Source: Macrostomum lignano
Lineage: Eukaryota
Length of the DNA stretch: 64,000 bases
Assembly: GCA_002269645.1 (NCBI GenBank)
Contig: NIVC01003730.1
Location: 15,945 to 79,944, forward strand
Direction: 5' to 3'
Shown: one piece after another, positions 1 to 64,000 of the stretch
Layout: each line of letters begins with the position of its first letter
Position numbering within the stretch: position 1 is the first letter of the stretch
Translations under genes and position numbers: made by a program
Notes under the pieces: model-generated
Told to the model about the DNA's origin: nothing
Databases searched by the model: none
The model's input: only the letters and a program-made list of their open reading frames with translations

Positions 1-1081
1 CGGAATTCCCCCTCAGAAACAGAACAGTCCAAACGGAATTCCCCTCAGAAACAGAACAGTCCAAACGGAATTCCCCCTCAGAAACAGAACAGTCCAAACG
101 GAATTCCCCCTCAGAAACAGAACAGTCCAAACGGAATTCCCCCTCAGAAACAGAACAGTCCAAACGGAATTCCCCCTCAGAAACAGAACAGTCCAAACGG
201 AATTCCCCCTCAGAAACAGAACAGTCCAAACGGAATTCCCCCTCAGAACAGAACAGTCCAAACGGAATTCCCCCTCAGAAACAGAACAGTCCAAACGGAA
301 TTCCCCCCTCAGAAACAGAACAGTCCAAACGGAATTCCCCCCTCAGAAACAGAACAGTCCAAACGGAATCCCCCCTCAGAAACAGAACAGTCCAAACGGA
401 ATTCCCCCCTCAGAAACAGAACAGTCCAAACGGAATTCCCCCTCAGAAACAGAACAGTCCAAACGGAATTCCCCCTCAGAAACAGAACAGTCCAAACGGA
501 ATTCCCCCCTCAGAAACAGAACAGTCCAAACGGAATCCCCCTCAGAAACAGAACAGTCCAAACGGAATTCCCCCCTCAGAAACAGAACAGTCCAAACGGA
601 ATTCCCCCCTCAGAAACAGAACAGTCCAAACGGAATCCCCCTCAGAAACAGAACAGTCCAAACGGAATTCCCCCTCAGAAACAGAACAGTCCAAACGGAA
701 TTCCCCCTCAGAAACAGAACAGTCCAAACGGAATTCCCCCTCAGAAACAGAACAGTCCAAACGGAATCCCCCCTCAGAAACAGAACAGTCCAAACGGAAT
801 TCCCCCCTCAGAAACAGAACAGTCCAAACGGAATTCCCCCCTCAGAAACAGAACAGTCCAAACGGAATCCCCCTCAGAAACAGAACAGTCCAAACGGAAT
901 TCCCCCCTCAGAAACAGAACAGTCCAAACGGAATTCCCCCTCAGAAACAGAACAGTCCAAACGGAATTCCCCCCTCAGAAACAGAACAGTCCAAACGGAA
1001 TTCCCCCTCAGAAACAGAACAGTCCAAACTGAATTCCCCCCTCAGAAACAGAACAGTCCAAACTGAATTCCCCCCTCAGAA
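1..1081. repeat. Tandem satellite, ~33-bp unit CGGAATTCCCCCTCAGAAACAGAACAGTCCAAA, ~33 copies, running off the window start
   Basis: Period 33 read directly (unit starts at 1 and 34). Copies differ mainly in C-run length. No unique spacers. Confidence 0.97.
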
Positions 1082-1499
1082 ATAAAAAAATTGCATCAGC
1101 ATCAGCAGTTTTCAAAACTTTGCCTGGCAACCCGAAAACCTGAATTTGATTTAATTCAATTCCGCTATCTTTTATCCTGAATATTATTTTCTTTAAACCA
1201 ACTTTCTGAGCTCCCAGTCCGGCCCCGCCTTGCATTTTTCTTGCCTGCAATGTTGGGTCAGTAGTAGGATTGGATCAATAAAGTAAAGAATTGGCAAGAG
1301 GCTTATTGAGGTGGAACGATTTTATTTTAATGAAATTTGTTTTTTCTTTGATTAACTTTACTTACAGTAGTATTCAACAGTATCTTCTGTTCTTATACTT
1401 GCAATCGAATTATTCTCTGTTTCAGCCCAGTGCGCCGGCCCGAGACACATCAGCATAATCATAATAAATCATAATTTTTAATAACAGACTACTCTGATC

Positions 1500-3110
1500 A
1501 TGACAGCCGCTGAGACTACTGCTGAGCAGGAGACTACTGTTACTACTACTGCTGCTGCTACTGACAGTAGTCAGCAAGAGCCGGCCGCAGCCGCTGAGCA
1601 GCCGATGGACGCCGAGTCAATCGAGGCCCTGCTAGGCCAGGGCAAGCGGGACTATTACTGCGGCGAATATGTCAAAGCTGTCAGTCAGCTGCAGCGGGCC
1701 TGCGAAGCCCTGGCCGCTAAGCACGGCGATCTGGCTGACGAGATTGCCGAGCCCTACCTGCTGTACGGCCGCGCCCTGCTGGAGGTGGCCAGGATGGAGG
1801 CCGACGTTCTCGGCGGAGCCCTCGAAGGCGTACCGGCCGAGGAGGCCAAGACAGACGGTGATGAGGCAAAAAAGACATCACAGATTGATGAGGAAGAAAA
1901 AGAAGCCGATGCGATGATTGAAAAAGACTCGCTAACCGAGGAGGAGAAGGAGAAAATCTCCGAGCAGGTCATCGACGCGATGACTGATGGCGACGGCGAG
2001 GAGGCGAAGGTGGCCGAGGAGAAGGACGCTGGAGAGGACAAAGAGGAGAAGCAGAAGCCGGCAGAGACGGTCGAGCCGGAGGCTGGCAAGGCCGACGACA
2101 ACAAGGAGGCCGAAACAGCGGCGGAAGGCGAGGAAGCCGACGGCGAAGGCGAGGCAGACGGCGGCGAGGAGGGCGAAGAAGGCGACGAAGAGGAGGAGGA
2201 GGAGGATGAGGAAGAGGAGGAAGTTGGCAACCTGCAGATCGCCTGGGAGGTGCTGGAGGTGGCCCGCAATGTGTTCGAGAGGCGGCAGGACTGGGCCCGC
2301 GTGGCCGACTGCCACATGTGCCTGGCCGAGGTGGGCATGGAGAAGGAGGACTGGGCGCAGGCCGAGGAGGACTTCCTGGCCGCGGTGAAGGTGTACACCG
2401 ACTCGGTGCGGGTTGACAAAGGCGACAGGCGGCTGGCAACGGCGCAGTTCCAGCTGGCCGTGGCCTGTCTGGCTGGCAAGAAATTCTCCGAGGCAAAGCG
2501 CGCCTTCGACGACAGTGCCGCCCAGTTGGCCGCCAGGGCCGCCCAGCTGGAGGCCGCTGAAGGCGACGCCGAAGCGACAGCGGCTGAGCGTCGCGAACTT
2601 GACGAGCTGATCAGCGAACTGCGCCAGCGAATGTCGGAGGTTGACGAGGAGCGGCTGGATTTTGAAGCCGCCAAGCAGCAGCTCCGGTCCGGTGCCGCCA
2701 GCATCGCCGGTGCCTTCGCTGACGCCGCCGCCGCCATCGGTGCCGTCTCCACCGACGCCACCGCCGCCGCTGCCCAGTCCTCCGCCAATGTCAACGACAT
2801 CTCCGGGCTGGTGCGCAAGAAGCGACCAGCGCCGACGCCCGCCACCGAGCTGGCCGCCGAGGTCGCTAGCAGCGACGCCAGCGCCAAGGATGACGCGGCT
2901 TCGAATGGCGCCCCGGCCGCCGCCACCGCCGCCGCGGAGGTGAACGGCTCCGGCAAGGTGACCGGAGCGTCGCCCAACAAGCGGCGTCGAACCCTCGTCG
3001 GATCCGGCGAAGTCAACGGAGTCGGCGCCGCTGAGAATGGCGGAGACACCGCCAAGGAGGTGGAGCCGATGGACCAGCAGGAGGAGGCGGCCGTGGCGCC
3101 GGCTGTTTAG
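1500..3110 (+). CDS. NASP: NASP/Sim3-family histone H3-H4/H1 chaperone (interrupted SHNi-TPR protein), intronless CDS, 536 aa
   Basis: TPR1/2 'LLGQGKRDYYCGEYVKAVSQLQRACEALAAKHGDLADEIAEPYLLYGRALLEVAR..DVLGGAL', long acidic insertion, 'NLQIAWEVLEVARNVF', further TPRs and basic NLS-like motifs VRKKRP and PNKRRR. AATAAA near 3236. Confidence 0.93.
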   Translation: MTAAETTAEQETTVTTTAAATDSSQQEPAAAAEQPMDAESIEALLGQGKRDYYCGEYVKAVSQLQRACEALAAKHGDLADEIAEPYLLYGRALLEVARMEADVLGGALEGVPAEEAKTDGDEAKKTSQIDEEEKEADAMIEKDSLTEEEKEKISEQVIDAMTDGDGEEAKVAEEKDAGEDKEEKQKPAETVEPEAGKADDNKEAETAAEGEEADGEGEADGGEEGEEGDEEEEEEDEEEEEVGNLQIAWEVLEVARNVFERRQDWARVADCHMCLAEVGMEKEDWAQAEEDFLAAVKVYTDSVRVDKGDRRLATAQFQLAVACLAGKKFSEAKRAFDDSAAQLAARAAQLEAAEGDAEATAAERRELDELISELRQRMSEVDEERLDFEAAKQQLRSGAASIAGAFADAAAAIGAVSTDATAAAAQSSANVNDISGLVRKKRPAPTPATELAAEVASSDASAKDDAASNGAPAAATAAAEVNGSGKVTGASPNKRRRTLVGSGEVNGVGAAENGGDTAKEVEPMDQQEEAAVAPAV

Positions 3111-3743
3111 CTGGCTGGCTATCAAAAAATTGAGCGAAAATTTTAACAGCCAATTATTTATTTCTCAAATATAACAAAACACTCCGCATTTTCTCCCTAT
3201 CGATAGTGAAATCCTGCCGTGCATTTTTAAAAAATAATAAATACTGGAAAACACTGGGATGACGTAACCAGAAATTCCACCGGTTTGTCGTAAATACATT
3301 TTATTATTAACTATTTTTCGCGCGTATTTAACTTCACGGTTTTCTGTCAGTCATCTACACTCTCAGTTTTTTAATACTATCTTACTAATAGTAGCGTCAA
3401 TTGTCTGACTGGTTTTTTATTCCTAAATTTAAAAAGTCTTACTATTTCTATATTACTGTTAGTAATACTAGCAAACCTCTGTCGATTTTTTCTGTCCATC
3501 GAAGTTTGGCTAAATTTTGTCATTCATATTTTCTAATTATTGTTCTGGGCCGTTGTGTTTCTGTTTTTATTAATGTTTCAAGTTTAAAATTTATAATAAT
3601 AACTTCACGCTGTCCCCTGTCTCAAGTCGTTTGCATGTGTGGCGCCTTCCAAACAGTTGCATTGTTTAATGATTTCTTCTATCAGCTAATTCTTTTCCAG
3701 ACTACAGACATTGATTGAAGTGGGCGCTGCTTCATGACAGTCG

Positions 3744-3763
3744 GGGAGACAGACAGACAGACG

Positions 3764-3833
<70 letters not shown>

Positions 3834-3978
3834 TAGACGGCAGACAGACAGACAGACAGACAGACGGATAGACGGCAGACAGACAGACAGACAGACAGAC
3901 AGACGGATAGACGGCAGACAGACAGACAGACAGACAGACGGATAGACGGCAGACAGGCAGACAGACAGACAGACAGGC

Positions 3979-4026
<48 letters not shown>

Positions 4027-4061
4027 GGATAGACGGCAGACAGACAGACAGACAGGCAGGC

Positions 4062-4106
<45 letters not shown>

Positions 4107-4108
4107 GG

Positions 4109-4139
<31 letters not shown>

Positions 4140-4180
4140 ACGGATAGACGGCAGACAGACAGACAGACAGACAGGCAGGC

Positions 4181-4220
<40 letters not shown>

Positions 4221-4259
4221 GGATAGACGGCAGACAGACAGACAGACAGACAGACGGAT

Positions 4260-4295
<36 letters not shown>

Positions 4296-4458
4296 GGATA
4301 GACGGCAGACAGACAGACAGACAGACAGACAGACGGATAGACGGCAGACAGGCAGACAGACAGGCAGACAGACAGACAGACAGGCAGGCAGACAGACAGA
4401 CAGACAGACGGATAGACGGCAGACAGACAGACAGACAGACAGGCAGACAGACAGACAG
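3744..4458. repeat. (GACA)n microsatellite with GGCA/GATA interruptions
   Basis: Directly visible. Confidence 0.97.
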
Positions 4459-4680
4459 AGAACCAGGGTATCATTCAGTCTGAATAAGTTCGCTCAGCAT
4501 TATAACAGAATTTGAGCACAGCTCAGAGTTTTTACCACAGCAGAGTTCATTTCGCCCAAGTCAAATATTTATTTACAACTCAGTTTCGCAGGCCGGAAAT
4601 TGCGCCAAAGGCGGTGCCTGTTCCCTATAGTGCCCCTCCGCTGAGCACTGCGTGTGTTTAAGAGCGGGGCCGGCAATCCC

Positions 4681-4757
<77 letters not shown>
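4681..4757. repeat. (GA)n microsatellite
   Basis: Directly visible. Confidence 0.97.
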
Positions 4758-4760
<3 letters not shown>

Positions 4761-5269
4761 TGATTGACCCAAGTTGGCATCTCTCGATACAACGAAAAAT
4801 GTTAACATGTTTAGCCTCATTATAATATACATGTAGAGGTCTCTGCAGCAGCGAGCTGCATTAACTTGTGTGCACTGACGCACTCACGGCCAGTCTAATG
4901 TAAACTCTCGAAAATTTAATTAAATCTAGCTTTAAAACCGTGCGAAAGTCTGGGTGAGATGATCTAGATGTTTAGCTAGCTTGATGTACTCATAACTAAA
5001 CCATAACGAGGCCTCAAGTGCATCTAAATTACAGAAAATTTAATTAAATTGTAGATTTCTTTTAGTTGTGTTCGAGGGATCCGGTGCATGTGCAGTGCTG
5101 TTACCATACAACTCGCTGCTTGAGTTCAACTGCGGACCTATACATGTAGATTTGATAGATGCGGCACTACGTATGAAGACGGTAGATGTGGCCCCGTGCA
5201 TGTACATGTAGCTGATATATTGTAAATAGCTTTGTGTATACATGGTACATGCAGTAGATTTGGCGTTAT

Positions 5270-6030
5270 CCAGGGTGTTAGAGAAGTGCATGGCGCCATA
5301 CAGGGTGTTAGAGAAGTGTCGGCATACAGGGTGTTAGAGAAGTGCCAGGCGCCATACAGGGTGTTAGAGAAGTGCCAGGCGCCATGCAGGGTGTTAGAGA
5401 AGTGGTGCCATATAGGGTTTTAGAGAAGTGGCGCCATACAGGGTTTTAGAGAAGTGGCGCCATACAGAGTGTTAGAGAAGTGCATGGCGCCATGCAGGGT
5501 GTTAGAGAAGTGTCGGCATACAGGGTGTTAGAGAAGTGCCAGGCGCCATACAGGGTGTTAGAGAAGTGTCGGCATACAGGGGACGTGTTAGAGAAGTGCA
5601 TGACGCCATACAGGCTGTTAGAGAAGTGCATGACGCCATACAGGCTGTTAGAGAAGTGGTGCCATACAGGGTTTTAGAGAAGTGGCGCCATACAGAGTGT
5701 TAGAGAAGTGCATGGCGCCATGCAGGGTGTTAGAGAAGTGTCGGCATACAGGGTGTTAGAGAAGTGCCAGGCGCCATACAGGGTGTTAGAGAAGTGTCGG
5801 CATACAGGGGACGTGTTAGAGAAGTGCATGACGCCATACAGGCTGTTAGAGAAGTGGTGCCATACAGGGTTTTAGAGAAGTGGCGCCATACAGAGTGTTA
5901 AAGAAGTGCATGGCGCCATACAGGGTTTTAGAGAAGTGGCGCCATACCGGGTTTTAGAGAAGTGGCGCCATACAGAGTGTTAGAGAAGTGCATGGCGCCA
6001 TGCAGGGTGTTAGAGAAGTGGAAGTGGCGC
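5270..6030. repeat. Minisatellite, 24-32-bp variant units (GGGTGTTAGAGAAGTGCATGGCGCCATACA) with higher-order block duplication
   Basis: Recurrent GTTAGAGAAGTG core. The order of variants in ~5445-5685 recurs from ~5685. Confidence 0.92.
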
Positions 6031-6635
6031 CATCACTGCTCCTGCGAGATCAAATGTGCATTCAGTGCAAAGCGCAGCCATCCCAGAAGCAGAGGCGCAC
6101 AAAATGCCAATTCTAGAAAGCAAGAAGCAGTTGAGCTGCCATGAGGCGCAGTAGCCAAATCAGCAGCTAAATTAGTCATTGCTAAATTTATTTTGTTTCT
6201 TTTTCCAAACAACTCGACTCATTTAGTGGTGCAATAAAAAAGCTCGCGAGTTTTTTATTCGGCATTGTCATAAAAAGTTTATTAAACAGCTCTGCGCACA
6301 AATAATACGCGGTGTGGGCCGTGATGCGCAGCAAACAGCCCTGTCTGTGCTATATACTAATTTCATTAAAGCCCCTGAATCATCTCGGGGGTTACATGTA
6401 GATAGAGAGGCGTATTATTGTCAGAGCCTGCCCTCTCGCACCGCTTGCACAGTGAAGAGAAGACGCGACGAACTCGAGTTGAGAGAAGAGAGTGAGACAG
6501 AAAGGGAGGGAACAATGATGGACCCCCTACTATCCTATGTTGGCCAAGAAGAATAATGACGAATAAAAGGGAGACTCATAGGCTAGCAGGGTCAGTTGCG
6601 AAGAAACAGCGGTTAAGCTCTGTGGCTGGGCGAGC

Positions 6636-9600
6636 ATGGTGGATGATCTTCAACGACTGTTCGTCCCCAAGCAGGACGGCGGAGTGTTCACCCCGCTGAT
6701 CAGCTACGGCTCGGTGCTGCTCACCGACTACTCCCGCGGCTGGTTCGGCGGCAGCGACAGTCAGACAGGATCGACCGCGGGGCCGTCTGTCGGCGTCGCC
6801 CTGGCCGACTGGTACTTCGGCCGGGCGGCGGCGCAGATCCCGCAGTTTGTTGGCGCGGCTGTCTGGATGCTGATCACCCTGATCGCTCTGGTCTGCATCG
6901 CAGTGCTCGCCACCTGGCAGCGCCGGCTGCCGTGCTCGCCGAACAGACACGGCAAACGGCTGCCGCCACCAGCCGACCAGTACGCCGTCAGCAATCCTTC
7001 GCCGACGCCTTCGTCGGACTCTCTGGCCCTGTCCGCGGCAAAGTCCAGCCGTTGGTGGCGGCGCCGACGTCGGGAGAAGCTGATGGCCCTGCGGCTGGGG
7101 CTGCTGGTTGCGGTATTCGCCGTCTGCACGGCGACTCTGGGCGTCTACTGGAACTACAGCGGCGGCTACGGGTTCGGCAGGCTGTTCCAGAGGCAGCAGA
7201 AGGCCTCGGACAGCGGCGGCGGTCGCGGCAGTGTCGCCGTAGCCATTAACTCTGCAGTGCAGCAGGTCTGTTGGTAACATTCATGATCTTGCTTGGGATT
7301 AGCGATCTCAAAAACACAGACAGACGGACAGACTGCTCACCTGTTTGACAAATATCAAATCTGTCAGATAGGGATGCATCCCCGTTAGATCGATAAAATA
7401 CTGTTAGACAGGCCTCAAACCCTGTTAGACAAGCCTCAAACCCTGATAGACAGGCCTCACACCCTGTTAGACAGACCTCAAACCCTGTTAGACAGTCCTC
7501 AAGCCCTGTTAGACAGGCCTCAAACCCTGTTAGACAGGCCTCAAGCCCTGTTCAAGCCTCAAACCCTGTTAGACAGGCCTCAAACCCTGTTAGACAAGCC
7601 TCAAACCCTGTTAGACAGGCCTCAAGCCCTGTTAGACAAGCCTCAAGCCCTGTTAGACAAGCCTCAAACCCTGTTAGACAGGCCTCAAACCCTGTTAGAC
7701 AGGCCTCAAACCCTGTTAGACAAGCCTCAAACCCTGTTAGACAGGCCTCAAACCTGTTAGACAGGCCTCAAACCCTGTTAGACAGGCCTCAAACCCTGTT
7801 AGACAAGCCTCAAACCCTGTTAGACAGGCCTCAAACCCTGTTAGACAAGCCTCAAACCCTGTTACATTGGCTTCAATACTTCAACTCCCCCCGCAGCTGA
7901 ACGCCTTCATCGAGGACACCCTGACCAGCACCAACACCAGCGTCCTGCAGGTCTGCTATGAGGCCTTTCCCTCCATCCTGAACCTGGTGAATCGGATCGC
8001 CAACCGCTATCTCGACCTGCTGTCGGCCGATTTCCTGCTCACTCCGCTGTTGAACAGTTTCGATAAATTTCTCAACTTGGTGAAGCTCCTTCTAGCCAGC
8101 ATGAACGCCATCAAAAGCTCCCGCGACAGCGTGCTCAACCCGCTGAACTCCTTCACCACGATGATCAATCGGACTCGAGAAGATCTTCGCGCTAAAGTTG
8201 CCGACGTGTGCGCCGGGTCGCCAACGAACGGCGTCCCGGTGGCTCTCTGCGATGGGGTCAACCGGTACATCGGCCTGCTGTACATCGGCTTGGACTCGCG
8301 ACGGATCGACTCGGATAGCAGCGTCACCATCGTGACTCTGCTGGACAAGATCTTCAAGCTCAATGTGACCGAAGTGGAGGCTCAGGTGCGAGCGGAGGGG
8401 AGGGAGGAGAGGAGTTGAGAGGAGAGGAGAGGAGAGGAGAGGAGAGGAGAGGAGAGGAGAGGAGAGGAGAGGAGAGAGAGGAGAGGAGAGGAGAGGAGAG
8501 GAGAGGAGAGGAGAGGAGAGGAGAGGAGAGGAGAGGAGAAGAGAGGAGATGAGAGGAGGTGAGAGCGGGTGAAAGGAGAGGAGAAGAAAAGAGGTGAGAG
8601 GAGGTGAGAGGAGACGTGAAGAAATGAGGGCAACAGAGAAGCCCAATAGACCTGACAGCGCGGCCCCCGCACCCGCCCGCAGGTGAACTCTGCCAAGTCG
8701 CTGCTCACAGGCAGCCTGAGCCTTATCGGCGACGAGATCACGAACCTGTTTAACACGCTGGTCGACGAGGTCTCCAAGCAGTTCAAAAGCGCCGTGTCCG
8801 GAGCGGAGCAGCTGGGCTCGGAGATGGTCAACATGACGCAGAGCGAGTCCTTTGTCGGCGCCTTCAACACTGGTGACACTGTCCTGCAGATAATCTCGGC
8901 GGTGATTGTGATCGCCTTCTGCCTCACCCTGGCCTGCGTTGCCGTCATCAGCATCCTGCTGGTGTACTTCTACTATCAGCGCAACCGCTGGAGGCCGCCA
9001 GCAATAGTCGCCAGATGGGCGGTGAGGGTCCCCCGGCAGGCTTCGAAGAGACGCCCGGGGAGCAGCAGTCGCGGCCGCCGCCGCTGCGGAGCTTCGCCAG
9101 CATCGTGGAGAATCACGCGGAAACCCTGACCAGGCAGAAGCAGGACCAGTCGGCCCGGGAGCTGCGCCATCTTCGCAAGATGAACCGCGGCATGCGGCTG
9201 ATGAAGACCAACCCGATGATCCGCGTGATGTGCGCGCTGGGCGCGTGCTTTGCTCTGCTGTTTGCCTGCGGCTTCGCCCTGCTGTACGCTGGCAGCATGA
9301 TTCAGCAGGACGCGTGCACCTACTTTACTTTGCCAGCCAGCACAGCCGTGGTGGACAAGCAGCTCGATCGGATGATTGACGACGACCTGTGGCCGGTGGT
9401 GCAGCGGCTGCTGGCGGAGAAGATTGAATTTCCTGTGCCGCTGACGCAGTCGATGCTGCCGAAGGGCCTGCTGGGCGTATTGCTGCGCGACTGCAAGAAC
9501 TCCAGCGCCACGATATTCCAAATCTACAATCTGGTGACTGCGTTCAACCTGACCGACTTGCTGGAGGCTGACATGGTCAAGAAGGAGCTTTATAGAGGCG

Positions 9601-12268
9601 AGTGCTGCTGAGTGCTCTGGTAGCTGAGCAGAGGGATAGCTGAGCATAGCTGAGCATAGATAGCTGAGCAGAGGAAGCTGAGCAGAGTTAGCTGAGCAGA
9701 GGAAGCTGAGCATAGATAGCTGAGCAGAGTTAGCTGAGCAGAGGAAGCTGAGCAGAGGTACATGTAGCTGAGCAGAGGTAGCTGAGCAAAGGTAGCTGAG
9801 CAGAGGTACATGTAGCTGAGCAGAGGTAGCTGAGCAGAGTTAGCTGAGCAGAGGAAGCTGAGCAGAGGTACATGTAGCTGAGCAGAGGTAGCTGAGCAGA
9901 GTTAGCTGAGCAGAGGTACATGTAGCTGAGCAGAGGTAGCTGAGCAGAGTTAGCTGAGCAGAGGAAGCTGAGCAGAGGTACATGTAGCTGAGCAGAGGTA
10001 GCTGAGCAAAGGTAGCTGAGCAGAGGTACATGTAGCTGAGCAGAGGTAGCTGAGCAGAGATAGCTAAGCAGAGATAGCTGAGCAGAGGTAGCTGAGCAGA
10101 GATAGCTGAGCAGAGGTAGCTGAGCAGAGATATCTGAGCAGAGGTAGCTGAGCAGAGTTAGCTGAGCAGAGGAAGCTGAGCAGAGGTACATGTAGCTGAG
10201 CAGAGGTAGCTGAGCAAAGGAAGCTGAGCAGAGGTACATGTAGCTGAGCAGAGGTAGCTGAGCAGAGTTAGCTGAGCAGAGGTACATGTAGCTGAGCAGA
10301 GGTAGCTGAGCAGAGTTAGCTGAGCAGAGGAAGCTGAGCAGAGGTACATGTAGCTGAGCAGAGGTAGCTGAGCAAAGGTAGCTGAGCAGAGGTACATGTA
10401 GCTGAGCAGAGGTAGCTGAGCAGAGATAGCTAAGCAGAGATAGCTGAGCAGAGGTAGCTGAGCAGAGATAGCTGAGCAGAGGTAGCTGAGCAGAGATATC
10501 TGAGCAGATGTAGCTGAGCAGAGTTAGCTGAGTAGAGGAAGCTGAGCAGAGGTACATGTAGCTGAGCAGAGGTAGCTGAGCAAAAGTAGCTGAGCAGAGG
10601 TACATGTAGCTGAGCAGAGTAGCTGAGCAAAGGTAGCTGAGCAGAGGTAGCTGAGCAGAGATAGCTAAGCAGAGATAGCTGAGCAGAGATAGCTGAGCAG
10701 AGGTACATGTAGCTGAGCAGAGGTAGCTGAGCAGAGATAGCTAAGCAGAGATAGCTGAGCAGAGATAGCTAAGCAGAGGTAGCTGAGCAGAGATAGCTGA
10801 GCAGAGGTAGCTGAGCAGAAGTACATTTAGCTGAGCTGGCAGTATTATTGTGCTGACTCAACTGCTTCACACAGGCCGAGAAATGGTCAACAAGCTGGTC
10901 GGCGACCTGGACGCGAGCACGCTGATCCCATCGGAGGTGGACAGCATCCTGGCTGTCCTGCCGGAGTTCGCCAACATCATCGACACGCAGGACTTCTCGG
11001 CGAGCATAGCTGAGCTGTCCAAGCCACTGCTGGCCATCGGCGACCGGTTGCCACTGCTGTTCGGCGATCTGCAGGCCATGGTTCGAATCCTGCTGGACAG
11101 GAACCCGTCCGATAATCGGGCCATCTTAATCCAGCACTTCGCTGACAACCTCAACGGGATGTACACCAGTGACTACCCCGCTCTGAACGGCAGCCTCAAC
11201 GAGATGAAGCGGCATTTTCTAACTTTGCAAAACAACCGGCTGGTGATGAACTTGACGGTTGAGGTGACCGCCAGGCTGGCCGAGCTGAAGGTGGCGTTGT
11301 CGAACCGCACCGCCCTGCTGACTGCGGTGGCGACCCGATACGATCAGGTGATCGTCGGGTTGGGCTTTTCTGGCACGGGTGCCCACTCCTGTCCTCAGAG
11401 TGGAAACCCCTGTCCTCAGAGTGGACATCCATGTCTTCAGAGTGGACACCTATGTCTTCAGAGTGGACACCTATGTCTTCAGAGTGGACACCTATGTCTT
11501 CAGAGTGGACACCTATGTCTTCAGAGTGGACACCTATGTCTTCAGAGCTGGACACCCCTGTATTCAGAGTGGACACCAATATCTTCAGAGCTGGACAGCC
11601 CTGTCTTCAGAGTGGACACCCATATATTCAGAGTTGGACACCCCTGTCTTCAGAGTTGGACACCCATGTCTTCAGGGTTGGACACCCCTGTCTTCAGGGT
11701 TGGACACCCATGTCTTCAAAGTGGACACCCAGGTCTTCAGTGAATATCCCAGTCCTCTAAAGTGGACCAATTGATGCGGACAAGTCAATCTTTTTGTGAT
11801 TGATATCTCTGTCCTGATATACATGACTGGAACTAAATACGAAGTATTCGGACCAAAATAAAATGCTAACCTCAATTTTAAAAACACTCCAAAGCGATTT
11901 CCGAATTCCAAATTCCAGGTGCTGTCCGAATACACACCCGAGCTGGCAGCCACCCTCAACAGTCTGCTGTCCAAATTTCTAACCGAATCGGCCGCTGCAG
12001 CGGTCTGTCAAGCGTCCTGGAGACGGTCGTGACGGAGTGCTCAGGCAGCCTGTCAGCTCTGCCATATGGCGGATTCTACGTTGCCCTGTCCTGCGCCCTG
12101 CTCGTGCTGCTGAGCATCTTCGCCATGCCGGTGCTGCGCGCGGCGCGCTGGCACAAGCGGGCGGTGGCCGAGCAAGTCACCTGGAGTGCCTCTACCAAAG
12201 CGTCGACATTTGAGACTTCCGCAGATGCAGACCCCGATCAGAGGGGGCTCAATGGAACCATTATATAA
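6636..12268 (+). CDS. Prominin-like pentaspan membrane glycoprotein. Exons ~6636-7265, 7897-8385, 8683-9597, 10875-11347, 11919-12268. Two 1-bp frameshifts (~8987, ~11977). 5' end uncertain.
   Basis: Five hydrophobic segments in a 1+1 / 1+1 / 1 layout separated by two large helical loops. 'LLRDCKNSSATIFQIYNLVTAFNL' and 'IGRCSGLSSVLETVVTEC...GGFY..L' match prominin-family motifs. Splice phases agree at all four introns (0,0,1,0). Confidence 0.72.
7400..7866. repeat. 21-bp minisatellite (AAACCCTGTTAGACAGGCCTC) in prominin-like intron 1
   Basis: Period 21 (7561, 7582). Confidence 0.96.
8395..8615. repeat. (GAGGA)n purine microsatellite in prominin-like intron 2
   Basis: Directly visible. Confidence 0.95.
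9606..10836. repeat. 14/21-bp minisatellite (AGCTGAGCAGAGGT +/- ACATGT) filling prominin-like intron 3
   Basis: Directly visible. Confidence 0.96.
11385..11745. repeat. 21-bp minisatellite (GAGTGGACACCTATGTCTTCA) in prominin-like intron 4
   Basis: Period 21 (11461, 11482). Confidence 0.94.
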
Positions 12269-13404
12269 AATAGCTGTTTTGCCATTGTTGCTATACAGAT
12301 GCAGCCAACTTCACTGCCACTCACTTCTAACCACAGATACTATAAACACTAGATAGGCCACTCAGGCTAATTTTCTGGGCAAGTTTTTTATTCTACTTTC
12401 TGCTTAGTAGCAATGAAAGGAAGCAACAGTATTATTTGCTAAATTAGACAAATCGAGTGACTGTTTTTAAGACATCGTTTTGCTAACGCCATAAACAACT
12501 AACTTGTTTTGTGCAGTAATGGTGTACATTAAGACGCGACAGACAGTGTGCAATGCCGCTATCTTTCAAAGTGGAGGAAGGGGGGTAGTCTGGAATAGGG
12601 TTAATATCAGTTTCGTATAAGGCAGGGTGAGTGGATCGATAATTTAGGCCCACTGGTGGTGGGATAGAAAATAAAGGACTGCACATAGCTAGCCTGGGTT
12701 AGGGGTGGGGGTTGAGAGGTTGTGGGTTAGAAAATTTGGGGGTGGTGAATCGTGCTTAAATACAAGCTTATATAGATGAACAGGACAAGAGTCAGAGTTA
12801 AAGAAAGTTCGAGTGCATACTAGCTTTTCTATCTAATCTTGTACTCGAGAAATGTTTTGATTCGAACCACTGCTGTGCTCCCACTTGCACGAGCTTTGTA
12901 CTAGTGCTATTAACATCCGAGAAAGAAAAATCCGTTGCGAATGCATAAATTACCAAAAGATGACACTGGCGAAGCGCTGGCAGCAGCTACTGCAGGAGCG
13001 TGGATATTGACCTTTATAAACAATTAAATCACGGGGCCTCCGTGTGTTCAGCTTGCACTTTATGGACGAGGCCTACTGCTGCCTTACAAAGTGCCACGGA
13101 TGTGCAAGACATCTGTTTTCGCTGGGACGCAATCCCACACCAAGAGTTGATGCTGCCTCGGCTCGTTCAAATAGACCAGCTACCCTCTGTGCAAAGGACT
13201 GATAAACGATGAAGAGGCAGACGACATGTACCCTCCAGTGCTGGGGCCAATTAGCAATCTATCTGCAGCCGAGCCTGCGACTTGCCTGCTGCCAGTGCTG
13301 TGGCAGAGCAACCTTCGGCTACCAGATTCTGCGCCGAGAACAGCTGTTGCGGCTGAAAGCTCTCACCTCTGCAGCCGATTCGCGGGTTCCAAGCGCTAGA
13401 GGCA

Positions 13405-13752
13405 ACGATCAAGCGGCTGCAGCAACGATCCCGAGGCCGAAAGTGACAGGCGAATCAAGCGGCTGCAGCGGCAATCCGAAAGCGACAGGCAAATCAAGCG
13501 GCTGCAGCGGCAATCCCGAAAGCGACAGGCAAATCAAGCGGCTGCAGCGGCAATCCCGAAAGCGACAGGCAAATCAAGCGGCTGCAGCGGCAATCCCGAA
13601 AGCGACAGGCAAATCAAGCGGCTGCAGCGGCAATCCCGAAAGCGACAGGCAAATCAAGCGGCTGCAGCGGCAATCCCGAAAACGACAGGCAAATCAAGCG
13701 GCTGCAGCGGCAATCCGAAAGCGACAGGCAAATCAAGCGGCTGCAGCGGCAA
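13405..13752. repeat. 40-bp tandem repeat (AGCGACAGGCAAATCAAGCGGCTGCAGCGGCAATCCCGAA), ~8 copies
   Basis: Period 40 (13561, 13601). Confidence 0.93.
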
Positions 13753-14444
13753 CATTCGATGGTCAAGGCAAGTGCAGCGCAGTCGTGCATCCATGGACTG
13801 TGGAGGCGTGGCTAGCGCAGCTTCCAGCGGTCGACTGGGCGGCAGGGCGCTCGCAGTCAGGGGTGCTCTGGTCAAAGGATGTCATCTCATCAGCAGCTCA
13901 TTGCAGCTGCAAAAGTCCTGCTGCTTATCGGCTGCCTGTTACGAAACCACTGAGGATTGGCTCTCCATCGGATACATCCCTGGACCTTGAAGTGGCGCAT
14001 TCGCCAGTTTTTTTCATCTGTTGGGCCGTTCTGAATGCTGCCTCTGAACAAGGGCGACTGGCGACCCTGTTCTTCAACAGCACGCTGCGAGTTTCACAAA
14101 CAGATGAGCTGATTAAGATGAGAAATCTTTCTATTTTGCTCACGAATATGGATTATGGAGTATATGATATAGCTCGTATTTGCTAAATATACAATAGTTG
14201 ACTGCAATAATATAGCCTTCTATGCAATCTAAAGCATTCACAATGTTGCTTTGAATTGTGGAAAGTATAATTATAAGTTTCTTTTTGCAAAAAAATCAAT
14301 ACAATTGCTGCATTGCATTCATCTGTTTTTTTATTTAAAAAAATATAAATAACGCTAAAATGTTTTTACTACTACTAAGCAGAAAGTAGAGTAAACTGTC
14401 GTGTTGTGAAAATTAGCTGGAGTGGCCTATCTAGTGTTTATAGT

Positions 14445-14927
14445 NNNNNNNNNNNNNNNNNNNNNNNNNNNNNNNNNNNNNNNNNNNNNNNNNNNNNNNN
14501 NNNNNNNNNNNNNNNNNNNNNNNNNNNNNNNNNNNNNNNNNNNNNNNNNNNNNNNNNNNNNNNNNNNNNNNNNNNNNNNNNNNNNNNNNNNNNNNNNNNN
14601 NNNNNNNNNNNNNNNNNNNNNNNNNNNNNNNNNNNNNNNNNNNNNNNNNNNNNNNNNNNNNNNNNNNNNNNNNNNNNNNNNNNNNNNNNNNNNNNNNNNN
14701 NNNNNNNNNNNNNNNNNNNNNNNNNNNNNNNNNNNNNNNNNNNNNNNNNNNNNNNNNNNNNNNNNNNNNNNNNNNNNNNNNNNNNNNNNNNNNNNNNNNN
14801 NNNNNNNNNNNNNNNNNNNNNNNNNNNNNNNNNNNNNNNNNNNNNNNNNNNNNNNNNNNNNNNNNNNNNNNNNNNNNNNNNNNNNNNNNNNNNNNNNNNN
14901 NNNNNNNNNNNNNNNNNNNNNNNNNNA
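14445..14927. other. Assembly gap (483 N)
   Basis: Run of N. Confidence 1.
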
Positions 14928-15283
14928 CCTGCACTCGGCTAGGCGGACGGAACATTCACTTTGAACCATCAACGGTTGACGCTGTTGTTGGACTTCCATG
15001 TTTTCGATTCTAGGCTGATCTGTTAAGCATTGTTTTGTGTGAATTTTTTAATGGCTATACAGTGATGCGTGTACTTTCGACTGCCCATTTTTATGATTTA
15101 AAGGGATTAGCCTTTTTATTATACCTGACCACCTGGGCTTAGTAAGGTGCTTTTTTCGAGGCAGTTTCACAGTTCGTTCCTGCACGAGCCGAGTTTTTTG
15201 TAAGCGCGGCGTCAATTTTTACCCCTATCTATAGATAGCAAAATATTTCAAATTTCAAGTTGATAAATAAAGTCAACCCCATC

Positions 15284-15520
15284 TAGCCTATAGTGGTTAA
15301 AAGCGTCGCACTCACGACTGAAAGGTCGGAGTTCGATTCTCGACTCTCTAGGAACAATTTCTGTCCTTGAGCAAGACAATTAACTCTGCATTTCTTCAGT
15401 TTATCCAGCTGTAAAATGGATGCCAGCATTAGCTGGGGTAATTGAGGGTGTGTGTGGTGACGCCCCCCCCCCAGTCCTTGGACTGAACAGCCATGCAGCA
15501 ATCAGACGCCTCACACGCAG
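15284..15520 (+). mobile_element. tRNA-derived SINE, copy 1
   Basis: A-box-like TAGCCTATAGTGG and B-box GAGTTCGATTC (15329-15339), followed by a body (GTCCTTGAGCAAGACA...CAGCTGTAAAATGG) shared with the copies at ~30.8 kb and ~54 kb. Confidence 0.8.
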
Positions 15521-15601
15521 GTTTAATAGTGCAGGTGTAATCAATTATTATTGCAAATTATTATATTTCTGCATGAAATTACTTTAGATAATAACAACTA
15601 A

Positions 15602-18600
15602 TTAACGATAACGACTAACCTCAATGGCGGCGTATAGTCGGTTCTCAGTTTTCAGCCAGCTGTGAATGTCTGTCAAGTTGCACACCATCACACTGCCCGT
15701 AGCAAAAACTGCTGCAACTTTCCAAGATTGTTTAGCAGGCCTCTCTTCAGCCGAGGGAACGACCTGACGGATTAGACAGTCTGCCTTCGTCGACTTCAAC
15801 ATAGGACTAACCAGCAGCAGGGTGCTCGAGCAGTTCTCGGATGCGCACACGAAATGCTGGTTCGGAATTGATATCGTGGTTGGGATTGCTTCCAGCTGTT
15901 CTGTTCGATTTTCACAGCCTCTGCCAGTGAATCCGAGCCTGCACTCGCACGCACCGGCTACGCAGAGTCCATTTTTACCGCAGTCGTTCGGACAGATGTC
16001 CCGCTCCAAGTCTTTCAGCACGCGACTGTTGCTTCGGACTTCGGAAGCATTGTAGCCAATGTCTTTCCGGCACACGTCTAGCATTGAGTTAAGCAGAGTC
16101 TCCGCGAACTGATAAGTATTTAGTGTCAGGGCGTACCGGATGCAGAGAAACTCAAATTGGGCTGCATAGTTTGCTCCGATTTGGTGGTCACTGTGCCCCG
16201 AGCATAAAGATAAACTGTAGTTTCGTAGGACCATTTGCACCGATAGAAAGTCTGAACAGAACTGCTGCGCCTCTTTTGAAGATATTTTATTTTTTACTGA
16301 CGAGAAGGTTTCGTTCATAACTTGTGGGTCGGCTGCTGTGGGAATGTGATTCTTTTCTTCAACTCTTGCTGTAATAGGAATTTCCCTTTTAGTCCGTTCA
16401 ATGTTCGTCACGTCTACAAGACAGCCGCTTTTGGCCGACTGCTTTTCTACATTTTCGCAGTGGCATATTTTCATTATCTCGAACGGCTGGTCGATCAGAT
16501 CCTGACTCTTCGCTTTTCTAGCTGCATGCGTGTACTTCGATGAAAAAAGATTCTCACTTGGCCTCTTGACTATGTACTTTACTGCTTCAGATTGACTTGT
16601 TGCATACATCAAGCCATCAACATTTCCCGGAATGTCGTACATTGACGGTATAACAGTTACATCGAGTGCAAATTCCTTTCTGTCACCCACAGGATGTACG
16701 CCACCCCTACAGGCTCTGTTTCGCATTTCGCGCAAAGACATGATAAACCGATGAGCGCAACTGCTTTTTGCTTCCAGATGCGCGCGGAACTTCCAGGCGT
16801 AAATTATTGTTCCATAAAATTGTAAGTGTATTCGAACAACATCTAAAGTTGAGTCGATCTTGTTTACATTGCGCCGGACGTCGCAGAGTGAATCGGCTCG
16901 CATCGTGTCTTCATTTAACGTTTTCGAACCGTTTGGAGCTTTGCAGTGCACTCGATGTGTCAGTTCACCGTTATTTTCGTTTGCATTGCCCGAGATGATA
17001 ATAGTCATGTAGTTGTACCTAACTGCCACTCGAGTCACTACACTTTCATCGGGACCGTCTTGCACCACCGATTGCGGTCTGGTGATCAAAACTTGCACCT
17101 CGTAAGGAAGCACTTTGTTTCGCATAGCTACGTAGACATCACTCTCGCCTCTTTTGGCTCTTAAGACGTACGTTGAATTCTCTTTGTAGATGCCGCCGAC
17201 TGGCTTCACGAATGGGTCGCTAAAGATGTGCAGGTAGTTTTGCGGTCCGGAAGCTAGTGTTCGAAGGTCGACTTTCAGATGGAGTGATTCAAACCGCTCA
17301 AAGGCCAGTAGGGAGGGGACGTTTGAATTGCCGTTACGCGTAAAAATCCCATCGGCTGATGACTTGTATGATATGTTTATTCTCGCCTCGCTCAGCTGTT
17401 CTGATTTTTTTAGCCCGAAAACAAATTTTCCCTCGTGGTCCTGGTTATAAAGGACTAATTTCATGCACACTTTCCGCTGTAGCCGGGAGCGACTATTGCT
17501 GCTAGCAAACTCGCATACACTTTCATTGCTATTTTTGTTGTTGGAAAGCACTGCAATGTCGGTTCGATCTTTCCTGTATCTTATTTTTCTGGCTACGGAC
17601 ACTGAAAAGGTAATCTTTTGCGTTGTAGGGATGTTCCGAGTGCTAATGCACAGCTCGACTGGTTTTCCCGGGCGAATAGTGTGCTCACCATGAGTGAAGT
17701 TGATGAAAAACGTAAATGAATGAATATTGGAAGAAACCTCGGGAACGCTGAGATTCACCGGTTTTACAGTGCAAACAATATTGCTGCCGTATATGTTCTC
17801 TCCCGGCTTGGCAATATGGTACCACGGGCAGTTGAAAGTGCAATTTCCTTCACAGTTCGGTGGAATGTCATGCTCCTTAACATTGCACCGTTTTATGCTT
17901 TTCTGATCCCCGTCTCGACCAGTTAGTACAAATCTTATTGTGTAACGGGATTTGTACTGGGAACCGTAAACTCCACAAGTAAAGCGTTCGTCTCCGTAAT
18001 CATTATGTAATTGAAGAATTGGCTTCTTGGGAATCAGAATGTTTTCTGACGGATCTGCTTCATCACCGATGCAATACGAGTGTGTCTTTGGCAGTGGCAG
18101 AAGGAAGTACAAAGTAACCGATTGAGTGCATTTGAGGATTCGTACCGGATAGAAAGTTTCGTCGGCTAGATGACAGGTTCTTAGCTGGCTCCATACGCGA
18201 TACGCTCGGGCCCTTGACAGCGATCGGCTTTTCGATTTCTTTTCGACCACAACGTCGTGCAGCACGTAAGCCGCTCTGCCGCCGCAGTCGGAATCCTTGA
18301 CTCCGCTGCTGCAGCCTTCGACCATCCGGTTGCCCCAGGGTGACTGAACCCGATACCACTGTGGCTTGATCGTCGAGAATAGTTCGGACGCTGGCTGACG
18401 CATTGAAGAAGACGATGTGGAGTTCCTCCCCGCTCCTGGTCGGTGTTTTCCTTCCAGATCCTCAATGACGGGCAATTCGCTTTGTCTTTGGCACGGATCG
18501 TGGGAGGCAAAAGCGGTTTCGCAGCGGTAACCAAAGTAGTTGGGTGTGCATTCGCACCGGTCGTATATGGCATCGTATGTTGCACCGTTTAGACAGGGGA

Positions 18601-18661
18601 AACCAGTTCCTTTGTGGAACAGGGCCAGCGTTAGTAAGAGTGCTATACTGTTTGCGGTCAT
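15602..18661 (-). CDS. Secreted VWDE-like protein (signal peptide, EGF, D8C/UMOD-type Cys domain, degenerate VWD, C-terminal EGF), 1019-aa single ORF
   Basis: Signal MTANSIALLLTLALFHKGTG; EGF 'CLNGATYDAIYDRCECTPNYFGYRC'; 'DPC...WYRVQSPWGNRMVEGC...CGG...VRILKC...LYFL..P..HSYC' (D8C-like); 'FSDPFV' (VWD-start-like); 'CPNDCGKNGLCVAGACECRLGFTGRGC'. A possible donor GAG|GTTAGT at 15619 means the 3' end may continue. Confidence 0.75.
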   Translation of the reverse strand: MTANSIALLLTLALFHKGTGFPCLNGATYDAIYDRCECTPNYFGYRCETAFASHDPCQRQSELPVIEDLEGKHRPGAGRNSTSSSSMRQPASELFSTIKPQWYRVQSPWGNRMVEGCSSGVKDSDCGGRAAYVLHDVVVEKKSKSRSLSRARAYRVWSQLRTCHLADETFYPVRILKCTQSVTLYFLLPLPKTHSYCIGDEADPSENILIPKKPILQLHNDYGDERFTCGVYGSQYKSRYTIRFVLTGRDGDQKSIKRCNVKEHDIPPNCEGNCTFNCPWYHIAKPGENIYGSNIVCTVKPVNLSVPEVSSNIHSFTFFINFTHGEHTIRPGKPVELCISTRNIPTTQKITFSVSVARKIRYRKDRTDIAVLSNNKNSNESVCEFASSNSRSRLQRKVCMKLVLYNQDHEGKFVFGLKKSEQLSEARINISYKSSADGIFTRNGNSNVPSLLAFERFESLHLKVDLRTLASGPQNYLHIFSDPFVKPVGGIYKENSTYVLRAKRGESDVYVAMRNKVLPYEVQVLITRPQSVVQDGPDESVVTRVAVRYNYMTIIISGNANENNGELTHRVHCKAPNGSKTLNEDTMRADSLCDVRRNVNKIDSTLDVVRIHLQFYGTIIYAWKFRAHLEAKSSCAHRFIMSLREMRNRACRGGVHPVGDRKEFALDVTVIPSMYDIPGNVDGLMYATSQSEAVKYIVKRPSENLFSSKYTHAARKAKSQDLIDQPFEIMKICHCENVEKQSAKSGCLVDVTNIERTKREIPITARVEEKNHIPTAADPQVMNETFSSVKNKISSKEAQQFCSDFLSVQMVLRNYSLSLCSGHSDHQIGANYAAQFEFLCIRYALTLNTYQFAETLLNSMLDVCRKDIGYNASEVRSNSRVLKDLERDICPNDCGKNGLCVAGACECRLGFTGRGCENRTEQLEAIPTTISIPNQHFVCASENCSSTLLLVSPMLKSTKADCLIRQVVPSAEERPAKQSWKVAAVFATGSVMVCNLTDIHSWLKTENRLYAAIEVSRYR

Positions 18662-21600
18662 TTAGTCCGCTTGTTGAAAGAATTTTATCTTTAAAAAGAT
18701 TGGTATCATAGCTGCAAGGTGTTTTTATCCAGATTATATAGCTGCTGTGGTTACGAACAGACTATACTACAGACTAGGTTGAGGGTTGAGTGGCATAAAC
18801 TAAAGTTCTCTTTTTCTTTGCTGTTCTTTTCAATGCGAAGTTGCCTGCGCAGGCAGTTCTCTTTCTAATGTACGTTTTAGTGAGCTCACAAAAGCGTAGT
18901 AATATATTGTCAATTGGCCAACATATTTGAAGAATAACGTTAACGTACTCACGCATTTGTACGTGTTTTGGAATTTCGTTTTTTTCGAAACTGAAGTTCT
19001 TTCTTTTAAATAATGGTTATGATGTGATATTTATATGCAGTGGTATATTTTTGGAATTATTTTAGTGGAAAAAAGACCTGCACTCTGTCTTGCGTACTGT
19101 TATGGAGAACTGTTTTGTCATCTTTAAAAATATTTTCAACGCTCCGTTGTTTTCTAAAATGTGGAAGTTCGCATTTGTTGTGCCCGGGTCTCTGGCTCTC
19201 GGTCAAGTGTGCCCGGCACTGCACTCCCACCCCCCGGCCGCGTGCCTGCGCCAACCCCCCATTCTGTCTGCGTCAACCCCCCCTCCAGTTGCACCCACCC
19301 CACTGCCTGTTAGGCCAGCCGGCTTTGGCTGGCTGCGGCCCCAGTGCGCCCCCTCTCTCGCCCTGCGATTGGCTGGTGGTCCAGCCAATCGGTATGTTTC
19401 CTCTCCCCTCCAATCGCGACCCCGACTTGTAACTTTTTCCTTGTTGGATAAGACGATCGTAATTTTGGCTAGCTAGGCCTGGGGTAGCGATACCCCAGGG
19501 CTTAACCAGCTGATGTGTTCCTTATTACAGAGACCTTTCTCTGTAATCAAAGAACACTCACTTCTAGCTCTGTAGCTAGGAAACCCAGTAAGTCAACTTC
19601 AGGTACTCAATTACCTTAAATCCGGTTGAGCTGTTCTCTTCCTCGTGTAGTTCTCGCAATAGGTCTCTCAGTGGATCCGTAGGTCTCGCTTATTCTCGTT
19701 GCTCTGGTCCGATTTCTTCTTTGTTTCTCGCCGGCCGGTATCTATCGTTCGGACCAATGGGAAGCTTCCAATTACAATGGGTACCCTGCGCCAACTGTGG
19801 TTTTAATTAAGCCTTCTTCTTCTAGCAGTGCCTCTATGCACTCTAGGTATAGCTCCGGTATTCTCTAGTAGATCCTCTAAGACCGTAGTCCTTCGGGCGA
19901 CTACAGCCAATGGAGTCTCAAAGGGACTCAAGAGTCTCAACAGACTCTAACACTATATCACAAGTGAGTCGACTCAACAACAACTGGCGCAAATAAGAAA
20001 GGCTTACCGCAAGTCACTCGACCGAGTCTCGAGTTGATCTAGGAAGTCTTGGCTAAAGCTTCCTCTTCGGAGCTGCTCCTTCTGGAGTCCAAAATCTGAA
20101 GCTCCGGTCCGCTCCGGACCACTTGTATTTATAGGCAAACGGACCCCACATGAGGCCACGTGAGTTCAACTTCTCAACTGTCAAAAGGTCACGGATTGGT
20201 TGCTGTCAAACATGGCAGGTTAGAAAGCTACACCATTGGTTTAGTGTAAAAACGCATTATCGCATTTGAGTTATTTTTAGCTACATTTGGTTGGTTCACA
20301 TGAGTACGGCTGAATGATGCATCTCACCTGGGGTTTGAGTCTGACAAATGCGGGTTACACGTGATTGGGTGATTTCTAAATTTAGCATGCTCGAGATTTC
20401 TCTCTTCCTATTGGTTAATCAGAATATAACGTATAGTTCAAAGCATACCTTTATACATGTTCTTCATTTTACTACTATGCAAGTAGTACGTTAGCCATTT
20501 TTTTATGATTTTTGCAGGAGGTAGAACACTCGACACAGCTAGCACAAATATAAATATATGCAGGGGCAGTAGGGGAGGCATCGCTTTCCTTGGTTGAATT
20601 GTGCAAGTCACAGCCATAAGTCTAATACTGCAATCTACATGTAGATACCTGTCTATTCTATAGACTGAAGAGAGAACATTGAGAGAAGCCACCCCTGCTG
20701 CCGCCACCGCTGTTACCCGAAGAAACAGAGTGAGTCGAGTGGCTTTCTTATTTGAGGGACTGGTGGGAATTAATCTGTGCAATGGGGACGGACTGATTAA
20801 GTCTCCTGACGCGATCCCCCGCTCAGAGTCCGAAGTCAGTCCGGCCAGTTGACTGACGCCATATTCGGCTCGTTCACTGTGATAGTCAGGGTAGTGATCC
20901 GGCCTGTAGCACAACACGTTCAATGTGATGAAAAAACTCACGGGTTTGTACTAGTATAGTTTTTCTATTAGAATTAACACAGAAATAGTCGAAAATGATA
21001 AATCCAAGTTTAAAATTCGGATCTGCACAACCAGTTTCTGTGGTTCGAATGAGTGTGTGTGTGAAATGAGCCGTGTGATCACGTATGGCTCGTACGTGTA
21101 AAATTTGTCTCAACTGATGTCGGTGTGAACCAGTTTTTAGTCTAAAATATATTGGCACCTCTGACACTTACACAGCCACCAGTGAAGGCACCTGTAGCGC
21201 ATCCAAGGGGAAGAGGCAAGTAAGGCTGGACCACTATAATTATGTCACTTAGACCCCTTTTTGTCAGACAATTTGTCTTCATAAGTTATTTCCTGAGTCC
21301 AATCCTGACCCCATAAAGAACACTAACCATTTTACTATAGCTTTTAAACTTCTATGCAAAAAATACATCTGTGCCATATGCCATATGCCATTCTAGCTAC
21401 TTTTTAGTAAGCGAGCTGTAATATTCTTGTCGCAAAAGAAGTTTAATTAGTTTTCCAGTGTATGCGCAACCTGATGATGTCTGTCTACTCGTAATTGAGC
21501 TTGAGTAAGTATCTGCTCCTGTGCGTGCTCATGTGTCTTCGAAAAGGCCCTTTTAAAAGTAGCGAAAAGGCTACTTGCGTGCCCAGCGCGCGATGGTAAA

Positions 21601-22317
21601 ATTTGCATCAGAAACTGCGTATTAAAAAACACACCAGTTACTCTCATCGGATCTACCCAGCGGCATTTTCTGCTGCGTCATTTGCAGGGACAGAGAGTTT
21701 TCATAAGAAAACTATTCAATTCTGAGCAAGAAAAGGGACAAACACAGCTAAAGTGTTCGAACTACAGTTTTGGTTGCCCTAGAGACCTAGTGACGAGTGT
21801 TGAAAAAGCCTATAGACTGTCTTTTCTCTCTTTTCTCTGTCTGTCAGACCCACGACAGTCTGCATGCGACTCTCTTTTCTCTCTCTTTGCTAGCGCCAAG
21901 CCAAATTCGGTTTTGAATAGAATAAATTTGGTCCAAATATCTTCTGCATGGTCTTTGCGACGACCGCTCAACAATGATAAAGAGCCGCTTGAGTCGCCTC
22001 TGCAGCAGTTTGCTTTCAAGTCATGCTTGGCTGAGCCACAATAGAGATAAGCAATGCCTATGCAGCCCTCCCTCTCCGCTGCATTCTTCTATTCTTGAGG
22101 CGGAGAGCTGAGCTCTTTGCACGTTATTAGCTTGAGTAGTTTCCGTTGCTAAGCAAACTCAGGAGAGCGCTGCCCTACTGTGGGTGGGTGGGTCAAACCT
22201 CTGTAGGCACTATAGGCGCAGTTTAAGATGCAGTAAACTTGTGGAGGGGGTTGCGGCACACAGCTTGGCAACCACCTCGGCGACCCAGCAACCTGACCCC
22301 CCCCTCCGTGCCGTCCC

Positions 22318-22324
22318 TATTTAA
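22318..22324 (+). promoter_or_regulatory. TATA-like box (TATTTAA) of alpha-tubulin
   Basis: Lies ~115 nt upstream of the ATG, with a TCATT initiator-like motif ~25 nt downstream. Confidence 0.55.
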
Positions 22325-22437
22325 CCCTCTCCCTCGCCCGCGCTCCGAGCCCTCTTCATTGCTACACAGAGACTCCGTCAGTTTCTCTCAAGCCGAAACA
22401 GCAGCCTACCCCTCACTTCGCTTTCGAAGCCTTCAAC

Positions 22438-23873
<1,436 letters not shown>

Positions 23874-24300
23874 GCCGGATCTTGACAAAACCAACAGATC
23901 GACTTTATTCCAACTCGAAAAATTCAAGCTAAATTGAACTTTTTTGATAAAACATTCAAAACTTAACAACACCTACTTTACAAATCAAATTTCAACGCTC
24001 AAACCAATCAAGTAGTGTTAGTAATTCTATTTGCAGTTCAGATCTTTTAGTTTTATTGTAAGGCGAAAAATTGCCAAATAAAATAACAGTTCTTTTCAGC
24101 AGATTCACCTACTATTATGAGCAGTTAAACAAATAAACAACGATTACCCAGTTAGTGCTTTTTACCAACTTTTGGAGAATATAAAAATTCTAAGATTCTT
24201 TCCGTATTTTCTTCATTTAATCATTTTCTATAGTTGTAACGCTTTGGCCAGATTATACCTGAACCACAAATTCTTTCTAAGAAATCAATTTACAAATCCG

Positions 24301-27300
24301 CTACGGAGCTTCCAGCCAAAGCCGCAGGAAATATTTGTCTCGCTCCTTCTCGGTTCGGACAAACTCGTGTGGGATTGGTGGCAGAGTTCGCTCGACCTCC
24401 TTCACCGCACTGTAGGGACACCCTGTAAGCGGGGTGACAGGGGAAACACTGGAGTAGCAAGGGGAGACGCTGGAGTAGCAAGGGGAGACATTGGAGTAGC
24501 AAGGGGAGACACTGGAGTAGCAAGGGGAGACACTGGAGTAGCAAGGGGAGACACTGGAGTAGCAAGGGGAGACACTGGAGTAGCAAGGGGAGACGCTGGA
24601 GTAGCAAGGGGAGACGCTGGAGTAACAAGGGGAGACGCTGGAGTAAGCGAGGGAAGACACTGGGGTAGCAAGGGGAGACACTGGGGTAACAGGGGAGGCA
24701 GTGGGGTGTCAGAGGAGGTAGTGGGGTGTCAGAGGAGGCAGTGGGGTGTCAGAGGAGGCAGTGGGGTGTCAGAGGAGGCAGTGGGGTGTCAGAGGAGGCA
24801 GTGGGGTAGCAGAGGAGGCAGTGGGGTAGCAGAGGAGGCAGTGGGGTAGCAGAGGAGGCAGTGGGGTAGCAGAGGAGGCAGTGGGGTAGCAGAGGAGGCA
24901 GTGGGGTAGCAGAGGAGGCAGTGGGGTAGCAGAGGAGGCAGTGGGGTAGCAGAGGAGGCAGTGGGGTAGCAGAGGAGGCAGTGGGGTAGCAGAGGAGGCA
25001 GTGGGGTAGCAGAGGAGGCAGTGGGGTAGCAGAGGAGGCAGTGGGGTAGCAGAGGAGGCAGTGGGGTAGCAGAGGAGGCAGTGGGTGTCGGATAAATTTC
25101 GTACAGAAATTACCTGTTGGCTCCGCAGGCCCAGTCGTTGCGTTGCCCCTGTAAAACGGCAGCTCGACATTTTCGTAAACATCTCGAACATACTTATCCT
25201 CATCAAAGGGTATTTTCTGCAAAAGAAAGAATTCTATCAATATATCATTGTGATTGATAACAACTGTGAGCAGATTGATAACAACTGTGAGCAGATTGAT
25301 AACAACTGTGAGCAGATTGATAACAACTGTGAGCAGATTGATAACAACTGTGAGCAGATTGATAACAACTGTGAGCAGATTGATAACAACTGTGAGCAGA
25401 TTGATAACAACTGTGAGCAGATTGATAACAACTGTGAGTAGATTGATAACAACTGTGAGCAGATTGATAACAACTGTGAGCAGATTGGTAACAACTGTGA
25501 GCAGATTGATAACAACTGTGAGCAGATTGATAACAACTGAGAGTAGATTGATAACAGCTGTGAGTATGTGAGTCGATTGATAACCACTGTGAGTAGATTG
25601 ATAACACCTGTACTGAGTATGTGAGTAGATTGATAACACCTGTAAGTAGATTGATAACACCTGTACTGAGTATGTGAGCAGATTGATAACAACTGTAAGT
25701 AGATTGATAACACCTGTACTGAGTATGTGAGCAGATTGATAACAACTGTGAGCAGATTGATAACACCTGTACTGAGTATGTGAGTAGATTGATAACAACT
25801 GTGAGCAGATTGATAACACCTGTACTGAGTATGTGAGTAGATTGATAACAACTGTGAGCAGATTGATAACACCTGTACTGAGTATGTGAGTAGATTGATA
25901 ACAACTGTGAGCAGATTGATAACACCTGTACTGAGTATGTGAGTAGATTGATAACAACTGTGAGCAGATTGATAAAAATTGTGAGCAGATTGATAACAAT
26001 TGTGAGTAGATTGATAAAAATTGTGAGTAGATTGATAAAAATTGTGAGTAGATTGATAAAAATTGTGAGTAGATTGATAAAAATTGTGAGTAGATTGACA
26101 GCGGCACTGTCCCTTCAGTTTCGCAGCATAAGGACCAATCCCAAAAGCAATTTCTGCCACGGGAAAATCAGCAGGTAAATATCGAGTAAGAACAAACTTT
26201 GCAATCATTTATTTGTCTCCAATTTTTTTTGCGTCACCCACCTGTCTGATTGCGGTGGCGAGCTGGTGTAGAAACAGCGCCCATCTGGGCCTGTAGTAGC
26301 CAGCCAGCAGGCCGCTGTACATCCTGGCCGCGTAGTCCTGTATGGTGTTCGGCCCGGGACCCCAGCACGTCAGCTGATTTCGAATATTGAACTCGTACAG
26401 GCCAATCTCCGAGGGGCTGGCGGCGAATGACTTGGCGCTGTTGATGAGTCTCTGCAGCAGGAAGCGCTCGTCAGTCTGCAGCAGCTTCTCCATGCGGTCA
26501 AGAAGTCCCAGCATTGTTGCGCCCGAAGCCCTGGTTGGAAACGGTTGGTGACTGGAAACTTCATTACACACCGTTAATGTCACCTTCTACAGTCCTTCAC
26601 TAACTGACTTACTCAACGGCTGTTGCATTCTCAGTGTGAGCAGCCTGTTTGAGCACAGTGTAGTACTGGTGAAACCGAATCTGCAGCATCTGTCTTGTGA
26701 GGTCCACTTGGTCGTAGCTGGGCGGAGGGAGTTTGCGGATCCAATAACTTTCATGACGCCTGCAGTTCACAGATAAACCTGTCCCACCGACTCACTTCAG
26801 CATCGCATTGTCGGACTGATTCGTCGCGATCAGCAGTCTCCAAGCGGACTCAACCAGAGTGACATTGTAGTTCGCGTTCTCGCTTAGAGATAAGGACGGA
26901 CGAAGCACCAGGACAGGGGTCAGCATGCCAGTATGCGGCGTGTTGTATACTGTGGACTGGTGGAGTGCATGCAGGCTGTCAGTAATGCAAAAGGTTCAGT
27001 TTACATTTTACAAACAATGAGAATGCCGAGATGGATATGCAATGTAGATAGATCCAAGATAGATCCAAGATAGATCCAAGATAGATCCAAGATAGATCCA
27101 AGATAGATCTAAGATAGATCCAAAATAGATCTAAGATAGATCTAAGATAGATTCAAGATAGATCCAAGATAGATCCAAGATAGATCCAAGATAGATCCAA
27201 GATAGATCCAAGATAGATCCAGTATCAAAGATATCAGTATCAGTATCCAGTATCAAAGATATATATATATATATATAAGGCAGATGACAATGACGATGGA

Positions 27301-30300
27301 CAAATGACAGTGGACACAATACTGCAGTAGACACATGAAAGTGGACACATGACAGCGGACACGTGACTGCAGTAGACAGATAACAATGGGCACATGGCAA
27401 TGGACACAGCCGTAGACACATGACAGTGGAAACATAACAGTCGACACACAACAGTGGACACATGACAGTGGACACATGACAGTGGACACATGACAGTGGA
27501 CACATGACAGTCGAAACATAACAGTCGACACACAACAGTGGACACATGACAGTGGACACATGAACAGTGGACACATGACAGTGGACACATGACAGTGGAC
27601 ACATGACAGTCGACACATGACAGTGGACAAATGATAGTGGACACAATACTGCAGTAGATAGACGAAAGTGGACACATGACAGTGGACACATGACAGTAGA
27701 CACATGACAGTGGACACATTGCAGCAGACAGATGACAGTGGACACATGACAGTGGACAAATGACAGTGGACACATGACAGTGGACAAATGACAGCGGACA
27801 CAATACTGCAGTAGACAGACGAAAGTGGACACATGACAGTGGACACATGACAGTGGACACATGACAGTGGACACATGACAGTAGACACATGACAGTGGAC
27901 ACATGACAGTGGACACATGACAGTGGACACATGAACAGTGGACACATGACAGTGGACACATGACAGAGGACACATGACAGTCGACACATGACAGTGGACA
28001 AATGGTAGTGGACACAATACTGCAGTAGATAGACGAAAGTGGACACATGACAGTGGACACATGACAGTAGACACATGACAGTGGACACATTGCAGTAGAC
28101 AGATGACAGTGGACACATGACAGTGGACAAATGACAGTGGACACAATACTGCAGTAGACAGACGAAAGTGGACACATGACAGTGGACACATGACAGTGGA
28201 CACATGACAGTGGACACATGACAGTGGACACATGACAGTGGACACATGACAGTGGACACATGACAGTGGACACATGACAGTGGACACATGACAGTGGACA
28301 CATGACAGTGGACACATGACAGTGGACACATGACAGTGGACACATGACAGTGGACACATGACAGTGGACACATGACAGTGGACACATGACAGTGGACACA
28401 TGACAGTGGACACATGACAGTGGACACATGACAGTGGACACATATTGCAGCAGACAGATGACAGTGGACACCTGACAGTGGACAAATGACAGTGGACAAA
28501 TGACAGTGGACAAATGACAGTGGACAAATGACAGTGGACAAATGACAGTGGACAAATGACAGTGGACAAATGACAGTGGACAAATGACAGTGGACAAATG
28601 ACAGTGGACAAATGACAGTGGACAAATGACAGTGGACAAATGACAGTGGACAAATGACAGTGGACAAATGACAGTGGACACAATACTGCAGTAGACAGAC
28701 GAAAGTGCACACATGACAGTAGGCAAATCAAAGCGGTGAGTGAAGCTTGCGCAGACTTCAATCTGCAAATTTGATAAAAAGGCTTCAACCAACGCTGCTG
28801 CAGCCTCACCAACAGTCCCTCCCACGCATCCAGCAGGTTGCGATCTGGACGCCCGTACCGCCGCCTTGCGTAGTCTCGGATCCACTCAGCCAGCGACTCC
28901 GGCTGCTCGGCCCTCCAGTTGAACTCCATCACCAGCTCGTACACAACTTCGTTCTGCCCGATTCCTTCCGGCTGGATTCCTGTGCCGAGCATGTTTCCAG
29001 GGAACTGACGCCGCAGGCCAAAGGGCCCGTGCTGGCCAAAGTTTTGCAGCTGGCCGTACATGGCGTTGTTACCGCCAAAGTTGTGCAGGGCTGTCCACAC
29101 GAAATTGTGTCCGAAGAAGCCGTCCAACTGTTGGGCCAGGTTGACCGTTTCGCCCCACAGCTCCATCACTAGTAGATGAGTCTGCATTGAGTAGGGCAGG
29201 CACTTGACAGATCAGTGACACATTGAGTCAAAAGTCGAATTGTTAAACCGCTCACCATGTTGATGGGCTCAAAGAACGCCTTGGCCCGATTGATCGTCCA
29301 AAAGTCGGCGGCGTTATTTAAAAACCAGCTTTGCAAGACCCTGGGATATGGCCAAGTAAAAAAGAGTCTTTTCTCAGTCGATGACCGCAGCGGCTTCTCT
29401 ATCGACGTGAAAGACTTACCAAACGCCCTGGAGATCGGCACGTAAAAATCCATTAAGAATTGCAGCGCTGACCGCCCTGATGTAGGCCGGGTCACTGAAG
29501 AGAGTTGCCGGGAGAAACAATTAATTATCTATAATGAGCGCTCTGTTGCTTGTAGGGGTGTTCGGGCTTCCATTTTTCCGGGTTTGGGGTTTACCTCGAA
29601 CCCGACCCCGAACTTTCCCTGAAAGGAGAACACTTCATCTCAGGCTTTCTACGAGCTATTGTGCTTTTTCCACGAGTGACGACTGAAGGGAGTTACTCGT
29701 CCTGAGGTACATCTAGTAGTCTACGCTCGTACTCATTTGCAGTCCTGGCTCCTGAACTCCTATTTATAGTCATCGGCTAGCAATCTCAAGTCTTCACTCC
29801 TCTCCTCCCTATAATTTGACTCCTCATTCTTAAGATCTTAGCATTGACTTTAACATCCACTTATCCAACTGTTTGCCAACTTGGGTTCAAGCTGTCATTG
29901 TTAGCGCAACATTCGAGTGTAGCTTAATGAAGAATTGGAAAATAAAGGTTGAACACCCTTGAATTTTTAATTAAAAACTTTTGCATCTACCGCAAAAACA
30001 AAAATAAAGTGATTTTTTAAATCCACAAGCATAGTCCAGCGGCCAGCCGGAATGCATAGATTCATAGATTTCATCCGTAGAACCATACGTTTGTAATTGA
30101 AAACTTAAATTCAAGCATTATTTATTTCGGTTTTTCGAAGTTTAAATTTTCGCCTTTTTATACTTAAAAAGCGTTACATAACGACAGTAGGAGAAATCTA
30201 TTTTTAAAATAGCTAAAGTCTTCTTTCCTTTGAACCCGAAAATCCCGAAAACCCGACCCGAATACCCTACCCCGAACACCCCTAGTTGCTTGTGGCAACA

Positions 30301-32583
30301 TGTACATGTAGATGACATTCACGGGGAAATTTTTAAGCTTGAACTGCGAACTCTGATGAAGCACATCTACTCACCCGTTGGACGGCAGATTCTCATTAAA
30401 CGGATCCATAGCGTAGTGATGAGTCACGTGACCGAAGACTTTCACGTTCTGGAAGAATTCTCTGTGACTTGAAGTGTCAAAGCGTTAATTGCAATATTAT
30501 CGCCAATCAAATCTTCACTACAACTGTTACCTCCTTGATGACAGCCGCAGACAAATTCGTGAACATCGGGTCGTTCGGGTTCACAAAGTATACTCTAGAA
30601 TTTGTTAGTGTTGAGTTCAGACAAGCAGATGCATGTATCAAAAAATTGTATTCCATCGCACAAATACCTACTGAGAGTAGTTTCGTCCAAAGTTGTTCCA
30701 GTCGGATAGTTGAGTATAGTTCACATTTGGATATTTTCTGCAAAATTGATTGCAATTAGCAATGAGCTGTGCACACTTCTATTGCACAAACAGCTCAGTC
30801 GCAGCTATTGCTCGGCGCATCTGACTGGGGGTCTCGCTACATCCACCCTCCATTAAGCTAATGGCACCCATTTCGCAGCTGGGTGAAGTGAAGCAATGCA
30901 GAGTTTAGTGTCGTGATCAAAGACCCAAATTGTTGCGATTGGCTCGAGAATCGAACCGCCGACCTTTTCAGTCGTGGGTCCGAAGCTCCTAACCACTAGG
31001 CTACAACCCCTCGGCTATACACATATACAATCTACATAAGGAAGCAGTGGTGTACGCTCGTATTCCAGAATAAATTGAAGGTGAAAAAGTACAACTCACA
31101 ATGAACAGAACTACAAATCACTAAAGAGGAATTATGCTCGTAAGCCTTAAGCGGTTGAAAAGCCTTAAGCCTTAAGCCTTGCGAAAATGAAGAAAATGCA
31201 AATTTCTATTGTTTCACGAGTGCTACGAGCGTATAATATCGTTGAAGTGGTGTGGTGTGTACATGTAGTTTGTTTACTAACGGGATCAAGTGACTGCTTG
31301 AAACTAGTGGTTTATTAGCTTATTAGCCCTAACCCCGCCAAATATCTGATATCTTTGGTCTGTCTGCTGATACAGGTTGCCAGCTAAGAAGACATTCGAT
31401 TTCACACGGACTAGACTTGCTTAACAAACGAATCTGGCACCATGCCGGAGAACCCTTGCAGCACGGAAGTGATGCCCAGTGCTGCCATTCGGTCCAGAAT
31501 ACGCCGCTGCAGGTCCACTTGAGAGTCGCACCATGCCTTGGATAGTGGGCCGCCCCAGGCCTTGAGGTTGCCCATGCGACCCCTGAAATGAGGGAACCGG
31601 ATTGCTAATCAATATTCCAATATATCGTCCCCAGCATCCAGTCTCTCACCAGGCCAGAAAAGCGGGCCCGGGAAAGTACTGAACCAAATCCGCCTCGGTC
31701 AGCCCGAAGTGACTCATGGCGCCCGCCATCACTCGCTCCTGGCCGGTGAGCGCGTACGCCAAATTCACTCCGTGCAAAGCCATCCAGTCAATGTGGCGCT
31801 CCCAGTCCGAGAACCGCCACCAAACGTACGAGTAGGAGAACGTCACCACATTCGGCATCACTGTGTAGACGTCCTGCGACTCCAGAGTCAGCTGACCGGA
31901 AGGCAGCATTGGGAGACGATCCGGTGGCAGGGCTACCTGGGTACCCGACCAGGACACCATTGCGGAGCAGTAGCCGGTGAGGTACCGATGCAGTGCCCAG
32001 GCAGCGGCAACGCCAGAGTTAGCGCTGATGCTGACATTGTTGCGACCAGTGTTTCTTATCTGCAGGTCTTTTTGTGAGTAGCAAATTGTTTTGATGAGTA
32101 GCATCATTCCTTGACAGAGAAAAGTAGACTGACACTGAATACAATCTGAAATGCTTTAAACTAATTTCTAATAAAAAAGGCAGGAAGAAGACCTCACAAA
32201 CGCTTGCAAACGCTGTTAACCTGAATGTATTAGCTGGTATAAACTCTGAACTATGAAATCCTCAAAATCAATAATCTATCCTATTTTAAAAGCCTATCAA
32301 ACACTGAGACTAATCATTAATATCACCTACATGTAGATGTGACACTATGATTATGCTGTAATGATCTCACCAGCGCCCGATGCCTGGGCAGAGCCGTGTC
32401 GGGCGTCACTCTGAATGAAAACCGCGCAGCATCGACACCCAGAAGCCGGCTGGCCAACTGCTCGACTGCCAGTGCCTGCCGTTGATCCTCCCTTGCTGGG
32501 CTGTTGCCAGAAGCAACCGCAGAAACGGCAGTCGCGGCGATAATGAAGAAGACAAACAAATCGAATGAATTGCGAGTGAACAT
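24301..32583 (-). CDS. NAGLU: Alpha-N-acetylglucosaminidase (GH89), ~14 exons: 32583-32371, 32059-31650, ~31582-31423, ~30747-30679, ~30596-30531, 30448-30375, ~29494-29420, ~29340-29256, ~29165-28806, ~26975-26800, ~26760-26620, ~26530-26240, ~25225-25117, probably ~24409-24301
   Basis: Signal peptide plus family motifs [82 protein letters not shown] and [19 protein letters not shown], all in the expected order. The last exon is tentative because of a phase mismatch. Confidence 0.93.
24425..25085. repeat. Compound minisatellite: 21-bp (GGAGTAGCAAGGGGAGACACT) grading into 20-bp (GTGGGGTAGCAGAGGAGGCA)
   Basis: Periods read directly. Confidence 0.96.
25250..26100. repeat. 21-bp minisatellite (GATTGATAACAACTGTGAGCA) with longer variants, NAGLU intron
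   Basis: Period 21 (25261, 25282). Confidence 0.96.
27048..27225. repeat. 11-bp tandem repeat (AGATCCAAGAT)
   Basis: Period 11 (27061, 27072, 27083). Confidence 0.94.
27290..28720. repeat. 14-bp minisatellite (GACAGTGGACACAT), ~100 copies, NAGLU intron
   Basis: Period 14 (28201, 28215). Confidence 0.97.
29553..30284. mobile_element. Non-autonomous hAT-type element (732 bp) in a NAGLU intron
   Basis: TIR TAGGGGTGTTCGGG...CCCGAACACCCCTA; 8-bp TSD GTTGCTTG at 29545-29552 and 30285-30292; subterminal CCCGA repeats. Confidence 0.88.
30770..31011 (-). mobile_element. tRNA-derived SINE, copy 2 (NAGLU intron)
   Basis: Minus-strand AGGGGTTGTAGCCTAGTGGTTAG head and GGTTCGATTC B-box (30948-30957). 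Body similar to copies 1 and 3. Confidence 0.8.
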
Positions 32584-34045
32584 ACTGAGTCGAGATGGAA
32601 CGCTGCATGCAGCATGGTCCACTTACCAGTGAACTTATATAATTATTCGATCTAGGCATTAGACACTTAACCTGCCCGTACACTGAGTGGTTTAAAATGC
32701 GCACGCTGCAATGTACAATGTATGTAGCTGTGTGTTCTTGTTTATAGGTGTGCGAATATTGGACGGCGGTAAATGACATTTTCAACCGCTCACCCCTATA
32801 TCAGTAGATCATGTAGCATAAAAAGCTAGCGTACCCCCCCCCCCAGTAACCAACCAGCCCCAGTGTATTCCGAAGTTGCACAAGTTATAGACACGGCTAT
32901 TAGGTTCGTCTCAGAATGCTAAAAAATTGTGGTTCACAAAAACATGCAAGTATCTAAAACGTATAATAACTCATTAATAGAAATTAATGCTTTAATCTAC
33001 ATACTACTTGTATAAACTGCAGCATGCCACACAAATGTACCACTGCAATAAAAGCGCCGGAATGTACGCTCTATCCTCTGTCTGTATGGTCTATTCTTCA
33101 GCCTCAATCGCGCCTCTCTTTCGCCTATCTCAACCCTTGCTTAGATCTGTTTCTCTTCAACAATTCCATGCCGCGTACACCATTTTCCTACAATCCATAG
33201 CTAAATCTCTTCTCCTGTAGCCTGAGCTCTGTCGTTCCATTGGTTGGCTCATTCGTGGAGTGGACTCAGTCCAACAATGCTCTCGTCTTCAGCGTACATT
33301 TGTCCGAATGGCTCAGTCAAACGGCATTTGCTTGTGCCTAAAAATGAGGCTGCAGCAAACAAAGCAAGCAAGGCTAGAAAGCAGCTCTGCTGTGTAATAG
33401 CAGACTTGCAACGGAGGAGTTTCTGGAAAGACAGGTAAGTCACCATGTACACTCCTAGGTCTCTAGATTTCGTGTCTGGCAATCCGAAATACTTGTAGCT
33501 ATTTTTTTTAATGTCAAACATGAAATAGGTACGAGCTATGTATATGGAGCTAGAGTATGTTGTAGAGTTCTAAAAGTAGCATCTAGATTGGAAATTAAAT
33601 TTCATCGTACGTTGAATCATTCTCCAGCCACATTGATTTGCTTAGTGACTTACTAAAGCTCGTAGTCTAGCAAAGTCTGGGTTTGCTAAATACAAGTTAA
33701 AATAAAATCTCAATGAAAATTATGTTTTGAAAGCAATGAACAACAATAACGCTGCAAAAAGAAAGGTCCTACAATGTATAACAGTATGACAGGGCACGCG
33801 GTCTAGGGGTGTCGGTACCGGGGGGGGCACGGGGGGGGCTGGAGCCTACATACATACAAGGATCACTTTTTAGCATGATCCTCCAAATGACCTTTTTGAA
33901 TTTCAAGCAAGTGTCGGCCGGTTTTCGGCTTTGGCTTTACTGAGTCTTGGAAGCTAAGAGTAGCAGCTGATATAATAGTTCATGTTGTTCTCAGTTCCTT
34001 TCCACTACAGTTTATCCAATGTTCCTAAGCCTTGTGCTTTTAGTG

Positions 34046-34854
34046 CAGGGGTCAGCAAACTTTTTACTTCAAGGGCCAGATTGAGAACAGCGTGACTGCC
34101 CTTCTGGGTCCGCTTCTCTGGGCCCCCTAAGCGAAACGCGCGCCAGAAGTCCCTGATGACTGCGGGCTATAGGGAGAGAGGATGGAGAATAGAGAAGAGA
34201 AATACGAGTGCAGGAGAAAGGAGAGGCGAAGGAATAAAGGAGAAGAGAGTAGACGAGAACAGAGATAAAATAGGAGAGAAGAGAGGAGAGGGGAGATGAA
34301 TGAGGAGAGGAGAGTCGAAATATAAGAGAGGAGAGAAGGACATGAGAGAGGAGGGAAGGGAGAAGAGAATGGAGAGGAAACGGGAGATGAGAGGAGAGGA
34401 GAGATGAGAGAGGTGAAATGAGAGGAGAGGAGAGAGGTGAGGAGGTGAGATGAGAGGAGAGGAGAGAGGTGAGGAGATGAGAGGAGAGGAGAGAGGTGAG
34501 GGAGGTGAGGAGAGGAAAGGAAATGAGAGAGGAGAGGAGAGGAGAGAGGAGAGGAGACGAGAGAAGAGGAGAGGAGAGGAGAGGAGAGGAGAGGAGAGGA
34601 GAGAGGTGAGGAGATGAGAGGAGAGGGGTGAGGAGAGGTGAGGAGAGGAAAGGAAATGAGAGAGGAGAGGAGAGGAGAGGAGAGGAGAGGACAGGAGAAT
34701 ATGAGAAGAGAGAGGTGAGGGAAGAGAGCTGAGAAGAGACACAAGCCTTGAGCGGGCCGGATTGCTCTTGTGAATATTCAAAGGACCCAAGGGCCGGATA
34801 GAGAGGCTTTGCGGGGCCACATTTGGCCCTCAGGCCGGAGTTTGCCAACCCCTG
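34046..34854. mobile_element. Non-autonomous hAT (Charlie-like) element containing an expanded (GAGAG)n microsatellite at ~34170-34740
   Basis: TIR CAGGGGTCAGCAAACT...AGTTTGCCAACCCCTG; perfect 8-bp TSD TTTTAGTG (34038-34045, 34855-34862); subterminal GGGCCG/GGCCGG motifs. Confidence 0.9.
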
Positions 34855-35845
34855 TTTTAGTGTTTAGCTCTTTTACTTTGGCATCTCTGATCGAAATTCC
34901 GAGTCTGCCGCAATCCCAAGACTTAAGCCGCTGCTGGCGCTGCAACTAAAAGCACAAAAATGCCGTCAGATAAAAGAATGAAGAGTCAGCGCCAAGAAGA
35001 ACTGAAGGAGGCAGCCAAGAGACCCAGAAAATTACTGGTCTTGCCCTGGCAATTTTCATTCATTTGAGATATTTACTAAATAAATTGATAGTGCAGTGCA
35101 GTTGCGCAATGTTTGAATTATTTGAGAATTTGAACGTTTTTCAGACTTTTGGCCACTTTCAACACAATTGAATATTGGCCTGGTTGTCACAATGTCACAA
35201 ACTGACATAACAGCAGGAGTTTGGGTGCCCTTAGATTAAAAAAAAATCATGTGCAATGTGCACCCTCCCACCAATAGCCCCCCACTTTTAAATATGTTCC
35301 GACACGATGCATTGCTTTTGTCTGTCTGACTGAGAATGAAGCCACCTACATTACTCTCCAGCCCCTCCGAGCTGAACCCTCCTCGGCCACTGCTTCTGCA
35401 ACACCAACGCTAAGTTGCGAATAAATAAAGTACAAATATATGGTTGGATTTTTATCACTTTGCTTGGCTTTTGCAGTCCATGGCCCATAGACTAAGGCAA
35501 GATGCAGCCAATTGGCCCCTGGCGTAGCGTATGGAGGCAGCGTATATGGAGGATTCTCAGGCTGACAAAAGCTATATCTAGATCTGAGCCAGCAGGTACA
35601 AGACGAATCTGGTAAATTCGTCAAAAAAGCAGCTCAGCATGCTCAGAATGAGATAATTAACCAAGACAACGGCTGAGGGATGCCTTTTATAACGGAGGCA
35701 AGGAAACAGACGCTACGTTAATCTTCATGCTGTAATGAAATTGAGAGTTATAGATGTGGAGTAATCTGTTTTCATTTAAATTCCTCAGCTGCCGACACTT
35801 CTGAAGCAGCGATAGTCAGGGTGCCCGTCGGACCAAACCGCAGCC

Positions 35846-37374
35846 ATGATGAGCACCTCAACCTTCTGCAGAAGCCTGCGACGCCGGTTAAAACTGCGCA
35901 ACTTCCTCGGTTGCATTGGCCTTCTGGCCATAGCAACTATCCTCTACCGTCTCTTCGCCGTGGCCCCCGAAAAGTTCACTATGCAGCTCACTGAGCCAGA
36001 CAGCTACCAAGTAAAAGGAGATTCAGTTAAAAAAATAAAAAGAATTCCGGCAATCCTTCATCAGACCTGGATATCCGACATCATCCCTAGCACCTACGTG
36101 CCCTACGTGCGCAGCTGGGCGAATCACAGGCCCCGCCTTGACTATTACTACTGGACAGACGCCAACTCGCTTGAGTTCGTGGCGCGCCACTATCCGGAGA
36201 TTCTGGCCACTTTCCGAGGTTACCCAGCTCACCTGAGTCGGGCGGACGCTGTCAGGTACATGCTGCTGCATAAATATGGCGGCATCTATGCCGATATGGA
36301 CATGATGCGGCTGAGAGACCTGGCCCCGCTGCTCAACAATAGCAGGGAGTTGTGCTACCTCAGCCAGGAACGCTACGAGATCACGCGGCTTTACTGGGGA
36401 TACAACAGGTAGGTTTTGAATTGGCTAAGCTTTAATAGACAGTCTTGAGGACAAATATGCTATTATAGTGAACTGATACACTGATAAACAAAAAACGATA
36501 TGCGATTTAGACATCCCAATACGGCCAATATACGTACAATTGCGTAATTCCAGTTTTAGAGCACCATTTAAAGTTTCCATTAAGTTTTTAATTGACTCCG
36601 TCATTTAGACAACGCTTCTCAATCTGTATACTTCCAATGACCAATGCACAAAATAAGAAATAACTTTTAAATGCATGAAAATCGCAAGAAGTCATATCGG
36701 TTTTGTTGAAATAGACTGGGAAGAGGTGTTAGCATTTTGCTAGTGTTGTGAAGTAATCCAGCGGATGCTCTTAATTGAACTGACTGCCCAAAATCTGCAT
36801 CCATGGAGAGCGGATTCGTCCTCCAGGGGTGACATTTACGAAATCCAGATTTGGCATTGGCTTGTCTTCGTTCTAACACACCAACAGCAGCGTCATGAAC
36901 GCCATAATGCTAAGCGCGCCGGGCCACAAGTTCATGGAGTACGTTGTCAAGGCTCTGTCAAGATTCGCCAACAACTCCCCGGACGTCATGACCTCGACGG
37001 GGCCGTTATTTCTGCAGAGAGTCTACGAAGAGTTCCATTACCGATCGCCCGTCTGCGACCTGCGTGACCCGATGTGCCGCTGTGTGGCAGCCGACCCCTA
37101 CGACTTCATGCCGCAGGTGGACCCGATCCGAATCCCGCTGTTCCGCGGCAAGTGCTCCTCGCCCAACCAGCTGAAACCCAACGCTGTGGAGGCCTGCCGG
37201 ATGCTGGACCAAATAGGATGGCGCAACGAGATCTCAGAGATCGGCACCAGGTCCTACACGCACCACGGATTTCTGCACTACGGCTTCGAGAACCAGCGGT
37301 TGAAGTTCGCCTCGGTGGCCAACATTAGCAGCGTCCGCGCAGACAGGCTCAGCTTCGGTCGGGAGATTCATTGA
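35846..37374 (+). CDS. GT32-family DxD glycosyltransferase (type II membrane). Exons 35846-36408 and 36891(or 36888)-37374.
   Basis: N-terminal TM, 'KRIPAILHQTW', 'RADAVRYMLLHKYGGIYADMD', and after a phase-2 splice 'NAIMLSAPGHKFM' and 'VMTSTGPLFL'. Confidence 0.88.
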
Positions 37375-37461
37375 TGCGACTTTTATACCGCCGCTGACGG
37401 CCGTTTCTTTGCTGTTATCGGTCATGGACAACTCAAGTAGCACAAGGTTTTCAAAACAAGG

Positions 37462-37686
37462 TTTTCTTAGAAATGAGCCGGAGGCCGGAATTAGGAACGT
37501 GTATTTGTCGCATTGCTAGGGCGTTTATTACAATATGCTCCGGAGAACGTATAGCGCTAAATGCATGGGGTTTGGCCATAGACGAATTCAGTCGAGAAAC
37601 AGCCGATTTGTCGGGAGCACACTGAATGCACTGCGATATGCGGCAAATATAGGTTCCTTCCGGCCTCTGGCTCATTTCTAAGAAAA
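37462..37686. mobile_element. Small MITE-like foldback (~225 bp)
   Basis: 29-bp inverted repeats TTTTCTTAGAAATGAGCCGGAGGCCGGAA / TTCCGGCCTCTGGCTCATTTCTAAGAAAA (1 mismatch). TSD not resolved. Confidence 0.55.
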
Positions 37687-38068
37687 TCTAGTGTAGAGCG
37701 TCCTAATACTTTAGTGGTCCATGTACCACATACATTTTTATGTACACATACGCCGTCTCTTATGTATTACATAATTACTATTCCACATGGCATTTCCTAT
37801 GATCATGCGGTGGTAAATGTAGTTTTACTTCATTTTATGAATCTCAACTGACTTAAGCCTTACTACCTATCTGCAAAAAATTCTCGACAACTCCCAAAAC
37901 AGCAAAACCGCTTTTAAGTGGGTCTACGGCATCAGCCCGCAGCTAGGAAGATTCCCAAATTCTTGTTTAGACCAATTTTATTGGCCTGCATAATGATGAG
38001 TCATAGCAATCGAGAAACGGTGATTACATTATTATCTAGTACCAAGTCTAAATACTATTAAGTCCATC

Positions 38069-39252
38069 CAGGGACTACTCAATTCTCGGGACGGGAAACG
38101 GCCAAATCATGCAGAAAAAAGATGGAGGCCGATTTTCTCTGTTCTCTGCTGATCTTATGTTTTATCGCAAGAGCTTCAGCTTTTCACTATGTACACAAAA
38201 TTTATCCCTCTTCAACTTCCTGTAGCCTGTTTCTACTCAAATAATTTCGGATAAATGCTAGGAGACATTTTATACAGTACCCCTTTAATACACAAACTTG
38301 TATTCCCGTGGAAAGCTAGCGCATCCACCAGAATGGCTTTTCCAATTCTCGCGCCTTTGTTATGCTAGCTTCACATCATATTCACCAAGCTGTGCAACCC
38401 GTGTGCATCAGATATTCAATGCTATCGCCGAATATTTCTTTCCAGACAAGGACATTCATACAACTTCGGTGACTCGTCGCCTATCAAACTGCTTTTTCAA
38501 AGGACTTGTGCGAAACTGCAAAACTGCAGAACAAACACCAGACGCAAGTGATCGTAAAATCACAAAGCTACGCAGTTCGTCTCGTTTATAAGCGCGATTG
38601 ATACCGACTGAGACTACTGGGTTACAAATTCGATTTGTCGCATTGCTTATATTTGCTTACTACTATTGGGATACTTTGTTATGCTTACTTTGTTTGTTCT
38701 GGTTCATGTGCGTTTTGAACTTGCTTGTGGTTCTCTTGCCTTTTGCTCTTATCGTGTTTATTGTTCTTTATATGCTTGTTGTGAATGTTGTGTTTCTTGT
38801 ACTTATGCATTTGGTGTTGTTGAATAATTCTAGTGCACAATAGTGTGTATTCTAGCGCGATCGTTCTCCAAATCTTGGTATACATGTATTGACTATATAC
38901 AACAGTTTTGTTAATCTTATATCTTATGTTGAATAACTTCTCGTATAATACAAGCTTTCACTTCTTGCTTCAATGTTTTCCATAGACTTCTACAAAAGAT
39001 GCACTTGGCTTATCAAGCATCGAGTTTGTGTATTAAAGGGGTACTGTATAAAATGTCTCCTAGCATTTATCCGAAATTATTTGAGTAGAAACAGGCTACA
39101 GGAAGTTGAAGAGGGATAAATTTTGTGTACATAGTGAAAAGCTGAAGCTCTTGCGATAAAACATAAGATCAGCAGAGAACAGAGAAAATCGGCCTCCATC
39201 TTTTTTCTGCATGATTTGGCCGTTTCCCGTCCCGAGAATTGAGTAGTCCCTG
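38069..39252 (+). mobile_element. Internally deleted P-element-like DNA transposon with 230-bp TIRs and a transposase C-terminal remnant (38298-38591)
   Basis: Apparently perfect TIRs 38069-38298 / 39023-39252 starting CAGGGACTACTC; 8-bp TSD AGTCCATC (38061-38068, 39253-39260); remnant 'YSRGKLAHP...RKITKL' resembles the SRGGL..P motif of P/THAP9-type transposase tails. Confidence 0.8.
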
Positions 39253-39302
39253 AGTCCATCTTGGTCTAATGCCTATACTGTGGTTATTTGGACAGCCAAA
39301 TG

Positions 39303-39405
39303 TCTGCGGGCTAATGACCTGCGGGCTAATGACCAGCGGGCTAATTACCTGTGGGCTAATGACCTGCGGGCTAATGACCTGCGGGCTAATGACCTGCGGA
39401 CTAAT
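39303..39405. repeat. 15-bp tandem repeat (GGGCTAATGACCTGC), ~6-7 copies
   Basis: Directly visible. Confidence 0.9.
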
Positions 39406-40204
39406 AATTTCGTGTCAAAACAGGCTTTTTGCTTGTTACTACTTAAATAAATTTGTAAAACTCGGAGGAGTTTTGTTAATTGGGGGAGTTAAGGAGTCAA
39501 GGAGTTAAGGGCTAACCTCATTGATAATTAGTTGCACTGATGAAAAAAACTGTTAATGTGACAAGCAGACTTATTAGATTAATCAACAAGAATCGTGTTG
39601 AAATAAATATAAAAAGTCCAGTCAATTGGATAAATTAGGCATTATAATTTATTATTGAAATAAGCAATTCAGAGCGATCGGTTTAAACAGGCATTTCAGT
39701 TAGCAATAGGTGAAATCATATATTGAGTAAATGAGAGCAGTGAGTGTTTGCCGACTTTGCGAATGCATGCACGAGATGTAATGGGTGTCACACGCAGCGG
39801 AAAGATCATTGAGCAGCGACCGGCGACAGCCACCGCTTCTCGGGCTACCCGGCGCCAGGCAAAAATGCTTTTAATTTTTATCGAGGCACAAAGTATTCTA
39901 AATATTAGCAACAATCGCTACTGTAAGCGGTACGTGCGGAATTTATACGAAATGAAATTCAATGGGTAGTTTACTAATTAGAAAAACAAAGGAGATTTTC
40001 AAGGCATTAGTGCCAAGTTATTTAGCAGCTATAGAAAATTGCACCTTGTAACAGCTTCAAATAAAACTCAGATGAGCAAAACCAATTAGTTAATTTCTTG
40101 GCTTTCGGCAATATTGATTCAATAATACGCTTTAGGCTATGCTAAATGAGAAGATTATCTTAATTTAAGCTTGTATGAAGTCGAATTCTAGTGCACACGT
40201 TCAA

Positions 40205-40625
40205 AGGCAGAGGATGTACATTGGGGAGAGGGGCTGGCAGCGGATGTACATTGGGGAGAGGGATGTACATTGGGGAGAGGGGTTGGCAGCGGATTTACAT
40301 TGGGGAGAGGGGTTGGCAGCGGATGTACATTGGGGATGGCAGCGGATGTACATTGGGGATGGCAGCGGATGTACATTGGGGAGAGGGGTTGGCAGCGGAT
40401 GTACATTGGGGAGAGGGGTTGGCAGCGGATATACATTGGGGAGAGGGGTTGGCAGCGGATGTACATTGGGGAGAGGGGTTGGCAGCGGATGTACATTTGA
40501 GAGAGGGGCTGGCAGCGGATGTACATTGGGGAAGAGGGACTGGCAGTTATGTACATTGGGGAGAGGGGCTGGCAGCGGATGTATATTGGGGAAGAGGAAC
40601 TGGCAGTGATGTACATTGGGGAGAG
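40205..40625. repeat. 30-bp minisatellite (GGATGTACATTGGGGAGAGGGGTTGGCAGC)
   Basis: Period 30 in 40381-40500. Confidence 0.94.
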
Positions 40626-40819
40626 GCTTGCGGGTATTAGGATTCAAAAACAGAAGACACTATCGAACTTCGAGTAGGGAGGCTATTGTAAAACGTTAAG
40701 AGCACTGCATTCGAATTCCGAGAGCAGTCAGAGACCTTTAGGTGGGAAAATTAAATCAACGATATTACTTGAGTAGTTGAGTAAGTTTTTTCTAGTTTGG
40801 GCCAGGTGCGAATGCTAAT

Positions 40820-43030
40820 TTATCGGTGCTTAGCCTGATGAGCCAGCTGCTGCTGCTTAACAATGGCCGAGGCGGACAACTGCGGATTCGAGCCCAGGAC
40901 TACCGGAGCAGCCAACTGTTGCTGCAACAAACTCTGTTGATTAAGATGATGCTGATGCTGCATCAGAGAGTGATGATGATGCTGCCTCTGCTGCTGCTGG
41001 GGAAGCTGGGCCTGCATAGCGACCCGGTGCTGGGCCAGCCGAGCCCGGCAGTGAGCGCCGATGCCGGACATCGGGGCCAGGGTGCGCCTGCGGGCCCAGC
41101 CCAACAGGGCCAGGCCGCTACCAGCGCCGCCATCAGCTGTGGAGCAGCCTGCCGCAGAAGTCGCAGCCGAGGCAGCCCGACCGCCGCCGCGTCGAATCAG
41201 CAGAAGAGGCTGCGGCGCGCCGAGACAGCGAAACTGAGCGCCAGCGACGGCCTCCGCAGGCTGCTGCTGGTCGGTGGGCAGCGGCACCGGAGTGGGCGCG
41301 GGCGTGGGGAATTCCAAGAAATCCTCGTCAGACGAGTACGCCTCCGGATTAGCCGGTGGAGGCGGCGATGAGGAGGAGGAAGCGGCGGACGAGCACAGGG
41401 CGGTGGCAGTGGGGATGAGCACAACTGGCTGCTGCCGGAAGAACATCTGCAGCGCCGGCTGAGTTTGCTGGTGCTGGTGGTTCAGCAGCTGCGGCGAGCT
41501 GCTCACTGCTGGCAGCGGGCCCGCGGCTGCCGACACCGGCGCGCCGGGTGGAGCCACGGCGGGCGGCTGTCCGGATTTGAGGCTCCGGCTGGCCTGCAGC
41601 AGGGCATCGAACGGGCGGGTCCTGCCGGGCACTGCGCGCCGGTCTCGCAGGCTGTGCTTCTTGCAGGTCAGGGAGCGGACGCAGCGCTGGCCGGAGTCGG
41701 TGACTACGCCGCAGTGATTGTCCGGGTCAAAGGCGCGGTCTCGGAGCGGCAGGATGCGCGTTTTGGTGCCGCCGCTTTGCCCGCTGTTGCTGCTGGTGTG
41801 GCTGGGCTGATGCATCAGCGGCTGGCTTGAGGCCACGCCGCCAAGAGGCGACATCGCCACGGCGGTTGTGGGTGTCGCCGCACCGCCTTGCTGACCGTGG
41901 CGATGCTGCTGATAGCCAGACGAAGCCAAACTCACCAGCGCAGCGGCGCCAGCAGCAACGGCCGATGCGGATTCGTCCTCTTCGCGGATTCGAACCACCG
42001 GAACCGCATCCTCTTCCGGTTCGAGCGATACGCTGACGGGAGCCTCCTCGAGCAGGCCAGGCAGCCGCGGGGTCTACGAGAGAGCGGGAGGGCGATTCTT
42101 TAAACTGGGCTGTGGGCGATTCTTTAAACTGGGCTGCAGGGCGATTCTTTAAACTGGGCTGCAGGGCGATTCTTTAAACTGGGCTGCAGGGCGATTCTTT
42201 AAACTGGGCTGTAGGGCGATTCTTTAAACTGGGCTGCAGGGCGATTCTTTCCAAACTTTAATCTAAGAGATTATCAGAGCCAGTTAAGGACCAGGTGAGT
42301 TATATGAGAATCAGGAGACAACTCAGCTACACAACAGCCAGCTCAATACACAGGACAGGTAAGACAGGAAAGCAACCTGGGAGTCCTCCGCAGCCATCGG
42401 GCTGGCCCAGATTCCTCCGCTGCTGCTGCCGCGCCCGTTGCCAACCTCAGCATCTTCATCATCGTCCGCCGCCTCCTCGTCATCCTCGGCCACCTCCGCG
42501 TCTTCCTGCTCGTCATCTTCATCTTCGACTGCGGTTGTCGCCGACGCCACGGAAGTTGGCGCTGTGGTGCCGCCCTGCAGAGCGGAGGCCAAGTGGCCAG
42601 CGGCGGCGCCGCCAGCCCTGCTAGGAGTCGATGGCGGACTCGTCAGCATCAGCGGCGAAGTTGACAGCAGCGCCGCCTGGGTCAGCGTGGGCGAATCTGC
42701 CATCATGGCAGCTGCCGCCGCCGCCGCGGCTGCCGCAGCAGTGGCGTCGCGTTTCCCGCGGACTTTCCTTCGGCCTTTGCTGTGCGCGCTGTCCAGGTGC
42801 CTGAGCAGGGTGATGAGGCTGGGGAATCTCAGCGAGCATAGGCGACAATCGTGAGCAACAAAATCTCTGCTCAACGGAGTCTGGCTGAGCAGCGGCATCA
42901 GGTCGGACTGGAGCAGCGGCACGTCTGGACTGCTGGGCTCCGGGTTGGATGGGCATCGAAGCTGGCCACTGCGCTGGGCTTGGCCGATGGCCGACACCTC
43001 GCCCTGGAGCCAGCTGCTCCAGTCTGCCAT
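40820..43030 (-). CDS. ATXN7: Ataxin-7-family SAGA deubiquitinase-module subunit, ~635 aa. Exons 43030-42377 and 42073-40820.
   Basis: N-terminal ZnF 'DLMPLLSQTPLSRDFVAHDCRLC...LLRHLDSAH' and SCA7 domain 'FDPDNHCGVV...CVRSLTCKKHSLRDRRAVPGRTRPFDALL'. Phase-0 GT-AG intron is consistent. May be an ATXN7L paralog type. Confidence 0.85.
42090..42250. repeat. 25-bp tandem repeat in the ATXN7-like intron
   Basis: Period 25 (42121, 42146). Confidence 0.93.
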
Positions 43031-43735
43031 GCTGCTTCGGCCTCTTGTAGTGGATTGTTGCTATGCACTTTGGCTTTGAATGCTGGTGCAACTGCAAGTC
43101 TGCAATGGACTGCTAGGTTTCAGTGTTGCACTGCGGCTGATTTCATTTGGGGCCAACTAATAGCAGTAAAAGGGCAATAAATTTTTTTAATTGGATAGGA
43201 AATCACTTTGAATTATATTATTACAATGAATGTATTGTATTGCTGAATGTATTAAATATGTATATACTTATATTGTATTGCTGAATGTATTAAATATGTA
43301 TATACTTATATGTAGACTAATACTAAATAATGAATGATACAATTGATATGAAATATATGATATATTTAATCATACATGTGTGATATACACCACCCAATCC
43401 ATTTGGCCAACATGGATCACTGAAGAGAGGAGAAATGCAATTAGAAAAGGAAAAAAATAAAATAAAAAAGTTACAATTAGAACCAACAAAGCTTTTATTT
43501 TTGTTAAAACTATAAGCTTGAATTTTCACAATTAATGTTAATTTAAAAAGCTATATAAGTATATATTTGCTATACAAAAATAAAAAGAATAATATTATTA
43601 GCTAAATAGGCCCTAACAGATATAGATAATTTTAAAGAATTCTTAAATAGTCCACTTTTGATATTTAGAACCTTACTACTTAAAATGCTTTAGGATTTAA
43701 TGTAGATAACTTAGAAATTTTTTTATTTATTAGAA

Positions 43736-44536
43736 ATATATATGGCTCATTCCATATAAGCATGGTCGTAACATGACAGGTTATTTTTACTTATAAAATG
43801 AAATCTAATAATAGAATATACTAAACCAATATTTTAAATGAAAGATTATTTTGTCTAGAATATATTTATAGAGTTTCATATAGATATCATCATTAGTATA
43901 GATGCTATTAAACCTTAAATGACACTTATGGTCGTAACGACAGGATTTTTGACATATAGAAACTAAAAGGTAAAAGTCTTATAACATTTTTCATTTTTGA
44001 TATTTTGCAATACATTTTTAAAATTTGACTAAGAACATCTTTAGAAATCATACTCTTTTATTAGAATATATAAACTCAAAAGGCAACAAAGATACAAAAG
44101 AAAAGGCAGCCTTATGGTCGTAACATTATGGTCGTAACATATTTTTTTCTGTCAATTCAGTAACTTTGAGGTACTAATACATTAAAAATATAATAGATTA
44201 TTTGGTCACCAATGCTTTTATCTGATGATGCAAGTACTATACTTTTATCTATAGTTTGTTTCAACCTTCAAAAGCTTTCTATTTGTTTTTAAAAGGTACA
44301 AAATCTTAATGATGTCTTTTGCTTTGAAAAATGTCCAAATTTTTACAAAAATGACTTTTTGCCAATTGATAACATACTAATCCAATATTTTACCATTCCT
44401 TTATTCTTAGATTGTATATATTGCACAATATAAACATTTGGTAAAAAATAGGCTAATTAGGCAATGGCAAGCAAAAATATTGACTTTTTTCTATTTTCCA
44501 AATATGTCCATCTTATATGGAATGAGCCATATATAT
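43736..44536. mobile_element. AT-rich TIR element (~800 bp), superfamily unassigned
   Basis: 25-bp inverted repeats ATATATATGGCTCATTCCATATAAG (43736-43760) / CTTATATGGAATGAGCCATATATAT (44512-44536); internal repeated ATGGTCGTAAC. Confidence 0.6.
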
Positions 44537-46438
44537 ATATAGGCTAGATAGATAATTGGTCTATTGTCTAAATAAGACAAAAATTAAATTATGCATACCT
44601 ATCAATTAATATACTTATTATCAAAATTTTATTTTATTTTATTGTAGCAACAAAAGTTAAAAGGCTAAAAAAATTATCTCTAGGCTAATAGTTCTAGTAA
44701 GTACTAGTAGTTAGGCCTTAATTGATTGAAACAAAAAAATTATAAAGCAAATCAACATACATAGCCTTGGTTTAAGCCGAATGCTTGGCTTAAAAAACTT
44801 ATAATGGCATATAATACTAGGCTATATAGGCACATAAGATATTTTTCAACTAGATATAGGTAGGCATAGGTCTAAAAATTGAAAACCATGATCAGCTGAT
44901 CAATAAATCAAAATTAAACAAGAAAAATTTTCGATGCAAAAATTCAAGGACTAGGGTCTAGCCCCAGGGCCTAGACTAGACCTAAGCTGATAGACCCTTT
45001 CCCTCGGGCCTCGGCCTAACTAACCTACAGAAGCCTTTAGACCCTAATCCTCTTCTACTAGACTAAGAATTGGCAATACAGGCCGACCCTAAAAATAATT
45101 TAGTATGGGCCTAAATAATGTCCATAAACCATAATGCATAGTGTGGAACCTAGCTAATGAAAAAAGCAATGAATATAGAATGTAACATTCCGATCAGGAG
45201 CATAATGATGTTGTGGCATCGGCATGACAAATGGGATTATTGTTCAAGGATGCAGTTTGCAGAAGCTGTACTCGCAAACCGTTTTCTAAGAAAAATATTC
45301 ACGATGTACCGAACCGAGGTTGAAGTTCCTGAAGAATCACTTTAGTTAACTTTATAATAATTTATCATGAACAAGAACATTATCAAAAATCTTCAGCTGA
45401 GCCATCATGCAGCTACATCTATCTAGCATTTTTGTCATGAGTTTATAGTATATAGCTATACGAGAGTATATCTCGTACATACGAGCGTAGCGTTGCTATG
45501 GTTCCATGGCAACTGGGTCCATGGGTCCATGCCTGGAAAAAATTTTCCAGGTCCATGAGGTTGGTGCAGTGGCGCCCCGCACTTTGCTCTAGTTCAGAAA
45601 TTGTGGGAGGGCTAAATTTGAGTCCGATCGAGAGACTACAATTATCAGTATTCAACCACAGCAGCAAAAAGGATTTGTATAGGTCTGAACCTGCACATGC
45701 ATGTACATGCATGTGGCCGTGGGCATACATATACAGCACATGCAAAAATGCCAAGCGAAGCGACCTAGTTAATGCCGAACATACGGCCTTGCAAACCTAG
45801 CAGCGTCCTGTGAAACATTCTGGGATGCAAGTGTAGGCCGCATAACAGTATATATAGTGGCCCGAATGTGAACCGAAGACTAAATTGGTTGAGGATATAA
45901 TCTGGGAGTTACGCTATTTACATGTATATGTACAGTGTATAAGGCTAGATCCGGTAGTACAGGTGGCTCGGCAGCGTCTGCGTCAAGCTTGGCAAAGATA
46001 GGAGGTGGACTGTGGAGTGAAGCCGAGGCCACGTACTCAAAATGAAGTGTGGACTCCTGGTACTGCGCACGCACTGTGGCCTGGTACATGTACATTACGA
46101 GTACACTCAAAGTGTGGCGCCACTACATCATGTCTTAAATAAAATGGCGCCCTACAAAAGACGCTTTCCCCGATAAAAAACTCCGGCTACGCCCAATGGA
46201 GCACCGTGAATGGTCCATCTGACTGTCGTTTCTGGTGGCCCTAATATTACCAGCCGAAACGTCAAACGCCTGAATATATGAGCTGTGTGAGTTATTTTTC
46301 TAAATTTACTTAAGCACTTATAATGCATAGTAGGCAGAAATTCCGCCTCCCAGCGTGGAAATCACACGTTCGCCCAGCACGACAGCTGAGGTTGGCCTGG
46401 CCCTCGCGACGTAGCAATGCCCAGATGGTCCATGGCGC

Positions 46439-46508
46439 GGCGAGGACTTTGATCATTGTCTGGTTGATGCAGGAGTTCAAGCGCAAGTACCGCAAGGACA
46501 TGAGCAGC
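46439..46508 (+). pseudogene. Decayed HSP70 fragment
   Basis: GEDFDHCLV, then a frameshift to MQEFKRKYRKDMSS, matching the HSP70 ATPase-domain segment GGEDFDNRLV..F..EFKRK.KKD.S. Flanks do not continue the match. Confidence 0.6.
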
Positions 46509-46538
46509 ACGGCCGGTCTGGATGATCGGGGTTGCTGC

Positions 46539-46875
46539 CAGGGGCGTCGCCATGGATTTTATGGTGGGGGAGGACAAACCCAAGAATTCTACATGTACAT
46601 GTACATGACTAAATTCCTACATGTACATTATTTTCAGAAATCGGTGTTGTCAGCACCCATTTTACCGCCGCAGGCACTCATTTTGGTACTGCAGACAGGC
46701 ACTCATTTTAGCGCCGCAGGCGCTATGTTATGTCGCCCTTTCAGCAAAATTATTGATTTCCAAAACGGGTCACAAGGTGGGGTGGGGGGACAAAGCATTG
46801 GCATGTTCTTCCATATCTTTTACTGATGTCCCTCCCCTGATGGACATGTCTCCCCCGCCGGTGGCGACGCCCCTG
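46539..46875. mobile_element. MITE (337 bp) with TIR CAGGGGCGTCGCCA
   Basis: TIR CAGGGGCGTCGCCA...TGGCGACGCCCCTG; 8-bp TSD GTTGCTGC (46531-46538, 46876-46883). Confidence 0.88.
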
Positions 46876-48114
46876 GTTGCTGCCATTAGCTCTGTTGGTT
46901 CTGCGAGCAGCTCAGGTTGGTCTCCAACTGCAACAAAGTGAATCCAGTGTTTTCCGGAGACTCAACCTCAAGAAGGAACAGCATCTCACTTGATTCCCAA
47001 TCTAGATGAGTCAAGGACAACCCCTTACTCTGGAGGATCTCCTGTTGCAGATGTTTTACACCGCGAAAAAGAATTATTTTTCAATAAAAATCTGCTAAAG
47101 CAGCTGAAGTCTAGACTGGAACCGTTTCTGGCAGTCATGGTCCTGTACAAGTACATGTAGAAGAGCAATATGGCTGTCTTGGTAAGCCCTACCGGTGCTC
47201 TCAATGGAAAGTTTTTTAAGAGACTCTTAAAGGGCCTGCGTCTTCATACGTGTACAAGCGGCTGCTTCCGGATTCTTGCTCCCTATAACAAAAATCCTTG
47301 CCTATAATTGATATTCCATTAGGCTCGAATTCTGCCGCAACAAACGTAAACAAAAAGTTTTCTCGCTTTAAAAGTGAGTTGCATCATACTACTCTTGAAA
47401 TTAACAGTGATTAGTGGATGGGCTGCTTGCTAGTCTTTTTGTGAAAAGCAAATGAAAATCTCAACTCAAGCTGCTGAACTGGTGTCTCAAATATCTTATA
47501 AGTAGTCCTTCCTTCCATCTTTCCATTTTTCGAGCAGATTAACAATTCTCTAGCTGAGTCTGAAAAGCGCGACTTTCTGAAAGAAGATATTTGAGAACAA
47601 GCCCTACGAAAGAATTCAAAGTAGCTGTATATTTGTTTCTCACATCGGAGCACGCTAAAGAAAACTAAAGCCGCTAAAGAGGCTTAACGAATTCTCAACA
47701 AAAAGCTGAATTATCCAAAGTCAGGGACTGCATTTGTGATGGGAGAATTTCTACAATTTTAGAATAACCGTTTCTGCAATTTAAAACTTGTTCAATTACA
47801 CATTCTTACAGAATTTAAAATTGTCAGGACAATTAGCCCAAGGACAATATTGCATGATAGAAAATTAAGTCTTGGTCTCCCAGAACGTCGATTGTACATT
47901 GTCCATGCCTTGTCTGTCAATAAATCAGTAAAAACCTTCAACAGAGCCAATTTCTATAACCACAACACATCAATCAATGTTTTTGATCCCTTATATTGTT
48001 CTATTTCTATGTGTCATACTCGTAGAAATAGAAGAAAATGGACAAAGCACTTGCTTTGAGGAATACAACTCTAATTTCTAGTATTGAATACAAATAAATA
48101 CGAGAATTATCGTA

Positions 48115-48195
48115 CTGGCAAACGTCGGCTGGAGAATGTCGGCTGGCAAACGTCGGCTGGAGAATGTCGGCTGGCAAACGTCGGCTGGCAAACGG
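48115..48195. repeat. Short tandem repeat of GGCAAACGTCGGCT / GGAGAATGTCGGCT units
   Basis: Directly visible. Confidence 0.8.
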
Positions 48196-48893
48196 AGGTA
48201 TCCAACTGAAATAGAGATTTGATCGTTAAAAATATGAATCGGAATTTTTAGTTTCTTGACTTACTTGACGAAACTAAACTAACGATTTGAGGTTCAAGGG
48301 TATAAGAACTAGGGTTTAAGATAGGGTTTAGGCATGTTTTGGTTAGGGTTGGGTTTTAGGATAGGGTTAGGGTTTAGGTTAGGTTTGGAAGTTAATTTGT
48401 GGTAATCCGTAAACCCTTCAGTTTTTCAAAATAATTGAACACAAAAACACTGATGAGTACCGTATGGCATTGATTATGATTTTTGCGGCGCTTCTCGCGA
48501 CCCCTTCCCAGGTAAAAGCCCTATCTACATCATCACTGATTTGGAAGACAACAAAATCTGGGTCTTTACATGTAGTTACATGTACTTGTAGAAACGTTTT
48601 TGACACCGGGTGAGAGTAGGTTCAGACGTTGGAAGATTGTGAGCAGTAGGCTGAAGTAGGCCTTAAGAAATTCCAGCGCATCGGCTTCTTGCCTTAAATT
48701 TTGATTGGCCGCTTTCGATTGGGGCACCATCACCCGATTGGCTGGACTCTGCGTGGTGGCTTCCCATTTTTGCCGGACTACAAGTAATCCTTAGAGTTAT
48801 TTAACGACAGAAAAAATTACTTTGCCTTCAGCCAGCCACAAGGAATCATTCAATCCTAAAATATTCGGTAAGTGCACCGCAAAGTCCGTACAA

Positions 48894-50065
48894 GTGAGAT
48901 TTCCAAGCCATACTGCTTCCTACCATAGCACAGGGTGAGATTTCCAAGCCATACTGCTTCCTACCATAGCACAGGGTGAGATTTCAAAGCCATACTGCTT
49001 CCTACCATAGCACAGGTGAGATTTCCAAGCCATACTGCTTCCTACCATAGCACAGGGTGAGATTTCAAAGCCATACTGCTTCCTACCATAGCACAGGGTG
49101 AGATTTCAAAGCCATACTGCTTCCTACCATAGCACAGGTGAGATTTCCAAGCCATACTGCTTCCTACCATAGCACAGGTGAGATTTCCAAGCCATACTGC
49201 TTCCTACCATAGCACAGGGTGAGATTTCAAAGCCATACTGCTTCCTACCATAGCACAGGGTGAGATTTCCAAGCCATACTGCTTCCTACCATAGCACAGG
49301 TGAGATTTCCAAGCCATACTGCTTCCTACCATAGCACAGGGTGAGATTTCAAAGCCATACTGCTTCCTACCATAGCACAGGGTGAGATTTCCAAGCCATA
49401 CTGCTTCCTACCATAGCACAGGGTGAGATTTCCAAGCCATACTGCTTCCTACCATAGCACAGGGTGAGATTTCAAAGCCATACTGCTTCCTACCATAGCA
49501 CAGGTGAGATTTCCAAGCCATACTGCTTCCTACCATAGCACAGGTGAGATTTCCAAGCCATACTGCTTCCTACCATAGCACAGGGTGAGATTTCAAAGCC
49601 ATACTGCTTCCTACCATAGCACAGGGTGAGATTTCCAAGCCATACTGCTTCCTACCATAGCACAGGTGAGATTTCCAAGCCATACTGCTTCCTACCATAG
49701 CACAGGGTGAGATTTCAAAGCCATACTGCTTCCTACCATAGCACAGGGTGAGATTTCCAAGCCATACTGCTTCCTACCATAGCACAGGTGAGATTTCCAA
49801 GCCATACTGCTTCCTACCATAGCACAGGGTGAGATTTCAAAGCCATACTGCTTCCTACCATAGCACAGGGTGAGATTTCCAAGCCATACTGCTTCCTACC
49901 ATAGCACAGGTGAGATTTCCAAGCCATACTGCTTCCTACCATAGCACAGGGTGAGATTTCCAAGCCATACTGCTTCCTACCATAGCACAGGGTGAGATTT
50001 CCAAGCCATACTGCTTCCTACCATAGCACAGGTGAGATTTCCAAGCCATACTGCTTCCTACATAG
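48894..50065. repeat. 40/41-bp minisatellite (GAGATTTCCAAGCCATACTGCTTCCTACCATAGCACAGG[G]T), ~29 copies
   Basis: Period 41 (48901, 48942), with 40-bp and TTTCAAAG variants. Confidence 0.97.
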
Positions 50066-50775
50066 AACGACGTGAGACTCCAAGGTCTCTGTTAACCGGG
50101 GCAAGCATATTGAATAATTTTTAAAAACCCTACCTCTGATGGCCTTTAAATGGGGACTACTTCAGTATAAAACAAAGGGAGTTCGTCAATGCTTACAAAG
50201 AAAATGATTTTAAGTTTGTTTCTTTAAAGAAGAAGAAAATACGAAGAGTATTTAAGCATTCTATAGCGTAAAATGCATGCTCAAAAGTTTTTTCTCACAC
50301 AATTGATCATTCAGTTTTGTAGGAAATTCAATCTAACAAAAAGCAGACAAAAGACCCCCCACGCGGTTTGCCAACGTTTACCAGCTTTAGATTTGTTTTG
50401 CAAATTCCTCAAACTCTGAGCATCTCTTTGTGAAATTTCATACGCCAGCTATCAAGAAAGCTTGCAAGACAACTGGAATTCTCTGTGTGTGCTTGCTGAT
50501 AGCGCTAGCCACAGCCTTGGGCACGAGAAAAAAGGTCGATTTTGTGACTCTGCAGCCCAAGACACCTTTCAATGACCGATATCAAGACTGACGGGGGTAC
50601 AGAAAACAGGTTGAAGAAGCAGAAGTTGCTTTGCTAGTTAGAAATCCGATCTTCGAATAAAGATTGCTCCCAACCCGATAACAAACGGGATTCTTCATGT
50701 GTGATCGAAGTCGCATTGAACCGTTTTATCCTCTCTTTAACTTTCAGACTGATAATAAAGGATCTCACTGCGCCT

Positions 50776-53081
50776 ATGGCTAACGAAATGCAGTCTTCAG
50801 CTGACCAAGAAGAATTTAATGAAGAGAAGCAACTTCCCGCAACTGCCATGACTGTCATTAGTGGCAATCGTCACCTGTTATACTTTTGTCACCTGTGCAG
50901 CTTTGCTGGTGAGATTTGGTTAGATTTGGTTAGATATCCGAAATCACATTTCTAATAGATCTGAGTTTCTCGACCATTTTTTCTCTGTATTCTAGTGGGC
51001 TAGTGGTCTTTAGCCACCAGAAATATCTGCAACATAGTTCTGTATACAGTTGCAGATGTATGTCTTTGTCTGCACAACTGTGTCGTCACCACAGATACTA
51101 AAATAACTAGATGGGCCACTCAGGCACAAATACTTAGTAAAACTGCTTTCTACTTTCAGTTCAGTAGCAAAGAAGAATACATAAGCTATTTTATAAAAAT
51201 AAAGGCAGCTGAAATGACCTTGATAAGTTTTGAAGCCCAAGCTTGCAGCTAGCCGTAAACAACTTGCTAATTGGTTCAGCAATAATGTACATTAGCCACT
51301 GAAATGTACATGCCAGCTTTAGGCTGGAATTAAAAAAAACAATAAAAACTGGCGCGGGGCGGGGGTAGTGTGGAAAGGCGCGGGTGGAGGGTTTAAGTTT
51401 GGGGTAGAAGCCAATAAATGAGCCTTGTCTTCAAGACTACATTAAAATGCTTCAGTTTAACTTACTACTGAACTGAAAGTAGCTTGCGCGCAAATGTGCT
51501 GAGTGACCCATCTATTTATTCTAGTGTCTGTGATCGTCACCGACTCACCTGGCATTGAGTCAAGCGTATTAGCTTTTATTTTCTGTTTGTATAATTTCTC
51601 GGATCTCCATAGCAAACATTGCAAGAAGCGAAGCGCCAGGCTAGGTGGGAACAGAATACATTTAAACAAAACACTTTAATCTAGGAGACTGGTCTCATCT
51701 TGAAGGAATTTCAATCCGCTAATTGCCTGGTTGAATTCTGTTTTTGCCAATATTTATTTAATGAAAGGCAGAAACACTGCTCTGTCTGGTGCGGCAAAAT
51801 TAGCAGCAGAATTTTTCTTTCGACGACTGGTTTAACTGATACAGTATTTGTCTTCAATTTGTAGAAAATAGCCATTTTTCTGCAACAAAAAACCCTTTCC
51901 TCACTCATTGGTGCCCGCAGGAGACGCGCACAATGCAAAACTAAACAGAAGTAGATCCGCTTTGTTTCAATCCATTTATCATGATTGCACAACGCTTCCT
52001 CCGATTGCACAAAGCTCACTCAACTCAAAGCAGTCACGTGATTCGATCTCAGCTGCCCCACACATCTTCCCAACCCTGCCATCACACGTTCAAACGCAGC
52101 ATTCAACAACTTTACCTCCCAGGCGCCACTCAGGAGGCCTTCAAGGAGCACATGGCCACTCACTACGAGTTCCAATGCCCGGCGTGCGACTACAAGTCGC
52201 GCACGGACGGCCGGCTGAGGCGCCACCTAAAGGACTTCCACTCGGAGGTGCCACCGGACAGTTACTCGGGCAAGGCTGCGCCGTCTCGCCAGAAGCTCCA
52301 CCGCTGCCGCCAGTGCAGCTTCGTGACGGACGACAGGTCTGAGTTCTGGCAGCACTCGCGCAGTCACATCAAGTCGGAGAGGCAGCTCGAATGCCCCAGC
52401 TGCCCGTTCGTCACTGAGTACAAGCATCACCTCGAGTATCACATCCGCAATCACCTGGGCTCGAAGCCATTCAAATGTCCGAAGTGCAACTACCAGTGCG
52501 TGAATCGGTCTATGCTGAATTCGCACATGAAGTCGCACACGAACGTGTACCAGTACCGCTGCCTGCACTGCAGCTACGCCACCAAGTACTGCCACTCCCT
52601 CAAGCAGCACCTGCGCCGTTTCGGACACCGTCCGGCAGCTGTGCTGAATGCCGATGGCAGTCTGCCGAAACCCGGAGCCCAGAGCCACTCTGCATCGGCC
52701 AGGAGGATCCAACAGCCACAGCCGCCGCCACCGCCGCCACCTCAAGCACCGCCTCCGCCACTGCTGCCGCCGCCACCGCCGCTGCCGCCGCTGTGCCCGC
52801 CGCCGCCGCTGCCATTCCTCGGGCCGATCCTGCCTTTGCATGTGCCGCTGGATTTGACTGCAAAGCCGCCAGGAGGAGGCGGCGATAGTCACAGTCAGCC
52901 TTCGATAGTTCAACGCTGCGAGTGCCATTTCTGCGGCATCGCGTTCAATGAGCCGCTGATGTTCGACCTGCACATGGGCTACCACGGCTTTGAGAACCCA
53001 TTCAAATGCAACCGCTGCGGCTGCGAGGCCCGCGACCGACTGGAGTTTTTTGTCCACCTGGTGAGCAGCGCCCACTGCTGA
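50776..53081 (+). CDS. hb: Hunchback C2H2 zinc-finger transcription factor, ~363 aa. Exons 50776-50908 and 52123-53081.
   Basis: Central cluster '[67 protein letters not shown]'; C-terminal pair 'C..CGIAF...MF.LHMGYHG..NPFKCN.CG'; PLDLT motif. A phase-1 splice completes finger 1 ([10 protein letters not shown]|[13 protein letters not shown]). A further upstream exon is possible via the acceptor at 50747. Confidence 0.93.
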
Positions 53082-53899
53082 GCCGAGCAAGCAACCGAGA
53101 CTATTAGAGCGTCCTGACGTGATACTAAAACCTCGTTTTACTCCACGAGCACAAGAGCTCGATAGTACTCATTTAATACATAGAGTTTTTGTTTTTAAAC
53201 AGATTTCAACAATCAACAATGGATAAATAATAATCAGCGGTCCCAGCACGTGACAACTATTGTCTGGCAAGCGCCGGTAGGCGCGAGCCATAGACAAATC
53301 GTTGTCACGTGCTGCGACCGCTGATTTTTTGCATTGTATCGCTATTGGACGATCAAATCGTATGCTATGGTAGAGTGTATTCATACCCTTCTCTCTAGCC
53401 TATTTGACGATATTAGCATTGAGGATTACCATAGACAAAACTAGGTTCAATGCCGAATGGCAAACAAACAATGAATTGTAACGCATAAAAACTACAAATA
53501 ATGATCGTCAAATTGCTATACAATGTAATCGTGCAGCATTAATCGCCCCTAGTTAATTACCCTAGTTTCTTAAACCCCTAAAGTAACTTGTACGCTTGTA
53601 CCCCTCTACACGCAATTGAATAATCAAATCAGTCACATCCTGAATGCACGACGTTCTGCACCGTACTCTTTAGTCTGCGCACGTATTTTATGCGGCACTA
53701 AGCACCCTGGGTCAGAAATTAGTTGAGGTAAATACATTAAACAATAGTATCTTCAGTCTCCAGGATGCTATCATTTTACGTTAAAACCTATGAAAGACAG
53801 CTCTTTCAAAAATGACTGTACAAAGCGGCATGGAGAATTACAATTAAAATTTAGTTTATGCATTACTTAATGTGTAATAATTATAATATTATTAATTTG

Positions 53900-54168
53900 T
53901 GCAACCGACAGCTCAGCCGCAGCTACTGCGCGGCGCATCTGAAGGCTGCGTACACGGCTGTTCAGTCCAAAAGACTGGGGGTCTCCACAAACACCCTCAA
54001 TTACCCCAGCTAATGCATATTACAGATGGGTGAACTGAAGCGATGCAGAGTTAAGTGGTAAGTGTCTTGCTGAAGGACACAAATTGTTCCAGTAGGGATC
54101 GGGAATCGAACCCCCGACCTTTAAGTCGTGAGTCTAACGCTCTAACCACTAGGCTAAAACCCCCCTCA
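53900..54168 (-). mobile_element. tRNA-derived SINE, copy 3
   Basis: Minus-strand TAGCCTAGTGGTTAGAGCG A-box and GGTTCGATTCC B-box (54103-54112). Body matches copies 1 and 2. Confidence 0.85.
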
Positions 54169-54169
54169 C

Positions 54170-55433
54170 AACCCTCACTAGACTACAACCCTTCACTAGG
54201 CCAAAACCCCTCACTAGACTACAAACCCTCACCAGACTACAACCCCTCACCAGACTACAACCCCTAACTAGACTAAAACCCCTCACTAGGCTACAACCCC
54301 TAACTAGACTACAACCCCTCACTAGGCCGAAATCCCTCACTAGACTACAACCCCTCACTAGGCCAAAACCCCTCACTAGGCCAAAAACCCTCACTAGACT
54401 ACAAACCCTCACTAGACTACAAACCCTCACCAGACTACAACCCTCACCAGACTACAACCCCTCACCAGACTACAACCCCTCACCAGACTACAACCCCTCA
54501 CCAGACTACAACCCCTCACCAGACTACAACCCCTCACCAGACTACAACCCCTCACCAGACTACAACCCCTCACCAGACTACAACCCCTCACCAGACTACA
54601 ACCCCTCACCAGACTACAACCCCTCACCAGACTACAACCCCTCACCAGACTACAACCCCTCACTAGACTACAACCCTCACCAGACTACAACCCCTCACCA
54701 GACTACAACCCCTCACCAGACTACAACCCTCACCAGACTACAACCCCTCACCAGACTACAACCCCTCACCAGACTACAACCCCTCACCAGACTACAACCC
54801 TCACCAGACTACAACCCCTCACTAGACTACAACCCTCACCAGACTACAACCCCTCACCAGACTACAACCCCTCACCAGACTACAACCCTCACCAGACTAC
54901 AACCCCTCACCAGACTACAACCCCTCACCAGACTACAACCCCTCACCAGACTACAACCCTCACCAGACTACAACCCCTCACTAGACTACAACCCTCACCA
55001 GACTACAACCCCTCACCAGACTACAACCCCTCACCAGACTACAACCCTCACCAGACTACAACCCCTCACCAGACTACAACCCCTCACCAGACTACAACCC
55101 CTCACTAGACTACAACCCTCACCAGACTACAACCCCTCACCAGACTACAACCCCTCACCAGACTACAACCCTCACCAGACTACAACCCCTCACTAGACTA
55201 CAACCCTCACCAGACTACAACCCCTCACCAGACTACAACCCCTCACCAGACTACAACCCTCACCAGACTACAACCCCTCACTAGACTACAACCCTCACCA
55301 GACTACAACCCCTCACTAGACTACAACCCTCACCAGACTACAACCCCTCACTAGACTACAACCCCTCACCAGACTACAACCCCTCACTAGACTACAACCC
55401 TCACCAGACTACAACCCCTTACTAGACTACAAT
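54170..55433. repeat. 17/18-bp minisatellite (CAC[C/T]AGACTACAACCCCT), ~70 copies, abutting the SINE head
   Basis: Period 18 (54483, 54501), with regular 17-bp variants. Confidence 0.97.
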
Positions 55434-58113
55434 TTTTAGATTCCTCCTACTGTATACTAGAGTATATACTACAGCATCGTGAAAATTTTTTATTTTTCAG
55501 TTTTTTTCAGATAAATTAATAATATGAGATTGGGTCGCATATTTAAGAACTTGAATAAGCAGGCAGTTAAAGTACATTAAATTGTATTATATGGCTGCTA
55601 TTAATTTTTTTGTGCTGTCATTCTACTCTATGATGTATAGTGTATAACGAGTTCAATAAAATTCTATGAAATATTTAAAGAAAACTATTTATACTACTTA
55701 AATCAGTAGGTACACTACTTAAATAGTGTCTCATTTGTTAAAATAGCCTGCAAAGTGTGAAAGCGGCATTCGAAAAACTAAGAGACTAAGTCTAAGACAC
55801 AACAAAAGACACGACACAGTTTCTGAGGCACTAAAAGAGGTCCTCTCCAAACACCAAGCAAGACTCAATGATGACTCCGCAAGAGCCTAGCATACAACTT
55901 TGTGCATGAGTTTAGGGTCTTTCGTCATGAAAAAACCAGATACGTATCATCTTAAAATCCCAATTAATCCTTGGCATCTCAGCAACTCCCCATGAGCCTA
56001 AGTATTTCAGCAATCCCCCTACGAGCCTTGACATCTCAGAAATTCCACTATCTACCGAAAGCGACAGTATTCGTATTCATAACACGGCTACGAGCATAGA
56101 AATAGTTGTAAAAGGCAGCATCACAGAAGATCTTGGGAATATTTGATGCCAATTTTAGAACCCCGCCAGCAGCTCTGTAGCAAAAGCTTTTAAGCCTGGG
56201 GGGGCGAACAGTTCTTGGGAGCAAACAACTCCATTTCACCACTGCAATGGAGATGAAAAACGAGGACCTGCAGGTTCAGTGAAATTTTTCGTGTAAGCGA
56301 GTGAATTTAGGAGCAGAATAGCAGCAGCAGCCATGCTTTACAGCCAAAAAATCGATACAGACTCCACTTTCTGCTTTTGGCTAGAGCGAGTAGGGAGGGC
56401 GGCCTGAGTACCGCTCGCACAATTGGCTCGCTCCGGCCTCTTCCGCCTCCATTTTCCACTGCTGACAGTCAAACCGGCATAAATACCCCGAATTTTTGCC
56501 GAGAAATATCCCTTGTCTCTGACCAGGAGTTGGATCAACTACCAGTCACTGTATCGGACAACGGTCAGATAAAAAGCCAATGGCATTCACAACGTCCACA
56601 GGCTCTGCGGCGACAGCTGCCAAGAGGCTTCAGCAAATGACCAGGTAGGCTGGTTGTTCCTGTATTTCCCTAATCTGTCAGAGCTCGTTAAAATAATTAG
56701 TCCAATTTGGTTCCATCCAGGCCTATTTAGGTACTCATACAGGTAGGACCCGTCTCTCAACACCACTTCAAGTGCGTCATCTCCCCAAACGTATTAAGGT
56801 ATTGTAAGAACTGATTTAGACCTATCAGATCCCATCAGTTGGGTTACCGTTCGATGTGGCCCACTCGTACAGTTGAGGACCTATAGTATGGAGACCTTTA
56901 GGGGCCGTAGCCCAGTGGTCTGGCGCGGCGCTCTGATGTGGCAGCGGCCCAGGCTCGATTCCAAGTGCAGTCGCATTAATTTGGGGCTAAATTGGAATCT
57001 CGGCTTGGCTCTGCTCGTGCAATTAACGGCCTTGAAGGCCAACCCCCAAGGCGCAGTGAAGTGTACATGCCTAACAATAAAAGTTAGGGCCGCTGTACAC
57101 TCCTGTGTGAGTGTGTGCCTGTGCGTATGACTGCGTACGTATCCTTGCGCTTGTGTGCCTGCTCAGGGGAGTCGGCGGAATGGGCAGTAATGCCTCTCGC
57201 CGGTTGTGCGACAAAGTCGCTTGAAGTGCGCCAGGGTGCACACAGCCTTTAACTAAAAAATGGAGACCTTCAGTTGGAGCTCACGCTTGTTGAGTTCCCT
57301 CCAGTTCAGGCCTTCAGTTGAGGCTCAGTTTAATCAGCTTAGTTGGTATAATTCAGGTACACTGGTAAACTGCAAAGAACATTGGTACAGGTATTGCTCA
57401 ACGCTGACGAGATTATGACAGCCGCCAGTTGCCACTAGAGATTAATTTTTTTATTTTGCATGACAGGAATTCGACAGGTGAAGAGGAAAAAGATGTCACT
57501 TTGGGGAAATAAATAATAAACTCAACTATGGAGCAAAGCCGACATTGATTGTACTATGTACAATAATTCTTCAAAAGCCAGGACTTTTTTTGTTACAAGC
57601 TGGAACGTTGTGCTTTGGGAGTCAGGGAGCACAGCCAGGGTTTTGAAGAAAATACAATGCTCATGACGATGTTGTGACGTTGTGAACATGTTCTTGCATA
57701 AATGCTTATAACAGTGTTAATTTTTATTTGCTAGTAAAGGTAGGTTTCGCTCATTATCACAGAGTTCCTGTAGGACAAACGTCATTTTTCTACCATTTAC
57801 AATTTCTATTGATATTCCCTATAAGTATTCGCATTCACCATGAAAGCTGGCTGCCCGATTCCTTTTTGAGCACGTCTCACGCCTCCTGTTTCCCGGGCTC
57901 CCGCATCTCATCTCTCATTACAGGCCACCTGTTCCATTCCCAGGATCACTAAAGGCTTGTACTGCACTGGCTGTAGCTTTCAATTCCTGCTGTTCATGAT
58001 TGACAAGCAAGGTCTGGCGCAGAGAATTCCGCTTTTAATAGAAAGAAACCTTTGTGTGGCATCAGTATGCCTCCCCTGTTGCTGGGCGTCGGCGTGACTG
58101 AGCCAGTCATATA

Positions 58114-58518
58114 TACCTTTTTGCAATCAATTTCGTCGTTTTTGCGTTCAATTTCGGCCCGAGCGCTAGTGTGCAGTCTAAACAACTGAGCCATAGACAC
58201 TGGGCAACTTTTGCGTTCAAATTTCGGCAGCGCAATCACATGGGCCGCACTGTGGGCACAGTTCGAATGTTTTTGCCATAGACACTTTCTCACTCGATCG
58301 CATTCAGTGAGGGTGGGACAAAAAATTTGTCTCCTAAAGCAGGCCTATAGTCGTCTCCGCAAGTATGTTTGATGCCGTAAGCTGCCGAAATAGGACGCAA
58401 AAAGGCCGAATTTGAACGCAAAAGTTGCCCAGTGTCTATGGCTCAGTTGTTTAGACTGCACACTAGCGCTCGCGCCGAAATTGAACGCAAAAACGACGAA
58501 ATTGATTGCAAAAAGGTA
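58114..58518. mobile_element. MITE (405 bp) with ~115-bp TIRs and TA TSD (Tc1/mariner-like ends)
   Basis: TA|TACCTTTTTGCAATCAATTTCG...CGAAATTGATTGCAAAAAGGTA|TA; the inverted match extends to ~58228 / 58403. Confidence 0.82.
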
Positions 58519-59149
58519 TATTAAGTGGCCAATTTTTCGCTCGATTGTACACATTTAGAATGGCGGTTTCGCCTCAAGACTGCTCCTCAAGGTTGATTAA
58601 AGTTTTGTCTATGTCCCAGATCGATGCAGAATATAGGCGTAGGGCCTATGACTATATTTAATAACAGAAATGCCTCCAACATATTTTTACGGTTATTTCA
58701 CGTATCTTGCGTTCGTTTGGTGTCAAAAACTTTATTCAGCCTAATCAGGAAAATCAGGAAACTTTAATCAGGAACAATCTTGAGGTGAACCTGATCGGCA
58801 TTCTATGTGTGGAAGTGACCACTTTTTTATATTGATTTCGCACTTTTAGCTCGTAGTGTTTTTAGGATCAAAGTTCTAACCTAAAGCCTGAGGGTGCGGA
58901 GAAATGGAAACTGATGGGAGGATTAAGGAAAGGGAGATTAGCAGCTCGTCAAGGGAGGCACTAGAAAATAGAAGGATACCTCTTATGGTTTCGAGTGCCA
59001 TAGGAATACAGGCTAAAAAGTTCGACCATAGACAAAATGCCCAGGCCGAACACAGAAATCCATAAATCCCAATAAATCTAGCGATTTAGGAAATCTAGCT
59101 CCGGTAACAGCAAGAAAACGTCAGAAAAGATTGACAGGGAAGTGAACAG

Positions 59150-59674
59150 GGGGGTCTTTCTCGAAAGCAACTTACGATCGACCATAGACGTAAGTTGGGT
59201 AAGCTACACTTACGGGTTGCTCGAAGGGCTCGCAAGTTAGCTATGCGTAAGATTGATCGCAACTTTACGAGTTCGTAACTTTGCGCAAAAGACTGTTTCT
59301 CGAAACGTTCGTATGTCTATGGTCTTTCGTAAGGTTGATCTTAACCCTATGACTGCTCGGTATCAGTCGTAAGACGCACTTGAGCACTAATCGCATAGTA
59401 CGTGAAGCTTTAGTCAAGCCAAGTCAAGTTAAATTTTATCGAAGGTGGGTCTTTCTCGAAAGCAACTTACGATAGACAAAGTAAAGATATTTACAGATTT
59501 ATGACCATAGACATGCAACTTTTCGTTTCAGATACGACTTACGAACAGCGTAAGCCACGCAAAATCTAAGTGAGTTTTGAGAAAGCTTCTTACGAGCAAA
59601 CTTACGCTACACGTAAATTTCTTTCTTACGATCTAACTTACCATAGAACTTACGTGAGTTTCGAGAAACACCCC
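59150..59674. mobile_element. PIF/Harbinger-like MITE (~525 bp)
   Basis: Ends GGGGGTCTTTCTCGAAA...TTTCGAGAAACACCCC flanked by CAG/CAG (a 3-bp TSD if one homopolymer indel is allowed). An internal third TIR-like copy lies at ~59447. Confidence 0.6.
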
Positions 59675-59877
59675 CAGTAGCACCAAACACGCTGGATCTA
59701 CTCTCGTATTTCTGTTAAAGGTCTGTTAAGCGTGCTTGTAGGACTGTATTTGCACGGGTTTGAGTTGCTTAAGTCTGTCTCTAAGTGCATCGTGTGATAT
59801 TATTTAACATGAAGCTTTTCTTGGAATGTGCTGAATTCTCGATAACTCTGTCCATGTGATTCCATAGAGCCTTGAGT

Positions 59878-62173
59878 TCATTCCCATGGGGTAACAGCAT
59901 TCTCTGACTTTTCCCACGGCGTGACAGCATTCTCCGGGTTGTCGGCGGTCTCCCACGGTGTCACCTGATTATCGGGCGCAGTGACGACTGCTTGGAAAGC
60001 AGCACCTGAACTGCCAGCCGCCGCAGACTCCCATGGAGTCACGAGATTCTCGGAGCATTAGAGGCCACTGCCGCGCTCTCCCATGGTGTTACATTGTCAT
60101 CTGGCTGAAGTTCCTGCTTCTGCATCAGATTTTCCTGCTGAAGCTTTGAGGATGAAGGGTTGCTTGGGATTGCGGCCGTTTCCCACGGAGTCACAGGATT
60201 CTCCGGATTTCCCGCTGTCTCCCACGGCGTCACCTGGTTGTCTCCGGCCTCCCAAGGCGTGACCTCATCGGTGGTGCCTCGGTCAGCATAGTTGTAGGAA
60301 GTGGAAGCTCCACCACCGTTTTTCAAAATAGAGGCCTGCTGCTGCTGCTGCATCTGCACCACAACTACCGGGTTGCTGCGCATCGGCCGGTTGCCGTTGC
60401 TGCTGTTGGTCTCCGTGCTGCTCACAGTCTCGGTGCGGTTCTTGCTGCTGGAGCCGCCGCCTCCTGCCTGCTGCCGCTTGACGAAACTGAAAGCGTGCGC
60501 CGCCGCCGCCTTCTTCGTCTTGGCCAGCTCCTGTCCGTGTTTGTCTGTAGACGCCTGCAGAAGGCATTTGTAGTCCTCGGATCTGAGAAATCTCTGATAG
60601 CTGTCCTTCTTCATCAGCATGTAGATGTGCTCCTGCGCCTCCTCGAAGCTGAATCGCCCGGCTTCCTGCATGCCCCGCTGCGTGGCCGTCATCGTTCTGG
60701 AGTCGATGTTGATCTCGGACGGTGCGCCCGAGGCCAGGAACTCGGCGAAGATGCTGTCCATGCGAGCGTGCAGCTGGCTGACTGGCCCGAACTTGTAGTC
60801 CTGCACGGCCAGCCAGAAGCGCAGGTTCTCCGAGCTGAACTCGCGGGTCAGGAAGTGCCTGAAGTACTCCCGGCCGGCCGGATCGCGCAGCAGAAAGTCG
60901 AAACTGGTGCCCCATAGTTTCACCTGCCTTGGCGTCAGGCCGCTCTCCCCCGTGCCCTGACAGGAGTGGAATGCGGCTTGATCGTCCTGCAGCCAGGGAG
61001 ATCCGGTCTGCACTGCCGGGGTCCCAGTCTGGTCCTCGCTGCCCGAAGCTCCGGTAGCCGCAGCAGCAGACGACGCCGCCGCTGCTGCAGCAACTGCTGC
61101 CTCAGCGGCAAATGCTGGGCATTCAAAAACCAGTCGAACGATTTAGTCAGCTCGTAGCAACTCACAATGATGTCCATTGACTTGTGAATAGCCGTCGCAA
61201 TGTTGTTGGAGGTGCAGTTCGCGCCAGTGCTCTGCAGGGCGGCCTCCTGCTGCTGGAGCTGCTTCTCCCTGCGCTGTTGCATGTGCTGGTCATGCTGCTG
61301 CTGCTGCTGCTCACGCCCGCGGGCCATCCGACGCTGCATCTGGACGTCGTTAAAATGGCGCTGCAGCGGATGATCGACCGGGTTCATATAGCCGGGAGGC
61401 GGGCGGTGCACTCGCCAGTAGGCTCGCTCCTGAGTGGAAAGTTTGAAGCAAACTGGTTGTTCTAAAGAAGAGTTATGTACCTGGATTACAAACTTACACC
61501 AAACTTTTACATCATTACACTTCAGCTAGCTAAGCCAATATCGAACCGGGCAATTCCAGACCCGCATCACCTGCATTTCCAGCACCATTCGGTCGTTCTT
61601 CTTCCTCTCCCTGGCCAGTTTGAGTTCCTCCTCGGCCTGCAGCGCAATAAACTGCCACCGATCTGCCAGCAGCTTCTGCAGTCTGGTCAGTGCAGTCTTC
61701 TCGTACTCCTCGAAGCCGCTCTTCTGCTTGCTGCGAATCATTCGCTTTGTCAGGTAGATAGCGTAATCAACGTTGTCCGGCCTACCGGACACGGACAGCC
61801 AGAAGTAGGGCGCCTGGAAGCGGTACAGGCTGGTCGAATCGTCCTTCACTAGCAGCGAGTGGCCCTCGGCCAGCGGATAGACATAGCCGTACACAGCTAG
61901 GAGGTGGGCAATGTGCGCCGCTTCCTCGGTGGCGTCGCCAGCGGTAGTCAGGCGGTCTCGAATCCAGCCGATGAGGTCGCTGCCGCTGACTGCGGCCGGA
62001 ACGGTGGACAGGAACGCCTTCTGAGCTTTAAAGGTGACACCAGTGTCTGGATGTTGCATCAGCTCGACAAGGTGCTCAAGTCGGCGCACTACGGACAAGT
62101 GTCGATACACGTCAGCGGTAGTCAGCGGAGCCTGCTCGACAAACTCGTTGCCATGGGAAACGGATTTTGCCAT
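59878..62173 (-). CDS. R7-family regulator of G-protein signalling (DEP-DHEX-GGL-RGS), RGS9/RGS11/EAT-16-like, with a VTPWE-repeat tail. Exons 62173-61571 and 61429-59878; 1-bp frameshifts at ~61118 and ~60051.
   Basis: DEP/DHEX 'GSDLIGWI...LYRFQAPYFW...DYAIYLTKR...EEYEK...Q|ERAYWRVHRPPPG'; GGL remnants 'FDWFL...SPWLQDD'; RGS box 'WGTSFDFLLRDPAGREYFRHFLTREFSSENLRFW...EINID...MKKDSYQRFLRS'. Confidence 0.9.
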
Positions 62174-64000
62174 CGTGTCTTGGGTCAGTGTTGCGATCCC
62201 GTTGATTCAATCTCGTTCTACGACTCTACCTTTGTCTTAGCCGGTTTTTATTACTTGCCCTCGTTTCTCAATACCGGGAGCGTTCAGCAGAGACTTGGCC
62301 CTTTAATCTGCCATCCCGGCTGGCCCACCTCTCTCCCCTGAGTCCATCTAAGAAATCCGGCGTCTCTTCCTGCCTCGCTCTCATTCCCAATCGCAGCGGC
62401 CTCTCCTTAGCTGAGCACAGCCAGTCATGCTTTTCGCTCCTCTGCGCGCCCCCATCAATTTCTCGAACCCGTGCTCAAATCCTACTCGAGTTGAGAAGAG
62501 GGAAAGAAACGACTTTAAAAGATCTGCCAGAGAGTCGCATGGCAACAGCCTAACAACGCGCTCGTATAGGAGTAGAGAGTGTAGTCGGGGAATAGACCTG
62601 AGGGCATGAAAATCGACAAGAGAAGAGAGGGAAGAGAGGCAGGGAGGTGTATACGGAGTGGGATTGGCGAACCACAGCGGGGCAGAGAAGACTTCCTGCA
62701 ACATGTGCTGCACCCGAGCTGCCTTGAATTAATCTCTGCCTGAATGCCGTATTCTCCACACCCCCAGCATATTGGGCTCAGTCACTAAAATAGGTGGTAC
62801 GATGAAGGAGATTTAAAGAGCTCTCGAGGGGATTGTCCCAGCTTCTGTCCCTCCCAGTGCAGCTTGTACCTGCAGCTAGCTCGTATCTGCAGTTTGCTTG
62901 CACCTAATCTGGGTCGCACTGCGCGACTGCCTGCAGCCTCATTGACAGGAAAGGATCATGTGATTGCTAGAACACAAAACAAATAACTGCAGATTGGCCT
63001 TCTCAAACTGAAACTGTTAAGCTGTCATTTTTATAGGCAATGCGCCTGTGGACGTCTGAGACAGCTAGAGACACTTTTTTCCGGCTTCCCTCTCATTTAC
63101 AGTCGCCTAATTAACATTTTGTTAAAAGTCGTGGCTCTCGGATTTCAGCGAGACGATTCTATATAATCTTAGGGATAGGTTGAGAGCTAGTTAGTTCCAC
63201 TGCCGCTGATCGCTAATGATAGGCTGTAGCCCTGCTATTTTTTTCAGACACAAAAGGAAAATGCCGAGTTCACAGATTGCTTTAAGTTTAACAAAACATG
63301 CAGATGCATCTCGATCTCAGTAGCGCAGTACAAATACGATACGAGCATTGTAAACGCATGTAAGGGCATTAAACTTTTCAAATGTGGTTGTGTTTAAAAG
63401 TCGCTACAGGGACAGCTTGCATCACGGTTATTGGGCATTCTCAGCAAGCTTCATTGATCAAATGACTTTAAGAGAGGCTTTTGAAGGGATCAAAGCTAAT
63501 TTGGTAGGAATATTCTCAGGAACACGCTCAAAGGAAAAAAACAACTTTATTTTTAAATCGTGATTGCATGGCTAAATGAAGATCGAAAATTACGAGCTAA
63601 TTTACAGTGCATTCAAAAAGGTACGCGCAATTTATCCTGCATGGTCCTGCATATCAAAATTTAGACACATAATGTACATCACATGGACAACTAGCGCGCG
63701 TTGTCCAATGGACATCAGTGCCAACTTATGCATCAAATCGTAATTCTGCAGTAAGTATACATTCTGCGTGTGTAGTACTTGTATTTCTAAATGTACATGT
63801 ACATGCATGAAGATCTGCGTTGTTGTGTAGTGTACATGTACATGAACATGCAAAATTATTAACGTACTTGCATTGCATGTAACTATACAGAAGTTAGTTT
63901 ACGTGCAATCAACAATGCCTAAATAAATATACATGTAATATAGACAACTTTCTGCGGTATAATTTGTATATTTATAGCCTTATTTCTTCATATACATGTA

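Follow-up and report, generated by a model that had tools for sequence, protein, structure and literature searches.

A flatworm R7-family RGS gene with eight VTPWE motifs in its C-terminal tail: a candidate built-in adapter for activated G-alpha

In vertebrates, PDE-gamma, RGS9-2 and GPR158/179 are known to carry a motif, V(I)CPWE, that tunes the encounter of RGS proteins with activated G-alpha. The C-terminal extension of RGS9-2 was reportedly recognized by Martemyanov, Hopp and Arshavsky in 2003 as a built-in affinity adapter for G-alpha. PDE-gamma contains VICPWE, whose Trp70 occupies the switch II/alpha3 pocket of activated G-alpha-T (W207/I208/L245/I249); the same arrangement was seen in the crystal of G-alpha-t/i1 with PDE-gamma and RGS9 (bioRxiv 10.1101/2020.04.01.020651). 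The VCPWE motifs of GPR158 were reported to bind G-alpha-o (review PMC9027133), and the 2012 JCB paper did not mention the VCPWE motif. The original prediction for the present locus, made from the DNA letters, drew on all three systems, and what it said of the motifs of PDE-gamma and GPR158 agreed with these reports. Here the locus is described within the window (the whole 64-kb stretch of DNA analysed) and compared with its relatives.

Gene model and integrity of the locus

Macrostomum lignano is a free-living flatworm, and the locus was one of its R7-family RGS genes, encoding DEP, DHEX, a degenerate GGL and an RGS box (Table 1). Membership of the R7 family was apparent from DEP followed by DHEX at the N-terminus and from the RGS box towards the C-terminus. 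The ORF at 61526-62173 gave Pfam matches to DEP (at about 61817-62041, E 9.5e-10) and to RGS_DHEX (E 2.6e-27), and the gene model coincided with UniProt A0A1I8IKU6 from MAKSVSHGNEF onward. The donor site of exon 1 read cag before and gtgatg after the cut; splicing joined ...MVLEMQ to ERAYWRVHRPPPG, the same junction as in A0A1I8IKU6 (P0121), A0A1I8GYV1 (P0001) and all orthologues. The RGS box that had been placed upstream of the tail was confirmed by Pfam (E 3e-33), matched the boxes of RGS7, RGS6 and RGS9 in the PDB and had an AlphaFold pLDDT above 90. No Pfam match to GGL (PF00631) was found in this protein or in any flatworm orthologue. A conserved coding remnant, …CYELTKSFDWFL, aligned with the end of GGL; its four codon differences from the paralogue were all synonymous, indicating that the remnant is coding. 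The linker between the RGS box and the first motif had a pLDDT of 31-44 and no secondary structure in the AlphaFold model of the equivalent region of A0A1I8GYV1.

Table 1. Features of the R7 RGS locus, by position in the window
Feature	Position	Strand	Details
Exon 1	61571..62173	(-)	ATG at 62173 to GT donor after ...LEMQ; DEP and most of DHEX
Intron	61430..61570	(-)	141 nt, GT..AG
Exon 2 including stop	59878..61429	(-)	DHEX end, Gln-rich linker, GGL-like remnant, RGS box, disordered linker, eight-motif tail
GGL C-terminal remnant, IIVSCYELTKSFDWFL	61124..61171	(-)	Alignment with paralogue IIACYEISKAFDWFL
Second frame break (1-nt insertion needed), downstream of DWFL	60937..61142	(-)	Overlap of two open frames
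RGS box (GAP domain)	60567..60905	(-)	Pfam RGS PF00615, E 3.3e-33, residues 37-149 of ORF 60039-61013
Linker predicted disordered, about 100 aa, RGS box to motif 1	60264..60566	(-)	Includes poly-Gln (CAG) run 60336-60357
VTPWE motif 1	60249..60263	(-)	GTC ACG CCT TGG GAG; GTTDE-VTPWE-AGD
VTPWE motif 2	60219..60233	(-)	GTG ACG CCG TGG GAG; AGDNQ-VTPWE-TAG
VTPWE motif 3	60180..60194	(-)	GTG ACT CCG TGG GAA; NPENP-VTPWE-TAA
VTPWE motif 4	60078..60092	(-)	GTA ACA CCA TGG GAG; QPDDN-VTPWE-SAA
Tail frame break, 1 nt	60042..60057	(-)	Within 'tgctccgagaatctc'
VTPWE motif 5	60028..60042	(-)	GTG ACT CCA TGG GAG; (P)ENL-VTPWE-SAA
VTPWE motif 6	59950..59964	(-)	GTG ACA CCG TGG GAG; APDNQ-VTPWE-TAD
VTPWE motif 7	59911..59925	(-)	GTC ACG CCG TGG GAA; NPENA-VTPWE-KSE
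VTPWE motif 8 and stop	59878..59895	(-)	GTT ACC CCA TGG GAA, then TGA 59878-59880

The protein had been called RGS9/11-type, an assignment that the comparisons did not bear out. The full-length match to structures reached 326 bits for RGS7 (E 4.5e-96) versus 289 bits for RGS9 (E 5.6e-85), and the RGS-box scores were 147.5, 146.7 and 121.1 for RGS7, RGS6 and RGS9, respectively. A neighbour-joining tree, computed without support values, placed the protein in a flatworm/invertebrate clade outside both vertebrate clades.

Exon 2 was broken by two 1-nt frame breaks in the assembly. In the tail, the first frame ended at TGA 60039-60041 and the second was closed upstream by TAA 60058-60060, confining the shift to 60042-60057, an interval that includes the originally predicted position near 60051. 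The assembly read 'gct ccg aga atc tc' at this point; 'gct ccg gag aat ctc' was expected. The tails of A0A1I8IKU6 (otherwise the same allele) and A0A1I8GYV1 ran in one frame, …SNAPENLVTPWE… across the break. The single-frame tail of A0A1I8IKU6 indicates that one G of CCGGAG was probably lost in the assembly rather than being absent from the gene. A real micro-intron was rejected, as A0A1I8IKU6 reads SNAPENL here, which needs one extra base and not a splice. Candidate sites for the second break were a T5 run at about 61126-61130 and the TTT in 'gcatttgcc'. Both UniProt models skip this break through a 65-nt GTGAGT..AG pseudo-intron and thereby lose conserved coding sequence; as a genuine intron the 65-nt segment was rejected, because it would delete a stretch conserved with the paralogue through synonymous changes. 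The repaired model comprised 718 aa and differed from A0A1I8IKU6 only by the segment that the latter skips.

Two frame breaks within 2.15 kb of coding sequence, with the one after DWFL also worked around in both UniProt models, might mean that this copy is a decaying pseudogene, whose tail was once functional at a locus that no longer expresses it. However, both breaks were single-base length changes at short homopolymers, which we infer to be typical long-read consensus errors, and the same allele had an in-frame tail in A0A1I8IKU6. There were no stop codons and no other damage, the RGS box still scored E 3e-33, and the second copy, A0A1I8GYV1 (about 98% identical), retained 8/8 motifs, making decay of the gene unlikely.

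The eight-motif tail and its counterparts in other R7 RGS proteins

Six-frame translation gave exactly eight VTPWE on the minus strand (59881-60263), split 4+4 by the frame break with motifs 1-4 in one frame and motifs 5-8 in the next; the eight motifs and the stop of the original prediction were thus recovered, and all of its flanks, from DEVTPWE to NAVTPWE-stop, were correct. The tail had 236 residues with exactly eight Trp, every one of them inside a motif. The array was compact, with the eight VTPWE held within 128 disordered residues, and AlphaFold gave the tail a pLDDT of 31-37 without secondary structure, so that it was predicted to be disordered. Motif 8 formed the extreme C-terminus, as does the motif in RGS9-2 and other R7 RGS proteins. 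No further [VILC][TCS]PWE occurred elsewhere in the 64 kb in any frame. Minisatellites were numerous in other parts of the window.

All 11 non-degenerate motif sites were invariant across the eight copies. The four synonymous third positions carried 4, 4, 3 and 2 different bases and diverged at 2.79 of 4 sites per copy pair, which is near saturation. Tandem Repeats Finder, run on 59500-60700, returned no array and only the CAG run at 60336-60357. A translated DNA satellite or minisatellite was ruled out by the lack of such an array together with the near-saturated third positions, in line with the earlier view that the motif is conserved at the protein level. Invariant non-degenerate sites, saturated third positions and the missing DNA tandem array indicate, on sequence grounds, that the eight-motif array is old and is maintained by protein-level selection. 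The two-motif block at 60179-60242 (motifs 2-3) shared 83% DNA identity with that at 59910-59973 (motifs 6-7).

In a comparison of orthologues, of the kind originally proposed, a C-terminal [VI][ACT]PW[ED] was found in vertebrate RGS9-2 and in most invertebrate R7 RGS proteins, usually as a single copy. It usually lay 15 residues or fewer from the end (molluscs, annelids, a nemertean, chelicerates, insects and a sea urchin), and in R7 RGS proteins it was found only C-terminal to the RGS box. The usual spiralian form was VAPWE, with single cases of ITPWE and VTPWD elsewhere. Position 2 was A, C, T or S across orthologues, indicating that Cys is apparently not defining across the R7 family; the description of the array as a Cys-to-Thr variant therefore gives way to a position that tolerates small residues. 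Vertebrate RGS6/7, the closest vertebrate relatives by score, had no motif, and parasitic flatworm orthologues had lost it, showing that the motif is dispensable for core R7 function.

A paralogue in M. lignano (BOX15_Mlig015244) had the same architecture and 54-60% identity, and its tail ended in …GEVAPWETEAASEKKPDSSTVTPWEDG. It carried two motifs (VAPWE and VTPWE) versus eight, and was an intronless gene with four identical copies in GCA_002269645.1. Decapod crustacean RGS7 proteins (e.g., Cherax, Portunus, Procambarus) had the same domain order and 6-7 [VI][CA]PW[ED] motifs confined to a long disordered tail after the RGS box; other arthropod-type sequences had 2-5. The decapod motifs were spread over 400-500 residues and followed by an extra conserved end, …ICPWEDEESCKVDTPFVKTYATLGYL, whereas the flatworm array packed eight into 128 aa, was uniform (all VTPWE) and ended exactly at the last motif. 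Judged from these sequences, the flatworm and decapod expansions look independent. A homologue search with the tail alone (230 aa) produced 2103 word candidates, none with E <= 10.

Multi-copy tails are not unique to this gene, being present in decapods (6-7 motifs) and in the M. lignano paralogue (2). The original prediction knew of no description of the arrangement in an RGS, and the literature search likewise found no paper describing a multi-copy motif tail in an RGS; decapod RGS7 proteins with 6-7 motifs are nevertheless present in the databases. The eight-motif tail is apparently unstudied, and such proteins are already in public databases from several lineages.

Proposed role of the tail and alternative readings

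With slightly more confidence than doubt, we read the tail as an expansion of the ancestral single C-terminal [VI][ACT]PW[ED] of R7 RGS proteins, in which a two-motif block was duplicated at least once long ago, and as a multivalent adapter or trap that, like PDE-gamma but in cis, would capture activated G-alpha. The Trp of each motif would enter the switch II/alpha3 effector pocket of a G-alpha(i/o)-type subunit in its activated state. This pocket adjoins the surface that the RGS box binds, and because of that proximity the tail could give its own RGS protein the kind of affinity adapter that PDE-gamma provides. With eight equivalent sites on one flexible tether, capture and rebinding would become more probable (allovalency), and one RGS molecule may bind several G-alpha-GTP simultaneously or cover their effector face. 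G(i/o) signalling would then be expected to shut off faster and more locally. Several observations weigh against this role: the likeness to PDE-gamma is confined to the 5-mer, Thr stands where the vertebrate motif has Cys, and the motif is missing from vertebrate RGS6/7 and from parasitic flatworm orthologues. The gain from having eight copies is conjectural, because a G-alpha pocket takes one motif at a time.

A further version of this mechanism is conceivable, if doubtful. The eight-motif tail could be a true multivalent binder of G-alpha-GTP, with a single R7 RGS molecule gripping several activated subunits by their effector pockets; it would be a local sponge and effector antagonist that passes these subunits in turn to its own GAP domain. 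Flatworms and crustaceans would each have built their arrays separately from the ancestral single R7 C-terminal motif, and the module would be found later in vertebrate RGS9-2, GPR158/179 and PDE-gamma.

The motifs might instead dock another partner, such as kinesin-1 light chain, in which case the array would help to transport or localise the RGS complex within neurons or cilia. The W-acidic motifs of kinesin cargoes are short peptides with Trp and acidic residues that lie in disordered regions, are often present several times and have low micromolar affinities (PMC6214655). The flatworm tail was likewise predicted to be disordered and had Glu after Trp in every motif, and arthropod versions of the motif were strongly acidic (e.g., ICPWEDEE). 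However, in validated W-acidic motifs the Trp is preceded by an acidic residue, with Leu/Met at -2 (EWD; TNLEWDDSAI) (PMC6214655), and the flatworm motifs departed from this consensus with Pro at -1 and Thr at -2 in 8/8 copies. Further, the V(I)xPWE of RGS9-2, at the same position in the same family, and that of PDE-gamma are tied to G-alpha binding. Docking of a partner other than G-alpha, kinesin light chain included, is very unlikely.

R7 RGS proteins are regulated via intramolecular and subunit contacts, and a long flexible tether would permit back-binding; the tail could bend back and contact the RGS box, DEP/DHEX or a G-beta-5-like partner as an autoinhibitory or assembly element. However, AlphaFold docked no motif onto the folded domains and left the whole tail at the low pLDDT given above, and to our knowledge no CPWE-type motif has been reported to bind RGS or G-beta-5. 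We consider such a fold-back highly improbable.

Least probable of all is that the motifs are proline-directed (Thr-Pro) phosphorylation sites or TRAF6-type PxExx[aromatic/acidic] sites controlling RGS stability or signalling cross-talk: Thr-Pro is the minimal site for proline-directed kinases, but phosphorylation cannot be the conserved function because Thr is swapped for Ala or Cys in orthologues. As for TRAF6, EVCPWEVTE of GPR179 was flagged as a consensus match (PairK preprint) and 3/8 flatworm motifs fit PxExx[FYWHDE]; however, the other 5/8 failed the pattern, as did RGS9-2 (PWESL-end) and PDE-gamma (PWEAFN), and the pattern does not need an invariant Trp.

The preferred reading, an expanded ancestral motif capturing activated G-alpha in cis, would extend a known mechanism to proteins that are already in the databases. 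The comparison suggests that a C-terminal [VI]xPW[ED] is ancient in the R7 family as a whole and that at least two lineages expanded it separately, to eight copies in Macrostomum and to six or seven in decapods. Should the motifs bind G-alpha, these proteins would provide a natural series of 0, 1, 2, 7 and 8 copies in which the effect of valency on GAP efficiency and on the duration of the signal can be tested. RNAi and transgenesis make Macrostomum lignano experimentally tractable.

Comparison with PDE-gamma, RGS9-2 and GPR158/179

The C-terminus of PDE6 gamma shares the common core [VI]-x-P-W-E, and its Trp70 works together with the RGS9 box. When the flatworm motifs were set against the core [VI]-C-P-W-E, V, P, W and E were present in 8/8 copies and Cys was replaced by Thr. 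However, PDE-gamma is a separate small protein that acts in trans with a single motif, whereas the flatworm motifs lie in cis; it also has a further C-terminal segment, which in addition blocks the PDE6 active site. Searches of the complete set of PDB sequences by phmmer (E up to 10), with the flatworm tail and with a crayfish tail, did not retrieve PDE-gamma, so that the likeness to PDE-gamma has no statistical backing beyond the 5-mer.

RGS9-2, the striatal splice form of vertebrate RGS9, is itself an R7 RGS with a long disordered C-terminal extension, and it ended in …EKEVICPWESL, bearing out the VICPWE that had been ascribed to it; the sequence (P0150) was identified as RGS9 by 941 bits to PDB 2PBI. 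With respect to both the RGS box and the C-terminus, its motif lay where the flatworm motif does. RGS9-2 has one motif with Cys, whereas the flatworm protein has eight with Thr. GPR158 and GPR179, which are components of R7 RGS signalling complexes, carry repeated (V)CPWE in a disordered cytoplasmic tail. Their motifs contain Cys instead of Thr and sit on an orphan receptor that anchors RGS7, whereas those of M. lignano are carried by the RGS itself.

The VTPWE array and its gene model

Exactly eight VTPWE pentapeptides were found on the minus strand by reading 59700-60900 and by six-frame translation of the window, with no further similar motif elsewhere in the 64 kb. Their coordinates, flanking residues and stop were all as given in the original prediction. 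All 8 Trp residues of the 236-residue tail after the RGS box were inside these motifs. Across the eight 15-nt copies, 11 of 11 non-degenerate sites were invariant; the four third positions used 4, 4, 3 and 2 different bases, with a mean pairwise difference of 2.79/4, close to saturation, indicating old copies, each maintained by peptide-level selection. An older duplication of a block was still recognisable, DNQVTPWETAGNPENPVTPWE (60179-60242) and DNQVTPWETADNPENAVTPWE (59910-59973) sharing 83% DNA identity. A translated DNA satellite, already rejected in the original prediction, was ruled out because third positions were near saturation and Tandem Repeats Finder reported no array in the tail region apart from a CAG run at 60336-60357. 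This run encodes poly-Gln on the minus strand, in the linker ahead of the motifs. A further homopolymeric tract, the Ala-rich run AAVAAAAAASSAAAA (~61040-61100, minus strand), lay between the remnant of the G-gamma-like (GGL) domain and the RGS box, and a Gln-rich stretch was also located between DHEX and the RGS box.

Features of the R7 RGS gene and its surroundings in the window
Feature	Position	Strand	Remark
Exon 1	62173-61571	minus	spliced to exon 2
DEP + DHEX	ORF 61526-62173	minus	Pfam
Intron, 141 nt	61430-61570	minus	GT..AG, between exons 1 and 2
Exon 2	61429-59878	minus	downstream of intron
GGL remnant …IIVSCYELTKSFDWFL	61124-61171	minus	between DHEX and RGS box
Second frame break, 1 nt	somewhere in 60937-61142	minus	between GGL remnant and RGS box, just downstream of DWFL (61124-61135)
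RGS box	in ORF 60039-61013	minus	Pfam E 3e-33
VTPWE motifs 1-4	60249-60263, 60219-60233, 60180-60194, 60078-60092	minus	one frame; six-frame translation
VTPWE motifs 5-8	60028-60042, 59950-59964, 59911-59925, 59881-59895	minus	neighbouring frame; six-frame translation
Stop TGA	59878-59880	minus	directly after Glu of last motif
Minisatellite arrays	1-1082, 3747-4459, 5271-6020, 7401-7864, 9619-10823		
Minisatellite arrays, continued	24439-26098, 27286-28720, 48894-50065, 54168-55432		plus others
Neighbouring coding potential	22482-23873, 51981-53081	plus	Pfam
Neighbouring coding potential	40820-41998, 15602-18661, 27253-29187	minus	Pfam

The repaired model, with one base added per frame break, encoded 718 aa. 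Its top database matches were two Macrostomum lignano proteins, P0121 (equated with UniProt A0A1I8IKU6 by cluster look-up) and P0001 (A0A1I8GYV1). P0121 was identical to the repaired model including all allele-specific residues, except for one skipped segment; P0001 was a second copy with about a dozen residue differences and the same eight motifs. The first motif frame ended at TGA 60039-60041 and the second was closed upstream by TAA 60058-60060, placing the tail shift inside 'tgctccgagaatctc' (60042-60057). The predicted 1-bp frameshift was thus present in the window, but it is probably an assembly artefact: P0121 read the tail in a single frame (…SNAPENLVTPWE…), and its SNAPENL reading requires one base beyond the window's, so the break is confined to the present assembly, the simplest account being loss of a G from CCGGAG. 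That the window copy is a pseudogene is less likely than such an error.

Both UniProt models bypassed the second break via a 65-nt GTGAGT..AG 'intron', showing that this break is also in the other assembly. The 'intron' removed VSCYELTKSFDWF…, a conserved segment that is clearly coding because its match to ACYEISKAFDWFL of the M. lignano paralogue runs through four synonymous differences. The public models A0A1I8IKU6 and A0A1I8GYV1 lacked the end of the GGL domain. No Pfam GGL match (PF00631) was found in the flatworm R7 RGS proteins P0001, P0002, P0006, P0011, P0014 and P0023; it was present in nearly all non-flatworm R7 hits. A short …CYE..K.FDWFL was the sole recognisable GGL remnant in flatworm R7 proteins. 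The paralogue, BOX15_Mlig015244, was 54-60% identical to the window gene and intronless, unlike that gene with its 141-nt intron (61430-61570); four copies (L001-L004), encoding identical proteins, were on contigs NIVC01003529, NIVC01002059, NIVC01003709 and NIVC01001111 (GCA_002269645.1).

The window was densely packed with minisatellite arrays, whose periods ranged from 4 to 122 nt with up to ~100 copies. They overlapped several of the long ORFs, e.g. 27253-29187 and 24749-26107, which probably do not represent genes along their entire length. Neighbouring Pfam content included a complete tubulin (Tubulin + Tubulin_C), a SCA7 zinc-binding domain protein, a C2H2 zinc-finger protein, a teneurin-like EGF domain in an ORF of 1019 aa, and an alpha-N-acetylglucosaminidase (NAGLU) fragment. 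Stretches 14001-15000 (GC 0.19) and 43001-45000 (GC 0.27) were very AT-rich; the window otherwise averaged ~0.48.

Subfamily and distribution of the motif

Against solved structures, the window protein reached 326 bits for RGS7 and 289 bits for RGS9, and its RGS box 147.5 (RGS7), 146.7 (RGS6) and 121 bits (RGS9). In a quick neighbour-joining tree without support values (423 columns, 71 sequences), the M. lignano copies clustered with parasitic flatworm R7 proteins, and this group adjoined an invertebrate 'RGS7-like' clade, outside both vertebrate clades. The assignment as RGS9/11-type was therefore unsupported; 'invertebrate R7' is the label that can safely be used.

A scan for [VILMF][ACTSG]PW[ED] over the top 120 R7 RGS hits plus 150 cluster representatives never placed the motif upstream of the RGS box. 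One motif was found in vertebrate RGS9-2 (P0150, ending …EKEVICPWESL; 941 bits to PDB 2PBI), molluscs (…NVVAPWEGSE, inside the last ~15 residues), annelids (…NVVAPWDD, …VVAPWEESKST), a nemertean (…EVAPWDDESLTV), horseshoe crab and spider (…LVAPWELED, …VVAPWETEG) and sea urchin (…LITPWEEDTS), and none in vertebrate RGS6 and RGS7. Insects had 1-2, with a conserved end …ICPWEDEESCKVDTPFVKTYATLGYL, the M. lignano paralogue 2 (…EVAPWE…TVTPWEDG), decapod crustaceans 6-7 along a long tail, and other representatives up to 5. The window gene had the top count among the sampled proteins, but the arrangement is not unique to it. The proposed search of orthologues thus recovered the tail motif in most invertebrate groups scanned but not in cestodes and monogeneans (0 motifs); these parasitic flatworm R7 orthologues lacked a C-terminal PWE motif. 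This distribution points to an ancient C-terminal trait of the R7 family, with multi-copy tails that appear to have originated more than once. Position 2 tolerates the small residues A, C, T and S, and the ancestral residue was not necessarily Cys, contrary to the proposed Cys-to-Thr variant.

Candidate function of the tail

PDE-gamma carries VICPWE. In work by Martemyanov et al. from 2003, PDE-gamma and the RGS9-2 C-terminus are said to be affinity adapters for RGS9. The core of the original interpretation, a cis, multiplied form of the PDE-gamma/RGS9-2 motif, is right as a reading, with G-alpha binding putative. PDE-gamma Trp70 enters a hydrophobic pocket that, in activated G-alpha-T, is made up of W207 and I208 from switch II and L245 and I249 from helix alpha3, and the G-alpha-t/i1-PDE-gamma-RGS9 crystal has the same insertion (bioRxiv 10.1101/2020.04.01.020651). 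GPR158 VCPWE motifs were reported to mediate G-alpha-o binding (PMC9027133, review). Each VTPWE would lodge in the effector groove of an activated alpha subunit of the G(i/o) class, with the adjoining switch surface being bound by the RGS box, which lies ~100 flexible residues upstream. Eight equivalent sites per tether would raise the odds of G-alpha capture and re-capture, and a single molecule might engage several G-alpha-GTP at a time or mask the effector side of these subunits.

When P0001 was modelled with AlphaFold2 (alignment of 37 orthologues), pLDDT was >90 in the RGS box and 31-37, without secondary structure, at residues 463-658, predicting a disordered motif array. An intramolecular role of the tail had no support, since the model docked no motif onto the folded part. 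Ala or Cys takes the place of Thr in orthologues, which excludes Thr-Pro phosphorylation as the conserved role. A TRAF6-type motif fitted just 3 of the 8 copies, and the kinesin light chain W-acidic consensus failed, the residue before Trp being a non-acidic Pro.

Full-text literature on CPWE-type motifs comprised a methods section on PDE-gamma, a preprint on TRAF6 motifs and the GPR158 review, none of which described invertebrate RGS proteins with these motifs; on this coverage of papers outside subscription journals, the array is provisionally regarded as undescribed.

Arthropod RGS7 (six decapod proteins and the insect hits) had the conserved end …[DN][IV]CPWEDEE[SN]CK.{3}PFVK[TK]YATLGYL. 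No link between this end and PDE-gamma was found with phmmer. Its layout resembles the PDE-gamma C-terminus (CPWE, ~15 residues, then hydrophobic …LGYL), so that this end may represent a more complete PDE-gamma-like module than the 5-mer by itself.
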